Assembly (NCBI GenBank): GCA_973895155.1
Contig: OZ316899.1
Span: forward strand, 5,459,241 to 5,523,240
Origin: Marsupella aquatica
Lineage: Eukaryota; Plantae; Marchantiophyta
Reading direction: 5' to 3'
DNA length: 64,000 nt
The notes below the pieces were generated by a model, which made no database searches, was not told the DNA's origin, and saw nothing but the letters and a program-made list of their open reading frames with translations. Position 1 is the stretch's first letter. Each line of letters starts with the position of its first letter. A program made the translations under genes and the position numbers. Positions 1 through 64,000 of the stretch are shown here, piece by piece.

Positions 1-1195
1 GAGCCTTTGTTGTTCAGCAGTTCATTACATCGGTTGTTGAGAGTCAGAGAATCTGGAACAACATTACTTCCCAACGGTTGGCTAATTACACCCTAAAGTG
101 GCGGGAACTGTTACCTAGTGTTACTCCAGTTCTGTTGCTTGCCAAGGACTCCGACACCTTCATCAACAAGTTTCCACGTAACTATCATACCACTTGTTGT
201 AGTTATGAACTGGTTGACATCTACATGCAAGCTAGTAAGGTGAACACTATGTTCCACATGAGACTACTTCCTGTTTTAAATGTTGAACGACAAATCAGGT
301 CTCTTCCTTTTGCTCGACATGATACTCAAGTTATGGATTTCCTTCAAGAAGTGATTCGGACAGAGACATTCAAGAATTTTCACAACATTCAAGAATTTTC
401 AACCACCGGACCAGACAGCACTGCTTCAAGAAGATTGACCTACTCCGTCTTTCAAATCAAGATCAGTTGATCTCTGAAATAGTTAAAGTAGTTAGAAAAG
501 TCTCATACTTTTCCAGGAGGTAGCCCTTACGTAGTAGAACCAACCCTGAAAGTATCGGCTTAAATCGACATGTAGTTTAGAAATTATTAACATTTAAGTT
601 TTGTTGTAGCTTGAGTGCGCAAAGGCGCAACGACGCTACAATGCCAAAGCGCGAAGTCGCAACGCAGCTTCCGACACTTTGAAATTTTTTCGGAAAAATG
701 TGTTTTATATTTAACAACAATTTTCATAGATTTTATTAAGGCACTTAGATACCTCATAAAAGTCTGAAATTTTGCAAGCATGTAGCATGTATGTAAATCT
801 TCCACCTAGAAAAGTTTCACCCTATTCTGACTTTTATGTTAGAAATTAAAATTCAGACAAAGTTGCTATTTGTTAGTTTTATCTCAAAAGTGCAAAAACA
901 CTTCATTCCAGATAACACTAAGGATCATTTTTGATTAGTTTTTGATTCCAGGAGCATTCTAGTGAACCTTGAGTACTCTTATAGCATATTTTCATACTTT
1001 TTACTTTAGTTTATGACCCTTAAGATATGAAAGGGCATGTCCTTTCATTATCTCTTTTTCATTTGGTTCCTGCTAGCCTATATGTAGTTGAATTTTTGTC
1101 ACTTTTAGTGTGAAGAAATTTCATGAGCGCTGAGTTGCAAGATTGCAACTATGTTACCTCCATCTTGTAAAGAGAACTCCATTGCATATGAGTAC

Positions 1196-1353
1196 TGTTG
1201 TAACCTGAGTTAACTAGACCATAGATAAGGTTAACTAGGATTACACCTACTCAGGTTAGGTCACACTAACTGCCTAACCACCAGGCTATTGGAAAACCTA
1301 TATGTAAGGATATGGAAGGGAATGGAAATACAGTTGTTCAATCTATCACAACA
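1196..1353 (+). repeat. 5' LTR of copia-1
   Basis: Direct repeat of 7305-7462, TGTTG...CAACA. Confidence 0.96.
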
Positions 1354-1367
1354 CGTTATCAGCACGA
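1354..1367 (+). promoter_or_regulatory. Primer-binding site (CGTTATCAGCACGA, half-tRNA-iMet type)
   Basis: Immediately follows the 5' LTR; same motif follows the 5' LTR of copia-2 (10531-10545, minus). Confidence 0.8.
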
Positions 1368-1691
1368 TGCTGATTTGAATCAATTTTTTTAAAAATCATC
1401 CCTCTTTCTTCTTTTGAGATAGACTGGCAACCTTTTAGGAAAGGATTTATGGCAGGCGAAGGTGCAACGGTGGTCAGATCAATCAAAGGGGATGGAAGGT
1501 TATAAATCAAAATTACACATGAAACAAATTGGACAATTGAGATAAGAAATTACAATTCACCAACTACAATTTTCAATTCCATTTCCTCTTTCTCAAATTT
1601 CAACAATTGAATGAAATTGAGATTGGACACCCAAATACAATTGCAACCTTGTGCTTACCAATAAGAAATTATACCACTAGAATCTAGCAAT

Positions 1692-4600
1692 ATGTCAAAG
1701 AATTCTATGGAGAAACTCTTATTTCAACCACTCAGCATCGATGGTGCCAACTATTTGTCTTGGACGCTCGATGCTGAAGCTCATCTAACTTCAAAGAATC
1801 TACAGGATACAGTAATAACTTACAATGGCCAAACACTTCAGCAAAAAGCGCAGGCATTGATACTAATTCAACACCATTTGAGTGACTCTATGAAGCGACA
1901 ATACATGAACGAATATAATCCGAGAGTCCTTTGGGACGCACTTCAATCACGCTTCGACCACACACGCACCATACACCTGCCTGCGGCCAGACACGATTGG
2001 ATAAATCTCCGGGTTTAGGACCATAAAACAATCGCGGATTACAATTGTGAATTATTTCGGATTGTATCCCAATTGGCCATATGTGGCCACCCCGTTAATG
2101 ATGATGAACAGATTGAGAAAATGCTCTCTACCCTTCACTCTACAAATCTTATTCTCTCTACCCAATATCGCAATATGCGATTCACACAATATTCCGAGTT
2201 GATTGCCCATATGTTCCTGGCTGAAAAGCACCAGCTATTGCTATTACAGAATTCCCAAAAACGACCCCCTGGAACTCTCCCTCCAGTCACAAATTCAGAA
2301 TCCCACTACGTTACAGCCCAAAGGGGAGAGGGCTCATCTTATCATGGTCGAGGTAGTTTCAGGGGGAGAAACACATACAGAGGCCGAGGTAGCTCTTTCA
2401 AAGGACGCCGAGGCAGAAGCAACAACTTCAGAGGCAGATCCAGGGGAAGATACCAAAACACCGGCGATAACTTCAGAAACAATTGGCAGCAAGGCAACTA
2501 TCAACCCCGAGCGAGGACAAATCAACAGCAAAGCACTCAAAGAGATAAATACGAAAACCCCTCTACCTATTTTCGTTGTGGCACTAAAGGCCACATTCAA
2601 AAATTCTGCCGTACACCTGCACACCTGGTGCAACTATATAAGAAGAGCACTGCACAAAATGAACCTGAGACCTATGGGACTTTCCTAGAATCCACAAAAA
2701 TTATACCAACTATAAACATGGTCATATCAAAGACCACACCTGATTCTAGTATCAAAGAAAAATTTTCCCAATGCATAGTCGACAGTGGTACATCGCATTC
2801 CATTTTAAGCATAAGGAATACTTTAAGCAAATTATACCATCCCAAAGAAAACTTGCAACGATTATGGGCCAGCATCAATTGGAAGAGGGATTTGGACCAG
2901 CATTGGTCACCCTACCCCGTGGGACGATAATTCATGTGGAGTCTGCAATATACGCCCCAAAGGCAACCAGAAACTTACTAAGCTTTGGGGATATCCGTGC
3001 TAACAAACTGCATATTAAGATGGGCACTCAACAAGGACGGGAAGTCTTGTACATCACCTCGGGGGAACCAACAAATACCAAGATCAGAGAGATCGTGAGA
3101 GCATCACCCCCCCGGTTGTTACACTACTGAATTCCACAGCTTCTACACTGGAACACCCCAAGGCACACTTACCGAGATCTGGCACAGGAGACTGGGCCAC
3201 CCTGGAACAACAATGTTCCAGAAACTGATTAGAGAAACCCTGGGCATACCGGAAATGGTCCACCCCACGTCCATGAAAGCTCCTTGTTTAGCTTGCTCAC
3301 AGGGCAAGCTCATAATCCAACCCTCACCACCTACAACTGAGCGCCAAATCCCCCACTTCCTGGAGCGCATACACGCTGACGTATGCGGGCCAATTGACCC
3401 TCCAAGTGGCCCATTCCGATTTTTCCTAGCAGTCATAAACGCATCAACAAAATGGAGTCAGATATCCTTACTATCTACACGAAACCTGGTATTCTCCAGA
3501 CTCCTTGCCCACATACTAAAATTGAGAGTTGAATTCCCTAAAAACCAAATTAAAACACTGAGAGTAGATAACGCTGGCGAATTTACCTCTAGGATGTTTG
3601 AAGATTTTTACCAGGCCACGGGCATTGATGTCCAGTACCCAGTACCCCATGTCCATTTTCAGAATGGAATAGCCGAATCCTTGATTAAACGACTGCAGCT
3701 CATTGCCAGACCCCTACTAATGCAGACAAACTTACCAACAGCTGCTTGGGGTCATGCCATTCTCCACTCTGCTGCACTACTCAATTATAGACCATCATCT
3801 TTTAATTCCTCTACCCCACATCACCTAGCACTGGGGACCATACCAAATGTCTCTCACCTGAGAACGTTTGGCTGTAAAGTAATGGTGCCCATCCTGGGAC
3901 CTAAGAGAACTAAGATGGGACCCCAGAGACACCCAGGAATATACATAGGTTTTGACTCAGCTTCAATCATCGAATATATGGAGCCTACAACATCCGATGT
4001 CTTCAAAGCACGCTTTGCAGATTGCCACTTCTACGAAGATATTTTTCCCAGCCTACATATGAAGCAACTTGACACAGAGAAAACCTCCCAACTTACTTGG
4101 CAAATTGATGTCGGCTTCTGGAACGACCCAAGGGATAGTCATGCGGACACTGAAGTACAACAAATCTTACACCTAGCAAGGATGGCAGAACACCTACCAG
4201 ACTCCTTCGCAGATGCCGCCCAGGTGACACGCTCCCATATCCCAGCAGCAAACGCCCCATCCAGAATACAAATGGAGACCCCACCAGCATCAACAACAGC
4301 CCCGAAAGCAAAGAGAGGCCGCCCACTGGGATCTGTCAACAAGCAACCAAGACAGCGTAGAGCTGCCCCAGCACCTACACCCAGCCCATCAACCAGGGAT
4401 CCAACTACAAGTCAACCAAATGTACCAGAAGACAATGCAGAGATATCAATCAACTATGGAAGAACCGGACATGTATGGGACAGAGAGCACACTACAATAG
4501 ATGAACAATTCGCATTCCACATAGCACAGCAGATCAAAGACAAACTGCCTGACCCTCGAACAATCAAAGAAGCTGAGGTCCAACCTGACTGGCCTGAATG

Positions 4601-6354
4601 GGAACCGGCCATCCATTTAGAACTGGACTCATTAATAGCCCGCCAGGTATTTTGGCCCAATCACAATAGCAGAACCTGAAGTACATCTCACAGGGTATAA
4701 ATGGACCCTCGTAAAGAAAAGAAATGCAAAAGGCGAGGTAACAAGACACAAGGCCAGACTGGTGGCTCGGGGATTCACTCAAGTCCCGGGCAGAGACTAC
4801 GACCTCACATACTCGCCGGTAATGGATGTCATTACCTACAGGTACCTGATTACATTTTCACAACGCCACCACTTATCCATGCATCAAATGGATATTGTGA
4901 TAGCGTATTTATATGGACACTTAGACAAAGTTATATACATGGAGGCCCCTCCAGAATTGGTGAAACGAGTCGAATACCACAGCAAAGGGAAACAAATCGA
5001 TAAAGCAGCAACTCCGAACCAGCCGGAAATATTTGAGCATACCAATTCAGCAATACTCCACAAGACTGCAGCAAAGATAGCCCTTAAAGTCCCTATACAG
5101 AATCAAAGAGACATCACCAGGAGAACTCGATTTGCAGTACAGGTGTTAAGATCACTGTATGGCCTTAAGCAAAGTGGCCTGACATGGTACAAACAATTTA
5201 AGGCCGAGATGCAGGCTATGGGATTTAAGAATGCAGACATAGCACCCTGCTTATTCCTGAAGCGGGAGAACAAGGAATTTATTATAGTAGCCATCTATGT
5301 GGACGATTTGAACCTGTTCGGAACTAAAAAGATTCTGACTGAAACTATTACACTATTGAAAAAGGCCTTCGAGATGCGCGACCTAGACCAGACTTCTTTC
5401 TGCCTAGGCCTGCAATTTGAGCACCTGCACAATGGCATTTTACTACATCAGTCCACATACATCAAAAAGATTCTAAGGCAATTTAACATGGACAAAGCCA
5501 CTGCAGTCAGATCTCCCATGGACATCCGCTCACTTGATAAAGAAAAGGATCTCTTCCGGAAGAAAAGCGAGATGGAGCCACTACTTGGCCCAGAAAAGCC
5601 ATACCTATTTGCTATAGGTGTCCTGATGTTCCTTTCGAACCAGACAAGGCCTGACATAGCCTTCGCAATAAACCTACTGGCATGCCATAGTGCCAAGCCG
5701 ACTATTCGGCATTGGAATGGCATAAAGCGTATTTTCCGCTACCTAGCAGGTACCATAGATCTGGGAGTATTTTACCCATCAGATGCTAAATACTTACTCA
5801 CTGGGTATGCTGATGCAGGTTACCTTTCAGACCCTGAGGATGCAAAGTCTCAGACCGGATACGTTTTCTTGATGGGCGAGATAGCAATTTCATGGCGAAG
5901 TTGCAAGCAAACATTAACTACTACATCATCCAACCACTCCGAGATAATAGCTCTCTACGAATCAAGTAGGGAGTGTATCTGGCTATGCAACGTTATCAAT
6001 CACATTCATGAGAATACAGGCATACCTACACTATCAACACAAATGGAAATTCACAAAGATAACAGAGCATGCGTTGAACAAATTCAAGCAGGCTTTATCA
6101 AGGGAGACAGAACCAAACACATTGCTCCTAAGTTCTTTTTCACGCATGAACAGCAAGGAAGTAGTATTCAAGTTAAATGGATACAAAACTCACAGAACAT
6201 TGCTAACATGTTTACAAAATCCCTACCTCCTGCATTGCATAAACAACATGCAATCTTAGTAGGTCTACGGACCTTAACTGAACTACAAATTAAACACAAT
6301 TATACTTACAGTGGAAATGCTCGTTTTTTGCTCAGGGGGAGACCCAATCTGTAG
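1692..6354 (+). pseudogene. copia gag-pol polyprotein (gag, zinc knuckle remnant, protease, integrase, RT, RNase H) with stop/frameshifts
   Basis: ORFs 1692-2018, 2073-2930 (FRCGTKGHIQKFC; IVDSGT protease), 2771-3130, 3213-4679 (HADVCGP, RVDNAGEF, NGIAE), 4762-6354 (SLYGLKQ, YVDD, YADAGY). Confidence 0.95.
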
Positions 6355-7295
6355 GCTACACCGCGAAGCTTGGACCAGCTCAACTCGAACAGATCTCAAA
6401 CAAAGATCACAGCAGACATGCTTATGGCAATCAGGGAGAGATCCGAACCCTCAAACAAACAGCCATTCAAACCTCAAGAATAGTATTCTTTACAAAATTT
6501 TACCTTCGATAACAGAGGGAGAAATGCAACCCAGCTCACCACCAACTACTTTCCGGATCGATGCTGCTGACTCACTTGAGAAGACAAACACCGAAGCCAG
6601 ACTAATTCAAAGAATTGACAACATCAGGGGGAGCATTCAATCACTCGTTCAAAGATAGTAACATTCTGGAGCAAAACGGCAGCTACATCAACACGACGCA
6701 AAGAATGACTATAAGAGAGCCACAAAAATAAATGACAATGTCAGGGGAAGCAATACGAAACCTCATCTGTAAAACAGCCAGGAACAAATCCCACTAGCTA
6801 CAGTTCGCCACATCCACTTCCCGACACTTCAATCGCGCAGAAGAGAATCGATCAGAGAAGAATTCCCCGACATTAGCAAGAACGACCACCAACAATGCAG
6901 TTACAAACACCCCCAAGCCCACTCCATGCGAGACGATCTTCATAGTGCAGCAGCCAACACCAATTGCACACCACTACCATCGCCAAGAATCACAGCGCAA
7001 GATATCCGCTCCTCCACGAATTACCAAGCGGGACCACAATGAGATTTTTAGGTCTTTACAAGTTACGATAACTTTACATTGTATAAGACTCTACTAACTC
7101 AATTACTCATAAATTAACCAAAATTATAAGGTTTTTAAGGATGGAATGGTAACACTCTTTCCCCCCAGCAAGAAAGGAGGGGGGGTTTTAATGAGGTTAC
7201 ATTCCCCCCAACCAATAAACCTTAGAATAAACATTTCACAATTAGAGTAGGCTAGAAGTGGGTGCAACAATCCTCCCCGAAATCCTGTTACACCC

Positions 7296-7304
7296 AAGGG
7301 GGAG
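7296..7304 (+). promoter_or_regulatory. Polypurine tract of copia-1
   Basis: AAGGGGGAG directly before the 3' LTR. Confidence 0.85.
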
Positions 7305-7462
7305 TGTTGTAACCTGAGTTAACTAGACCATAGATAAGGTTAACTAGGATTACGCCTACTCAGGTTAGGTCACGCTAACTGCCTAACCACCAGGCTATTG
7401 GAAAGCCTATATGTAAGGATATGGAAGGGAATGGAAATACAGTTGTTCAATCTATCACAACA
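7305..7462 (+). repeat. 3' LTR of copia-1
   Basis: Direct repeat of 1196-1353 followed by TSD AGTAC. Confidence 0.96.
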
Positions 7463-8469
7463 AGTACTTAATACAAAAGATTTTTTCCCCCTTCAAGTCT
7501 GAATGGATGAGAAGTTTGGACCCTTGAAGTGAAATTATTGTGAATGTTAAATTTTTGGTATATGTGGAAATAGATTCCTTGTTGGTGATGTTTCACATAT
7601 TCCTTAGTTCTTGATGCATAGTTGTTGGCATTGCCTTGCTTGAGCACGGGATGCTAAGAAGGATTACTTACCAATGACTTATGACTTCAAATTTGATGAT
7701 GATGGTGTCTCTTATTCGTGACACAAAGTACCGATTGGATACAAAAGTGATTGATTACTAGTCTCCACTCAGTACCTTGGAAGGAAAAGTTGAGACATGT
7801 TGACGGCATTTTAGTGATCATCCTAGTATAAGAATCATTTCCAAAAATGTTTCTTACAGATATACCACCTAAATCACATCAAATGAAGTTATGTTGAGGA
7901 GTCACCTTGGTTGTTTCCAAACTCCCTCACCATACCTCAAGATTTTTATTGTGTTTTGTTAATTGATTCCATTTTGTTATTTTATTTACAATGTTAAGCA
8001 AACATTTAAAACTATGCCTTGCTGAGCAACCATAGTAAAAGGCTCATCTTTGTGTTTTGTTATCTTACTCATTCATAAGTGCTAAATCATAGAAAATCAT
8101 TCTTACATGTTCTTTTATGGGAACGAATACCGTGTTTTGGATCTTAAATGTTTATTTATGTCCCTAGTGTGATACTACATGATTGGCTTGGGTTGCTTGT
8201 GTATCAACCTCATTGGCCACCTAGCTCATCCATCCATTGAATTTCCAAGTCAAGCTTCTCCCCAATCCTCTTTTGTTTGTCTGCAACTTGTTGTAATTTG
8301 GTCTTAGCCTCTTCTAGTTCATTTTTGAATTTATTTTTCTTTTCTGAATTTTTAATTTTTTTAGCCAGCGCCCGGCGCTGGTAATGCTAGCGCCCAAAGC
8401 TAGCCAAAAAATGTTTTTTTTTTAATTTTGTTTGGAAAATGTGATTTTTTTGAAAATATTTTTTGATTG

Positions 8470-10691
8470 TGTTAAACATCACAAAAACACCAACTGTTTT
8501 ACTCATCCAATTCCTTCATATACATAGTTGGTTGTCTAGGTGGTTGGTTGTATAACCGTCATGGGTTAGGGGTTTAGTCCTAACCTTAGGTAGACTTGTT
8601 CTAGGAGTCCATTTGTATCCGGTGAGGTGAGTATCAGGAGTTACTGGCATTATTGGTCCGAATACTTGTCGGGAAATCAAGGAGTCCAGTTCTGAATTGA
8701 CTGCCTTCTGCCAGTCTTGCCAATCAGGTTGTTTTCTCGCTTCTGTTATGGTTAAGGGATCAGGTGAGTCCTCCATCATTGTTGTTGATAATTGGAATTC
8801 GAATGTGTTGTCTGGTATTGTGGTGGGTCTATAGTGGATTTTGCCTGTGTAATTGTAGTTAATGGCTATTTCTTCGTTCTCTGTTGGGGTGGTCTGTTGG
8901 GCCCTCCTCTGGCGAGGGTGTTTATCCACAGCTCCAGGAGGTCTTCCTCTTTTCTTGCGTGGTTCAATGCTTGTGGCTGGCTGGTGGTCCATATTTATTC
9001 TAGATGGTGCGTTGGTAGCTGGGTTATGGGATCTGGTCACTTTGGCAACATCCGCGAATGCATCGGGTAATTCTTCCATTACTCGAGTGAGGTGTAGTAT
9101 TCATTGTACCTCTGTATCTGTTTGGGAAGTTCTGGGGTCGTTCCAGAATTGGGAGTTGATTTGCCAGGCTAGTAGTTTAGTTGCAGGTTCTGATGTTTTT
9201 GGTGTGGTGTTTAAGGCTGGGAATACTGTCTCATAGAAGTGGCAACCAGCGAATCTAGCTTGACATACTTCAGCAGTTGTAGGTTCTAGGTATCTGATAA
9301 TGGATGTGGAGTCAAAACCTATGTTGATCCCCTTTTGTCTCTGGGGTCCCAGTTTAGTCCTCTTGGGTCCCATTATGGGAACCAAGGCCTGGCAACCAAA
9401 TGTTTGAAGGTGTGCCAGGTTGGGTGAGGTGCCAAATGCAAGGTGGTATGGGGAGCTCGTATTAAAAGTAGATGGCCTGTATCTGAGGAGTGCAGCAGCG
9501 TGGAGGATGGCGTGGCCCCAGGCAGAAGGTGGGAGACTGGTTTGCATAAGGAGTGGTCAAGCTATTGTCTGTAGACGTTTAATGAGGGATTCTGCAATCC
9601 CGTTTTGGAAATGAACGTAGGCTACAGGGTATTCAACTTCAATCCCAGATGCAATGCAGAAGTCGTTGAATGTCTGTGATGTGAATTCTTCTGCATTGTC
9701 TACTCTTAATGTTTTGATGGGGTGGTCGGGAAATTATGCTTTTAGGCGCAGGATGTGGGCTAAGAGTCGGGAGAAGACTAAGTTGCGTGTTGATAGGAGG
9801 GAGACCTGGGACCATTTTGATGAGGCGTCAATGGTAGCTAAGAAGAATTTGAAGGGTCCGCTTGGGGGATCGACAGGGCCGCATACATCCGCATGTATTT
9901 GCTTGAGGAATTTGGGGATATTTTTGTCTGTTGTGGATGGGGAAGGTCTCATTGTGAGTTTTCCCTGTGACCATGCAAGGCAAGGAGATCGCATGGAGGT
10001 TGGGTGTACTGAGGTGGGTATTCCTTGCGTGTCTTTGAGGATCTTATGGAACATCTGTGTGCCTGGGTGTCCCAGGCGACGATGCCATGTTTCGGTTATA
10101 GTCTGTGTGGGGGTCTCAGTGTAAAAGGTGTGGATTCTAATGGCATAGAATCCCAATGGAAAAGCTATCAGGGTCTCTTTTATTTCTATGCCATTCTTGG
10201 TCTTTGCCACGATGTGTAATACTTCTTGGGATTCGTGGATGCTGGTGTGGATGATTGTGTAGATCCATCTCTGCTCAGCGATATGTTGTGATGTGTAACG
10301 TTTGGCAGATGAATCTGCCTCAGATTGTAATAATTGGAATTTGTTGAATTGTTGTCAAGAATGTATGTTGATCATCTACGATCATCTTCCTTTCGTCAAA
10401 TCGTGAGTGGATAGGAGGAGAATCGGAAAAAAAACTTTGGTCTGGAATTTTGGTCTTCAAATTGAAATCAAAATTGGAATTGGGATCGGTCTGCACTGGT
10501 GGGTCGGGGAAGAAAAATCTCAAGAGCACACTCGTGCTGATAACATGTTAAACATCACAATAACACCAACTGTTTTACTCATCCAATTCCTTCATATACA
10601 TAGTTGGTTGTCTAGGTGGTTGGTTGTATAACCGTCATGGGTTAGGGGTTTAGTCCTAACCTTAGGTAGACTTGTTCTAGGGGTTACAATA
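8470..10691 (-). mobile_element. Internally deleted Ty1/copia (Bianca-like) element, copia-2
   Basis: LTRs 10546-10691 and 8470-~8605 (inner end clipped); TSD GATTG (8465-8469, 10692-10696); PBS 10531-10545; integrase ORF fragments 8516-10210 similar to copia-1; gag/PR and RT/RH deleted. Confidence 0.92.
8606..10230 (-). pseudogene. copia integrase region fragment
   Basis: WHRRLGHPG, HADVCGPVDPPSGPFKFF, RTKLGPQR motifs across ORFs 9734-10210, 9101-9547, 8516-9079. Confidence 0.92.
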
Positions 10692-11510
10692 GATTGTCAT
10701 TTTTCCTGGTAATAGTAATTTTTTGCTGGTAATAGGAAAATTTTTACTGGTACCAGGAAAACTGTTTCCTGTTTTCTGTCACGGGTGCCATACCCTCCCC
10801 AATCCTCTTTTGTTTGTCCGCAACTTGTTGTAATTTGGTCTTAGCCTCTTCTAGTTCATTTTTTAGCTGATGACATCCCTCGCTTCATCCTTCCACCTTC
10901 CCTTCTCCCCCATCCACTTGGCCCGTTTTACGTCAAAATGGGCCTTAGCAACAATTGCTACCCATGCTTCCTCCTTTAAGGTAGCAATACGCTTGGCAAT
11001 ACATCCACCAATGGTTTGATGACTACCTCATTTTCCTTGGCCAAGGTCACCTATGATTTTGCAACCTGATGCTCTTGTGTATCTTTCAGCTGGTTCATTT
11101 GTTAATATAGATTGGCAACCTTCCCCTTCTCCATTGCCAATAAATCCTTCTGCTTTTTAACCAAATGGTCAACTTTGTTCTTCCAATTGGCCCGGTGCTT
11201 CTTCAACTCCCTAATCTCAGCACCCATGTTATTTATTGCCTCTGACTTGCACCTATTATTGTCCAACCACATCATCAAATCCTCCCAAAGATTTAGAGGT
11301 GTTGGGACCCTCAAATTGACCAGCGTTGCTCTCTTTGTACATAGCTCATCCAAAGCATTTACAACTTTTCTCCATTGGCCTGCTTATCGGCCATCTCCCT
11401 AAGGCTCCTGATAGCTCTAACTTCTTCTTTTGCTCTACATTGTACAGGACCATGAGCCTACTATGCTCTGCCATGCACTTGTACTCTAAGGGAAATCAGC
11501 CTATTCATTA

Positions 11511-11856
11511 AAAGTGTATTATTATTTGATTTATGTACATTTGGGCAATGAAAAGTGTACTTTTGGGCTTGGAAAAGTGTACATTTGGCCAATGAAAAAT
11601 GTACATTTGGGGATAGAAAAATGTACAATTGGCCCAAAGAGTGTACATTTGGGCAATGAAAAGTGTAAATTTGAACATCAAAATAGGTACATTTGGCTTT
11701 AAAAGTGTACATTTGAGTACATTTGGCCTAGAAAGTGTACATTTGAGTGAAAAATGCATACATTTGGCTTAAAAAGTGTACATTTAAGTGCATTTGGTCT
11801 AGAAAGTGTAACTTGTAGTGCAACAAAGTGTACATTTGGCCTAGTGTACATTTGCC
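11511..11856. repeat. Left subterminal array of AAA(G/T)GTACATTT near-palindromes
   Basis: More than a dozen copies of (aaa)gtgtacattt/atgtacattt; three more at 24360-24418 at the right end; probable transposase-binding sites. Confidence 0.85.
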
Positions 11857-12105
11857 TACCAACTCTTCTTATAATCATTTAAAAGAAAGAAATGAATAGA
11901 AAAATATTTTTAATTATGTAGAAAAAGCAAACATTCATATTCATAATGATCAAAAGTTTAGAAAATGAGGAGATAGTATCAAATTAAAACTATTAGAATA
12001 GTAAATAACCAGTACGTAAATTACTATGTTTGAATGAGTGACTATCTTAGTTACATAAAAACTAGTAACTATCTATTTAATTATTATAGCTTCTAACAAC
12101 TAAGT

Positions 12106-15100
12106 CTACTTGTCCATCCTTTGAAGATAATTTTGGACAGTTTGTAGAACATTTTGAGGGATCTTCAAACCTCTGCCCGCCATGTTTTCTTCTTTCATTC
12201 CAGATTTAAAACCATACATTGCAGAATTTGCATACTGCCAATGTTGAGTATTCTCACCAAACCCTGGATCTCGTTCCCATGTCTTAGTGGACATCAAACA
12301 ATTTAGATACCGCGCACTCTCAGTCACATCAAGTTTAGAGTGTTTAGGCCTCCACCATTCAACTGGGAACATTGGAGCGTACTGTCGAGGCAGAGAAGGG
12401 TTTGTTGAAGATGTAGTTGGGACTTCATGCTTTGGGTCCACCAAACCCAAAGCTCTCACCAACCAGAAATGACCTCCACCATTTTTATTCTCCCAATCAT
12501 CCTCGGGTCGAAGAAATACAAAGTTTCCTTCACAAATATCCTGTAAAGGAATCCATCGTCCTTGTTCTCTCTTAGCTCGAGATCCAACAAATGGTGTTGC
12601 TTGATCTTCCATCTCTTCCAAGACCTCATTTTGAAGAGCCGTTATCTCTGCATTCTCCTCATCTTCACTTGGAGGACCACTTTGTTCCGGTTGGTTGACC
12701 TTGTAACCAGTGCCGTGGTTAGTCTTAGGCCAAAATCTGTTTTTCAAGGGAAATTGAGTACTTCCCTCCCCTTCTAGTGCGAGCCCATTTGTCAACAACT
12801 CCACAATTCTCTCCCAATATTTCACAAGAGGAAATCTTTCCTTATATGCTATAGATGTCTCATCAGTGCAACTCCTTCTAAAAAAATCAAGGTACTTGTT
12901 AAGAAATGGGATAATCTCTTCAGATTTTTTGTGTATCTCTCCAATGGATTTAGCTAAGGGCTCTCCACTAGGTAAAAGAAGAGAATTTGTTGTCAGATCT
13001 GTTGCCCAAATGCACCTTCCACCAACTGGAGCCCAAGCTTGCTTTACATGGGACTTATACTGAAATATTGGTACATTATCTCTCATAGAGAAAAGAAATG
13101 ATACAGGTTTTGAGTGACCTTGAATATCTTTCACCTTGAAAGTTTGAAGATATTCTTTGTAAGATGCAACTTCTTGTATCAATCTGGGAACTGGATGAAT
13201 GCTCTCGCATTCCCATACCTCTGCAACTTCTTTGTGCTGAACTTGATATGATACCTTTGAAAAGAGTGCATCAACATCTTCGTGCGTATGACCAACCATT
13301 AGAAAAGACATTTGAACAGTTTCAAATACTCCTCTACTCACAAGCTCGCTACAAAATGCCATGACAATCTGGTTTTTGTTGTCCTTTGCTGAATTATCCA
13401 TCTGCAATGTTAGGTGCCTTGGCAAGGGCTTGAACGATGGACTTCCTTGCTCTCCTTGCATGTCTTCTCCTTCATCCTCATCTTGTTGGTTTGGGACGGT
13501 CTCAGTCCGACTCTCAGCTCCATCTTCAGAACCAATATACCTATTCACCGGATATTCTTGGTTCCAAATAACCCGTCAAAAATGCTTCAAAGTCAAGTAG
13601 GGCTTGAAAGAAAGGTCTGTGACGTTCCCAATGAAGGCCATCCAACATGTCACCTGTCTTGTCTCCATTGTACTCTTCAAGGTCTCGAAGACACTTAGCC
13701 AAGGATGTCACTGTGAAATCGGCATCCTCTGGCCAAAGGCCAGTGACACTAAAGTGTGCATAAACTCCTGGATCCCTCCCGTGGGTCAACATCCCTGTGA
13801 GAGCAATAGGTAGCGGCATTCCATGACCCGAAAGAGATTTAGGAGTACTAACCATTTTTGGAATCCATGTCTTTGCTTGATCCATCTTGTCATGAATAAT
13901 GCAAAGATATTCTCCTGGGTGTTGTTTGGCCATCACTCAATGAGCGTAGTAAACATATCTACGTGACATTTGCTCACAAAGATGTTGCGCTCGCTTTTCT
14001 TCAATTTCAGCACGTTCTTTTTTCCTTCTTTCTCGCATCAAACTGTCTTTGTATTCACAACAAAGAGTACACTTGGCAAATGCACCATCTTTATGAAAAC
14101 TGAAGTTTGCAAATGAGTTGCTCCAGATCTTGTAGAGAGTATTCTCTGTGACAGGAGGAAGCCCTTCTTCCTTTATCTTTGTTCTCACATCTTCCAGAAT
14201 CTCTAGCTTCTTGTAACACGCCGGAAGACGGTACTCAATAGAGTCTTCCCATGTGCCCCTCCATAAGGCATATGAGGCATGGGCTCTGCATTTCGAGTCA
14301 AAAAAGCCTCCAACAGAGCTCGTGCATGCAAGGTATTTGCCCTTGTTTTCATCAAGCCCGTATTGCCATGGAACCCAATTTTGCAACCCTCCACATATCT
14401 CCTTTTGTAATCATAATATTTGGTGTGGCTAAAACCGTGGATAATTGCAAATGCATGTCTGCATACGACCATACCCTTAAGAACATGGTGTCCCTTATCA
14501 CAAACATCATCCTCTCTATAGTGAAAGAGGTTGAAAATGTGTGACGTTTTTGACTCGCTTGACATCCCATGAAATTCCATCCTAATATCTTCGATGTTTT
14601 CCCTTGGCATAATGAGACAACATTTTTGCTTGCAACAATTTTCTCTTTTCACATCATCAATTGACGCCTCTGTTGTTTTTGAAATTGCCTTGGTTTCCAA
14701 CAACCTCCTCTTCTTTTCATTCGGATCTACTTGATTCCTCTTGTTGAAATTGTACGGCCTTGAACGTAGTACTCCTCTATCACTTACATCCGCATTGAGT
14801 TCATCCCTATCCATTGAGTCCATCCTCTCAGAACCTTCCACCAAAATGTCTGACAAAATTTTTCCATTTGCAACTAGTTTTGTTGAATCAATCCGCCATC
14901 GAATCAAACTCACTACTCCCTTGTGGATGTTGGGAAAGTATTGTGCTGCCACGACATCTTTCACAACAATCCCAACATGGTCATCACCAAGAATTTCATC
15001 ATCAACTGCTGCTGTCACTTGAGGGACAGTGATCGTTCCAGTGGCAACCATTTTGGTTCGATCCAAATCAGTGTAGAGTTCAACCAACTCTGACATCCAG

Positions 15101-15861
15101 TTTGCCCGATGAAAATAGTCACACTTAGTGTCCGTGGTGTTCGCCGAACAAGACTGTGAAACAAAATTTGCCTTGTCCTTCTGCTTCTTAGAGGAAGATT
15201 TGTTGCTCCCATCAATATCAACATTCCATACTTTATTGTGGACGTCAACCACATCCCATAGAACCCAAGAGCCCTTTGCCTCTTCAATTGTTGCAGCTCC
15301 ACCATGTGCGTAAGGTAAAGTCTTACTACCATGAATCACATCTGTGACTTTTACACTAACCCGAGACTCACTGAGTAATATGTTATGACATCTCTCCATT
15401 GGATCGGTCTTGAAAACAACTCCAAAGGCCACACAATGGCTAGAGATAAACATTTCAACCTCATCGCCTGGCCTTAGGGTGGTCAAAGCATCCTCCTCTA
15501 CATTTGCAAAAGTATGGATGTTGTTATCTTTTTGAGTCGAACAACTACCAATACTGATGCATTTTTGAGTAATCTTATCCGCAGATCAATATGCACATGA
15601 CATATCCCAAATGACACATGAGTCAATGGCATCATGAAGATTTTCTGCCCTAGGCATTGGAAAAGGGAGCTTCCTAGTCTCACCAAAGGCCTTCTCAATG
15701 AGAACCCCAATTTGATTCTCTCCTAGCACAATATTTTGAACACTCTCTCGCGGATCTGTCTTTTGAACTGTCCCATTTCCAACATCGTAACCATCGATTG
15801 TCAAGGTAACATCATCGCCCCTAGAAAACCTTTGAGACATCCTTTTCCTATTTTCCTGCAC
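12106..15861 (-). pseudogene. Sola-like DDD transposase with N-terminal repeated small domain (TnpA/DUF8039-like, three copies) and Cys-rich region
   Basis: ORFs 15586-15861, 14203-15486 (VAFGVVFKTDP...KGSWVLWD repeats; CCKQKCC, VCRHAF), 13937-14386 (CTLCC...H), 13541-13936 (IIHDKMDQAK), 12106-13548 (QMDNSAKDNKN, GHTHEDVD); frameshifts/stops. Confidence 0.85.
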
Positions 15862-15904
15862 ACTGAAAAAAATGGATTAAATCCAAACTCATGCAAATTT
15901 TGAT

Positions 15905-16710
15905 TCAGACTACTATCCTCCAATTTCGGATTTGGACTAGGACCATCCGAGTCCGGATTTGGACCGGGACCATCCAAGTCTGGATTAGGACTGCAATCCT
16001 CCGAGTCTGGATTTGGACTCCGATCCTCCGATTCTGGATTTGGCCTGGGACCATCAGAGTCCGGATTTGGACCGGGACCATCCAAGTTCGGATTTGGACT
16101 GCAATCCTCCGAGTCTGGATTTGGACTACAATCCTCCGATTCTGGATTTGGACTGGGACCATCCGAGTCCGGATTTGGACCGGGACCATCCAAGTCCGGA
16201 TTTGGACTGCAATCCTTCGAGTCTGAATTTGGACTACGATCCTCCGATTCTGGATTTGGACTGGGACCATCCCAATCCAAACTAGGACTAGGACCATCCC
16301 AATCCAAACTAGGACTTGGACCATCCAAGTCCAAACCTGGACTCTGACCATCCCAATCCAAACTTGGACTTGGACCATCCCAATCCAAACTTGGACTCAG
16401 ACCATCCCAATCCAAACTAGGACTTAGACCATCCAAGTCCAAACTAGGACTCGGACCATCCCAATCCAAAGTTGGACTCGGACCATCCTAATCCAAAGTT
16501 GGACTCGGATGATCCCAATCCAAAGTTGGACTAGGACCATCGTAATCCAAAGTTGGACTCGGACCATCCCAATCCAAACTAGGACTTGGACCATCCAAGT
16601 TCAAACTTGGACTCGTATGACCCCAATCCAAAGTTGGACTCAGATGATCCCAATGCAAACTTGGACTAGGACCATCCGAATCCAAACTTGGACTAGGACC
16701 ATCCTAGACC
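15905..16710. repeat. Tandem array of ~30 27-bp units, each an imperfect palindrome TTGGACTnGGA-CCA-TCCnAnTCCAA; 108-bp higher-order repeat in left half
   Basis: 9-aa periodicity in spurious translations (DWDGPSPSL); direct reading of sequence. Confidence 0.93.
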
Positions 16711-17959
16711 AACCCATGATGTAATGGGAGATAAACTTCAAACATCTTAAGCTAAGAAAAATCCAAATTTAGGAAGACCCCGTATTTTACGGATCTCCCT
16801 AGATATGGTGTAGCCTAAAGTTTGCGTGGTCTTAAGGCAGACCCTAATGTCTACATACAGTTTCATGAAATAATGGAACCTTATATTTGAATGCATTAAC
16901 CTTATACTCACCTTAGTATTAAGATCTGGTAGAAGATGAATATCACATCCAAGGGGTATACATTGTTGTTTGAATAATGGTAAAAACTTCCCAGATTCTT
17001 GAAATACAAGCTATATGCCACTAAATCTTGGGAGTAAAAAACAAACTGAACCCTAAACCACACATGTCTGTAAAAGATAAACTGAGAGGACTCCAAAAGT
17101 CAAGAAGCTGGCTAAGCTGACCCAATGAAGGTAAGTGGCTCAATACATAACACTTTAAGAGAAACTCCCTCCGGATTACATGGAGCTTAGATTTGGGAAA
17201 CTAGAACAAGAATGAGCTCCGAAGTGGGCGTCTCCCAAATTATACCCTTCGCTCGAGTCGGCTCAACCGGAAATCGCGTGAAGATAAGGGTTGAGTACGC
17301 GTTCACCTTAGCTTGCGGACACACCTTATCTTCACGAGCCTAATTGCACGGGGACTACCATGGAAGGCTGTTAGGTAGGCAGGACATCAAGGAAGGAGGC
17401 CGTATGCAAGGTGAGGGCAACGGGCCGTACGCCAGAGCAGGCCGTACGCAGTAGAAGGAGGCAACTGGCCGTACACAGGCCGGGGTGAGGCAGGAGGGGG
17501 TAAAGGGACAGAGAGGTCCAGCCAGGACCTCATTCTCATTCTCTCACTTCTCGCTCTCTCGCTCTCTCGCTCTCCTCCTCACTCTCTCACTCTCCTCTCG
17601 CTCTCCTTGCTCTCTGCTCTCCGCTCTCTCTCCGCTCTCCGTTCTCTCTCTGCGTCCTTGCCTCCGCTTGCCTCCGCCTGCCTCCGCCTGCCTCCGCCTG
17701 CCTCCGCCTTCCACCTTCCACCTCCATTATTTTTTATTGCCCTAGATCGGATGCCTGCTAAGCCGCCACGTGTCATGCTGCCATGTGTTAGAAAGATGGA
17801 AGCGAATCGCGTCCTTGTGATGTCCTATGTGGAAGAAACGGAGGAGTTTGACCTCTCCTCTATGAGCGACAGTGTGGAACTGGCACTCAAAGACTCTAGA
17901 CAATTTCAATCACGAATCCCTAGTAAGTATCCATCACCTATCCTCCCTAAGTCTTAGAG

Positions 17960-18192
17960 GACTGGGACCATTCGAGTCCAAAGTTGGACTCGGACCATCC
18001 CAATCCAAACTTGGACTCGGACCATCCCAATCCAAACTTGGACTCGGATGATTCCAATCTAAAGTTGGACTCGGACCATCCCAATCCAAAGTTGGACTCG
18101 GATGATCCTAATCCATCTAAGAGATTGAATCCCGATTGTAGGAGCAAGTCTAAAACCATCTCAAGTTGGACTAGGACCATCCTAATCCAACA
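17960..18192. repeat. Intronic array of the same 27-bp palindromic unit (~6-8 copies)
   Basis: ttggactcggaccatcccaatccaaa repeated inside predicted intron 17923-18251. Confidence 0.88.
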
Positions 18193-19975
18193 AGAGTTAT
18201 TCGAATGTTTTAAAGGTTTCAAGTCTAACATGGATGACGTTTATGATGCAGGGAGCGATCTTGTTGTTTTCAAACCCGCGATTGCACCGACCCACTGCCT
18301 GGACGGATTCTTACTAGATGAGAGATCCCCACGCTTTTGATGGGGGCTTGAGTTCTCAAGAACCCCGCTTAATAATGAAGTGCCATCAACCATGATTGAA
18401 CTTGTTTTGACCTTAAAGTGCAGAGGAAATGATAGCCTGACTTTTGTTTGCGGACCTGTGGTCTCTGTTGGCATTGGAGGGAGAGGGATGAATACGGTCA
18501 TTCTCGAGATGCACGATAAGTCCTGTTGGGTTAAAGTTAACCTTCTGTCAAAGGCATACTCCTCTGAATTCAATGTCGAATGGCACGCAAGTGGGGAATT
18601 GAGCGTTTTGTCAATGGGATTTTTTCCAAAGACCTATGACACAAAGAAGTTGGTTGCCGGGGTAACTGGTATGCTTCCAGTCGACATTATGTATGGGTTT
18701 CAATATTTGAAACTCAATATGATGAAGCACCAAGGCAATTTTTCTTTTGCAACTACCTGGACGTTAAGCAATTTACTTGAGAAAGCTGGATTGTTATCGT
18801 TGGAGTCGGAGGAGCCTGGTGTTTTAATTGATAAGGATGTTGCATTTGCTCCCAAGTTTGATTTAGTCAAAGCAAAGCAATGGATAGAGTCTTTGTCCAA
18901 GACGAGAAAGTTTCCAGCGGTGAATACAAACCCTATGCCCGAGAAAGCGCCAGAGAAAGCTCCAGAACCTACAACAGAGACCGCAGGAACTACAGCAGCG
19001 ACCTCTCAAAGAGCAGTGGGAAAACAAAAACAAAGCCAAAGGAAACCTCCGGTTGAGAAGAAACTTCCAGTTGAGAAGCCGAGTTGAGAAGCCAGTTGAG
19101 AAGCCAGTTGAGAAGCCGAGTACGAGAAGCCGAGTACGAGAAGCCGAGTTGAGAAGCCAGTTGAGAAGAAACGTCCGGTTGAGAAGCCGAGTGCAAGTGA
19201 AAAGAGACCAAGACAGAAGAAGAAACATAAAATTGACAGTGCCATCATGGATGACACTACAGAAAACCTGACAGTGCATTCACAAGATGTGGACGAGCAG
19301 TTGGATGCTCCTGAGGAGAAGAAGGTCTTAGAAGGTAATGAGGTATTGCAACAAATGGAGCAATATTATACGTTTGGGATCAATTCGATATTTTCTATTC
19401 CTGTAGACAGTAGTTTCCCTGCGTCGGCAAGACTCTATTACAGAATGTTGAATGCATAACATGTAAAGGAGGTGGCCAATTCCATGATAAGAAATCCGGG
19501 GCATGAACCACACATAGCAGACTTGATTCCTTACACTACAAAACATAGAAACCTAATGCAGTATGACAACACAGAATCAGATAGGAGGGACTTTGTAGCA
19601 GCCGTGAAAAAGGGCGAGGTTCAATTCCTTGCCATTAGCGGTCAACATTCGGCTAGAGCAGCCAGATGGATTCGAGAATGGGCAAACAAGGATGCCAAGC
19701 TGACAGCATTGGCAAAAAAGCTGGAATTTTGAAAGTCAAGAATATTATCTCATCGAACACCATCGTCAATATTAGTTGAGCATTCAATGCGATCTAATGC
19801 GATCAATAGCACGATGGTGTTTCAGTCATGCTTCAAAGATATAGTCATTCATGCTAGGCGACAATTTGTGGAATGTGGAAAACCTAGCCGGCCAAAACAT
19901 GGGGACAACAAAACAAACGCTCAAGACAATCAAAAATTTCATGTATGAAGTGTTATTGCTTGATGGGTACAATAC

Positions 19976-20375
19976 CGTAGATTCATGCACATTCAGTAGA
20001 ATATTTCCACTGATATCGCCTAGTTTTGCGTTGGACTGGGATGGTCCCAATCCAAATGGATTCATGCACATTCAGTAGAATCTTTGTCCACTGATATCGT
20101 CTAGTTTTGTGTTGGACTAGGATGGTCCCAGTCCAAATGGATTCATGCACATTCAGTAGAATATTTCCACTGATATTGCCTAGTTTTGCGTTGGACTGGG
20201 ATGGTCCCAGTCCAAATGGATTCATACACATTCAATAGATTATTTTTCCACTGATACTGTCTAGTTTTGTTCTGGACTGGGATGGTCCCAGTCCAAACTA
20301 AATCATGCACATTCAATAGAATATTTCCACTAATATTGTCTAGTTCTGTGTTGGACTGGATGGTCTCAGTCTGCA
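19976..20375. repeat. Intronic ~80-bp tandem repeat (5 units), each holding the 25-bp palindrome
   Basis: Palindromes at 20031, 20112, 20191 (perfect TTGGACTGGGA-TGG-TCCCAGTCCAA), 20272, 20351. Confidence 0.92.
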
Positions 20376-23060
20376 CCTGAGTGCTATCAAACAATTGAGT
20401 TATGGAGAACTAACAGAGTTTCCTTTGCAATTGTAGGATTGGTTGGCTCTTGCAAGAATGACCATGGGAAGGAAAGATTGTCGAAATGTTTACTGGTTAC
20501 TGTTTGCGGACGATGCTCTTTTTGAGTTATGGAGTTTGGTATGCCAGTTGTGGTTGGATGGGAAACTTCCCGATGGAGCTGGGGTAGAAGGAAATGAGAA
20601 GTCTGAAAAAGCAATTACTATTGCCATGTTTTGTTGTTTTGATGGTGAGTTGATCTCACAACGAGACATCACAAGAATACTGACGCGGGTGAAGTCAGGA
20701 AAGGTATTGCTAAAGAAAGATGCCTCTAATAAATCAGACATGCCATCTATAGAGGAGTTGGCCAAAGATGTGAAGATCGTGCGGAAACTGAAGTCCCTTA
20801 TTGAAGACTACTATTGCACCAAGGATGCGGTGAATTTCCCGACAAATACTAATTGGGGGAAAGTAGTGGAGGTTCTTCCTACGCTAGCAATTGATTCAAA
20901 GTTCAGCAGGTGTCGAAGAGCCGCTGGCGAGGTCTATCTTGCCAACCTTTTAAAACCAAATCATACGCGGGATAGCGCAATCTTGCCAACGGCATTGGCA
21001 TTCCGCCTAGATGATATATACTACCAGAAATTTGGCGGAGGTTCATGTTCTCGGACCCTACCATGGGCTACATTTTTTAGCGACAATCTCATGAAGACCA
21101 TTGATCCAGAGTCATTGCAAGAAGCTCCTCCGACCTGCCCTCTTGCCATTGTTGATTTTAGCCGGCTTCCGCAAAAACAATGGACTGAAGCAGAGATTCT
21201 TGTTCTCTTTGAATACATTGTGGAGCTTCCACAAAATCCCACAATTGTTGTGACGATAACAGTTCATCCTCGACAACTTGCATTGAATGTCCATGGTGCC
21301 CTTCGTAAACTGGGACAAGAGAAAGCTTTGACCATTCACATTGAGTATGGGAGTTATTCTCGAGATGATCAATCGCACCCTCATGACTCATGTTGGGGTG
21401 GGGGGATTGAAGAAGTTATCTTTGCGGGGATTTCTCGAGATGAAGACGTCAATTGGAATGAAGTTTTCAAGCCCAACTATCCAAAGCCAAAATTCTTGTA
21501 TACTGCAAAGGATGTTGATTACAAAGTATGCAAGATCGACAAGGGAAAGGGGAAGGCTAAGGAATCAGATGAGGGGACACAAAACGACGACCTAAAAGTG
21601 GTTTTGGACCCGGAAGAGGCCGTCAAGATTATGAATATGGCCCCTCGATTTGAGACAGATGGCAGTCGCAGAGGGTGGGTTAATCCTCATGCCAAACCCA
21701 CGCGGATGATCCGAAGGATTATTGAATCCTTGTCAGAACCGGGAGATTTGGTTCTAGATTTTTTCTCCGGTGGCCAAGTCATGAAGACATCATTTTTTTG
21801 CAATAGGGAATGCTTTGTTTATTGTGACTCTCACTCCGAGAGGCATTTTGTGGAAGCTTTTGCTTCCTACCTTTGCGAGAGAGTTCCCTCACTTAAAGCT
21901 CATTGTGAATCACTTGCTGAAAATTCTCGACAATGGGCTACCATTGTTGCGGCTGTAGCTGTCGCTGTTGAATCCGATGGCTCTGAGTCTGAAGATGTTG
22001 CTGACAAAGTGGCTGAAGGCGTAGAGGCATCAAAGGAGGCATATGTCAAGAATTTGGATGACCGTGTTGGTCAAGGTGAGCCTTACGATGTAGATGATGA
22101 TATTGGACTTGCACCAAACTGTTCATCTGGTTTAGATGACATCCCTCCGGGGCCCAATGAAGTTCAAGTTGATGATAACTTGGACAAGGATGATCCCAAT
22201 CCAACAACGCCGAGAGGACAGATGGAGCAACTGGAAGGAGCAAGGGTTGATACGTTTGATCATCTTTCTTCAACCAATCTGATCAATGAAGGCGCAACGA
22301 GGCTCGAAGATTCAAATGAAGCTGAAACTAAAGAATTGACTCGGGGGGAGACCGAGGGGGAGACTGGCGGATTGCCTGACATTCCAATCAATCCAGGAGG
22401 AAATACATCAACGGCTGCTGACAACCAGGCAGGTGCTTCAACTTGTCCTGACACACTCTTTTCAGCTTCTGATGACAAATTGGTGTTCGTTCGTTCACAC
22501 TCGGGGAGTCCTATTGTCCTTCCGCTCTCAAAAAAGAAAGGAAATAGAGTTGGATCAACTGGATGGAGGTCATTGGAATGCGATGCACGATGTTACGTGT
22601 GGAAAAGTGGGCCAAATCGAGGCCAAGAAATATCATTGGATGCTGCTCCTTCAATTCTCAATAAGGAGGAGTATAAGAGTGGAGAATTGGGGTTGATAAC
22701 TCCTGTTTGGACTTCACCTTATTGGGTAGAACAAAGTACTTCAGATGTCAATTTTGAAATCCAACAGGAGCTTGGTGCTGACATGATTATTGATGAATAC
22801 GGATCTCTTATTTCGGAATGAAATTCAGCCTTTGACTTTGTATTTATTCATATCAATCTAAAATACTTCTCGGTCTCACAGAATGCACTCACTAATTAAA
22901 GTCTCCATATCCGTCTACACATTGTGAGGCTTCTAAAAACGGTATGTAGGTTAATTTTATTTGTTGTCAGCCATTGTCTTGTATTTTTGGACTGAGACAA
23001 TCCTAATCCAAAGTTCACTTTTGGTCTTTTCTCTGAGAATGGTGTTTGGTGCACTTGCAG

Positions 23061-24094
23061 AATCGAGACCTGGTCCCCTCAAGCGGAAGTTGCTGATTTT
23101 GGACCTTAATAAAATACTTTGGGATTCTATTGAATTCCAAAGCAAGGGCACATCCAGGAATATTGTCACCTCAAGTGGAGTGCATTGGGATAGATCAAAT
23201 GGAACTAGTCGCATGTATACAGAGAGGCCAGGGCTCCATGAGTTTCTAAAGTTGGTTTTTGACCGGTTTGACGTTGCAATTTGGACATGTGCTGGGATGC
23301 GCGAACAGTGAAAATGTTGAACATGATGTTCACAATTGAGGAGCGGTTGAAACTGAAGTTTGTATTCACACAAGTGGAAGCCTTTGACACAGGCATTCAA
23401 AGGCGTGACATTACAAATGGAAAGGCAAATGTGCTATTGAAGGATTTTCGGGTGGTATGGAGTGCATTTGGAAATCTATATGATGAAACCAACACATTCC
23501 TTGTGGATGACTCCCCCTTGAAGGCATTTGCCAACCCAGACATGACCGGACTATTTCCAGTTCCCTACACGCATGCCAATCGTGGAGACAATTTTCTTCT
23601 AACAATTCTTTGGCCATGTCTTGAGAAACTATCCCATGCAAGTGACATTTGTTGTTATCTTCTCCTAAACTCTCCAAAGTGGTCTCTATTGCACATTAAG
23701 AGAGACAAGGCAAAAAATGAGATTACTTATGATCAACTTAGTAAGAGATGTGCAACAAAAATTTGGAAGTCATAGTATAGGCATAGTGTGCTGGACCTCA
23801 ATAGCAATGAGATTCCTTGGGCTGTGAAGCACCGTATGTAGCTTACGTCCTGAGGTGGAACTTGACGATGCACTTGTCACCTCACTTGCTAGATCATTTG
23901 TAGGACGGGAATATTCAGGTTTGTATAGAGAAAATCCTAGACACTTTTTGCGGGAGATTATAGCAGTTAGGAACAACACCACCAAATTTCATCTCCCTGA
24001 AGATAAAGGGACTTGCAACCGTGACATTAGGGTAGATAGTAAAGGAGACAAAGGCACGTGCTCAAATAAATATTGTAAGGAGCACTTTGTTTAG
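23061..24094 (+). pseudogene. FCP1/NIF-family HAD phosphatase-like protein (Sola cargo)
   Basis: KRKLLILDLNKIL, RPGLHEFL, VAIWTCA, LLKDFRVVW, NTFLVDDSPLKAFANP across ORFs 22961-23311 and 23281-23775 (frameshift); tail 23855-24094. Confidence 0.8.
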
Positions 24095-25000
24095 AGATCT
24101 GACTCATGTTAAGCCCATTAGATAGTAAAAATGGGTGCCAGCCCTGGATATTCATTGTAAGTTTGGACACAATTGTATATAATTATTTTCACACATTATC
24201 AATCAATGGTCCTTGCCTGGGCTTCTTTGTGCGGAAATGTTTTTACAAGTATGATCTCTATCCCATGGTTCTTTGTGAACTAATAAGTAATATAATACTA
24301 TTATAATTAATATATTATATTATATTATATTAATATAATACTAATAAGATTTGGCCTATAAAGTGTACATTTAGGGTATCAAAAAGTGTACATTTGGGCT
24401 TCGTAAAGTGTACATTTGGGGACATAAAAGACATTTCAGGACTGATTTGTGAACAAAAGAAAATACACTTTTAATGAATAGGCTGATGGAACCAACTCCA
24501 ATTCTTGTGGGATGATTTCAAGTAAGGTTTTACCAACAATATTTGCAACATGCCTGACTAAGTCCATAGTGTATTCTGATGCTGGTTCCTCATACCAAAC
24601 CAGTGGGTGCTGTCTTTTCTCATGGACCCTTTGTTGTAATGGTCTAGGTTGGGGAGATACGCCCAACCCACTTGTTTGTCTTTCATAATCTCATCGGACC
24701 AAGGCCCTCCAGGTAGGTATTTTTCTTCCTCAACATTGGGTCCTATTACTGGATTATGCCTTTGTTCCCAAGAATGCCTTTAAAACTTTGATCAATTGAC
24801 TCCTCCAAAAGTTGGATGTTATGGCATTTGGGGGTGACAAGGGTGATTCTTGATATACCATGTTACTCCTTTTGGGCAAGTTGCCCAATTATGTATCCTG
24901 GCAATTGCGTGCTTGGCTTGAGGCCCATTTGGTCAGCCTGATATCCATCATACTTATCAATCCCCAAAGCCACCAACTCTCCTCCAGCAAATTGTGTGTT

Positions 25001-25326
25001 GGGTATGGCACCCGTGATAGAAAACAGAAATAGGAAACAGGTTTCCTGGTACCAGTAAAAAATTTCCTGTTTCGAACAAAAAATTACTGTTACCAGGAAA
25101 AATGACAATCAAAAAATATTTTCAAAAAAGTCACATTTTCCAAAAACAATTTAAAAAAAATAAATTTGGCTAGCTTTGGGCGCTGGCTAAAAAAACTAAA
25201 AATTCAGAACAAAAAAAAAATTCAAAAAAAATTACCACTCCTTTTCCTGTTAACAGTTTCTATTTCCTGTTACCAGTTTATGTTTGCTGTTACTGTTTGT
25301 TGTTTGCTTTCGTTTGTAAATACCTC
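25001..25326 (+). mobile_element. MULE-family MITE
   Basis: Left end GGGTATGGCACCCGTG like the autonomous MULE ends; right end ...TAAATACCTC; perfect 8-bp TSD TGTGTGTT (24993-25000, 25327-25334); degenerate palindrome at 25171-25185. Confidence 0.85.
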
Positions 25327-28219
25327 TGTGTGTTCAAGGCTAGAGCCGGTTGTCATTGTTGGCCAATTGGCCTCAGCTGTAACGATGATCATCAATTATC
25401 AGTTATCAATTTTGCAGCATTGAAATTTCTTAATCTCAACTCAGTAGTTGAGATGGGGCCTTTGCACTTTTGCGCATCTCAGCTAGGCAATTGAGATTGA
25501 CTCAATGTAAGTTGACCTTGCCAAGATCTATGTACGGACCAAAAAAATTGGGGGGAAAAAAATTGTTGAAACCCCCCCCCCCCCCAAAAAAAAAAACCGA
25601 TGAATTTCATGTCCGTACCGTATGGACACTTGGTCATCTTGACTAGTCTCCTGAGATATGGTATCTATTTGGTACAGACAACCATAGTGAAAAAAAATTC
25701 CAAACAAGTGTTTTTTCTCCATCAAATTTTGAGAAAAAAATCCAATTTTTTTTGTGCATTTTTTGGGGGCGCCGCAACTTGGCGGTCTCTCTGAGATGAC
25801 ATGGTGACTAATATTAGGTCAACTGATGGAGATAATTGACAACTGATAATGTAACTTTACTCATTGGCCTCACATAGTTTACCAACTTGCTCACCAACGT
25901 TGGAATGGAGTCTACTGGTTTCCCCAAGGTATTCACAGTGTCAACCACAATTTTAACTTTAGTTGGGCTGCAAGCTCTCTGCATGGTCCTGGGGGTCAGG
26001 GTTACCTAAAGCCCCGCAGGTCATGGATTGGCAATTGCCCAACAGTTGGGCTCTACTTGTGGAATTGGGTCCTTGTACCCAATACAATCATTCAGTCCCC
26101 AAGTCATCAAAGTTCGTAGATGACAACAGGTTACATCCTTGGTTTCTTAGTAGCCTAGTTCTATGGGTACAGGGTGGTACTAGGCTGTTGTCTGAAGTCT
26201 CGGATCCACCTCCTCCATTGCATTTCCCCCAATGACAACCCCTGCTTAACATCAGCCCAATCATGACCTCCTATACTCTTCCTAGTGGCATTGGTGCAAC
26301 ACTCTCTCCTTGGGTACACTCTACTCAACTTTTTGGAGTCTATAGTTCTTCCTCTCCTAATTCCCCAATCTCCATTCCTCTTGCTACAACATCTTATCCC
26401 TAACAAAACAACAATGATTCCCAGGATGAAAGGTTAAGACTATCTTGATGCCCAAAGATATATTCTAATGATCTACATTAAGCTGCTCTAGCAACTTCTT
26501 GCATAGGAAACCAGAATAATCTCTTGACGTGCTCAAAGTTTGAGCCAACAACCATTGACATTTGTTTGCCTCAAGCCACCTCCCCAGCATTCATAGAGTG
26601 AGTCTCACGAACTTCATAATTTGTTCATGAAGTGGACTTGTGCATTAAGTCTTGAGAAATACTTTGTCTCTAGGTATGTTCTTCTTTGAATTCTTTAAAA
26701 ATGTCACCCGTTTCCAAAGAACCAGGGTTTAGGGTTTAGTAGTACCTCCAAATTCAGATAGAAGGCCTTGGCTACCACCTTCTTGCTCAATTGAAACTCA
26801 CCATCAAATCACTACAACACTATGGCCCCATATTGCGAGCCAAAATCATTTGCAAACAACAAAGGGACACAAAAAGTTGAATCGTTACCTGCAAACCAAA
26901 TTGCATCGCAACAGGATCACACTTTCCCATGCCTAGTCCTTTGCAAATGGGCCTTTGCAACTACATTGCAACTTGCAAAGATAACTATTTTGCAAAACAA
27001 ACGCAATCTTGCGATTACATAAACTTCCAAAAAATAGCCAGTCCGCGACCATTGCCCACTTTGCGGCACAAGCACCCTTGGAGTTTTTCCAAAGCAGCAT
27101 GGCTCACTTTTTTACAAGGTAGTAACGCTTGCAAGGTTGCAATCCTATATTCTTCTTAAAGTTGCGATATATAAGGAATCGCTTGCTTGCAAAGCCAATT
27201 ACAACGCAATATTTGCGAGTCTGTAAATGTTGCAAGGTTTGTGATGTGTTTTTGGACACTTTGTTTGCGATGAAATTATACTCTGAAGTTGCAAAGGGCT
27301 GAGTATCGCAATTGCTTTGCAAAAAGGGGGAATCTTTGAAATTGGTTTGTGATTCTAGTTTAGGGTTCAGGCCTGGGCTGTTGCACTACCAAAACCACTA
27401 CCACGGGGTGATGCAAAAGACTGGTCTCCAGTGCTAGTGGGCCCGACATGACTACCAGGAGCAGTGCTTGCATCCTCGTTGTTGCTACTAGCAATGTCAC
27501 CCTCCTTGTGAGAGGTACTAAACCCCTCTGGTGCCTGTTTCCACACAAACAAAAAGGGTACCAATTAGTGGCTTCCCTTTAACCTAACAAATGTCTTCAC
27601 AATAATCTGTCTCATGAATGCCAAGGGTCCAAAAATGTAAAAACGCTCACCAACAACTCATCAACTTGCCAAAATAGAGTCTCCTTTCCATGCTTCTGCC
27701 CCACCTCCATTTCTGTTGGGGTGATCTTCCTCCTATACTTCTTGTACTATGCATCACCAACACCAGCAAAAAGAAGAGGAAACAGCCAAGGATTAGGCCC
27801 ACACTAAAATCTAAACTCATGTATAAGGGGTAGGAAAGGTTGGGGTGGATTTAGGAGGGTTATGGTGGGGGTGGGGGTGGGGGTGTTGGGGCCTCAAGGG
27901 CGTTAAGGGCCAAACCTTAACATTCAAACAGGTTTGTTTTTGGATTTTCAAAGCCCATACCTTCACAGAAAGCAGCATAATTACGTTTGCAAAGCTGTTT
28001 GTGATGCGCGTTGCTTTGCAACTACTTCGCAAAATCTCCCCCAAAAACATTAATAATAGTGTTTGCAAATGTCTTGCAAAGCAACACGCATCGCAAAAGC
28101 TTTGCAAACTCTATTATGACCAAAAACTGTGACCAACCTGAGTGTGCACGACCTAAAAGGACTTGTCAGGTTCAACAATAACTACTTGCTAGCAAAAGGG
28201 AAACAATTGGGTCCCATTG

Positions 28220-29370
28220 CAAATGTCTTCAAACAGGAATTGGAGAAGGAAGGAGTAAAGGGAGGAGAGGGAGGCACTCACAAATGCTGCCTTGAGGCCG
28301 GGGAGGCCACCTTGACCGAGCCTGTGGGTTATGTTGGGCTTCTCCTAGATGCGCTCAACTGCCTTGAGGAATTTCTTTGGCGGAGTGCCAACATCTGCCA
28401 CAACCTGCTAGAGTTGGGCCACCTTTTGCTCCATAGTTTTCAGGTCACGGTCAGACATCCCGACCTCTCTTGCCTTTTGGGCCTTTGCCAGCTTCTCAGT
28501 GAATTCCTTGAGGAGCCTGGGTGCTTTGAGCTTCACCTCAGTCTAGTAGAAGGCGTTCCAGACGTCGTCAAAGAATTGCAGCGGCCTCTGCAGATTTTTG
28601 TACTCCTCCAGGTCTCTCAAGTGAGTATTTAACCTATTGTGGTATCTTGCTTGGGACATAGAACTGCCAATTGTCTGCAAGCCACTATGAGTCAATCTCT
28701 CCTCCGTTTCAAAATGCATCCTTCACTTGATTCATCACTTGCCTCTGCTCTGCCTTTGAAACACTGCCCCACTCAACCCCTCGAGCAAATTGGTTGACAC
28801 AATGTGCCTGATTGTGCTTTTTGCCCAAGATAAGCCAGCTCTGCTGGAATTCCTTCTTCCTTGAGAGTAATCAGGGGCAACTTCTTCTTGGCCTCCTTCT
28901 TTCTCTGCTCTTCCCTTTGCTTCCTGATCAGGTCTTGCTCTTCCTTCCTTCTCTTCTTTTCCAGGGCATGAGGGGAGAGGACTCCGGCCTGAGCCCTCTC
29001 ATCGCTCTTCCTCTTCTTCTCAATAGACTTCTGCTCTGCTGCCTTCTTCTCCTCCTCATCCCTTGTTGTGTGCCATGCAATCATACCATATTTCAATGCC
29101 TAGCCTAAAATTGCACTCAATGATCCCAGCCCTGCTGGTGTGGTCAAATCCAGTTTGCTCAACTATGCCATTGAAAAGTGCTCCTCCACCATCTTTTGCA
29201 ATAGGTCCTCCCCCCCTTTGTTACCCCCATTGCTACCAGAAGCTCCATCCCCTCCAGCACTACCTCCTCCACTCGCCATTGCTCCGTCCGCACCCTAACC
29301 TTTGCTCTTCCGATGAAAAAATGCACTCTCTTGGCTGTTTTGCGCTTGGTATTCATAAGGGTCAATGGAG
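28220..29370 (-). pseudogene. Degenerate coiled-coil/charged protein of unknown function, probably TE-derived
   Basis: K/E-rich ORF 28773-29096 and neighbouring broken frames, flanked by TTGCAA-rich non-coding blocks; no recognisable motif. Confidence 0.3.
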
Positions 29371-29769
29371 ATAGGGTTTGCAAAACTCTACGCATCTCAA
29401 CTTGCAATGCAAAAGCTTTTGCAAAAAGCATTGCAAACGCCTCCATTTGCAAGGGTTAATGTTTTGCAACAAGGTTTCCACTTGAGATTGCAAAAACTTT
29501 CTTCTTGCACCCATCACGTGTGAATTTGAGTTTTGAAGTAAGGTGGGGGGTATACTTAAGCAAGTGTATTAGTGGTAAGACTAATAAGCTAAGGTATGTA
29601 GGAGGGGTTTTAAGGTTGGAGGGATATGAAGGATGGTGTTCCCTATTGTTGTTTGAGATTATGGCCAATTTAGGAGAGATAAACGATTTGGGTTTGTTTG
29701 AATATGGAGCATAGTCAATTAGCACGACAAAACATAGAAAGATAAGAGGTTTGGAGTTTGGAGTTTGGG

Positions 29770-30250
29770 TTTTGGCATTTGTTATTTTAGAGGGAATATA
29801 GGAGGGCTTAAGGGTTTAGAGTTAAGGGTCTTATGGTAATTTTGGAGGGTGAGACCTTGGCTTTGGCATTGGGTACTAACACATGGTAAGAGGGATTTGG
29901 CATGTGAATTTTTGGTAATTTAGGAGGGTAAGAGGGGTTTTGGCATTTGCTCTTTAGAGGAACATAGGAGGGCTTGAGTGGTGAGGCTTTAGGTCAGATT
30001 ATAATAATTTAGGAGGGTAAGACCCTTGGCTTTGGCATTTAAGGCAACTCATGGTAAGAGGGGTTTGGCATGTGAGTTTCAGGGCAATTTAGGAGGGTAA
30101 GAGGGGTTTGGGGATTTGCTCTTTAGAGGAACATAGGAGGGCTTTAAGTGGTGAGGGTTTAGGGTCAAATTATGTTAATTTAGGAGGGTAAGACCCTTGG
30201 CTTTGGCATTTAGGGTTTATGGTAACTTATGAGGGTAAGAGGGGGTTGGT
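29770..30250. repeat. Degenerate ~171-bp tandem repeat with internal subrepeats
   Basis: AATTTAGGAGGGTAAGA recurs near 29918, 30007, 30088, 30177 (alternating, 171-bp period). Confidence 0.7.
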
Positions 30251-30292
30251 GTTTGAATATTATGATAACATAGGAGGGAAGCATAATATATA

Positions 30293-31951
30293 TGATGCAG
30301 GGTGATGTCGTGTGCATACACATTGCTACACAACATACATCACTTGTCACATACATCCAGACATAGTCACACTGCCAAATCACAAACACAAGAGAATGGA
30401 ATAGCGATGAACCTTGCCACCCAGCACCCTCACCAATCCCAGCACCCACGCCTAAGTGCCCATGGTGCCCGAACGCCACCACTGCATACCTTGAGCAAGC
30501 CACCTAGTGCCCCTTGCACCAACCCGCGGCCTCTCCCATACGAAGCCGCACTTGCTCACCAACCCAACCGCTACTCAACGGTCCTCACTGCCTGCACAAG
30601 CAACCAAGCACCTCGGTAAGTAACCCTTCAAGATCTAGCCCTTGCCAAGTCTAACATCCTAACTCAAGCTCAACAAACGTTGGTAAATAGGTCAGCGATA
30701 GGTCCTCCCAATGCCATAAGCCGGAACCAGAACCCACGCCCACTATTTGTCCAGAACAGCCCCTTCCTTGGGCGCGGCCCGGGTTCCCCCATGTTCCTAT
30801 CCATCACCAACTGACCGCCCTAACCCTAGGACATGCTCATGGCCCAAATAGTATAGCTTGTCCGAAAGCTTGTCCCAAGCTTGTCCCAACACATCGGGAC
30901 CATAATGGCCCCGACTCTAGCAACCAACTCCCGGTTCTTGCCCCATTGATGGTCTAGGGGCCAAGAACCCTTGGAACTCTACCTCCATGCCAACTTGGCC
31001 TTGCCTCCCCAACGCAAGCTCCCTTGGGAGACTGAACACGGTTTGGCTGCTGTTCGGCAGGATTTGGCAAGCAGGCAAGCTAACACCCGCAAACCTTGAG
31101 AACCCATGGCACCCCCAGACCCAGCTGAGAGCTTTCCAACATGTAGCCCTCCACACATAGCCCTCCTTGAGAGCTTTCCAACACAGCCAAAAAGTCCTCC
31201 AACTGACTTCCCATTGGGAAGATATTGCCATTTTTGTTTGCTGCTTTCCCTTAGTGTCGCGGCTCACGACTTTGGCTCGCCCTTGGCCCCCAGAGAGACA
31301 CCACTCCCCTCATATATGCTTCTGGAGACCTGTCATCCCCAAACCAACTTTGGTCCCTAAACTTTTGGCCTCCAACCCGGATCCTATCGCCCATACTGGG
31401 CGCGCCATTAATTGACAACGCCCATAACTTTCTCATTTCGCGTCCGCAAGCTGAGTGCCTTCGCCCATTGTGATTGGGCTGACCCAATGCTCATGCCTAG
31501 GCCCTCGGTCTCATCACCACTTGAGTCCCCAATTGGCCAAACCCGGATCGGGCCATAACTCACGTTCCAAGCGTCCGTTGCCCATGGCGTCAACTCCATT
31601 GGCCTTGGGCCTAAGAGGAGCTTACACTCAAGCCCTTAGAACTCAAAGTCCATCTGGGGGTCCGGACGGTCGACCTTGAGCCTGGCCCCTTTCCCCCTTG
31701 ACCCGACCAGCTCTCAACTAGCCTAAGTCCTTAGTGTGTCTCACTAGCTTGGCTCGTTGCCTTTGCTAGTGCCACGTCTCATTGCCCACAAGTCTCCCCA
31801 TGCTAAGTCCTCCTTGGATGGCCTATCCGGGCCTGGACCATAAGGGAGCTCGGCGTCGGAGTCAACAATGTCAAAGCTAAGTGTTAAGGTAGTCAAGTTC
31901 CGCGACTGGAATACAAGTGGAACTCATGTCCACACATGTCCAAAACCCACA
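30293..31951 (-). repeat. Putative 3' LTR of the gypsy element
   Basis: On minus strand begins TGTGGG right after PPT AAGGGGGCAAT; distal end is a guess because no partner LTR is in the window. Confidence 0.5.
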
Positions 31952-32129
31952 ATTGCCCCCTTAGCTGGGAGTAAGGTCCCCTAACTCTAGCTAGCCATGA
32001 GTTCTATAAGGTTGATATACACCTTTTTAGGTGTGAAGATCAGGGGGCCAGGTGCAAGTGAGCCCCATTGATCATCTACCTGCAATCCATATCTTCCAAG
32101 AGAACATAACTGATAACTAGTTGGATTCA

Positions 32130-35100
32130 CCGACATTGAGGACACAACCATGATCCACTAGGATTGCCTGCAATGGTGGTGTCAAACACGACATGTGTCA
32201 TCCTCTAAAACACTTATCACAAATCAACATAGTAGTTGCATACACTTCAAACCAACACAAACATGTGCTAAGCTTGGATCCACCGTACCATCAATACTTG
32301 GAAGATGACATGGTGCACAATTGCGCACATGATCCTTCTAAACTATACCATCACGCCCTTCCAACATTAGGACACCAGAAGGTATCACTTCACGCACAAG
32401 TAAAATGGTCCGACCCACGGTCACATCAAGTGTAGTTGGTGCTGTCTACTGCAAATAAACATAATCACCAGGATGAAATTATCAAATCTTTGCACGATAA
32501 CCTCCTCCACAAATAGTGGCATACCGCAAAGTATCACAATGTTGGGCAATGGCAAGGTTGTGAAAGGCCATGGGCATGACACTCTCAAAAATCCTTGCCC
32601 TCTCTGAACAAACCTTGACCCAAACATTGGGATTATCCAAGTTCACAACCGATATAGTATCACGACGAATAGCTGCTGGCAAATCTGGCTCTCTACCATA
32701 GAGCAAGAAATAAGGTGAGAAGGATGTAAGTGATGCTTATTGACAGAAACGTTAGCCCATAGCTAACCAAGGTAACTAGAGATCTCAGTCTCCCAGATGA
32801 CCAACCTGCAAGCCATACTTGTGCAATCCTCTGTTCACAGTTTGCACTACTCTCTCAGCCAATCCACTTGCCTCGGGATGATCACGAGAAGTAGTACAAT
32901 GATCAATCAGAGCTTGCTTGCATAAACTCTCAAACTCTCCTCGGAACTCAGTTCCTTGATCAGTCAACACCTCAGTTGGTGCTCCAAAATGACTTAGTAC
33001 ACGATCCAAAAATGTGGTAGCAACTCCTCCACTAGCTCAATCCATTTGGAGAAGTGCTCCACCATAACCAAATCATACCAATTCTGTTGTTGGGTAAGAG
33101 GCAATGGACTAGCAAAGTCCAAACTCCATCTATACCCCAAACCCATGATCAACAATGGATGCAATTGGGGAGTGGGAGCATTGAAGGATGCTCTCACTCG
33201 ATCACATACCACACACTTAGCTATCAGTTGCTGGACATGAGTGTGCATACCACGCCACCAATACTGTGTTTGCAGCAAACTGTAAGTGCGCTTCACACCA
33301 AAGTGACCCAACTCTTTGTGCGCATGTCACACCAAATGTACTTGTTGTGATGATTTTGGTACCACCAATACCTTACAATCACGTAGTACTCTCAAAAGAT
33401 TGTTTTCTTCCCATCAAAACCTCTTGGCTCTTTGCGGAACCCTGTCACGCTCCTTGGCATCAACACTGCCACCAATAGAACCAGTGCCCAGGTATTTCAA
33501 CACTCTCTCATCATTGTGAATATCCTGCTGTTCCACCACAACCTCACCAACATCCATATCTATAGACTCACCATCTACTTCATCCAATGGAGTAGAGGCC
33601 ACAGATCCACTGCATGCTGGAACCTAACAGAGTAAAGCAGATGCATGTCATCCTGGCACCATCTCCTTATCTGACTCATCATGCCATCTGGCTCTAGTCT
33701 CATCCTCTTGACTGGTACATGGATTGTGGCTCAATCCATCCGCATCCAAGTTCACCTTTCCAGGCCTATGCACAACCTAGAAATCATAATCCTGTAACAA
33801 CAATGTCCATTGTGCAAGCTTTCCTATAAGCTTGTCAAACTCCATTAACCGCTTGAGAGGCTGATGATTAGTGATCAAGGTGAAGGGGTTACCAAACAAG
33901 TAGCAACAAAAATGTGTCACAACCCACATTGTTGCCAAACACTCTCCCTCATTAGAGTTATACTTAGCCTCTACTTCATTGTTTGATCTACTGGCATATG
34001 CCACAACAAACTCATTCCCCTCATCATCCTTTTGAGTCAACACTGCTCCAAGTCCTACTCCACTCCAATCAGTGTGTAGCTAAAATGGTCTCGGTGAAAT
34101 GGGTCTTCTCAAAATAGGGCATGATGCCAATCTTTCTTTCAACTCCTAAAAGGCATGCTCCTTGTCATCACCCCAAATCCACTCCTAATCCAACTTAGTG
34201 AGTATGGTTAAAGGTTTAGCAAGCTGGCTAAATCCTTTAACATACTTCCTGTAGTAGCTTGTCAATCCCAAGAATGCATGAATTCTACTCACATCAATAG
34301 GACAAGGAATCTGTGTAATGGCCTCCACCTTAGTCTGCTGCACACCCAATCCCCCTAGGTAGATAGTGTGGCCAAAATACTCAGTCCGGTCTTGGAAGAA
34401 TTTACACTTGCCAAGGTGGATTTTCAACCCATGTTCTCTCAATCTCTCCAATACAATCTACAAGTGCTATTGATGTTCTTCCATAGTGGAAGAATAGACC
34501 AAAATATCATCAATGTAACATTTGACAAAATCCAAACCTGCAAGAATTTGATCCATGATTCTCTAGAATTCAGTTGGTGCATTCTTCAACCCAAATGGTA
34601 AGAACAACCACTGATACAAACGATCCTTGCCATGCAAATCAATTCCCCAAAATGTTGTTTTGGACCTGTTAGAATGTCTGATTGGAAGCTGATGGTACCC
34701 TGCCCTCAGATCCAATGAACTAAAAACCTTTGCATGCCCCACAGCATCAAAGATCTCCTTAGGTGTGGGCATGGCATATCAATCAGATTTTGTCTGACGA
34801 TTAATAGGTCGGTAATCACCACACATGCGCCTATCCCTATAATTACCATGCACATCCTTCTTGGCTGACATCACTATGGCAGATGCATACTCCCTGTATG
34901 AGATCTCCACCAAACCAGACTCCAACAAATCCTGAGTTCTGCTCTGAATCAAATCTCTCTCCATGTCATTGTAACAGTATGGTGTACGAAAGATTGGCGC
35001 ATCACTAGCCAATTCAATCTAAATACCAGGGCCCTTCAATGTCCCCAAATCATTCATGCTGAATGCAAAACAATTCCAGTAACTCTTTAAGAATCGATGC

Positions 35101-35200
35101 ATGCGACGTCTCTCCTCCTGTGTTAACTTAGGACCAATCTGTGGCTCCCAACTCTCCACCAAATCCCTAATATCTTTTTGTAGGGTAGAAGAGATAGCCG
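32130..35200 (-). pseudogene. gypsy pol: RT - RNase H - integrase - C-terminal PHD finger
   Basis: RMCGDYRPIN, LDLRAGYHQ, PFGLKNAP, YIDD; TDWS..AYASRS..EGECLA; GHFG..CVVC, WSLDF, LTDQGTEF, GLAER; MLICDKCFRG*HMSCLTPPL...GSWLCPQC at ~32130-32235. Confidence 0.92.
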
Positions 35201-35399
35201 ATGATTGCTATTTAGCAGTAGATTGAGCAGTCCTTTCCTGCTCAACAATCTGTCCAACCTTGGCCAATCCTGCCATAGGTCCATGGATTGTCTGCGCGCC
35301 CCCAGTTGTGGCCACTACTGTCTCAGTAGGCCGCAAGCTCACCAATGGACGATCTATAACACCAGCAGAGCGCATCCAAAATTGCTCTACTACTCCCAA

Positions 35400-35702
35400 A
35401 CTAACAACTCAAATCCATGGCTTGACCAAGGACCTGGCAGCATGAACTCTCTGACATAGATGCAACAACAGTTGTACCACTCTCTCTCATCAGCAGTGGG
35501 CTCCACTAACTGTCATAGAGTTGTATCCTACACAAGTCTAGGAACACATGCGCTGAAAGCATATGAAGCAGAATGGCTCACAAAATTGGGTAATGCACAA
35601 CATGGGCGCCCAACCACATTGACTATGGCCAGTGGAGATCTGTCAGGCTGGGTCACACCCTGTGAATGATGCCTGGATCCAAAATATCATCCACTACCAA
35701 GG
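35400..35702 (-). pseudogene. C-terminal part of gypsy-borne C5 cytosine methyltransferase
   Basis: Continues the frame cut at the MULE TSD (PALV|VDDILD); EPTADERE (motif IX-like) and QVLGQAMD (motif X-like). Confidence 0.75.
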
Positions 35703-36181
35703 GGGTATAACCACCGTGCTAGCAAACAGTAAATAGATATTCTCATACGAGCCAATTTTTTCTCGTACAAGCAAAATTTTGTCTCGTACGAGTAAACAAG
35801 TTCCTCGTATGAGCATATCTATTTACTCGTACGAGTTTCTGTTTTCTTGTATGAGTTTCGGTTTTCTTGTATGAGTATTTTTTTTTCTTGTATGCATTTT
35901 AGTTTCTTCTCTTCAGGGTATAGCGTCCATATATGCAATAATTGTGCGGACAATATTATGGTGGGTCCCACCATTGTACAACATCAGAGGAAATTTCTTG
36001 ACGATTTCACACAAGGACTCCAATATATTGCCACAAAATATGAAGTCGAAACAAAGTCATACAATACTAGCGCCCGATGCTAGTATTGTATTATAAAAAA
36101 AACAACACTTTAAGAACACGCACTTCTGCCCGTTAGAAAAGACAAACTACAATTGTAGCTATTCAACGATAAAGCAACAGT

Positions 36182-39100
36182 CTACATTCTCGTTCCCAAC
36201 TGCCTATCAAGTATGTAACGGACTTCTCCCAACGTTAGAATTGGCTGGCTACATAATGTCGAATCGAGCACATCCAGTTTGAACACATTCTTGAACACCC
36301 AATACACATGTTTGCAAGGCATGTAAGGCTTCCGATAAGTATGCCGACGGTAGAAATCCTTGCAGGAGCAACATGGGAAACAACATATCTGAACCCAATA
36401 AGAGGCGACTGATCTCTCATGTTCATGGGTCCGGATACAAAACTGTTTCCCCAACGCATTTCCACTCGTGATCTCTCTCTCTCCAATGACGCTCATCACT
36501 TCTTTTTCAGAGGCTTCAATTCTCTTCAAATGTGTTTGGGTAAGATGCACTCTTTGCAAGCATTTCTTCACGTTCCTTGAAGCGCACCTCACAGATGGGT
36601 CAGTTAGGTTGATCCTCTCTGGGAAAAGATTGACATCAATCCGTAACGCAGAAGGCAACGGTGCTTTGATTTCATCTCCACGGCCTTCGGAGAGAATAAG
36701 TCCTTGTTCTTTCAAAAATTGAATCTCTGCTCCAAAAAGATTGGTCCCTCTGGCAATTGGGAGATGTGAAGGAACATTGGGAATGTTCGAGACTCCTCTC
36801 CTTGTTGTGCTTTGGTGAAAGTGGTTGTTGGGGCAAAACCATATCTGATCGTTATAAGGTTGCCCCCTGAACATTCTGCATCCTCTCACGGAAATTGCAA
36901 CAACACCATCTGGATTCGGAAGGCCAACCTTCTTTACTCAATTTTGACATTCATCACGACTACCTCCCCGTCCAAGGGTTCCGTTACACACTGGACCCGT
37001 ACCCCGTTTTGAGGTCCGACGCAACTGCCAGGCACCAGGAGGTACTTCACTTTCCATTGGGGAAACTGAATGACAATATGCAGTCTCGACAAGTCTTGCA
37101 GGGGTCACTGGTGGGACAGAGGATCTCGTTGCTCGATGCAAAGGTGTGTCAATGACCACAACTTCCTTAGAGGCATCGCTTTCTGACAAATTATGGACCG
37201 CATCAATTCCACCGGTTGAAGGCGTAGGGGTATAACCACCGTGACAGCAAACAGCAAACAACAAACAGCAAATAGTTACTCGTAACAGCAAACGGGTGGA
37301 AAAAAATTTGGATTTGTTTTTGGAATTTTTTTTGGGGAAAAATATTAAATTTTTTTTGTGAGTCGATATTTTTTGCCTAGCGCCCGGAGCTAGTAATAGT
37401 ATCGCCTTACACTAGCAAAAAGTTGTCATGTATTTAAATTATTTTGAAAATTGTGACTTTTAATGACACATTTTTAGATTGTCTAGTTTGCTCGTAACAG
37501 TAATTTTTTGCTCGTAACAGGAAATTTTTTGCTCGTAACAGTAAATCTATTTGCTATTTGCTATCACGGTGAAAACCCTCAAGCGTAGAAGGCATTTTCT
37601 CAAAATCAGTGGAATGCAGGTTTCTCCTTTTCAAACCTTTTGTATTTGGTGAAGTAACAAGGATGGTATCATGCCTGTGCGAGTCTTCAGCCGAGACGTT
37701 CCCAGTTGCATGTCCTTTTCGTTTCACTGATTGAGTTACAACATCACCATTCAATGGAACGCTTCTTTCCAAATCAAACTCAGCAGCATTCGACAGGAGG
37801 AGATTGGTGGCTTCCTCAAAGAGACGCGGCGACCCCGCCAGGTCCGCCAATCTGAAGGCAAGCTCAAAAATAGTTGGGCCAGTTCCTCTACTCAATCCCC
37901 TTTTGTATGTAGTATAAGCAACAATTTGAGCAACCGCTCTATTTTGGTCCGTTTTGCATCCTTCAAACAGACCCACCTTTTTTTCTGTTGCCATGCTTTC
38001 ATTCCAGCATGCCTAGATTCCGAACCAGTACAATTAGGAATCATCCCAGCTTCTTCGGCACTCTTGCTCTGAAACATTGCACGCAAGGGTTTAGTACATG
38101 TAAGAAATTGCACACAAAAGTGGCAACACAATGGAAATAACAGTAGCGCCAAACGCTAATAAACTGATGATGATATTTTCATGTAAAGAACCGTTGAACA
38201 CAGAATAAAGGTAGTCCTTACATCACTCATAGTCCAAACGGATTATTAGCGCTCGACGCTACTCCTGCGGATAAGGAACTCTTCTATCTCACACATGCTT
38301 CACTAGCGCCGAGCGCTATTAATGGGACCATGCATCCTAGAGCAGCGTATAACTCACCAGTCTTATGAAGTTCCCCCATTGTCTCCATCGGACAACCCAC
38401 CAAGACAGCCACCCTTGCAGCATCCGAAGTTTGCCTGAGTGACAATTGCCAGACCTCCACCAGTCATCGATTTCCCTTGAGATTCGATATGCTTTCAAGA
38501 AAGTTGGCACATTCCGAAGACGATCCCACATCTCCTTGTGCTCTACGTGCTTTCCATCTTTCACACCTTCTCGGGAATGACGATGAAAAGATTGGAAAAA
38601 ATGAAAGGCATCTGATCTTTCTCACTCTGGGTCGGGTACACCGTCAAAGAACACGTTTCGAACAACATTCCAACCAGCCTGAGCATTGTCCGCCATGAAT
38701 CCCCAAATTGTAACATCTTGTAAACCATTTTCATCGGCAACCTCTAGCATCAAACGCCAGGCTCTCTCCAGAGATTTTGCATCTTCGGCCTTTAGCTCAC
38801 AAGTGAATATGGTGCAAAGTGCCCGGTAATGATGATCATATACATGGGCACTGAAAGTAAGCCAATCTGCCGTGCTCCGATGCATCACGTCAAAACTTAC
38901 CCATGAACCCTCTAACGACCCACCAGGTTTCATTCTTTGGAGCAGGTCCAGACCACTTCCGTCACCTTTTATGGTCATTTTAAAGATATGAGCACTCTCG
39001 TCCCGGCAGCCTTGACCAGGGAGCAAGAACCTATGAAGAAAAGGCAGTCGGATACACTTTTGCATCCTCACAAGAAATTCCAGTTCCCCTTTCCCCTTCT

Positions 39101-40357
39101 GATCTTGACGGACACTCCTTAACACGGATGCAAACTTCTGAGGAGATGCCACGACCATTAGGGACTCCCAAATTTCCTTCTCTTCTTCGAGAGAGATTTC
39201 TTCAACAGAGGCCTCAAAAAATGTATTCGTCAGTGTCTCAGTCGCAGAGTTTTTTTCCCTGCTGGGGATGCCATGGGGTTTGCAGTGAATCCCTTCTCTA
39301 GATGAGACCTTGCAACCTTTTCTTCCTCCCTCAAAAAGACCCGTCGACTGGGATGATTGTGAAATCCCATATGAACAGCTAGTCGCGACATGTGGGCCAA
39401 AGACTTAATGTCAACTTTTGCAGATGGATACATGTAGAACATTAGAGCAGGGTAGGCCTCAACGCACATCGGAGGTTTGGAGCAATGGTGACAAACAACT
39501 CCACCTTTGGAGATCAACTCCCCAACTCGGAATGGGCCCGAAAGTTTTGGGGTTCTTGCCCATATCTCATTATTTTGAAACTTGTTGTCTTTCCACCATG
39601 GACAAGCATTATTTTGACACTGCAGCGATCCCGTACATTGGACTTTCCCGAAATCCCACATTTTCTTCGGAAGAACATTTGAAGACATTTTCACAATCCG
39701 AGTCGAATAATAACAATCCTTACCACGATCCATATCTTTCAAACATTCACCTTTTGTGTTCACACAGTCTATCGGGGGTAACTCAAAAACCACATTCCCA
39801 TTGTAAGATGTGGGAAGACTAGGCACTACGTGATGAACAAAATCACTCCCCCTTATAAACCGAGACAATTCACTATGACCTTTGGATTTCAAGATTGTAT
39901 CCATTGCACTTTGCCGGTACGCAGTCAAAGGCACAATCTTTTCTCGATCCGCATTAGACTCCTTTTTAACCTCGGATGGGTAAACTGGAATCTTCTCTCC
40001 AAGAGTAGTTGTCGCTTGCTTATCATCTCCAGAACTTTCCGAAAGTTTGATGACATCGAGTTGAGCCGCTGTGGGAGGATGAGTACAGGAGGCCCCATAA
40101 TCTCTCAAAACAAAAACCTCATATTATTTTTGAGCCTCCAGAGTCCAATATCTATGACCATGAACAACATCGTAGAAAACTGGAGTCTCCCCCAAACAAA
40201 CCGATACTAACGATATCGCTAAAATAGACTCCTTGGCGACATCAAATCTCACTCCCAAATATTCCTCTAAAACATGCTTTGATTCAGATGATTCGAGGAT
40301 GGGAATTGTGATTACATCCCGAGTGTCCTTCCTCGTGACAACGATATTTTGAGCCAT
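36182..40357 (-). pseudogene. MULE transposase (GCM/WRKY-like Zn domain, DDE core, SWIM finger), intron 38069-38357, interrupted by a MITE
   Basis: KVQCTGSLQCQNNAC...CHHC...GFHNHP; SFDVMH, FMADNAQAGWN, DAFHF, GSESRH; CSCKDF...PCKH. Confidence 0.88.
37228..37580 (+). mobile_element. MULE-family MITE inserted in the MULE-B transposase
   Basis: Ends GGGTATAACCACCGTG / CACGGTGAAAACCCTC; 8-bp TSD AGGCGTAG/AAGCGTAG; removal restores KMPSTPSTGG; contains palindrome at 37378-37392. Confidence 0.9.
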
Positions 40358-41134
40358 GGCTTCAAAAGAGGGATATGCCTTTTCCCCGCGCGAAATGAAA
40401 TATGTTTATCATGAGATTCGAGTATGAGAAGTAAACGTTTCATTCTCACTATAGAGTCGTTATAGATTTGGACGCACTCCATCAATGACGTTTTGTCGTC
40501 TTACCAACGGCAGGATTTGGGTTCATAGTTACTAGCGCCTGGTGCTACCTCTAAGTGTAAAACACTCTTGGGTGAGGACTACGAATGCCAATAATAATAG
40601 CGCCTGACACTCCCTCTGGGTGCAAACATTTTTGGATGAGGAGTACGAAGGCAATTAATAATAGCGCCTGGCGCTACCTATTTCAATGGACTTGAAAACA
40701 TTCAATGGAAGGAAAAGTACGATAACATGATACAGTACGAGTCATTAAGTTGGCACGCTTGAAGATCTCCACTGGATCTTCTCGAATCCGATCCCGGGTC
40801 CAAATGTGTCAGAAAGGAAGCGTCTCCAAAAGTTCTCCCAGAGAGTCCTCTTCGAAGTGGGTACCCGGGACCAAGTGCCAATTCTCCTTATATCTCGTCG
40901 TTCTCATCCGATGTCCTCATTGTTGAGCCATTCTTCACTGAGTCGCAGTTGTGGCTCATCTTTCGGGCGCGTGGTTCTTGTTCTCGCTTTCGGGCCCAGT
41001 GGTTCTATTTTGCTTTCATGCGGGTTCTTGTTCTTGTTGTCGTCCTCGTTTTTCATTCTCGTCCTAGTTTGCGCTCTTGTCCTCATTCGCGTTCTTGTTC
41101 GCGCTTCTTGTTCTTGTCCTCGTCCTCACTTTCA

Positions 41135-41551
41135 ATGGCACCTCCACGAGGGAAGGCAAAGGAGGAGGCACTTGTCCCGAGCGACACCGATCGGGAGACC
41201 CCCGCATCAAATAGCTTACCGCCTCGGCCAAATGCCAAGAGGACGACGGTTCCAATCTCAAAGAAGGGCAAACTCATCTCGAAGATGAAGAATGCCCCAC
41301 CTGCGGGCCGCAGCGAAGGATCCAGTCGGCCAAATCCGAGCGGCCCGACTTCTGTTCCCGCTAGGGATACCTCCCGCCGTCCTAGAGCCAACACTATCTG
41401 CACGGGTGTCTCCGAGCCTTCTTCATCCACTGAGAGTGATCGTTCTTCGAGCGGGGACTCATCACCGAGCAAGCAAGGATTTGCGTGGTATGGATCGAGC
41501 GACTCGAATGACGACTCCGATGCATACAAGCCAAGTTGGTGGGAAGACTGA
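41135..41551 (+). CDS. Low-complexity S/P/R-rich ORF inside MULE-B, unknown function
   Basis: ATG in CpG-rich island (MAPPRGKAKEE...); no counterpart in MULE-C. Confidence 0.3.
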   Translation: MAPPRGKAKEEALVPSDTDRETPASNSLPPRPNAKRTTVPISKKGKLISKMKNAPPAGRSEGSSRPNPSGPTSVPARDTSRRPRANTICTGVSEPSSSTESDRSSSGDSSPSKQGFAWYGSSDSNDDSDAYKPSWWED

Positions 41552-42698
41552 TTTCCCGTTGTCAGAGCGTATCATTTGAGTGCTGGACAGACTTGGAGGA
41601 TCCATCGAGGTTGATAGGATCTGTTTCCACTCATTTTTTCCGATAGAAAACGTATACCGTTCCTTCATCGTATGCCGGATTTCTAGTGTACTGTACCATT
41701 TTGTATGTGAACGGCACAGCCGTTTGTTTTTACCTCGGTGTCAATGCTTTTGAATTCAGAATACCAAGCTTTAATTTCCGGTTCTACTCCTATGCTTGCT
41801 TTGTATTTCTGAATGCGAGCCTGCTCGATTTCTTTGAAATTGTCGTAAACACTCGTTTGCTGTGAATGTTTTTAGTAGCGTTCGGTGCTATTATGAGAAA
41901 CAAAGCGTCCTTAACACTGTTGTGACATGTCTTATCTTTAAATTGTTTTGGATAGTGTTGGGCGCTATTAATTAAAGGAATCAGAATTCAGACCCGTTAG
42001 GAGTTATTTTTTACTTTTATTCCAACAAATTCTGTTCAATTGATGTTTATTTTAATAGCGCCAGGCGCTATTGTAATTCATTGGAATATTCATTGAATGA
42101 ATGGGTTCATGTGGTCATGTTTGTTGTCATTGGACTCCAATTTCATCATTTATTTGAATACTAGCGCCGAGCGCTACTAAACTCGGCTTGCCGACACCTG
42201 CACAAAATTGGAAAATTTATAGACAATAGTATTGATATTACTGCCCGTAGATACATGAAGACGGTTTTCCAGATACATTTGAAGGTATGTTTTATAATAG
42301 CGCCTGGCGCTATCCACAACTACCGACACTGATGTGGTTCCAACGGTCACTTTCCAACGGTAATATTACAGTAGATTGAGGTTCACGAAACCCTTTTTGA
42401 TTTTGTCTGGGATGAAAGTCCAATTGGAGAATGCCATCTATACTTGGGACCGTTGTAATCGAATGGCTGGGTCCATTGTATCGGTGTATTAATACGAGGT
42501 GGAGATCGCTCGTTTGGGATAATTGTCCGTCTAAGCGCTCAGACCTCGGACTGTACGAGTTTGTCAAGTGCGTATGTGCGTCTTTTATTGGTCCCGTACA
42601 TTTTGAGACGTGATCGTGACAAGAACTGCATGGCACGTACGACAGTGCCGGGTGGTTGAGTCACTCTCCACGACAACTTTTGGCTGGGTGATACGGGA

Positions 42699-45600
42699 AT
42701 GGGGGAGGCTGATGGTGGTCATTCTGAGTCCTCTCAGTCTTCATTCGCTGGTTCAGTATACACCCGTCGCGTCACTCGATCGATCGCGTCCCTATCAACT
42801 TCCGAAGCTGAATCTGCACAGCCCTTCCCGAGGTTGAGGAGAGGGAGAATGGACCCTAAGGAGCTCTCCATGGGTGAAGTCAGTGACATAGGCTTATCGA
42901 TGGACGAGGTAATATCAAAGCACGCATTGTCGTTCGGGAAGGATTTTTGAGGATTCGATAAGGAGCCACCTCGAATTCCTCTTTGTAGATTGCTCCCCAT
43001 GGAGGTTGTTTGAACCTTACAGAAAGAAAGTGCATCGATCGAGAAGTTGAAAGAATCATTCTGGGTCACCGGGTACAACTCGCGCATTGGGATGCCTTTC
43101 TATGTTCAGCCTGCGAATGCCGATGGGGTTCCTCAGATATGCACCAGCGAGATCCGGGACTCTTGGGATCCAATCTGGGTCGCAGAGAACGACAAGTTTG
43201 AGGAAGAGTGTGATGCGGACCCAGCGTTCCATATTCTAAAAGATAAAATGCCGTTTGTGTGTTTGACAAAAATCATCGATTGTACTCCTGGTCAATCGTC
43301 ACCAGGGAGAATCCGGACAACTTGAAGTATCATCCTTGTGTGATTTGCGTCATTTTCAATGGTGACAGAGGTTCGCTAGTTGAGCTCAAGGCGGCAATGC
43401 ACACCGTGAACCAGTAAGTTCTATTCGTTAACTATTGTTACCCTTGTCATTCATTTTGGACCAAACAACGAAAGTGTTCATTCCCCAGTTTTTGCTAGCG
43501 CCCGACGCTACTAATTCCTTTTCATTGCATCCAGGCTTGGACAAGCAGTCGTCGAGCCTTCCTGGATTCTTGACGCGGACAGAATTTTCCAAATTCTGTC
43601 GCGTGATCTTGATCACTATAAGCCACTCATCGACAGCGCGAACATGGCAAAGTTTGAGGCGATCCAAAAGAAGACGAGAAAGGGGTCTTGGTTTACACAT
43701 AAAATGCCACAGGATGCTCTCATCTACATTCTGTGTGTGGACAAAATAAAGTCTTACTCAAATCAATTTAAGTCTGATATGGCTTTAGCCAAAGCTCAAG
43801 GGGCTCCTTGGTCAGAAGAGGAGACCACAAAGAGGCATGAGGCAATGATGAAGGAGGCGACCAAAGATTGGTCGATCAAAGTGACGAAGATCACCCCTTT
43901 ACTTCATCCGGATTTTGGAGATTATTTGGGAACCTGTGCTGAGATGTATCTGTAACTGAGAAGAACAAACGGGAGAAGAAGCCAGACATAGTTGTATGCA
44001 CAATGGATCAAGCCAGGTTGTTTACTGCTGTTTCATACCTGGATCCAAAATTGAGGTGCACCCTTCTAGTAGCCCACTGCACTCCCGAGATTTGGAAATA
44101 GTTTTTCCATCCTGCAAGTGTCAACGACGAGCCTGTGAAGCAGTGGTGCCATACATGGCATACTTGGAATTCTGTGGAGGGAATTGCAACTGGAATGCTT
44201 CACACTTCCTTCAAACAGATTTCTGACCGGATGCCGGCTGACCGTCTCACAAAGTCTGGGTGTGAGTCAATGGAGGCCATGCTTAAGATCATTCTCGATG
44301 AATTCATAAACTTTGGGGATCTTGTCAAGGCAAAATTCTTCAACAACTTGTGGCCTTCCAAATATGCGGACAAGGAAGATTACACAGAGCGGAACCGGAA
44401 GAGAGCCAAACGATATCTATACCGGTTTTACATGTGGATGGAGCTTAGATCTCCAGACACACTATGGGCATAGCCGGCTGCATTTCAGAAATGGGTGTCT
44501 ATCGAAGAGGGAGACGCTCTTGCCGACCTCTATTTGATGTACCCAGCGGAGGGAAAGTTTCCACCATGTTCATTGTCGGAGTGGGAGAGACTTCACTGTC
44601 CGTGGTACCTCGACACAGACAAATGGGATTTACCGTTCGACAAAGCTGAGAAGGATGCCTTCATGAAGTTGCAGAAGTCCCAGATCCCCGCCACCTACGT
44701 GTCTGCAATGAAGCAAGGTCTCCAGTCTGATGTTGACGAATCTGCAACTGAGTTACAAAAGAATTGTGAGTCTCTTGTCATGCACGTTGACCGAAGCCGT
44801 AAGCCAAGAGCAAAGGCGAAGAATGAGTCAGCTGCACCAAGTGACTCCACAAGGTCCTTCAAGAAAAGTGAGTAGTCTAAGCACTTTTTGGTTACTTGTT
44901 GGCGCTGCTTATGCAGGAGTTTCATTTGGAAATTCCTTTAATTAATAGCGCCTGGCGCTAGTCTGAAAGGTTGGACTCATGCAAGTTTCTGTGCCTAACA
45001 GGAGGTCGAAAGTCCAACACGAAGGTCTCGGCTGCCGAAGGGAAGAATGATGCAACTCCTCAGGCATCGGAGGCAAACACTGGAGCTCAAGAACCCCGGA
45101 TCAAGGGACCCCGGATGGTGCTGGCAAATCCATTGTCCCTGTTGACGCAACTAGCACGTAGAAAAAGAAAAAGAGAGGCACCGGTGAAGACAGAGGAGCA
45201 TCATCTACTCGAGACGTTATTTTATGTGGACTCCAGAGAGATGTCGGGAATTTTAAGCGAAGGTGTTCTAGACACTGTTTTGTGGAGTCCAATTTAAACG
45301 AATTTTACGATTCGGTATTTAACAAGGGGATGAAGCCCATGTGGGTTACTAAAGTTGAGGCCTGGGGAAAGGAATTGGTAAAGTCAGGAGACAGAGAGAA
45401 GGGAGTAATGCGTGGCGGAAAAGAGAGGGGCTTTGGTGTGGATGCTGGTTTCATCTACATTCCCACTGGATTAAAACCAACACTTCTTGATCGGAAGGTG
45501 CCCAAGTGGAACCTTCAGGATTACATATTCCCAGCTCTTTCTTCCGAGCCATGGAACCGTTCTTGGCAGACGATGGCCTACTTGCAATTTTACACAGAGG

Positions 45601-46901
45601 AGACTATGATCAGGTATCTGAAGTGATTGCGGCTTGCCAGGATTCAAAGTGTTTCCAGTGTATTTCAACCCACCATGTGGTCATGACTACACCAATGTAT
45701 AGGCCCCGATCTGATACTCAGGTAACAATTCCTCTTGCACATACTAGCGCCCGACGCTACTATCAACATTTGCTATATCTACAATTCACTTATCTTTCGT
45801 AAGGATGAAGGGTTGACTAGCGCCAAGCGCTAATATCTGTGTCTGTTTTCTTATACTGCCTTCATTGGGAAACTGTGTTGCAGATATTCACACTTACTCT
45901 TAATATATTTTGCCGCATTTCGACAAAGGGAAGGGTCCCGAAAGACCCCAAGTTCCGGCCACTATCGAATGCAGAAGACCCTTCCGTCACTAACATTATT
46001 GGGTTTTCGTTGCCGCGACATGACCCGACTCCTGAGCTCCAATTTGCAGGAAATTCACACTTGCCTGTGGGTTTCATGCAAACTATTTTGGAATTGGTGA
46101 CTCTTCCCGGAGATATTGTTATGGACTGGACAGTAGGTTCCGGTAGTACGTTTGTGGCTGGAGATTATTCTGGTCGCTTTGTTGTTGGGCTGGAAAATCG
46201 GCCAGAGTTTGTTGATACTTCCGGTAAGGTCTTCCTCGATCTTTTACAGAACAAAGAAGTGGTTGCACCAACTCCTCCTAAGAAGATTCCTGGAAGTAAG
46301 AAGCAGGACAGGCTCCGTGCTGTTCCAAATTTTGATTCAAAAGACGAGGATGAGGGTGGCAATGCTTCTCAGCAATCTAAAGATGATGAGGTGTCGAAGA
46401 ATGTGGTGGACCTTGGATCTGGAGATGAGGACAGTGAAGAGTCAGAAGAGTAATTTTCTTTAGCTTTCTTTCTCTCATTGTATACTTTTTTCCAAAGAAC
46501 TCCTATACTCCCTTTTGTCTAGAAAATTCGCCTGATTTCCCGACTTCAACTAAAGAACTCTAGTTCAAATTCTCAGGTCATAGTGGAATCTTTGGAGGCG
46601 TTTTCAACGTCGAAGGAACGTCTCTAGGAACGTTGTACAGACCCCGAAGAAGCCATTTGTTCTCCCCTCTTATGCTGAAAAGGCGGCACGACGGGCAGAT
46701 TCAGTCAGGACGCTTACTTGGGAGAGTAAGGGTCTTAGACTCGGGAGAGGCTCAGATAGAAAGTTTGTGCAGAATCACTTCGTAGATGATATTGCAAAAT
46801 CCAAGTATGTGGACGACGAAGCAGAGTCCACTGATAGATCAGAAAGTAGCGGTTATGAATCGGTCTCAGAGTCGAGTGGTGGTTGTGGATCTGGTCTTTA
46901 G
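42699..46901 (+). pseudogene. ParB/Srx-like + beta-class DNA amino-methyltransferase-fold protein (MULE-B cargo), 5 predicted exons
   Basis: Colinear with MULE-C gene; introns 43414-43534, 44868-45001, 45722-45883, 46450-46576; FDKNHRLYSW (decayed DGNHR); PGDIVMDWTVGSGST...GRFVVGLE; several stops/frameshifts. Confidence 0.82.
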
Positions 46902-47192
46902 TTTTCCTTGTTTTATTTACCCATTCTTGGAGAACGACGACACTAAATAAGAACGCAATTACGTGTCGTATTAGAGTAGCGCTCGACGCTATTACTGTAG
47001 CCGGTAGTTCAAAGAGGTTTTTATTCGGATGTTTTCCTTATAGCACTCGGCGCTAGTATAAATGTACTCAATGGCCGCTTCAGGTCCAATATATGTGACA
47101 ATATTTTCTTATCCTTCGGTGTCTTTTTTTGGGTGCACATTTGCTGGTATGAGTTTTGCTGTTTGCTATTTGCTGTCACGGAGAGATCCCCC

Positions 47193-47830
47193 CTACCAAG
47201 GCTGGCAAGCAAGGTGTGTTGTCAAATGCTCGCTTCAACACCTCACCTGGTAACAAATTAGTCCACCACAAATGTGGACAATGTGCACAAGAACCCACGC
47301 GTGCAGCATCCAATAACACAACAGGTCCAATCCAAGACCTTACTAGATGAACAGTGGCAACAATCCGTTGACGATGATCACCCAAGAGTGGCACATTCTC
47401 CAAAATGTAAGTTGGAGATTGTGTCTGATGTAGCTGGAGATGATGCAACACCCGTAACATCTCCCAAAATAATGCAGATCGTGGATCATGAAGTCCATAT
47501 CCAACTCCAGCTCTAGATTAGCCCTGACATGGCCAACCAGCAATCACCAAATCAATAGGGCCAATGCAATCCAAATGATCTACCCCCAACAATAAAATAT
47601 TAGTAGGCAGTGCATGTTGATAGCCATGAACAACATCCATTGGCAATAACTGTGGATAATGATCCACCAACATAGCCATATGGTGCAATGAGACTCTCCG
47701 TGCTGTCTCATCTGTCTCCACATACAAGTAACAATGCACTAGAATTTTTGCCTAAAGAATAGCAGCCAGTCCAGTGCTAATCCCACCAAATAAATCCAAC
47801 AAACAAATACCCTCCGGTGGATATTGTCAT
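47193..47830 (-). pseudogene. N-terminal part of gypsy-borne C5 cytosine methyltransferase
   Basis: LLDLFGGISTG (motif I, ~47779-47800), YVETD (II), DLVIAGWPCQG (IV, catalytic PC), YILENV (VI), AHCPHLWWTN (decayed VIII). Confidence 0.9.
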
Positions 47831-48199
47831 GCAATGGGAGTGGTATCCAATGGGGAAAGAGTCACCGGCCCACCTGCAGGAGATTGCTATGCTCCTAGTT
47901 GTGGTGTAAAAGCATGATGCCATGCATCATGTACCAATCATGTTGTTGTTTGTGGCAAGTCCTGGCTAGTACCCCACACTGATGGCACAACACTACCAAT
48001 AGGTAACCCACACATGACATGCTCCTCATGTGACTGTGCTTTAGGTAAACCCTAAACACCTCATGCTCCATTGCTGGGACATCTGTTGCATGTGCGTTAC
48101 CCTCAATCAAATCATCAATATCAATGATCACACCACTGAATGCTGCCAAAGACAATGGCATAGGTTTAGGGCCCCCCATAGGTCCACTAAATTGCACTA

Positions 48200-49712
48200 G
48201 AAATCTACTCAATCTAGCATCTCTAGACTGCCAAGCAGGTCAATAGGAAACTGATTCATCCCAAAAATCAAGAATAAATCCCATGGGGTAAAGCACTGTA
48301 CATCCCACCAACACATCATAGGACTCTGCCTTAGTCAAAATAGCTTGCGTCTGTATATGAGAGCTATCCTTTGCATGACCCTCCTGAATCCGCAAGTCAA
48401 GTGGTCGTCTGGTGATGTGCTGCGTGGGTGTACGTAGGTCCCCCCAATGAAGTCTGAATAGGAAAGGGACACTCCTCCAAATCATTTGGATGAAATCCCA
48501 ATCCTTGTACTGCAGACTTACCCAACATCAAGGGTTGGGCACCAGTATCCAATAACATTATCTCTGCCTGGTATATTGCTCTAGTAGGCCCAACTAATCA
48601 GAAGATACCACTCCGATTATCCAATGACACAACGCTAGGTTTAAACCTAGTCCTCTCAAATGCAGGGCGTGCTGGCAAATACATCAACTTTGCCGCTACT
48701 GCATGCCATGTCTCACTAGTAGTAGTAGGTGGTGTCAACTCTGCTGCTCTAGAACTGCATGCTGCCTCTACATGAGAAGCCAAAATTGGAGTATCCTCAC
48801 ATAATGTGGCTACTAATCTGAACACATCAGTTGGGACCAACCCCCACTGTCAGCATGTCTGTCACTAAAAATAGTGGGGTACGCACTATGGTGGTAGCCG
48901 CTCCCAACAAGGTATTGTCTTGTCATCCCTGTTGCAACATCCTGTGATTCTGCCAACTTACCCACACTAGGGTTTGTCCAAATCAGGTTCATAGAGGCAG
49001 TCTGAACTGTCACTGACAATGTAAAAGACTGAGGAAGCTTTGACTGACAACATGCATCCCCCCTTTGTGGATCTAGCTCCACTACTGCTCCTTGGGGCTC
49101 AAGAGCTTTGGCTGCCTCACGTGTCAAAGCTTCTGATGCATCAATATGCGTAGTGCCACACATGAATCCCATGGTGGCAAGGTCTCCATCAGCCCCATAA
49201 GATGTGGAAACTCCATGAGATGTAGAAGCCCCATCACCAAAAGTAGGTCTCACCTGAGAACTAGCCATAGCAGCTAGTTGTTGCTCCAATTGAGCAATCT
49301 TAGCGTCCTTAGGATCTGTGGTTACAGTAGGAGCAGCATCGCCTCCTTGTCTCCCTGCATACGGCATACCTCGGTCACGACTACCACCTCTACCTCCTCT
49401 TCCCTGATCATGTGCGCTGTCCTCGGGGCTGTCCTCCTCTTTGTAACTCAGGATGGAATGAGAAACACCTATCCGTGGTGTGTCTAGGAGCTCCACAATG
49501 ATCACACTACCGCTGATCAGGTGCTGAGGCCCCTCCTGGCCCTCTATGATCAGGGCAATATTGCTGCGCATGATCCCCACCACAGGTCCAACATCCAAAT
49601 TGCTGTGCTGGTGGATCATTTGGTGAAACCAGAGGTGGTGGGCATGCCCAATGCTCAAGTTTAGGACTGCGACAAAGTTCTGACTGACATATATGCCACC
49701 ACTTGCTCCAAG
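48200..49712 (-). pseudogene. gypsy gag C-terminus and aspartic protease
   Basis: CWTCGGDHAQQYC knuckle, RGG tract, MLLDTGAQPLMLG and YDVLVG protease motifs. Confidence 0.8.
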
Positions 49713-51275
49713 CAAAAAGAGGAGAAAAGAGCCACGGAAAAGAAATCATCGAAGGGACTGAAGCCAAAGGAACGAGCTCCTTTATCGGCTCTTTTAGGCT
49801 TTAGGCTCACCAGAATTGATCATTTATCTATTGTTTTTGCTTTTAACTAAACACCTTCTAGATGGCAGCTAATTAGAAGGTAGTGACCTTTCACTGCGGA
49901 CCGGTTTGTGGTTCGGTGACTTACATGGCCTCCAGACGTTTGACAGTCCTGCCTTAGGTTTGGTCACTCTTATTAGATCACGTACATGCGCCTTGTGCTC
50001 CTTGTCATTGTTCACTGGGACCTTGGCCCTGGTTGCTTGGCCTTTTTGGCTGTTGTTTTGGCTGCTTTGGCCCCCTTCCCGTGGGTTTTTGCGGGTTTTA
50101 CATGAAAAGGACCAAAAAAATTCAAGATAAAATAAATAAATAGAGTGACGTTAATTACCATGTTGTGGGAGACACTCTTTACTACGTCCAAGACATCGTC
50201 CTTAACCATGTACAATAAGATTTATATGGTTTTACAACGTGCCATACTACGTAAACTTAACCCAACGCTAGTGTAAACCTTTGCCAACAAACGTCGTGTA
50301 AGAGTACGTAATGGACAATTAACCACGTCTAGTACTTTGTAATGTGCCATGCACTAAACGTTGTATTATTTTAGCGTCGTCCGTGGCTTGGTAGATTACA
50401 ACCCCTTTTGAGACGTATGGGTAATTTGACGTAGTAGGGGACGATGTATCTTGCTCTTGTGGTACGACATACATTGGCCTACATAGGGCTCAGCAATGTA
50501 CTGGGATGGTTAAAGGTCTTATAAAGGAGGACGTATGTGTGGGTACATACGTCCTATTACACATTGCACTATTTGGGTGGGGTTCGTGTTAGGGTTCAGT
50601 ATACACACATAGAATACACATATAGTTACGCAGGTTATTTTACATATTGTAACCCGGAATGAGGTGCCACCACAATTGGGTGGCCTGAATCAAAATGGCA
50701 AAAATATGTACATAATGCATGGAGGAAGTCCTGCTACTGAAATACCTACAACCTAATGCCACTGAGAATGGGGCCTATCACGTCCTGATCCTCCACCTCG
50801 CCGCCGACGCAATTGATACTGCTGGGCATCAATCCTGCTCTGAGGCACTGCTACTGCTATCTGGTTCCGGTGCAGTCGAGGGTGGAGCCTTGCTTCTAGG
50901 TTTTGGCACTATCTGCTTGGTGCTACGTGGTACCCTAGTGGACCGCCTCTCACCACTACTCCTCCTCTCTCTATCTCCCTCCTCCCTTTGTCTCTCCCTT
51001 CCTTATCCTCTGGCCCTATGAGTCTCTAGTGCAGGGAAAAGGTCATAAGAAGAACCACCCTGCTGTCCGCAAGGTACTAGGTCCTCCTCCTGGGTACCCT
51101 CCTCCAGGGCGACAGTGTCGGGCTCCTCATCCTCAACCATTTTGAGTAACTTTACCTTTCACTAGGTTGGGGTAGTTTGGCTTCTTGAGTAATGTTCATG
51201 TTTCTTGCATTCTGAAATTTTGTTGCTTACATGTGGAACAGATTCTTATTGTATGGTCTCGCCCTAAGGACCGCA

Positions 51276-52053
51276 TGAGAGAGGTTTCAAGGCGAGCACT
51301 CTCAGCATTGGTCCCCCCATCGGCACTAGATGCCACCTTTAGGGCAATAGACTGTGTATTTGATAGGGTGAGGGTGGCACGGGTGCACCCTATTGAGAGG
51401 GGAGTAGTGGTCAGTACTAGACCATGGTTGTTGGAGTCTCGTCCGCCTAGGATGAGGCCACCATGTTGTCCTTTTCTTTATGCATCTAGTGCTCGGGAAC
51501 CAAGAGAGTTACGTGGGAGAGCTTTGGACATCATAAAGGACTCATTCCCTATCCAATTTGGGCTCCCATTGGACCTTCCAATCAGGGAGCCTATCATAGT
51601 CTGGGATCGCCCATGGGTCCTCCTCCCCTCCACATTGGGCCTTGACGTAGGACTAGGATTATTTTCACTTATAGATATGTGGTCCCTGATGGTTGTGCGC
51701 CCGAGGACTTGCCTCAGCTCTTTCCATTCTATGGGCCAAAGTATTCTGCACAGTGATGGCGCATCTTGTCTTGACAATGTCCAACCTTTGGTTGATATGG
51801 CATGTCTATCAAGCTAGACCCTAGGTATGCTCAGATGGATGGTTACCCACCCCGCACTGGAAACTTGGTGGGTTACGTCAATAGCACTGTGGGTTGTCGG
51901 CGTTTAGGCTTTAGGCCAAATGCTGAGTGGCACGAGTACCATAACCAGACCCACCCTTGTTTGCCACAGGCTTGTACTCATTACATCTTGACCCATGCTA
52001 GCCGCACCATTCGAGCAGGGGAAGAGATTTTTGTAGATTATGATTGGCATTGA
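51276..52053 (+). pseudogene. SET-domain protein (frameshifted)
   Basis: PSTLGLDVGLGLFS (N-SET GxG) then DGYPPRTGNLVGYVNS...PNAEW...HASRTIRAGEEIFVDY (RFxNHS/ELxxDY-like). Confidence 0.72.
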
Positions 52054-52205
52054 GGATGTAAATGATATATTCATCATATATGGACCCATTGTTGCATATT
52101 GCATTAGGTCATATTGTATTAAATGTTTGATTATGATGTTGTATTAAATCTTAATTTTAACAATTGTAGGATGGTGCATATATTACCCCTACACCTCACC
52201 CATCC

Positions 52206-53011
52206 ATGATGACAATGTTAGCGCGTGCCTTTCACCTATGTGCCACTCTGCATTTTTCTGATGAGGAAGATGTTGAGGGGGATAATGTGGAGCCTGGTGA
52301 TATGGATAGTGACCATGAGGAGTACCATGATGCATATGATGGAGAGTTTGATGAGGACAATGGAGATGAGGGGGATGCACCCATTCTCGAAGAGGATGAT
52401 TTTGCCCACCTTGTGGATGTTCACTTTGGACCACATGCACCTGAGGGCGAGAGGCCTATCATGGAAGTAGACCAGGAAGATTGGACCAATTGGAAATGGA
52501 AGCCAGAAGTCCACTCTTCCTGGATTCTCCATCATCACGGTAAGTTCTCATGATTGAATAGTATGTATATAGTTTAGGGTATGCCCCAGCCCAACTAGCT
52601 AGTGAATGTGTCAACCATTACTTACCACACCCAATGTCATACCTCAAACTAATTGCGTACAATTCCCTGGTTTCACAAATGCAGGTTGGGTGCCACTTTG
52701 TTGATGTTGAATTTGCAGGGAGTTTTTAACACTTCAGGCGTCCATACAGATGCACTATTCCAGCTATTCCACAAAAAACTCTTGCCCCAACCAAACACTC
52801 TCCTTGGGTGTGTGAGGGAGGCTAAGAAGTTGTTAACCTCCATTGGATTGGCTTTAGAGACTATCCACATGTGTCCAAATGGTTGCATCCTGTACAGAGG
52901 GACATACTTTGAGCATACAGAGTGCCCAGAGGCACAGTGTAAGCTTCCACAGTACCGGCCCGATACCATCGGCAAAAAAATTCCAGAGAAGGTGATGTCC
53001 TCCTCCTGTTG
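52206..53011 (+). pseudogene. CACTA/EnSpm-like (Tnp2/TnpD) transposase N-terminal fragment
   Basis: Acidic region then LLPQPNTL..EAKKLL..IGL..ETIHMCPNGCILYRG...ECP..C..PQYR, matching the CACTA IHACPNDCILY motif. Confidence 0.72.
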
Positions 53012-54115
53012 GCATTGCAAGACATTTGCTACAAAACTAATGTAGGACAAGTCCATAGAGTTATGTTTGACAGAACGTTGTTTCAATTATTCAAACATAG
53101 TTTTGTCCATCTTCCTCGTCATTTCCAACGTACGCACACATACATCGTTTCTACAGATGTAACTTACGTTTTTGACTGACCCGTAAGTTTTTTACGTCGT
53201 CTAGCACATGGTTACCATATATATACGTTGTATATTACAATGTAAAATGAAGCAGGCAACGTTACTAACATCAATAAGAAACTTTACGTTGTATGGTATA
53301 TTGTATGAATGAATTAACGTCATGAGAGACAAGGTAAAATTTTATTTCCTTGGAATGGTAACCATTATTTTTATAAAAAGAACAGTTCCCCCGTGAAAAG
53401 CCCCACGGGGGGTATGATAGCCATGACAGAAAACAGAAAACCTGTTACCAGGGGTTTATTTTCTGTTAACAGGGAAATTGTACCTATTACCAGTAAGCTT
53501 GTCCCTGTTACCAGTTTTGCCTGAACCATAACGTGCATATCCACCACTCTAAGGTGCATATCCACCACTCTAATGGCATAATTTTTCGGGGGGCAATAAA
53601 GTTTAAAACAAACAATTATTTTGTGCCATCCGATGGATGAAGTGTACTATCAATCCTCCATTGACACAACAATTTATTGTAGAAGATAAAAAACATGGTA
53701 TTAGGAGTGTGCCTAAAGAAACATTCATGCAAATCAATCTATTTTCATCGCCAAATAGTGACCCTTAGAGTGGGACCCACCATAGCACATGTCAATCGTG
53801 GAGTCCAAATCAACCCAATCTAAAGGAGTTGATTAAATGGACCTTGTAACGTCACAAACAAATGACAAATCACATCCTTGAGGCTTTGAAGACAGTAGAC
53901 AATTTAATCAACTTACACATTTTAAATAAAACAAGAGGTCATTCTTCCACAATGCACGTACATAATGAAGCAATGAATATCCAGTTTCCTAGAACCAGCG
54001 CCCGGCGCTAACCAACAAAGTCTCAATAAAACAACTAAAATATCCGTTGGAAAAAGACAAAATAGGGAATAACCGTTATATTGAACGATGACCTATTGGG
54101 CAGTTTCGATCTCTC

Positions 54116-57100
54116 TCATAAGCCATTCAAGTTCTGCCTCTCCAGCACAAGCCTGACTTCGCCTAAAGTCAAAATAGGTTGGCTACAAAGAGTCGACTCC
54201 TCAATCTCAAGTTTGAAAACATTTATGTACACCCAGTATAGATGTTTGCAAGGCATGTACGACTTGCCACACGAATGTCGGAGGAAGAAGTCTTCACAAG
54301 AGCAAGCGGGGAAGATACAGATTTGGACGAAGTATGTGCTTGGTGATCGATGGTTCTCATGGGTTCGAATTCGAAATTGCTTTCCAAAAGCATTTCCGGT
54401 CTGAACATTCCATTCCCCATCCAAACTCATCACTTCTTGTCGTGCAGACTCCATTCGCTTCGTGTGACCCACAGTGAGATTAGACCGAGGCCTTGAGTTC
54501 CTCCCATTCCGACTACCAAGTCGGAGATTCGGCTCCAAAAACCTTATTGTTTCTGGGAACACGTTAACATTTATCCTGAGGTCAAAAGCAGATGGCACAG
54601 ATCGACTCAATCCTGTTGTTCGCGCTAAGACAAGTCCTTGCTCTTCCAGGAATGTAATTTCAGAAGGAGACAGGCTCGTACCCTTCAGAACAGGCAAAAT
54701 GTCAGGAAAAGGAGGAAGCTTCTGAACACCACGACGCGGATGACTCTTGTAACACGCTTGGTTCGGGCAAAACCAAATCATTTCGGAGATGGGTTCGCCC
54801 CTGAAGAGACGATGGCCCTTCACGACAATTCCGACAACACCTTCAGACGAATGGAAGCCAACCTTCTTGATACGATTTCGACACTCATCGCGATCCGAAC
54901 TCCCATTCAGTGTACCATTGCATTGCGGACCTGCTCCATACTTCGATGTCCGTCGCAACTGCCACTGCCCCGGAGGGACATCCTTCTCTAGCACAATCGT
55001 GCGTGGAAGTTGATTCTGAAGTGCTGCTGGGGCATTGAGCGGAGGTTTTGAGGATCTTGTTGTTCGGGTTGTTTGAGGAGTATAGTCCAGTGAATCAGTA
55101 TCACTCTCTGATGTGACCATACCTGAGAGATTCACCGCCTTTGTGACAGGATGATCAGAACTTGAGGGAATAGAAGAAAAGTCAGTTCTGTTCAGGTTCT
55201 TCCTTTTCAAACCACGAGTATTTGGTGTGGTTATTAGAACGGTGTCATGCCGATGGGAATCTTGTGGAGAGACAGTCCCAGTTGCATGTCCCTTCCTCTT
55301 CATTGACTTCGTCATTATATCTCCATTCAGGGGAGTACTTCTTTCCAAATCGAATTCTGCTGCGTTAGATAGAAGCATATTAGTCACTTCTTCAAACAAT
55401 CTTGGCAAACCTGCTTGATCGGCGGAACGGAACGCCAATTCCCATATAGTTGGCCCCTTCCCCCGGTTCAAGCCTTTACGGTATGCACTGTATCCGGCAA
55501 CTTGAGACAGAGCACGGTTTTGATCAACTTTGCAAGCTTCATAAAGACCGACCTTTTTCTTTGTAGCCGAGGCTTTCATGGACGCATGCCTTGATTCTGA
55601 CCCTGTACAGTTGGGGATCAAGGCACCTTCCTCAGCGCTTTTGCTCTGCCATACGAAAATGTCAACCGTAAGTAGTATTCTATTACCAGCGCCCGGCGCT
55701 GGCAACATAAATATGTAGAACAGGCCTGAAATACAATTTCAATGTTTAATACTGAATTCTAACTACATATTGGCTTCAATTTCTTGTACTACTTGTTTTG
55801 ACGTGTATGGAGAAAATAACCAGCGCCTGGCGCTAATATGAAGTTGATGAACATTACAGTCTAGATAGATGGATGCCTTACCACTCGAATAAAATTGCCC
55901 CACTGGCGCCAACGAACAACCCACCAAGATATCCAGCTTTGCAGCATCTTCAGCTTTCCGGGGACACAGTTTCCTGATTGCCACCACACAACAATCTCTC
56001 GGGACACCCGGTATGCTGCCACAAATGATGGAGCATTTCTCAGCTTCTCCCAAAGTCTCCGATGCTCCGATTGACATTCTTCCAGTACTCCTTCCTTGGA
56101 ATGACGATGAAAAGATTGATAAAAGTGAAATGCATTAGAGCGCTCCCTCTCCGGGTCCGGGTGTCCACCAAAAAAAACATTTCGCATTGCATTCCATCCA
56201 ACTTGTGCATTGTCGGCCATAAATCCTTGGATGACAACCTCCTGAAGTTCATTTTCTTTGCAAACCTCAATCATCACTCTCCATGCCTTTTCAAAAGACT
56301 CAGTGTCTTCACCTTTCAACTCGCATGTGAAAATTGTACACAGTGCACGGAAATTGTGGTCGTAGACGTGTGCGCTGAAAGTAAACCAATCCGTGGTGAC
56401 ACGCTGCATCACATCGAAACTTACCCAGGCTCCTTCGAGTCTTCCACCCAGTTGCATTTGCCTCAAAAGATCCACACCGGAACCGTGACCTTTCACGGTC
56501 ATTTTAAAGATGTGAGGCCTATCGTTCTGACATCCCTGACCTGGAAGCAAATACCTCTGGAGAAACGACACATGAATCCTCCTCTGCATTTGCGAGAGAA
56601 AATCTAATTCACCCTGACCTTTTTGGTCTATCCTAACGCTCCGACAAAGAGATGCAAACTTCTACGGAGTGGAAAGGACCATCAGAGACTTCCATATTTC
56701 AGTTTCTTCGATATCGACCATGTCGTCAACATGTTCGCAGAGAGATTTCACTAAGGACCCTGTAGCAGAATTCAAGATCCCTGCCGGTTTTGACAGAGGA
56801 TTGGCTTCATGTTTTTTTTTAATTAGATCCTCAGCTATCTTCTCCGCACTCCTACATAAGGTTTTTCTACCTGGATGGTTGTGCTCACCTATATGAATTG
56901 CTAGGCGGGACATATGACCACATGTTTCCGCATCAAGTAATACTTGGGGGTACATGTAAAACAAACGGGCAGGGCAGTACTTCACACAAAAAGGAATCTG
57001 TTCGCAGTAATGACAAACAACACCTCCCTCTTCGATGAAAGATCCCACAGCATACTGACCACTGAGCTTTGGAGTACCCTGCCATGCCTTAGCATTTGCC

Positions 57101-57867
57101 TTCTTCTTCCTTTGGAAATAGTCGCAGGACTTGTTCCTGCATTCAATGAATCCCGTACAGGTAACCTTCCCAAACTGCCAAAGGTTTTTAGGATGAACAG
57201 TTGCATTTGTTGGAAATATGCGTGTCCAAATGTAACAATCTTTGGCACGATCCATGTCCCTAAGCCTAGAGCCTTTAGAGAGCATCTTATCAATGGGCGG
57301 CAACTCAAACACGACGTTACCATTGTACTTAGTTGGCAGACAGGACACTTGTTCATGCCTGAAATCACCCGCTGATATGAACCGTGACAACTCACTATGA
57401 CCAGTTGATTTGAGTAACGTATCCATCGCACTGTGCCGGTACACGACCTCCAACTGCTTAGAGCTTCCCGGAGTCTCAGCTTTCACGACAGCAGGGAGCG
57501 GGCTTTTCTTCTTCGACGGTGGACTTAGAGTACGATCTCCATCCTCACTTGAAGAAATCTCAACCACATCACATGGAACCGACGGGAAACTGGACAGTCC
57601 TACATGCTGTCTTAAACGAACCGAGTACAAGATCCCTACGTAGAGATGCCAAAACCGTTCACCGTCATCGACATTGAACGTTGCAGCATCCTCGATATCA
57701 TCAATGGATTCGAGCTCTCGAACAATGGCCTCAATGTCATTCATCTTCAAATCAAATCTCCCGCAGAGATACCTCTCCCGGACCTGCTTGTACGTATCTT
57801 CCATGGGGACGGGGATAGTCACAATATCTTCAGAACCGAATCAAGAAAGAACGATAGACCGAGACAT
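54116..57867 (-). pseudogene. MULE transposase (GCM-like, DDE, SWIM), intron 55646-55881, three in-frame stops
   Basis: KVTCTGFIECRNKSC...CHYC...GEHNHP; SFDVMQ; FMADNAQ; NAFHF; GSESRH; CSCEDF...PCKH. Confidence 0.9.
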
Positions 57868-58795
57868 GGTGAACAAAAACAAAAACCGAGGGCTATAGCG
57901 TTTGAAAGAAGAAAAGTTCATGGTATTGTTCAGCTTATATCTGTCGAACCTGGGAATTTGACGTTAACCGATCCGTTTGTATACGACATAAAACATTGAC
58001 GATGGAGGATCCGTTGGCACCATAAATGATTTTTGTCGTTTTTTCCCCGAGAAGTCCGGATGTCAGACACGAACATATTGCTAAAAAGATCACCAACCTT
58101 ACTTAAACAGACCATAAGATATGACAAGGTATTGTCAAATTTTAGTAGCGCCTGGCGCTAACTAAAATACGCCACTAAAAATGTGTCTGAAATCTCGACA
58201 TTCCAAACTAGCATCCGGCGCTAGTATAGAATAAATTCCCTGAAAATGAACATTATGACCACATACCAGGTGGTAATTGGGAATAAATGGTGCCTTCAAA
58301 GGATGGTTTTGATGGATTATGGATGATAAATGAACATTTATACTAGCGCCGGGCGCTAGTATTACATTTGAGAAATATTTCTCCGTAAACGATGTACTGA
58401 AGGATACTTTAATAAAATATGGGGGTGGAAAGGCCGAAATTTATGTCATAGCTCCTTCAAAAAAGACCTCTAAATTTCTTCCAGTTTATACTAGCGCCGG
58501 GCGCTATTATAAGCATACTCTAAATTGTTCACCTTGATGGTCATCATTAATGCTAGCGCCCGGCGCTAGTATTGATATGATGTTAGGAAATGTCTTTAAC
58601 GGTAACATTCAACGGTAACTTATGACTTCCGTGTGTGTTACGCATCTTCTACCGTTTGATTTTGGTAATTAAACCTTCCGTATACAGACGTTGGAAACCG
58701 CCAAACATCAGAGCTAATGGCTTTCCTCTAGGTTATGTCATCCTCCCGCTAGAATATATTACACGTTCAGAGATGATTATAGTTCCATAATTTCA

Positions 58796-61700
58796 TTGTA
58801 CGATAGTTTGTACGCTTCTAGAAGGAAGATGATGGAGGTATTCCCCTCTTCTTCCAGAGGGTATAGTGCGGTTCCTGACCAGGAGCGAGCTTATTCTGAA
58901 TCTTCGCAGTCTTCGTTTACTGGTTCAGTCTATACACGTCGTGTAACTCGTTCCTCAAAGTTGTTGCTGCTCACTTCTGTCAGCGGTGTTTTGGGTCCAA
59001 ATCCTTTGCGAAGAAAGATGGACAACGTAGACACAATTGCGATCCAGGATGTTGCGGATTGCGCGCTTGCTGAGACTGATCTCATTTCAAAACATGTCAT
59101 GTCTTTTGGAAAGGATTCTGGTGGATTTGACAAGGAGCCGCCTCAAATCCCTCTGTGTCGATTGGTTCACATGGAGGTGGTTCGTACTCTACAGAAAGAC
59201 AGCTCTTCCATCGAGAAGCTGAAAGACTCTTTTCGTAGTATGGGTTACAACTCTTCGATAGGGATGCATTTCTATGTGCAGCCAACGGATGAGAACGGAA
59301 TTGTTCTGACCTGTACCCAGGACATTCGTGATTCATGGGATCCAATATGGCAATTGGAGAACGAGAAGTTTGAGGCTGAATGCGAGGTTGACCCGGATTT
59401 TCTCGTCTTGAAGGATAAGATGTTCTCTGTATTCGATGGAAATCACAGGCTGTACTCCTGGACGCTTGTAACAGAGGAGAACCCGGACAATCCAAAATAT
59501 CATCCTCGTGTGCTCTGTACAATATTTAAAGGAGACAAGGGATCTCTCATTGAAATTGAGGCAGCTATGCACACCGTGAATCAGTAAGTTCTCATGATTT
59601 CCAGTTCTTTCCTTAAATCTTGCGAGTGCTGTATTTACTAGCGCTCGGCGCTGCTTATACATGAATTGTTTTTCATTGACTCTTACTCTCAATGTTTGTT
59701 CGTGTAAGCTTGGCCAAGCAGTTGTAGAGCCTTCCTGGATCCTGGATGCGGACAAAATCAAACGAATTCTGGCGCATGACCTTGAGTATTACAGTAAACT
59801 GATTGACCCAGGTAATTTCAAGAAGTTTGAAAGCATTCGGCTGAAAACTCGGAAGGGGTCATGGTATACAAAGAAGATGCCACAAGAAGCACTTGTTTAC
59901 ATTCTTTGTGAGAATAAGATAAAGTCATACTCGCATCAATTCAAACTCGACATGGAGGCAGCGGAGGCTCAAGGGAGTCCATGGTCGGCGGACGAGATTT
60001 CAAAACGGCATGCGGCCATGATGAAAGACGCAACCAAAGATTGGGCAGTGAAGTCTTCAAAAATTACGCCCTTATTAAGTCCTGAATTTGAAGATTTCCT
60101 TAGTACATGTGCAAAAATGTATGCTGTCATAGAGAGAAACAAGAGAGAGAAGAAGCCTGACACCGTTGTATGTACGATGGACCGCGCACGATTGTTCACC
60201 GTTGTTTCTGCTCTAGACCCAAAGTTACGAAGCACTTTACTTGTGGCACATTGCAATCCTGAGCTGCGGAGACAGTTTTTTCACCCAGCAAGTGTTAATG
60301 ATGATCCAGTCAAACAGTGGTGCCACACTTGGATCACTTGGAATAGTGTGGAGGGAATTGCTGCTGGCATGTTACATTCATGTCTACGTGAAGTTGAGCA
60401 AACCATGCACGTGAATAGATTGGAAGAGTGGAATTGTAGTTCGTTTGATGATCTAGTTCAGTTTGTTACAAATGAATTCAAGAGATTTGGTGATTCCGTG
60501 AAGAATAAGTTCTTTCACACTATGTGGCCTTCAAAGTACCCTGACAAAGAAGATTACACCCAGAGAAACCAGAAGCGAGCGAAGAGGTTTGTGTATAGGT
60601 TCTACATGCACATGGAGGTAACCAAACCTGATTACTTCTGGGCATATCCTGCAGCTTTTATGAAGTGGATTTCAATAAGTGAAGATGATGCCTTGGCTGA
60701 TTTGTACTCTATGTACCCCACGGAGGGCATATTTCCTCCGAGACCAATGATAGAATGGGAGAGAACTCACTGCCCCTGGTATCTAGATACAGATAGATGG
60801 GATTCTCCTTTTGATCAAAGGGAAAATGATGCCTTCCATAAGCTTTCAAAGTCTCAGATGCCAGCAAAACTTGTGTCCGACATGAAGCAGGGTCTACTTG
60901 ACGATGTAGACAAGTCTGCCACAAACTTGCAAACTATCTGTGAAACAACAGCAGCACCGAGCAAGTCTACTAAATCTGGAAAGAAGAGTAAGTATTGCTA
61001 TCCATGATTTTGCCAGCGCCAGGCGCTGGCAAAAAATATTATGTTGAGGGTATTCTCTTTCTTGGTTATTAGGCTTCGGTTGCGACTTAAGTGAATTGCA
61101 TTTGGTTAGCGCCAGGCGCTAGCTTCTTTCAATACTTTAAAAGTACTTATTCTAACTACGACCTGGTTATATTTTAGGAGGGAGGAAGTCTAATACGGTG
61201 GGAACGGGAGATACAAAAAAGGATGCTACACCTGAAGTTTCCGAGGCAAACACGGGAGCTCGATCGGACCCCATTACTCCAGTCGACAAAGGGAAGGTTA
61301 TAGTTCCTATCGACGCCGCGAGTACCAGGAAGAAACGAAAGAGAGCTGTCGAAGGTGGGCAATCTTTAAGGGAGAGTGTTATAGCTTCTGGTTTCCAACG
61401 TGAAGTTGGAAACTTCAAAACAACTGTGTCTCGCCATTGCATGGTTGAGACAAGCCTTTCTGAATTTTTTGACTCGACGTTCAACAAGGAGGAGAAGCCC
61501 GAGTGGGTTAGTGATGTGGAGAAATGGGGAAAAGACCTCGTTAAGTTGGGATTTAAAGAGAAGGGAGTTGTTCGGGGGGGAAAAGTAAGATCGTTTGGAG
61601 TGGATGCCGGCTTCATTTACCTACCGACCGGGTTCAAACCATCTATCATTGATAAGAAGGTTCCTAAATGGAACATTCCAGATCACTCAATGGCTAGATC

Positions 61701-62868
61701 TTTTGTCAAATCCATGGATCCATTTTTATCAGATGATGGGTTCCTTGTAATTCTACACAATGGGGAGTACGATCCCATGTCGCAAGTCATTGCTGCATGT
61801 CAGGAGTCAAGGAAATTTCAGTGTATATGCTCGCATAATGTTGTGATGTCTGACCCGATGTATGCGGCAAAGACAGACCGAGAGATGTTTACCCTCAGGC
61901 TCAACATATTTGGCCGAATTAATGGGAAATGTAAAATTCCCAAAGACCCCAAATTTTGGCCGCTGTCCATCAGTGAGGACCCTTTGGTTACCAATTTGAT
62001 CGGACTCTCTTCGCTCAAATCAGATCCATTCCCGCAAATGGAGTTTGCTGGAAATGCTCGTCTGTCTGTGGGTTTTATGCAATCTGTTATAGAGCTTGTC
62101 ACACGGCCTCGTGATATTTTTATGGATTGGACTGCTGGGGCTGGAAGCTCTTACATTGCTGGCGACTTCTCTGGACGATTTGTACTCGGGATAGAACACC
62201 GGAAAGAATTTATTGAAACCGCTTCAAAGGTTTTCATGGATTTGTTGTCTCCCAAAGAGATTGCAGTGTTACCTCCACCTGTTCCTACTGCCGACAGAAA
62301 AAAGAGAGATAAGCTTCGGTCGGTTCTCAATTTTGATTCTGATGATGAATCGAGTGAAGGTGGAGAGGAACAAGGTACAAGAAACTCCGAGGAGGAAAAG
62401 GGAGAGCGTCGTGCAACTGCAGATGAAACCGATAGTGATGACTCTTCCGAGTAATGTTCATAAACTCGTAAGCTTCTTTCTCCATTCCCGTCAATTCATA
62501 ACATTTCTTTTGTTGTTTTGGGGAAAGGCGCCTTACAAAATGGACTTTGTTATATCAGGTCAGAGTGGAATGCAAGGAGACGATTCAAACTGCGGAGGAA
62601 GATCGCGAGACACAACGTAGAAACACCGGAAAAACCGTTTGTTCTTCCCTCCTATGCAGAGAAAGCCGCAAGGAAAGTAGAAAGTGCAAGGACACTTTGC
62701 TGGGAAAACAAAGGTCTTCGGTTACGAAGGGGTGTTGACCGAAAGTTCATTAAACATCCTTATGTTGATGACTTCTCCCGCAGCCAGTACGTAGATGATG
62801 AGGCTGTGTCCACGGACAGATCCTAGAGTACAGATTCTGGTTCCGACTCAGAATCTTCGGAACCGTGA
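58796..62868 (+). CDS. ParB/Srx-like + beta-class DNA amino-methyltransferase-fold protein (MULE-C cargo), near-intact, 4 predicted exons
   Basis: Exons ~58796-59583, 59708-60987, 61178-62450, 62559-62868; IPLCRL..VVR..IEKLKDSF..MGY...VFDGNHRLYSW (59435-59449); VDAGFIYLPT, FLSDDGFLVI, FMQSVIELVTRPRDIFMDWTAGAGSS..GRFVLGIE; first acceptor appears mutated (AG to AA) and a late stop at 62824. Confidence 0.82.
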
Positions 62869-63139
62869 GAAGTAGTGGGTAGTTGAGGCTAAATCTTTTA
62901 GCAGCGCCCGGCACTTGTAACATCTGTATTATTTCCCTCTGCTGAGGGTCCTTTTAAATTGTTGATTTCTCTCTACTTGTTGATTACTTTTGACTTTTGT
63001 TCTTTACAAGCGCCTGGCGCTCGCCAAATGGAATCTCTAAATGGCCATTTAGTCTTTGTCATTTCCTGTCAACGGTCATCGTCATTGGATACCAACTGCC
63101 ATTTGGATTGTGTTCTTTAGTCAGTCGTCGGAAAGCCGT

Positions 63140-63505
63140 TGGGGACCATAGTTTCGGGACGATGATTCCATAGTTTAGGGACCGGGCGGAAGGGACGACT
63201 ATAGTTTCAGTTTAGGTTTGTTCGGGACGACGAGAGTTGGGGACGTCGATAGTTGAGGACGACGATAGTTTCGGGAGGACGATAGAACGGAACGATAGAA
63301 CGGGACGATAGAACGGGAGGGGAGACTTTGTTTCGGGAGGACGATAGAACGTGACGATAGAACGGGATGATAGTTCGTTTGGGAAGACTTTGTTTCGGGA
63401 AGACGATAGAACGGGACGTTAGAGCAGGGCGATAGAACGGGACGATACCTGTTACCAAGGCGAAGATAGTTTCAGGAGGCAATAGAACGAGACGATGATA
63501 GTTTG
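63140..63505. repeat. Degenerate short tandem repeat (GACGATAGAACGG / GACGATAGTTTCGG units)
   Basis: More than 15 copies of GACGATAG core. Confidence 0.8.
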
Positions 63506-64000
63506 ATGGTCGTTTCGGAACGGTAGTGTACGCGGACCTTTATCTGGCGTCTTAGTCTTCGCGGACCTTTCTTTGACCTTTGTCGGCTATAGCACTCACG
63601 GATGACGTTCTTACGGGAGGAGAGGTTACATATTAGATCGGGATCTTTGAAACATGGCGAGTCAGTATGAGCCAATGGATTGGGAGGCAGCTTTTCGTCC
63701 TTCTCGTGTGCGTCCGGAAGAGAGCCATTTTAGCTCTTTTGAATCGCGGATGGAGACTGAAGAAACTGAAACTTCCACTTTTTGGAACCGTCATGCTCTC
63801 CGTATGATGAGGCTATTAGTCCTGGAGAGAAGAACATCCCTTGGATTGTCGATTCCCCTGCGCCTCCGTTCTCTAGTCGGTTTTCGTCTCACCCGGGAGT
63901 TCTTGTTGATGGGGTACTCCCAATCGATCGAAGAGTACAAGAAATGTTCGGGCGAGTTGATTTTAAGGACAGTAATATTCCTAATGAACATTTTACGAGG

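Follow-up and report, generated by a model that had tools for sequence, protein, structure and literature searches.

Palindrome arrays with element-private motifs at conserved places in Sola1-like transposons of liverworts

Among the partition sites of the ParB family, which include parS, sopC of the F plasmid consists of tandem 43-bp units, each with a short inverted repeat that is bound by SopB. ParB-like proteins have also been described in algal transposons. The Ectocarpus element Sola1-1_Ec32, a Sola1 transposon of 21.5 kb, carries on the strand opposite its transposase an accessory gene with a ParB-like part and an N4/N6 DNA-methyltransferase (MTase), and its authors suggest that the element is bound and modified by the product of this gene (PMC12477816). 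In red-algal Plavaka elements, the gene PAG3, which combines a ParB-like part with a 2OG oxygenase, is accompanied by adjacent tandem inverted-repeat arrays (10.1101/2025.02.11.637652). Array binding by the accessory protein is at the stage of a proposal in the algal papers (PMC12477816, 10.1101/2025.02.11.637652). The VANC proteins of Arabidopsis VANDAL (MULE) elements have tandem-repeated targets (PMC5735166, PMC10398659). Here, we describe a Sola1-like element of ~13 kb within 64 kb of Marsupella aquatica DNA (the window, 64,000 nucleotides in all) and compare it with five relatives. According to the original prediction, this element has a cognate palindrome of its own that was amplified in non-coding arrays.

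The window element and its accessory gene

The features of the element are listed in Table 1. Its TIR is homologous to that of Calypogeia, and a 4-bp TSD, GGAA, reads directly outside both TIRs; the ends of the Calypogeia element L001 likewise show a TIR (25/26) and a TSD, ATAA. Since a 4-bp TSD is a Sola1 trait, both elements have the TIR and TSD of that superfamily. The left subterminal repeats, which have no relation to the palindrome sequence, lie on the same strand as the right ones, and they are the likely end-binding sites of the transposase. The transposase itself is 63% identical to its Calypogeia counterpart, and 156 DUF7869 homologues were found in liverworts. In the window, its gene is disrupted by a nonsense codon at 13937-13939 (CGA>TGA) and, near 13545, by a change of frame. 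This copy is a dead relic with decaying arrays, and it could at most serve as a target in trans. The CT-rich tract, which we take to be a divergent promoter or leader region, has a counterpart in the Calypogeia element L012, where a GA-rich tract in opposite orientation (5907-6265) lies between the two upstream arrays. The phosphatase-like gene is also found in L003, where it matches Pfam NIF at E = 2.3e-15.

Table 1. Features of the Sola1-like element, with positions counted from the first letter of the window
Feature	Position	Strand	Remarks
Left TIR	11495..11528		Inverted pair with 24454-24487; 34 nt, 91% complementary
Left subterminal repeats AAGTGTACATTTGG, ~11 copies	11553..11860	+	Also at both ends of Calypogeia L001
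Transposase gene (DUF7869, putative Sola-type), broken	12106..15861	-	Pfam DUF7869, E = 8.6e-34
Degenerate dyad in transposase coding linker	13486..13510		21/25 positions match degenerate consensus
Array 1	15905..16714		30 units, each exactly 27 bp, without indels; 5' of transposase start
CT-rich low-complexity tract between arrays 1 and 2	17540..17725		Presumed divergent promoter/leader region
Array 2	17957..18190		Six 27-bp units and a separate copy at 18166; immediately 5' of ParB-like ATG
ParB/DndB-like part	18230..19943	+	One frame, six in-frame stops (pseudogene)
GT-AG intron between ParB-like and MTase-like parts	19944..20436	+	GTATGA and AG at ends
Array 3	19980-20371		81 bp x 4.9; 80% of the GT-AG intron
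MTase-like exon (N6_N4_Mtase)	20437..22821	+	Pfam PF01555, 28.7 bits vs cutoff 26.7
Exonic dyad, 3 mismatches, read as LDKDDPNP	22180..22204		Unalignable linker, ~95 residues past conserved MTase block
Lone dyad	22987..23011		~28 bp upstream of phosphatase-like start codon
CTD-phosphatase-like (NIF) gene	23039..23775	+	Pfam NIF, E = 9.7e-06
Right subterminal repeats and right TIR	24358..24487		3 copies; TIR 24454-24487

The accessory gene joins a putative ParB-like part to an N4/N6 DNA-methyltransferase-like domain. A single tblastn HSP with the 572-aa ORF of L002 covers 18299-19912 of the window, and the intron is based on the homologue P0002, in which residues 1-49 match 19814-19960 and residues 44-806 match 20437-22809. 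An NCBI gene model in Calypogeia also has an array within the same ParB|MTase intron. Homologues of the MTase-like exon are P0001-P0004; PF01555 matches the same short region below cutoff in P0001, P0002, P0003, and L012, and the match spans the SAM-binding motif region only. The ParB label is sub-threshold, with DndB at E = 0.052 in P0006 and the Atlas features DUF3723 (0.96) and ParB_N (0.90). No ParB match was returned by Pfam for the window element and the proteins of its relatives, nor was ParB recovered by a PDB sequence search with the accessory proteins. The accessory protein does contain a motif, FxAISGQHSAxAA, which we take to resemble DGQHR. Pfam, PDB sequence, and fold searches recognized no clear sequence-specific DNA-binding domain, and Pfam found neither a helix-turn-helix nor ParA; the fold search used poor AlphaFold models (pLDDT, 46 and 51). 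In the fold search, a conserved N-terminal domain showed a weak likeness to PH/PTB folds (Z, about 5).

Palindrome arrays in the window

About 40 copies of a 25-bp palindrome are found in the non-coding arrays of the window element. Across the 64-kb window, the dyad TTGGACTGGGA-N3-TCCCAGTCCAA produced 22 matches at ≤3 mismatches, compared with 0.00 expected, and all of these lie between 16148 and 23011, i.e., only within the Sola1-like element. Similarly, its half-site at ≤1 mismatch produced 44 matches (1.8 expected), all but one of them (43/44) within the element. The palindrome was expected to be specific to this element and distinct from that of a MULE; accordingly, it does not occur elsewhere in the window, and the Sola element in turn lacks the MULE palindrome.

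Tandem Repeats Finder identified 27-bp repeats at 15928-16263 (12.4 copies), 16256-16704 (16.6 copies), and 17959-18115 (5.8 copies), a 108-bp higher-order repeat at 15908-16272, and the 81-bp repeat of array 3. Together with the dyad search, this bears out the claim that one 25-bp dyad recurs in 27-bp and ~80-bp repeats. Upstream of the transposase, where ~30 dyad units had been predicted, there are indeed 30 units of 27 bp, of which only ~12 fit the stated dyad at ≤3 mismatches. The left 13 units form a diverged version of the 108-bp higher-order repeat with right arm TCCGAGTCCGG, while the right 17 units (array 1b) have the consensus TTGGACTCGGACCATCCCAATCCAAAC. The second array, predicted at 17960-18192 in a putative intron 1 of the ParB-MTase gene, is present, with tandem organization limited to its six units; the ParB-like protein begins by homology at the ATG at 18230, 38 bp past the array. 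Since arrays 1b and 2 have this asymmetric unit, TTGGACTCGGACCATCCCAATCCAAAC, in common, we conclude that they stem from one amplification that was then duplicated. In array 3, the dyads (center TGG) are inverted relative to those of arrays 1 and 2 (center CCA), and copies occur at 20031, 20112, 20191 (perfect), 20272, and 20351 (one base deleted), all as predicted; the remaining 56 bp of its unit show no relation to the 27-mer. The motif was therefore amplified at least twice and in different units, as had been suggested, although arrays 1b and 2 do not count as independent events.

Complementarity between the arms, scored out of 11 pairs with a random expectation of 2.7 ± 1.4, averaged 7.5/11 in array 1 (4-8 in the first 13 units and 7-10 in the last 17), 8.4/11 in array 2, and 10.2/11 in array 3. 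The lone copy before the phosphatase-like gene and the degenerate copy in MTase coding sequence were both found where they had been placed. For the additional degenerate dyad in the transposase linker, shuffled sequences gave ~5 matches per window at ≥17 positions and none near 21.

Array places and motif turnover in relatives

The relatives compared were two Calypogeia fissa subfamilies (L001 and L012), a Riccia sorocarpa element (L010), and two further contigs (L002/L005 and L003). All of them have arrays, whereas a lack of arrays in other copies of the family would have refuted the prediction. Four non-coding places are occupied by arrays or single sites in the window, L001, L012, L002/L005, L003, and Riccia L010 alike: 5' of the transposase, 5' of the ParB-like gene, within the ParB|MTase intron, and ahead of the phosphatase gene. 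Array periods in the relatives are 28, 33, 35, 36, 74, 87, and 111 bp. Before the phosphatase gene, for instance, L003 has a lone motif, L001 a 74-bp array, L012 a 35-bp array, and L002 a 33-bp array. L003, the closest relative, also has a copy of its own motif ~93 residues past the same MTase block, so that the exonic copy in the MTase linker bears the lineage's own motif in both the window and L003. Riccia L010 also has arrays within introns of its transposase gene and downstream of that gene. A second Riccia locus, L009, has nine palindromes, yet ParB/MTase homology was not found within 10 kb of it.

The full motif is private to each element. The window type was found at 22 sites, in the window only; the L001 type at 25 sites in L001 and 1 in L002; the L012 type at 26 sites in L012, 3 in L002, and 1 in L005; and the Riccia type was confined to Riccia loci, with 9, 31, and 2 sites. 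This matrix has no cross-matches. The number of sites per element is similar (22, 25, 26, and 31) despite differing motifs and periods, and the motif is replaced at all places of an element together, with dyad symmetry retained throughout. Between the window and L001, whose accessory proteins are 30 to 37% identical, the TIR and a subterminal motif, AAAGTG(T/G)ACATTTGGGC, are conserved while the palindrome differs entirely. Since the ends were kept where the palindrome was replaced, the palindrome is not the end-binding site; calling it cognate to the Sola element is apt for a private motif, but its reading as a transposase site is not supported.

The two Calypogeia subfamilies reside together in one genome, and their transposase cores are 83 to 86% identical, with homologous ends, but identity between their ParB-like and MTase-like proteins is only 49%. 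Sites of both subfamilies have the outer sequence CCTCGA-N7-TCGAGG in common, and the inner 7 bp, across all four arrays, read GACGATC in 11 L001 sites and TACCGTA in 18 L012 sites. Domain-by-domain identities revealed no single domain that tracks the motif class.

Possible roles of the arrays and comparison with known systems

On balance, these patterns suggest that the arrays are clustered sites recognized by a sequence-specific factor of the element's own, most likely the accessory protein with its ParB/DndB-like and MTase-like parts. The sites lie on both sides of the presumed divergent promoter region, occupy most of the intron that separates the two parts of the accessory gene, and are also found ahead of the phosphatase-like gene; they would be read by the accessory protein rather than by the end-binding activity of the transposase. 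The protein of an intact copy would then load onto many sites across its own family's regulatory DNA and onto no other element, and it would mark or protect that DNA, for example, through anti-silencing or by self-marking at the level of chromatin or DNA. We infer the binding of a protein to the motif, the identity of that protein, and the effect of its binding. A host factor as reader would have no need for the private site variants of two co-resident subfamilies. Against this reading as a whole stand the palindromes of Riccia L009, the weak ParB evidence, and the failure of any domain to track the motif class, as well as the fact that tandem palindromes can expand without selection. More tentatively, the elements may possess a private addressing system built from prokaryote-type modules, in which protein and two-part palindrome co-evolve until subfamilies no longer cross-react. 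The ParB/DndB-like and MTase-like protein would read the outer arms (clade-wide) together with the inner 7 bp (subfamily-private) in 20 to 30 palindrome copies placed around promoters and introns of the element itself, and L001 and L012, with nearly the same transposase in one genome, would have ceased to cross-react.

It is doubtful that the palindromes are instead internal sites of the transposase, read perhaps by its variable N-terminal region and used in promoter autoregulation or assembly of a transposition complex. Array 1 abuts the transposase start, and both Riccia loci fit this idea, L010 with arrays in and downstream of the transposase gene and L009 with palindromes in the absence of a detectable ParB/MTase gene. 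Furthermore, the N-terminal region of the transposase is 51 to 61% identical between L001 and L012 and so changes with the motif, which means that the transposase may be the motif reader. However, the ends bear a different motif and a TIR that stay the same where the palindrome is replaced, no palindrome occurs at or near the termini, and most sites in the window, L001, and L012 are around or inside the accessory gene. Neutral palindromic minisatellites, generated by slippage, unequal exchange, and homogenization by gene conversion, are an unlikely explanation. Copy number and period vary freely (27 and 81 bp; 35 and 74 bp; 33 bp; 28, 87, and 111 bp), array 2 was duplicated from part of array 1b, higher-order repeats are present, and the window copy is dead with decaying arrays, all of which fits neutral change. 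It would not readily explain why the same four places were kept although accessory proteins are only 30 to 50% identical, why the motif was replaced everywhere together, the exonic site included, with its symmetry intact, or why site number stays at 22 to 31.

We consider it quite unlikely that the arrays act as nucleic-acid structures, whether as RNA hairpins, as self-complementary RNA giving rise to small RNAs, or as DNA cruciforms. RNA of array 3 folds at -131.7 kcal/mol (z = -5.5 versus shuffles), a palindrome array is self-complementary as a whole (junction dyads, 5-9/11), and transcription is likely for array 3, which is intronic, and for arrays 1 and 2, which lie in probable leaders. 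Yet the unit of arrays 1b and 2 has remained imperfect, with 9/11 pairs and, on the accessory-gene strand, mismatches (C.A and C.C) that were not repaired, and the variable positions 8 and 18 show no covariation. Any palindrome would form hairpins, which leaves the distinct inner sequences of L001 and L012 unexplained, and RNA silencing, if triggered, would harm the element. Finally, that the 27-bp arrays encode 9-residue peptides (LDWDGPSPS on the transposase strand or LDSDHPNPN on the accessory-gene strand) is contradicted by the data and hardly credible. Both window periods, 27 and 81 bp, are divisible by 3, with no indels, a 222-aa ORF occupies 15801-16469 on the minus strand, array 2 is open in frame with the ATG at 18230, and the exonic copy is translated. 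However, arrays 1 and 3 have no frame open throughout (at least 2 stops in each frame of array 1 and at least 5 in all frames of array 3), and the open plus frame of array 2 is closed by a TAA at 17948, with no in-frame ATG until 18230. Periods of 35, 74, 28, and 35 bp in relatives are not multiples of 3, the pattern of substitutions (7/20/21) fits no codon phase, and four homologous proteins, from a word search limited to 0.55 to 1.75 times the query length, begin after array 2 and lack such repeats. Given these stops, the position of array 3 within a homology-supported GT-AG intron, and the variable periods of relatives, we conclude that the arrays of the window are non-coding and are not translated repeats.

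The accessory protein remains our preferred candidate for the reader of the arrays. Like sopC and parS, the liverwort arrays have one inverted repeat per tandem unit, many sites per replicon, and a specificity private to the system. The setting differs in being a eukaryotic nuclear transposon, for which segregation is not the expected function, and Pfam recognized neither a helix-turn-helix nor ParA in the element, while the fold search, on poor models, gave only the weak PH/PTB-like N-terminal domain, so that the element would at most work like ParB-parS or SopB-sopC without being a member.

The parallel with VANC that had been drawn in the prediction is upheld in form. As described for VANC (PMC5735166), a short element-specific motif is repeated in tandem in non-coding DNA, in accessory-gene introns and 5' of the transposase. 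Between subfamilies, motifs and repeats change rapidly, and divergence is far greater in the accessory protein than in the transposase. In contrast, VANC motifs are 9 bp long and non-palindromic, VANC proteins (DUF1985/DUF287) are unrelated to the liverwort proteins, and binding and hypomethylation were demonstrated experimentally for VANC, while the liverwort system is known from sequence. Pfam detected no DUF1985/DUF287 in any ORF of the element, whose transposase is of the DUF7869 type rather than MULE. Should the more tentative idea of a private addressing system hold, the liverwort elements would offer a land-plant counterpart to VANC anti-silencing with an independent origin.

Similar in architecture is Sola1-1_Ec32, which is assigned to the same superfamily from the DUF7869 transposase and the 4-bp TSD, and in which a ParB-like part is likewise followed by a PF01555 MTase-like part in divergent orientation. 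Its host is a brown alga, whereas the liverwort elements measure 13 to 14 kb and additionally carry the CTD-phosphatase-like gene; palindrome arrays are not described for the Sola1 element in PMC12477816. Plavaka elements belong to another transposon superfamily and have a 2OG oxygenase in place of the MTase-like effector, but arrays adjoin the ParB-like accessory gene of a DNA transposon in both cases and are read as self-binding sites, and in both the ParB assignment comes from weak profile evidence. Tandem inverted-repeat arrays next to or inside the accessory gene were found here in the window, L001, L012, L002, and L010. The Plavaka preprint has no analysis of motif turnover, intron positions, or private motifs in co-resident subfamilies (10.1101/2025.02.11.637652). 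Altogether, the arrays look like a built-in address label, as already suggested for algal transposons. ParB-like accessory genes with repeat arrays are already published for those transposons, and the liverwort case adds to them arrays at conserved places in five relatives, private motifs, and ends that were conserved while the palindrome was replaced.

Palindrome arrays in the window copy

The Sola1-like transposon carries its own 25-bp dyad, TTGGACTGGGA-N3-TCCCAGTCCAA, which occurs 22 times in the window at three or fewer mismatches, always within 16148-23011, against 0 expected by chance. Half-site matches number 44 in the window, compared to 1.8 expected, and 43 of them lie inside the element. 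Tandem Repeats Finder returned 27-bp arrays at 15928-16704 (array 1, 5′ of the transposase start) and 17959-18115 (array 2, upstream of the ParB-like ATG), as well as an 81-bp array at 19980-20371 (array 3, in the intron between the ParB-like and MTase-like parts of the accessory gene). Mean arm complementarity, of 11 pairs, was 7.5 in array 1, 8.4 in array 2, and 10.2 in array 3, compared to 2.7 for random sequence of the same composition. The palindrome arrays of the original prediction are thus borne out, and its two lone dyads, at 22180 (within a 792-aa ORF) and 22987, are both real; a degenerate extra copy lies at 13486-13510 within the transposase coding sequence. In a metagenome collection without the window's species, the dyad matched three times, each time singly; arrays were absent, as was any similarity to proteins of the element, and these are chance matches.

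Cut in register, array 1 consists of 30 units of exactly 27 bp (15905-16714). On the left, 13 units make up a higher-order repeat of 108 bp, with the inner dyad part lost in half of the units, while the right 17 units (array 1b) have a common consensus, TTGGACTCGGACCATCCCAATCCAAAC. Because the array 2 unit is identical to that of array 1b, both asymmetries included, array 2 is a duplicated piece of array 1b and not a separate amplification. Array 3 is an independent amplification. Each of its units consists of a single near-perfect dyad and a further 56 bp, and its dyads are in the opposite orientation (center TGG, versus CCA in arrays 1 and 2). We rejected the idea that three 27-mers in a higher-order repeat compose the 81-bp unit (the other 56 bp gave 12 against the 27-mer, and shuffles gave 11.8 ± 1.2). 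Variation within each arm peaks at the mirror pair 8/18, with no covariation. CpG decay was likewise rejected as the chief source of unit variation, with CpG transitions making up just 10 to 20% of differences from the present consensus.

Since the periods are 27 and 81 bp, indels are absent, and a 222-aa ORF runs over part of array 1, the possibility that the arrays code for peptide repeats was worth testing. However, stops occur in every frame (at least two in array 1 and at least five in array 3). Array 3 is intronic: residues 1 to 49 of P0002, a homologous protein from Calypogeia, align at 19814-19960 and residues 44 to 806 from 20437, the intron borders are GTATGA at 19944 and an AG ending at 20436, and in the NCBI gene model of P0002 the corresponding intron contains an array too. 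One plus frame stays open across array 2, but a TAA at 17948 closes that frame, and no ATG precedes 18230, the position at which the homologous proteins P0005 and P0006 begin, neither with a repeat peptide. Furthermore, the periods of relatives are mostly not multiples of three (35 and 74 bp in L001, 35 to 36 bp in L012, 33 bp in L002, and 28, 87, and 111 bp in Riccia). Given the frame stops, intron placement, and relatives' periods, the arrays do not behave as exons translated into repeat peptides, and we consider a coding role next to negligible. The codon phase of array substitutions (7/20/21), which is driven by six hot positions and has little power, fitted no frame. No homolog of the originally predicted "exon 1" (17751-17924) was found in any relative, so "intron 1" remains a prediction; array 2 lies upstream of the conserved ParB-like start in any case.

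Decay of the copy and array positions in relatives

Two liverworts, Calypogeia fissa and Riccia sorocarpa, gave the best protein matches to the element, which marks the window as liverwort and not human DNA. The window copy is dead, since six in-frame stops interrupt the ParB-like frame (ATG 18230 to 19943), and a CGA>TGA nonsense codon and a frame change disrupt the transposase. Conserved programmed readthrough of the transposase stops was considered and rejected, because stop codon positions differ between copies. Three of the six ParB-like stops arise from a 12- to 13-bp tandem repeat (AGTTGAGAAGCCG, 7.8 copies, 19069-19168) within that gene's Lys/Pro-rich linker. At one codon, after ...KL(E/R)F, both the window (19730-19732) and L001 (9917-9919) have a TGA with conserved in-frame sequence behind it; L012 and L002 have an Arg codon at this position. 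Given the Arg codon of L012, parallel CGA>TGA decay is the simpler and probable reading. A split of the ParB-like gene into two cistrons is less likely; the NCBI model of P0002 begins at a downstream Met.

The transposase N terminus (14203-15861, minus strand; L001, 4521-5457) contains a repeated domain of ~70 residues, and a 91-aa ORF at 15586-15861 (minus strand), which has no Pfam match, matches four separate L001 stretches. An outer inverted-repeat pair (10692-10795 and 25001-25110; 83 nt at 90% and 30 nt at 93%) surrounds the Sola element, with intervening stretches of ~700 and ~500 bp on the two sides, and the Sola copy seems to be nested in another TIR-bearing element. The MULE palindrome TAGCGCCnGGCGCTA occurs 18 times at one or fewer mismatches, in two blocks (37378-45832 and 53996-61121) and never in the Sola element, while no Sola dyad was found in either block. 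Within the window, the two motifs are mutually exclusive.

Loci of relatives were obtained from word searches with the MTase-like exon, a relative's ParB-like ORF, and the transposase, and the accessory gene was handled per exon. Gene order is as in the window, the layout of L011 apart, and arrays or single dyads occur at corresponding places in every locus covering the relevant DNA. The arrays are therefore present in other species' copies of the family wherever this DNA is carried, as the original prediction would have it. A CT/GA-rich tract lies between the two upstream arrays in both the window (17540-17725) and L012 (5907-6265). In L011 (15330-19219), the accessory genes follow the transposase in a tail-to-tail and not a head-to-head arrangement; this locus has just two GGGACGCGTCCC sites, and a transposase intron contains a further dyad array, ATCTCGAAGC...GCTTCGAGAT (28 bp, three units). 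Upstream of its ParB-like gene, L002 has an extra 198-aa ORF (67-663) flanked by palindromes; its F-box-like match is very weak (E = 0.17), and it has no counterpart in the window.

Features of the element and its relatives, with palindrome sites by position in the element (TIR, terminal inverted repeat; TSD, target-site duplication)
Feature	Locus	Position	Strand	Remarks
TIR pair	Window	11495-11528, 24454-24487	Inverted	GGAA outside both; bounds 13.0-kb element
DUF7869 transposase gene	Window	12106-15861	-	
Accessory gene (ParB-like part, intron, MTase-like exon)	Window		+	PF01555 barely over cutoff
Phosphatase-like gene	Window			NIF-type
Calypogeia fissa element	L001	1267-15178		TIR 25/26; TSD ATAA
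Second C. fissa element	L012			
Three Riccia sorocarpa loci	L009-L011			
Short contigs	L002-L005			
Sites upstream of transposase	Window	Array 1		
	L012	7215-7596		
	L001	5733-8469 region		Also covers place upstream of ParB-like start
Sites upstream of ParB-like start	Window	Array 2		
	L012	5572-5680		
	L001	5733-8469 region		
	L002	753		
Sites in ParB/MTase intron	Window	Array 3		
	L012	3723-3903		
	L001	10170-10262		
	L002	2560-2970		
	L005	Contig end		
	L003	1-57		
	L010 (Riccia)	3411-3607		
Sites from MTase-like stop to phosphatase-like gene	Window	22987		
	L012	1167-1413		
	L001	13049-13441		
	L002	5660-5859		
	L003	3120		

Private motifs and candidate readers

Counting each motif in each locus, we found the window-type motif 22 times in the window and nowhere else. 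The L001 type, CGCCTCGAGA-N3-TCTCGAGGCG, occurs 25 times in L001 and once in L002; the L012 type, GAGCCTCGATAC-N-GTATCGAGGCTC, occurs 26 times in L012, three times in L002, and once in L005; and the Riccia type, GGGACGCGTCCC, occurs 9, 31, and 2 times in the three Riccia loci and 0 times elsewhere. Outer arms CCTCGA-N7-TCGAGG are common to L001, L012, L002, and L005, while the inner 7 bp differ (GACGATC at 11 sites in L001, TACCGTA at 18 sites in L012). Since the ParB core of the window is nearer to L001 (56% identity) than to L002 and L005 (45 to 47%), the CCTCGA class is probably ancestral, and the window lineage would have swapped its outer arms while keeping the inner GACCATC (6/7 with L001). 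In the MTase-like exon, no relative is closer to the window than L003 (46% identity). Its motif, GGGTTGATCTAGTATAGACCC, is again a different one, and it occurs where the intron ends, ahead of the phosphatase gene, and within an unalignable MTase-like linker ~93 residues past a conserved block. The window's exonic dyad lies ~95 residues past the same block.

The window and L001 have a common subterminal motif and agree at 20/26 TIR positions, with identities of 63% in the transposase, 30% in the N-terminal domain of the ParB gene, and 37% in the MTase-like part. L001 and L012, from one genome, are 83 to 86% identical in the transposase core and ~85% over 380 bp at the ends, while the ParB-like and MTase-like parts are 49% identical each. 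Conservation of the transposon ends where the palindrome differs argues against the palindrome as a transposase end-binding site, and against a host factor as its reader, and points to the accessory gene as the source of a candidate reader. The original interpretation thus stands in part: the arrays are noncoding and the motif is private, but an end-binding role is disfavored. The transposase N-terminal region is just 51 to 61% identical between L001 and L012, which counts against singling out the accessory gene; even so, we consider it unlikely that the palindromes are internal transposase sites. Subterminal repeats AAGTGTACATTTGG (~11 at the left end and 3 at the right, on one strand throughout) bear no resemblance to the palindrome. 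In the window and in L001, subterminal repeats AAGTG(T/G)ACATTTGG are direct, not inverted, at both ends (11553-11860 and 24361-24420 in the window; 1346-1404 and 15029-15065 in L001). No ParB/MTase homology was found within 10 kb of the transposase-bearing Riccia locus L009 (7059-12523), which has nine GGGACGCGTCCC sites and may be a derivative relying on an accessory protein in trans.

No clear DNA-binding domain was found in the accessory protein. Its ParB-like protein had no match in PDB sequence and profile searches, and a Foldseek search of its model against the PDB returned none at an E value of ≤0.001. The "ParB" label derives from a subthreshold DndB match, Atlas feature similarity, and the literature on algal elements. 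AlphaFold pLDDT was 46 for P0005 and 51 for the L012 ORF. A conserved N-terminal domain (residues ~25 to 175 of L012 4279-5502, minus strand; window 18380-18900) is predicted to be a beta-sandwich plus helix, with no usable Atlas match and no Pfam family reaching an E value of 0.01. VIA-align found PH/PTB-like folds alone for its mediocre model (Z of ~5), a weak lead. To compare domain identity with motif class, two adjacent same-frame ParB-like pieces with an in-frame stop between them were set end to end, with stops as X; the N-terminal domain is fast-evolving everywhere, so this comparison has little power to pick the binder. As a candidate reader, the MTase-like domain is just as good: short palindromes are the typical targets of enzymes of this family, and the CCTCGA-class arms contain TCGA or CTCGAG.

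We infer both the function of the arrays and their binder, and other readings were weighed. The arrays might act as hairpin RNA or cruciforms, and the fold of array 3 RNA is indeed strong (z = -5.5), but such folding is expected of any dyad array. Alternatively, they might be neutral minisatellites. Against both possibilities, array positions are conserved across lineages at 30 to 50% protein identity, the motif has been replaced jointly at four to six separate places, one of them exonic, coresident subfamilies keep private inner sequences, and site number holds at 22 to 31. We therefore regard both neutral minisatellites and a structural role as unlikely.

Possible self-recognition and comparison with known systems

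If the arrays are true cognate sites, land-plant cut-and-paste transposons would have repeatedly built self-recognition from an accessory protein and amplified private sites, keeping "who I am" apart from "how I move." The two Calypogeia subfamilies, set apart chiefly by the inner 7 bp of their sites and by their accessory proteins, offer a ready reciprocal-binding pair. For annotation, the arrays are a diagnostic landmark of the family, and their 27-bp period may trick gene finders into repeat-peptide calls.

Related arrangements are known from algae and Arabidopsis. In Ectocarpus Sola1, an accessory gene with ParB-like and N4/N6 MTase parts lies opposite the transposase, with the element itself as the proposed target of its binding and modification (PMC12477816), while in red-algal Plavaka transposons a ParB-like accessory gene is adjoined by tandem arrays of inverted repeats (10.1101/2025.02.11.637652). 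VANC, the antisilencing protein of Arabidopsis VANDAL elements, binds short motifs in fast-evolving tandem repeats, which lie in introns and upstream regions, and its divergence outpaces that of the transposase (PMC5735166). Our literature search turned up no paper that links liverworts, DNA transposons, ParB, and methyltransferase. The liverwort element is a land-plant case of a kind already sketched for algae, to which it adds a palindrome decoupled from the transposon ends, four conserved array positions, and a matrix of private motifs that includes two subfamilies in one genome.

Follow-up and report, generated by a model that had tools for sequence, protein, structure and literature searches.

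A decayed Sola1 transposon copy with a divergent accessory gene predicted to encode a ParB/Srx fold and a degenerate methyltransferase fold

Little is understood about the accessory genes that eukaryotic DNA transposons carry. Genes encoding ParB-like and PF01555 domains have been described in algal Sola1, Plavaka/KDZ, and Mutator elements (PMC12477816; bioRxiv 10.1101/2025.02.11.637652). In the brown alga Ectocarpus, the element Sola1-1_Ec32 contains, opposite its transposase, a gene for a 1104-aa protein in which a ParB-like domain precedes a DNA methyltransferase domain of the PF01555 type (Genome Biol 2025, PMC12477816). Its authors proposed that the accessory protein binds and modifies its own element (PMC12477816). 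Likewise, PAG2/PAG3 of Plavaka elements in the red alga Bostrychia, with homologues in Chondrus Plavaka and Mutator elements, bring ParB-like and PF01555 domains into giant DNA transposons (bioRxiv 10.1101/2025.02.11.637652).

The DNA analyzed here, referred to as the window, is a stretch of 64,000 nucleotides. A DNA transposon occupies 11495-24487 of the window; its terminal inverted repeats are 34 nt long, and the 4-bp target site GGAA is duplicated on either side of it. The analysis showed it to be a decayed, non-autonomous copy of a cut-and-paste transposon of the Sola1 superfamily from a genome of liverwort type. Two further genes form a conserved accessory cassette, which is transcribed in the direction opposite to the transposase and away from it. 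An accessory gene combining ParB-like and methyltransferase parts is of a kind already known from brown and red algae and is only moderately new. The features of the element are as follows.

11491..11494, unstranded: left target site duplication GGAA, read directly
11495..11528, unstranded: left terminal inverted repeat (ATCAGCCTATTCATTAAAAGTG...), paired with the right repeat, 34 nt, 91% complementary
11534..11858, unstranded: left subterminal 22-bp repeats (TGTACATTTGGGCA...)
12106..15861, minus strand: Sola1-type DDD transposase gene (PF25273/DUF7869, E 8.6e-34)
15928..16712, unstranded: palindrome GGACTGGGA-N3-TCCCAGTCC repeated with a period of 27 bp, between the two divergent genes
17959..18115, unstranded: second array of the same palindrome, directly upstream of the cargo gene
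18230..19942, plus strand: cargo gene exon 1 (N-terminal domain, K/E/P-rich linker, predicted ParB/Srx-fold domain)
about 19340-19940, plus strand: predicted ParB/Srx-fold domain within exon 1, ISGQHS at 19634-19651
19943..20437, plus strand: cargo intron, GT..AG, with an 81-bp-period array inside; junction from P0002, P0029, and P0160 and from the intron-less P0158
20438..22821, plus strand: cargo gene exon 2, an open 792-codon frame (helical region, methyltransferase fold, C-terminal domain)
21154-21165, plus strand: motif IV position, DFSR
21682-21774, plus strand: motifs X-I, DFFSGG at 21757-21774
about 22417-22818, plus strand: conserved C-terminal domain of exon 2
22961..24085, plus strand: third gene, FCP1/NIF-like phosphatase homologue (PF03031, E 5e-7 and 9.7e-6)
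24358..24428, unstranded: right subterminal 22-bp repeats
24454..24487, unstranded: right terminal inverted repeat, 34 nt, 91% complementary to the left
24488..24491, unstranded: right target site duplication GGAA, read directly

The first-pass annotation had described a distinct Sola-like element with a DDD transposase, terminal inverted repeats, and a 4-bp duplication, and a cargo gene head to head with the transposase. Both points hold up: GGAA is present on both sides, the transposase matches Sola1 motifs, and the transposase lies on the minus strand and the cargo gene on the plus strand. The region of the transposase matched by Pfam bears the name DUF7869. The window transposase contains MVGHTHEDVD and matches the published and curated Sola1-1_Ec32 transposase motif by motif, the blocks being lined up by reading rather than by a computed alignment. 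The Ectocarpus protein reads VQVDNTVAENKNN...FMMVGHTHIQIDQIFS and the window protein LQMDNSAKDNKNQ...FLMVGHTHEDVDALFS. Three blocks, including the Asp-bearing ones, were paired in this way (CMMDGANQ/CIIHDKMDQ; VQVDNT..ENKNN/LQMDNS..DNKNQ; FMMVGHTHIQID/FLMVGHTHEDVD). Curated Ectocarpus Sola-1 and Sola-2 entries also give a 4-bp target duplication. Two transposase ORFs of the liverwort Calypogeia fissa are 63% and 44% identical to the window transposase by tblastn, with frame changes, and 63% and 48% identical by blastp. The C. fissa element holds the same 22-bp subterminal unit as the window element, and these subterminal repeats are likely to be transposase-binding sites.

The window element thus resembles Sola1-1_Ec32 in its Sola1 transposase, its 4-bp target duplication, and its opposite-strand ParB-like and PF01555 gene, the cargo proteins being compared by description. 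However, Sola1-1_Ec32 comes from a brown alga, is 21.5 kb long with 282-bp terminal repeats, and has a methyltransferase described as predicted active; a phosphatase partner and palindrome arrays are not reported there. The likeness to the red algal Plavaka elements lies in tandem inverted-repeat arrays that adjoin the ParB-like gene, for which self-binding was also proposed (bioRxiv 10.1101/2025.02.11.637652). The Plavaka elements differ in that the domains are split between proteins (PF01555 with SET versus ParB with 2OG-oxygenase), the superfamily is KDZ/Plavaka, and the ParB part is a weak HHpred match with an E of 0.29 (bioRxiv 10.1101/2025.02.11.637652).

All three genes are damaged in the window copy. 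The transposase frame is broken near 13548-13556 and 14248-14281, the third gene is frame-broken, and stops interrupt exon 1 of the cargo gene, so that this copy cannot make the cargo protein. No RNA run was found to contain the window stretch. Copies whose cargo gene is broken have evidently spread or persisted all the same, a point against the role proposed below for the cargo protein.

What does the cargo gene encode? YRMLNA*HVKEVANSM is located around 19440-19490, ISGQHSARAA starts at 19634, and NPHAKPTRMIRRIIESLSEPGDLVLDFFSGG lies at 21682-21774. The exons and the pieces between stops were searched separately, and the uninterrupted homologue P0158 (L004:271-3300) stood in for the full-length protein. 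The exon junction (..KFQ|DW..) falls inside three C. fissa gene models (P0002, P0029, and P0160), and P0158 encodes both parts in a single uninterrupted 1009-aa ORF. These comparisons support the claim that the segments 19250-19940 and 20438-22821 belong to one gene, with exons 1 and 2 predicted to encode one protein. The product is a predicted protein of roughly 1,300 aa consisting of an N-terminal domain, a basic linker, a ParB/Srx domain, a beta-class methyltransferase fold, and a C-terminal domain. Two details of the first-pass annotation needed correction. A gene start at 17751 has no support; resemblance to relatives sets in near 18281, and the start codon is probably the ATG at 18230. 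Instead of two stops (~19457 and ~19730), exon 1 has six in frame (18338, 19085, 19097, 19109, 19457, and 19730). In contigs from public runs, related copies have CGA in place of the stop at 18338 and GAC in place of that at 19457; these two stops are therefore private to the window copy. The stop at 19730 recurs in the C. fissa copy L001 as the same TGA at the same codon. Programmed read-through or a conserved stop was considered for this position and rejected, since Arg occupies this position in about 20 relatives (..F/Y-R-K-A/S-R-I-L..) and a T precedes the codon. For the same reasons, parallel CGA to TGA changes at CpG are the simpler explanation.

The ISGQHS region of exon 1 had been proposed to be ParB-like; the lack of a ParB/Srx fold there would have refuted this, but structural modeling predicted that fold with confidence. 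An AlphaFold model of the family region from 38 sequences reached a pLDDT of 89 and a pTM of 0.82; it was built on the homologue L004:451-1047, which is about 35-45% identical to the window pieces, and these were in the alignment. In a Foldseek search, Noc, ParB, KorB, sulfiredoxin, SbnI, and PadC made up nearly all of the first 40-odd rows, the best with an E of 1.1e-3 and a probability of 1.00. VIA-align superimposed the model on M. xanthus ParB with a Z of 9.0 and an rmsd of 2.5 over 95 residues, and on ParB, Noc, and KorB generally with Z 7-9 and rmsd 2.4-3.6 over 91-100 residues. When 48,161 chains were searched exhaustively, the 13 best matches all belonged to the ParB/Srx superfamily (Z 7.5 to 2.4), and unrelated chains scored Z 2.3 or less. 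An earlier, shallow AlphaFold model from 9 sequences had a pLDDT of 63 and gave nothing usable in Foldseek or VIA-align, with ParB, KorB, and Noc at Foldseek ranks 2, 3, 14, 21, and 31. It was not counted against the fold since the 38-sequence alignment then gave a confident model. Sequence searches were silent: PF02195 ParB_N matched none of five family members up to an E of 10, neither NCBIfam nor PDB sequence profiles yielded a ParB match for the region, and a metagenome contig scan with the ParB-like alignment returned 93 pattern matches of which none was confirmed.

Like bacterial ParB, Noc, and KorB, the cargo protein is thus predicted to have an N-terminal ParB/Srx fold (Z 8-9), and clusters of short palindromes lie near its gene. 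Unlike them, it has no ParA partner and reads SGQHS in place of the GERR CTP-binding box. The GERRxRA box is absent, and the family reads (A/V)(I/V)SGQHSAxA at the strand-helix junction, a position equivalence drawn from motif order. Canonical CTP-dependent ParB behavior is unlikely because of this replacement.

The palindrome GGACTGGGA-N3-TCCCAGTCC has 33 matches in the window against 0.05 expected, and every one falls within the element. In addition to the two arrays listed above, four or five copies recur in the 81-bp-period array of the cargo intron. At the C. fissa locus another palindrome occurs 26 times, in corresponding positions upstream of the gene, within its intron, and downstream of it. 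Neither palindrome is present in the other's locus, and two further loci each have a palindrome type of their own. Between the window and C. fissa the arrays change along with the cargo protein (37% identity), whereas the transposase (63%) and the subterminal repeats are similar in both.

The explanation we favor, at a probability of about 0.55, is that of a decayed Sola1 copy encoding a pseudo-methyltransferase fold in a protein that binds the palindrome arrays of its own element. The cargo protein would be a sequence-specific DNA-binding factor of that element and would recognize the arrays much as ParB loads on parS arrays. Once bound, it might mark or organize the chromatin or transcription of the element, to the element's benefit. 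The phosphatase-like partner could act together with it. An FCP1/NIF-like gene always follows the cargo gene in the liverwort relatives (Calypogeia, Riccia); in the window copy its DxDxT site reads LDLNK.

One alternative is that the ParB/Srx domain is a nuclease or NTPase of the ParB-like nuclease, DndB, or GmrSD groups that acts in transposition or DNA processing and does not bind the arrays, which would be transposase sites, promoter/insulator elements, or satellites. SbnI, the serine kinase SerK, SspE, BrxU, and a DndB complex are among the structural neighbors, and the SGQHS box presumably lies nearer to DGQHR/DGQQR of DndB and DUF262 than to the GERR of ParB. The arrays also fill the divergent promoter region, and they could be transposase sites or plain satellites. 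However, the best structural matches are the N-domains of true ParB, Noc, and KorB proteins, the arrays vary with the cargo protein and not with the transposase, and the separate subterminal repeats already resemble transposase sites. This alternative is unlikely.

The second half of the favored reading, a pseudo-methyltransferase, concerns exon 2. NPHAKPTRMIRRIIESLSEPGDLVLDFFSGG matches positions 163-191 of PF01555 N6_N4_Mtase (E 1.5e-6, 28.7 bits, cut-off 26.7), and relatives of the cargo protein score 15-26 bits against PF01555 over positions 92-210. A profile match to M.RsrI was also obtained (E 6e-4). An hhalign comparison of the family with the true methyltransferase P0145 gave a probability of 93% and an E of 2.4e-7, in an alignment that did not reach motifs IV-VIII. 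For member P0010, the Atlas model of residues 195-490 matched ten clusters, all PF01555, with TM 0.57-0.63 over 205-230 residues, and one of these was a phage cluster with ParB_N and PF01555. Exon 2 is therefore predicted to encode a degenerate beta-class N4/N6 amino-methyltransferase fold. The AdoMet-binding motifs X and I are kept (NPHAKP...VLDFFSGG), as first reported, but the label methyltransferase should denote a fold rather than an enzyme, given the missing catalytic motif. The window ORF lacks the catalytic (D/N/S)PP(Y/F/W), as do all of the roughly 190 family sequences searched. The expected place of motif IV reads VDFSR, DLTH, or DLVR among relatives; DFSR was assigned to it by position, about 200 residues before motif I, from a preceding hydrophobic strand and an Atlas match that starts earlier, rather than by residue-level structural alignment. 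A pseudo-enzyme or binder, not a DNA methylase, is the probable state of the fold because motifs X-I (..KP..DFFSGG) are kept and D-F/L-S/T/G-R/H replaces the catalytic motif in all relatives examined.

Might the protein still be an active N6-adenine or N4-cytosine methyltransferase with an unorthodox site, targeted by its ParB-like domain, that methylates the element to mark self or blunt silencing? All members have well-preserved motifs X-I, and an invariant Asp stands at the first position of motif IV. The closest architecture is that of phage and prophage ParB_N and N6_N4_Mtase fusions (PF02195 with PF01555), which share the domain order and the beta-class motif order and are structural neighbors of the family's methyltransferase region. 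These fusions differ in having canonical DPPY/DPPF and a recognizable Pfam ParB_N, and in being prokaryotic, without introns, extra N- and C-terminal domains, or palindrome arrays in eukaryotic transposons. For the Ectocarpus Sola1 protein, the published description predicts a 4mC/6mA methyltransferase (PMC12477816). Liverworts themselves use 4mC via MpDN4MT1, which has TSPPY. MpDN4MT1a/b of Marchantia resemble the cargo protein as liverwort proteins with a prokaryote-type beta-class amino-methyltransferase domain, but they are host genes with an intact TSPPY, proven 4mC activity, and sperm expression, and neither a ParB-like domain nor a transposon context is reported for them (bioRxiv 10.1101/2021.02.12.428880). 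Against an active enzyme, variable F/L, S/T/G, and R/H stand where an enzyme would hold the flipped base with two prolines and an aromatic residue, none of the searched sequences has the canonical motif, and the profile likeness to real enzymes is limited to motifs X-I. An active methyltransferase is distinctly unlikely, and a pseudo-enzyme that binds the element's own arrays remains the preferred reading.

The window also contains a MULE-borne gene with methyltransferase motifs, whose ParB-like part amounts to a single 26-residue match. BLASTP and hhalign found nothing significant between the Sola-borne and MULE-borne proteins, and the proteins retrieved with the Sola family (the best 150 among 214 hits plus those from two word searches) did not match the MULE protein, with the exception of one bona fide methyltransferase. 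The two versions had been judged not alignable beyond motifs, and indeed no homology could be demonstrated outside methyltransferase motifs X-I. Exchange and independent recruitment are therefore not distinguishable from the present data.

It had further been argued that the module serves the element rather than being passively captured. Across Calypogeia and Riccia elements the cargo position, the intron, the NIF-like partner, and long ORFs are conserved while the cargo proteins are 20-45% identical, several relatives keep intact cargo ORFs of 770-1009 aa, and 214 representative clusters match the family, with all named relatives being liverworts plus one fern. A passive one-off capture is thereby set aside, and a benefit to the element stands as a proposal. 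A captured host gene or horizontally acquired gene without a role, decaying neutrally, would fit the six stops, the private differences of the window copy with no codon-position bias, and the stop in C. fissa L001, but it is very unlikely given this conservation across two liverwort classes, the number of matching clusters, and the analogous gene in the Ectocarpus Sola1 element (PMC12477816).

A bolder extension, which is doubtful at present, is that land-plant Sola1 elements possess a self-recognition module in which a protein with a ParB/Srx domain and a pseudo-methyltransferase fold loads on co-evolving family palindromes and, with a CTD-phosphatase-like partner, sets an element-autonomous chromatin or transcription state. 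If so, the palindromes would co-evolve with the protein much like parS with ParB across plasmid incompatibility groups, and the dead methyltransferase fold would be a reader of DNA or AdoMet. The findings also affect genome annotation, as the ORFs in Riccia currently carry the labels of host proteins ("DNA methylase", "FCP1 homology", or "Nucleolar protein 6"). To the algal cases the liverwort family adds the loss of the catalytic motif, which points to a binder, a constant FCP1-like partner, and element-family-specific arrays at fixed places, and it offers concrete pairs of protein and DNA site for binding tests. Taken together, the algal Sola1, Plavaka, and Mutator cases and the liverwort case suggest a widespread means by which transposons recognize and manage their own DNA.

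The element at 11495-24487 lies in eukaryotic, repeat-rich DNA. It has an inverted repeat of 34 nt at each end, the two being 91% complementary, and GGAA, read directly, adjoins it on both sides. Therefore, the limits and the 4-bp target duplication assigned to it in the first-pass annotation were right. The features of this part of the window are:

3213-6354: Copia-type reverse transcriptase and integrase
11495-24487: the Sola element
12106-15861, minus strand: transposase gene (Pfam DUF7869, E 8.6e-34)
19943-20437, plus strand: intron of the cargo gene, with GT..AG ends
22961-24085: third gene, FCP1/NIF-like (PF03031)

Three blocks of the window transposase, including those with the catalytic Asp, correspond to the curated transposase of Sola1-1_Ec32 (PMC12477816 supplement) in a comparison made by eye, with no aligner:

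Block 1: Ectocarpus CMMDGANQ, window CIIHDKMDQ
Block 2: Ectocarpus VQVDNTVAENKNN, window LQMDNSAKDNKNQ
Block 3: Ectocarpus FMMVGHTHIQIDQIFS, window FLMVGHTHEDVDALFS

The curated target duplication of Sola-1 is 4 (PMC12477816). Judged by the sequence match of these blocks and the duplication of 4, the element is a member of Sola1. The window copy is a relic; its transposase gene and its third gene are both frame-broken. The N-terminus of the transposase (14203-15861, minus strand; 3762-5267 in L001, the Calypogeia fissa locus) contains two to three repeats of a ~60-aa unit with the pattern GDEV.MF...G.V.KTDP......L.E.RV.V.....LPY. The C. fissa transposase ORF weakly matches PF03017 of the TNP1/En/Spm family (E 0.003). 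The element is itself enclosed by an outer pair of inverted repeats, ~700 and 540 bp beyond its ends (10692-10795 and 25001-25110; 83 nt at 90% and a further 30 nt at 93%). The Sola copy probably landed in a different short element with terminal repeats.

The plus-strand cargo gene of the element comprises two exons. Homologues align in one reading frame over ~18281-19942 and then over 20438-22821. A start at 17751, as annotated at first, found no support; homologue similarity begins at ~18281, and the gene likely starts at the ATG at 18230. The exon junction (..KFQ|DW..) is spanned by three C. fissa gene models (P0002, P0029, and P0160), and in P0158 (L004:271-3300, an ENA contig) both parts lie in a single uninterrupted ORF of 1009 aa. 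Thus, at the family level, the two segments belong to one predicted transcript. Exon 2 is an open frame of 792 codons. Its C-terminal ~130 aa (22417-22818) form a conserved domain that is found in all full-length relatives, has no family match, and follows the pattern ..DKLVF..GSP.VL....G..G.TGW.....YVW..GP.KG..S...A......P......VEQ....N..LQ..LG....DEYGS.

Exon 1 of the window copy is decayed. The two stops noted previously, at ~19457 and ~19730, are both present, but there are six in frame in total: at 18338, three within 19085-19111, at 19457, and at 19730. In contigs of other copies from four public runs, the codon at 18338, TGA in the window, is CGA and that at 19457 is GAC; these two stops are therefore private to the window copy. 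The TGA at 19730 stands where ~20 relatives have Arg, and L001 carries an identical TGA at the same Arg codon (position 9917; TTT TGA AAG TCA AG.). A programmed stop at 19730 was considered for this shared codon and set aside in favor of parallel CGA to TGA decay at CpG, given the Arg in the ~20 relatives. The stop pattern (19730 and 18338; 9917 in L001) is consistent with deamination of methylated CpG in silenced transposons. In the linker, a 12-bp repeat, AGTTGAGAAGCC, runs in 7.8 copies over 19069-19168; it gives three in-frame stops in the frame of the gene, and in a different frame it reads as repeats of VEKP. Insertions of 1 nt at 19084 and 19093 are present in some of the contigs of other copies.

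Does the ISGQHS region of exon 1 adopt a ParB/Srx fold? Searches, which used single exons or between-stop pieces, gave no hit for the ParB-like region in Pfam, NCBIfam, or PDB profiles. The initial AlphaFold model, built on 9 sequences, reached a poor pLDDT of 63 and had no clear match. After 28 more relatives were added, a 38-row alignment (A6; first row L004:451-1047, window pieces included) yielded a model with pLDDT 89.2 and pTM 0.82. In Foldseek, the first 40-odd rows for this model were almost exclusively ParB/Srx-fold proteins: Noc (E 1.1e-3, probability 1.00), ParB of Caulobacter, Myxococcus, and Bacillus, KorB, and PadC, as well as plant and human sulfiredoxin, SbnI, and Atu1540. VIA-align placed ParB/Srx superfamily members in 32/32 best rows, with M. 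xanthus ParB at Z 9.0 (rmsd 2.5 Å over 95 residues). When the model was aligned exhaustively to 48,161 representative chains, the top 13 belonged to this superfamily (Z 7.5-2.4), and unrelated chains appeared from Z 2.3. The ParB/Srx fold first proposed for the ISGQHS region is confirmed at the level of the predicted structure. The canonical arginine box GERR is absent, and, judged by motif order, the family has SGQHS at that place. Ranked by features, the ESM Atlas clusters closest to the ParB-like region of the homologue at L002:1907-2476 were eukaryotic proteins; the first was fungal (score 0.95, with PF12520 DUF3723 in 31% of members), followed by mollusc and sponge clusters. DUF3723, an accessory gene of the fungal Starship giant transposons, may be another transposon-borne ParB/Srx-like protein.

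The methyltransferase part is found in exon 2. The window ORF matches PF01555 over motifs X-I only (E 1.5e-6, just above the gathering score), which upholds the motifs X-I read there earlier. The family profile aligned the same 42 residues with a bona fide methyltransferase (probability 93%) and matched M.RsrI (E 6e-4). An ESM Atlas model of the family member P0010 (residues 195-490) matched ten clusters, 10/10 of them PF01555, with TM 0.57-0.63 over 205-230 residues; one cluster was phage ParB_N plus PF01555. Taken together, the PF01555 match, the profile matches, and the P0010 model indicate that the whole predicted methyltransferase fold is present in the family. The motif (D/N/S)PP(Y/F/W) was found neither in the window ORF nor in any family member searched. 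In its expected place, ~200 residues before motif I and past a hydrophobic strand, the family has D-F/L-S/T/G-R/H (CPLAIVDFSR in the window). On these motifs, exon 2 is read as a methyltransferase fold that would lack the usual catalytic loop. The protein would most likely be a binder; an odd enzyme is less likely.

Candidate binding sites occur in the element itself. The palindrome GGACTGGGA-N3-TCCCAGTCC is present in 33 copies in the window, compared to 0.05 expected by chance. None of the copies falls outside the element: they occupy the region between the divergent genes, the stretch immediately 5' of the cargo gene, and the cargo intron. At the corresponding places, C. fissa has 26 copies of another palindrome, GCCTCGAGA-N3-TCTCGAGGC. 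The window type has no copies in the C. fissa locus and vice versa, and L002 and the Riccia locus L005 each carry yet another type. The subterminal 22-bp repeats of the window, unlike its palindromes, resemble those of C. fissa. Identity between the window and C. fissa is 63% in the transposase core, 57% in the ParB-like part, and 37% in cargo exon 2. The pattern fits palindromes that would be cognate sites of the fast-evolving cargo protein rather than of the transposase.

The L001 layout is that of the window: a minus-strand Sola1 transposase, the cargo gene with its intron, and the NIF/FCP1-like gene. A search of 1.84 billion representatives gave 214 matches, and the named relatives among the matches listed were the liverworts C. 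fissa and Riccia sorocarpa and one fern fragment. In P0126 of the fern Ceratopteris richardii, the similarity covers the beginning of exon 2 (profile positions 54-202). P0136 of the abalone Haliotis rufescens, in which one short stretch matched ten times, is probably a repeat artefact. The NIF-like gene lies 3' of the cargo gene in the window, L001 (13735-14610), L003 (3258-4154), L004 (3572-4510), and the distant Riccia L005 (15201-15911). Its DxDxT site reads D-L/C/V-N/E-x; the second Asp is lost, so the protein may be a pseudo-phosphatase. Some database models (P0074, P0127, and P0143) fuse the gene to the methyltransferase-like ORF.

It had also been proposed that the putative MULE at 53410-63030 carries the same module. 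Its plus-strand ORFs (59661-61004 and 61198-62454) match PF01555 only below threshold, over motifs X-I (E 3.6e-4), and have a BLAST match to a true methyltransferase, and neither BLASTP nor hhalign linked them to the Sola family. Therefore, a module common to both elements is not demonstrated. The putative MULE transposase ORFs (54116-57822, minus strand) had no Pfam match at E <=0.01. Overall, the observation of a ParB-like and methyltransferase-fold gene in a Sola transposon stands with its start and stops corrected, and the interpretation first given to it is partly supported.

Accessory genes of this kind have been described in algae. In Sola1-1_Ec32 of Ectocarpus, the strand that does not encode the transposase has a gene for a protein of 1104 aa, in which a ParB-like domain is combined with a methyltransferase domain of 4mC/6mA type; its authors suggest a class of accessory proteins, each of which would bind the element that encodes it and modify that element (PMC12477816). 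Plavaka genes of Bostrychia combine PF01555 with SET, and ParB with a 2OG-oxygenase; inverted-repeat arrays are found beside the ParB-like gene, and Chondrus has homologues in its Plavaka and Mutator elements (bioRxiv 10.1101/2025.02.11.637652). Thus, the window gene is a land-plant form of a kind of accessory gene already known from algae, and the liverwort family is set apart from the algal genes by its lost catalytic motif, its phosphatase-like partner, and its family-specific arrays.
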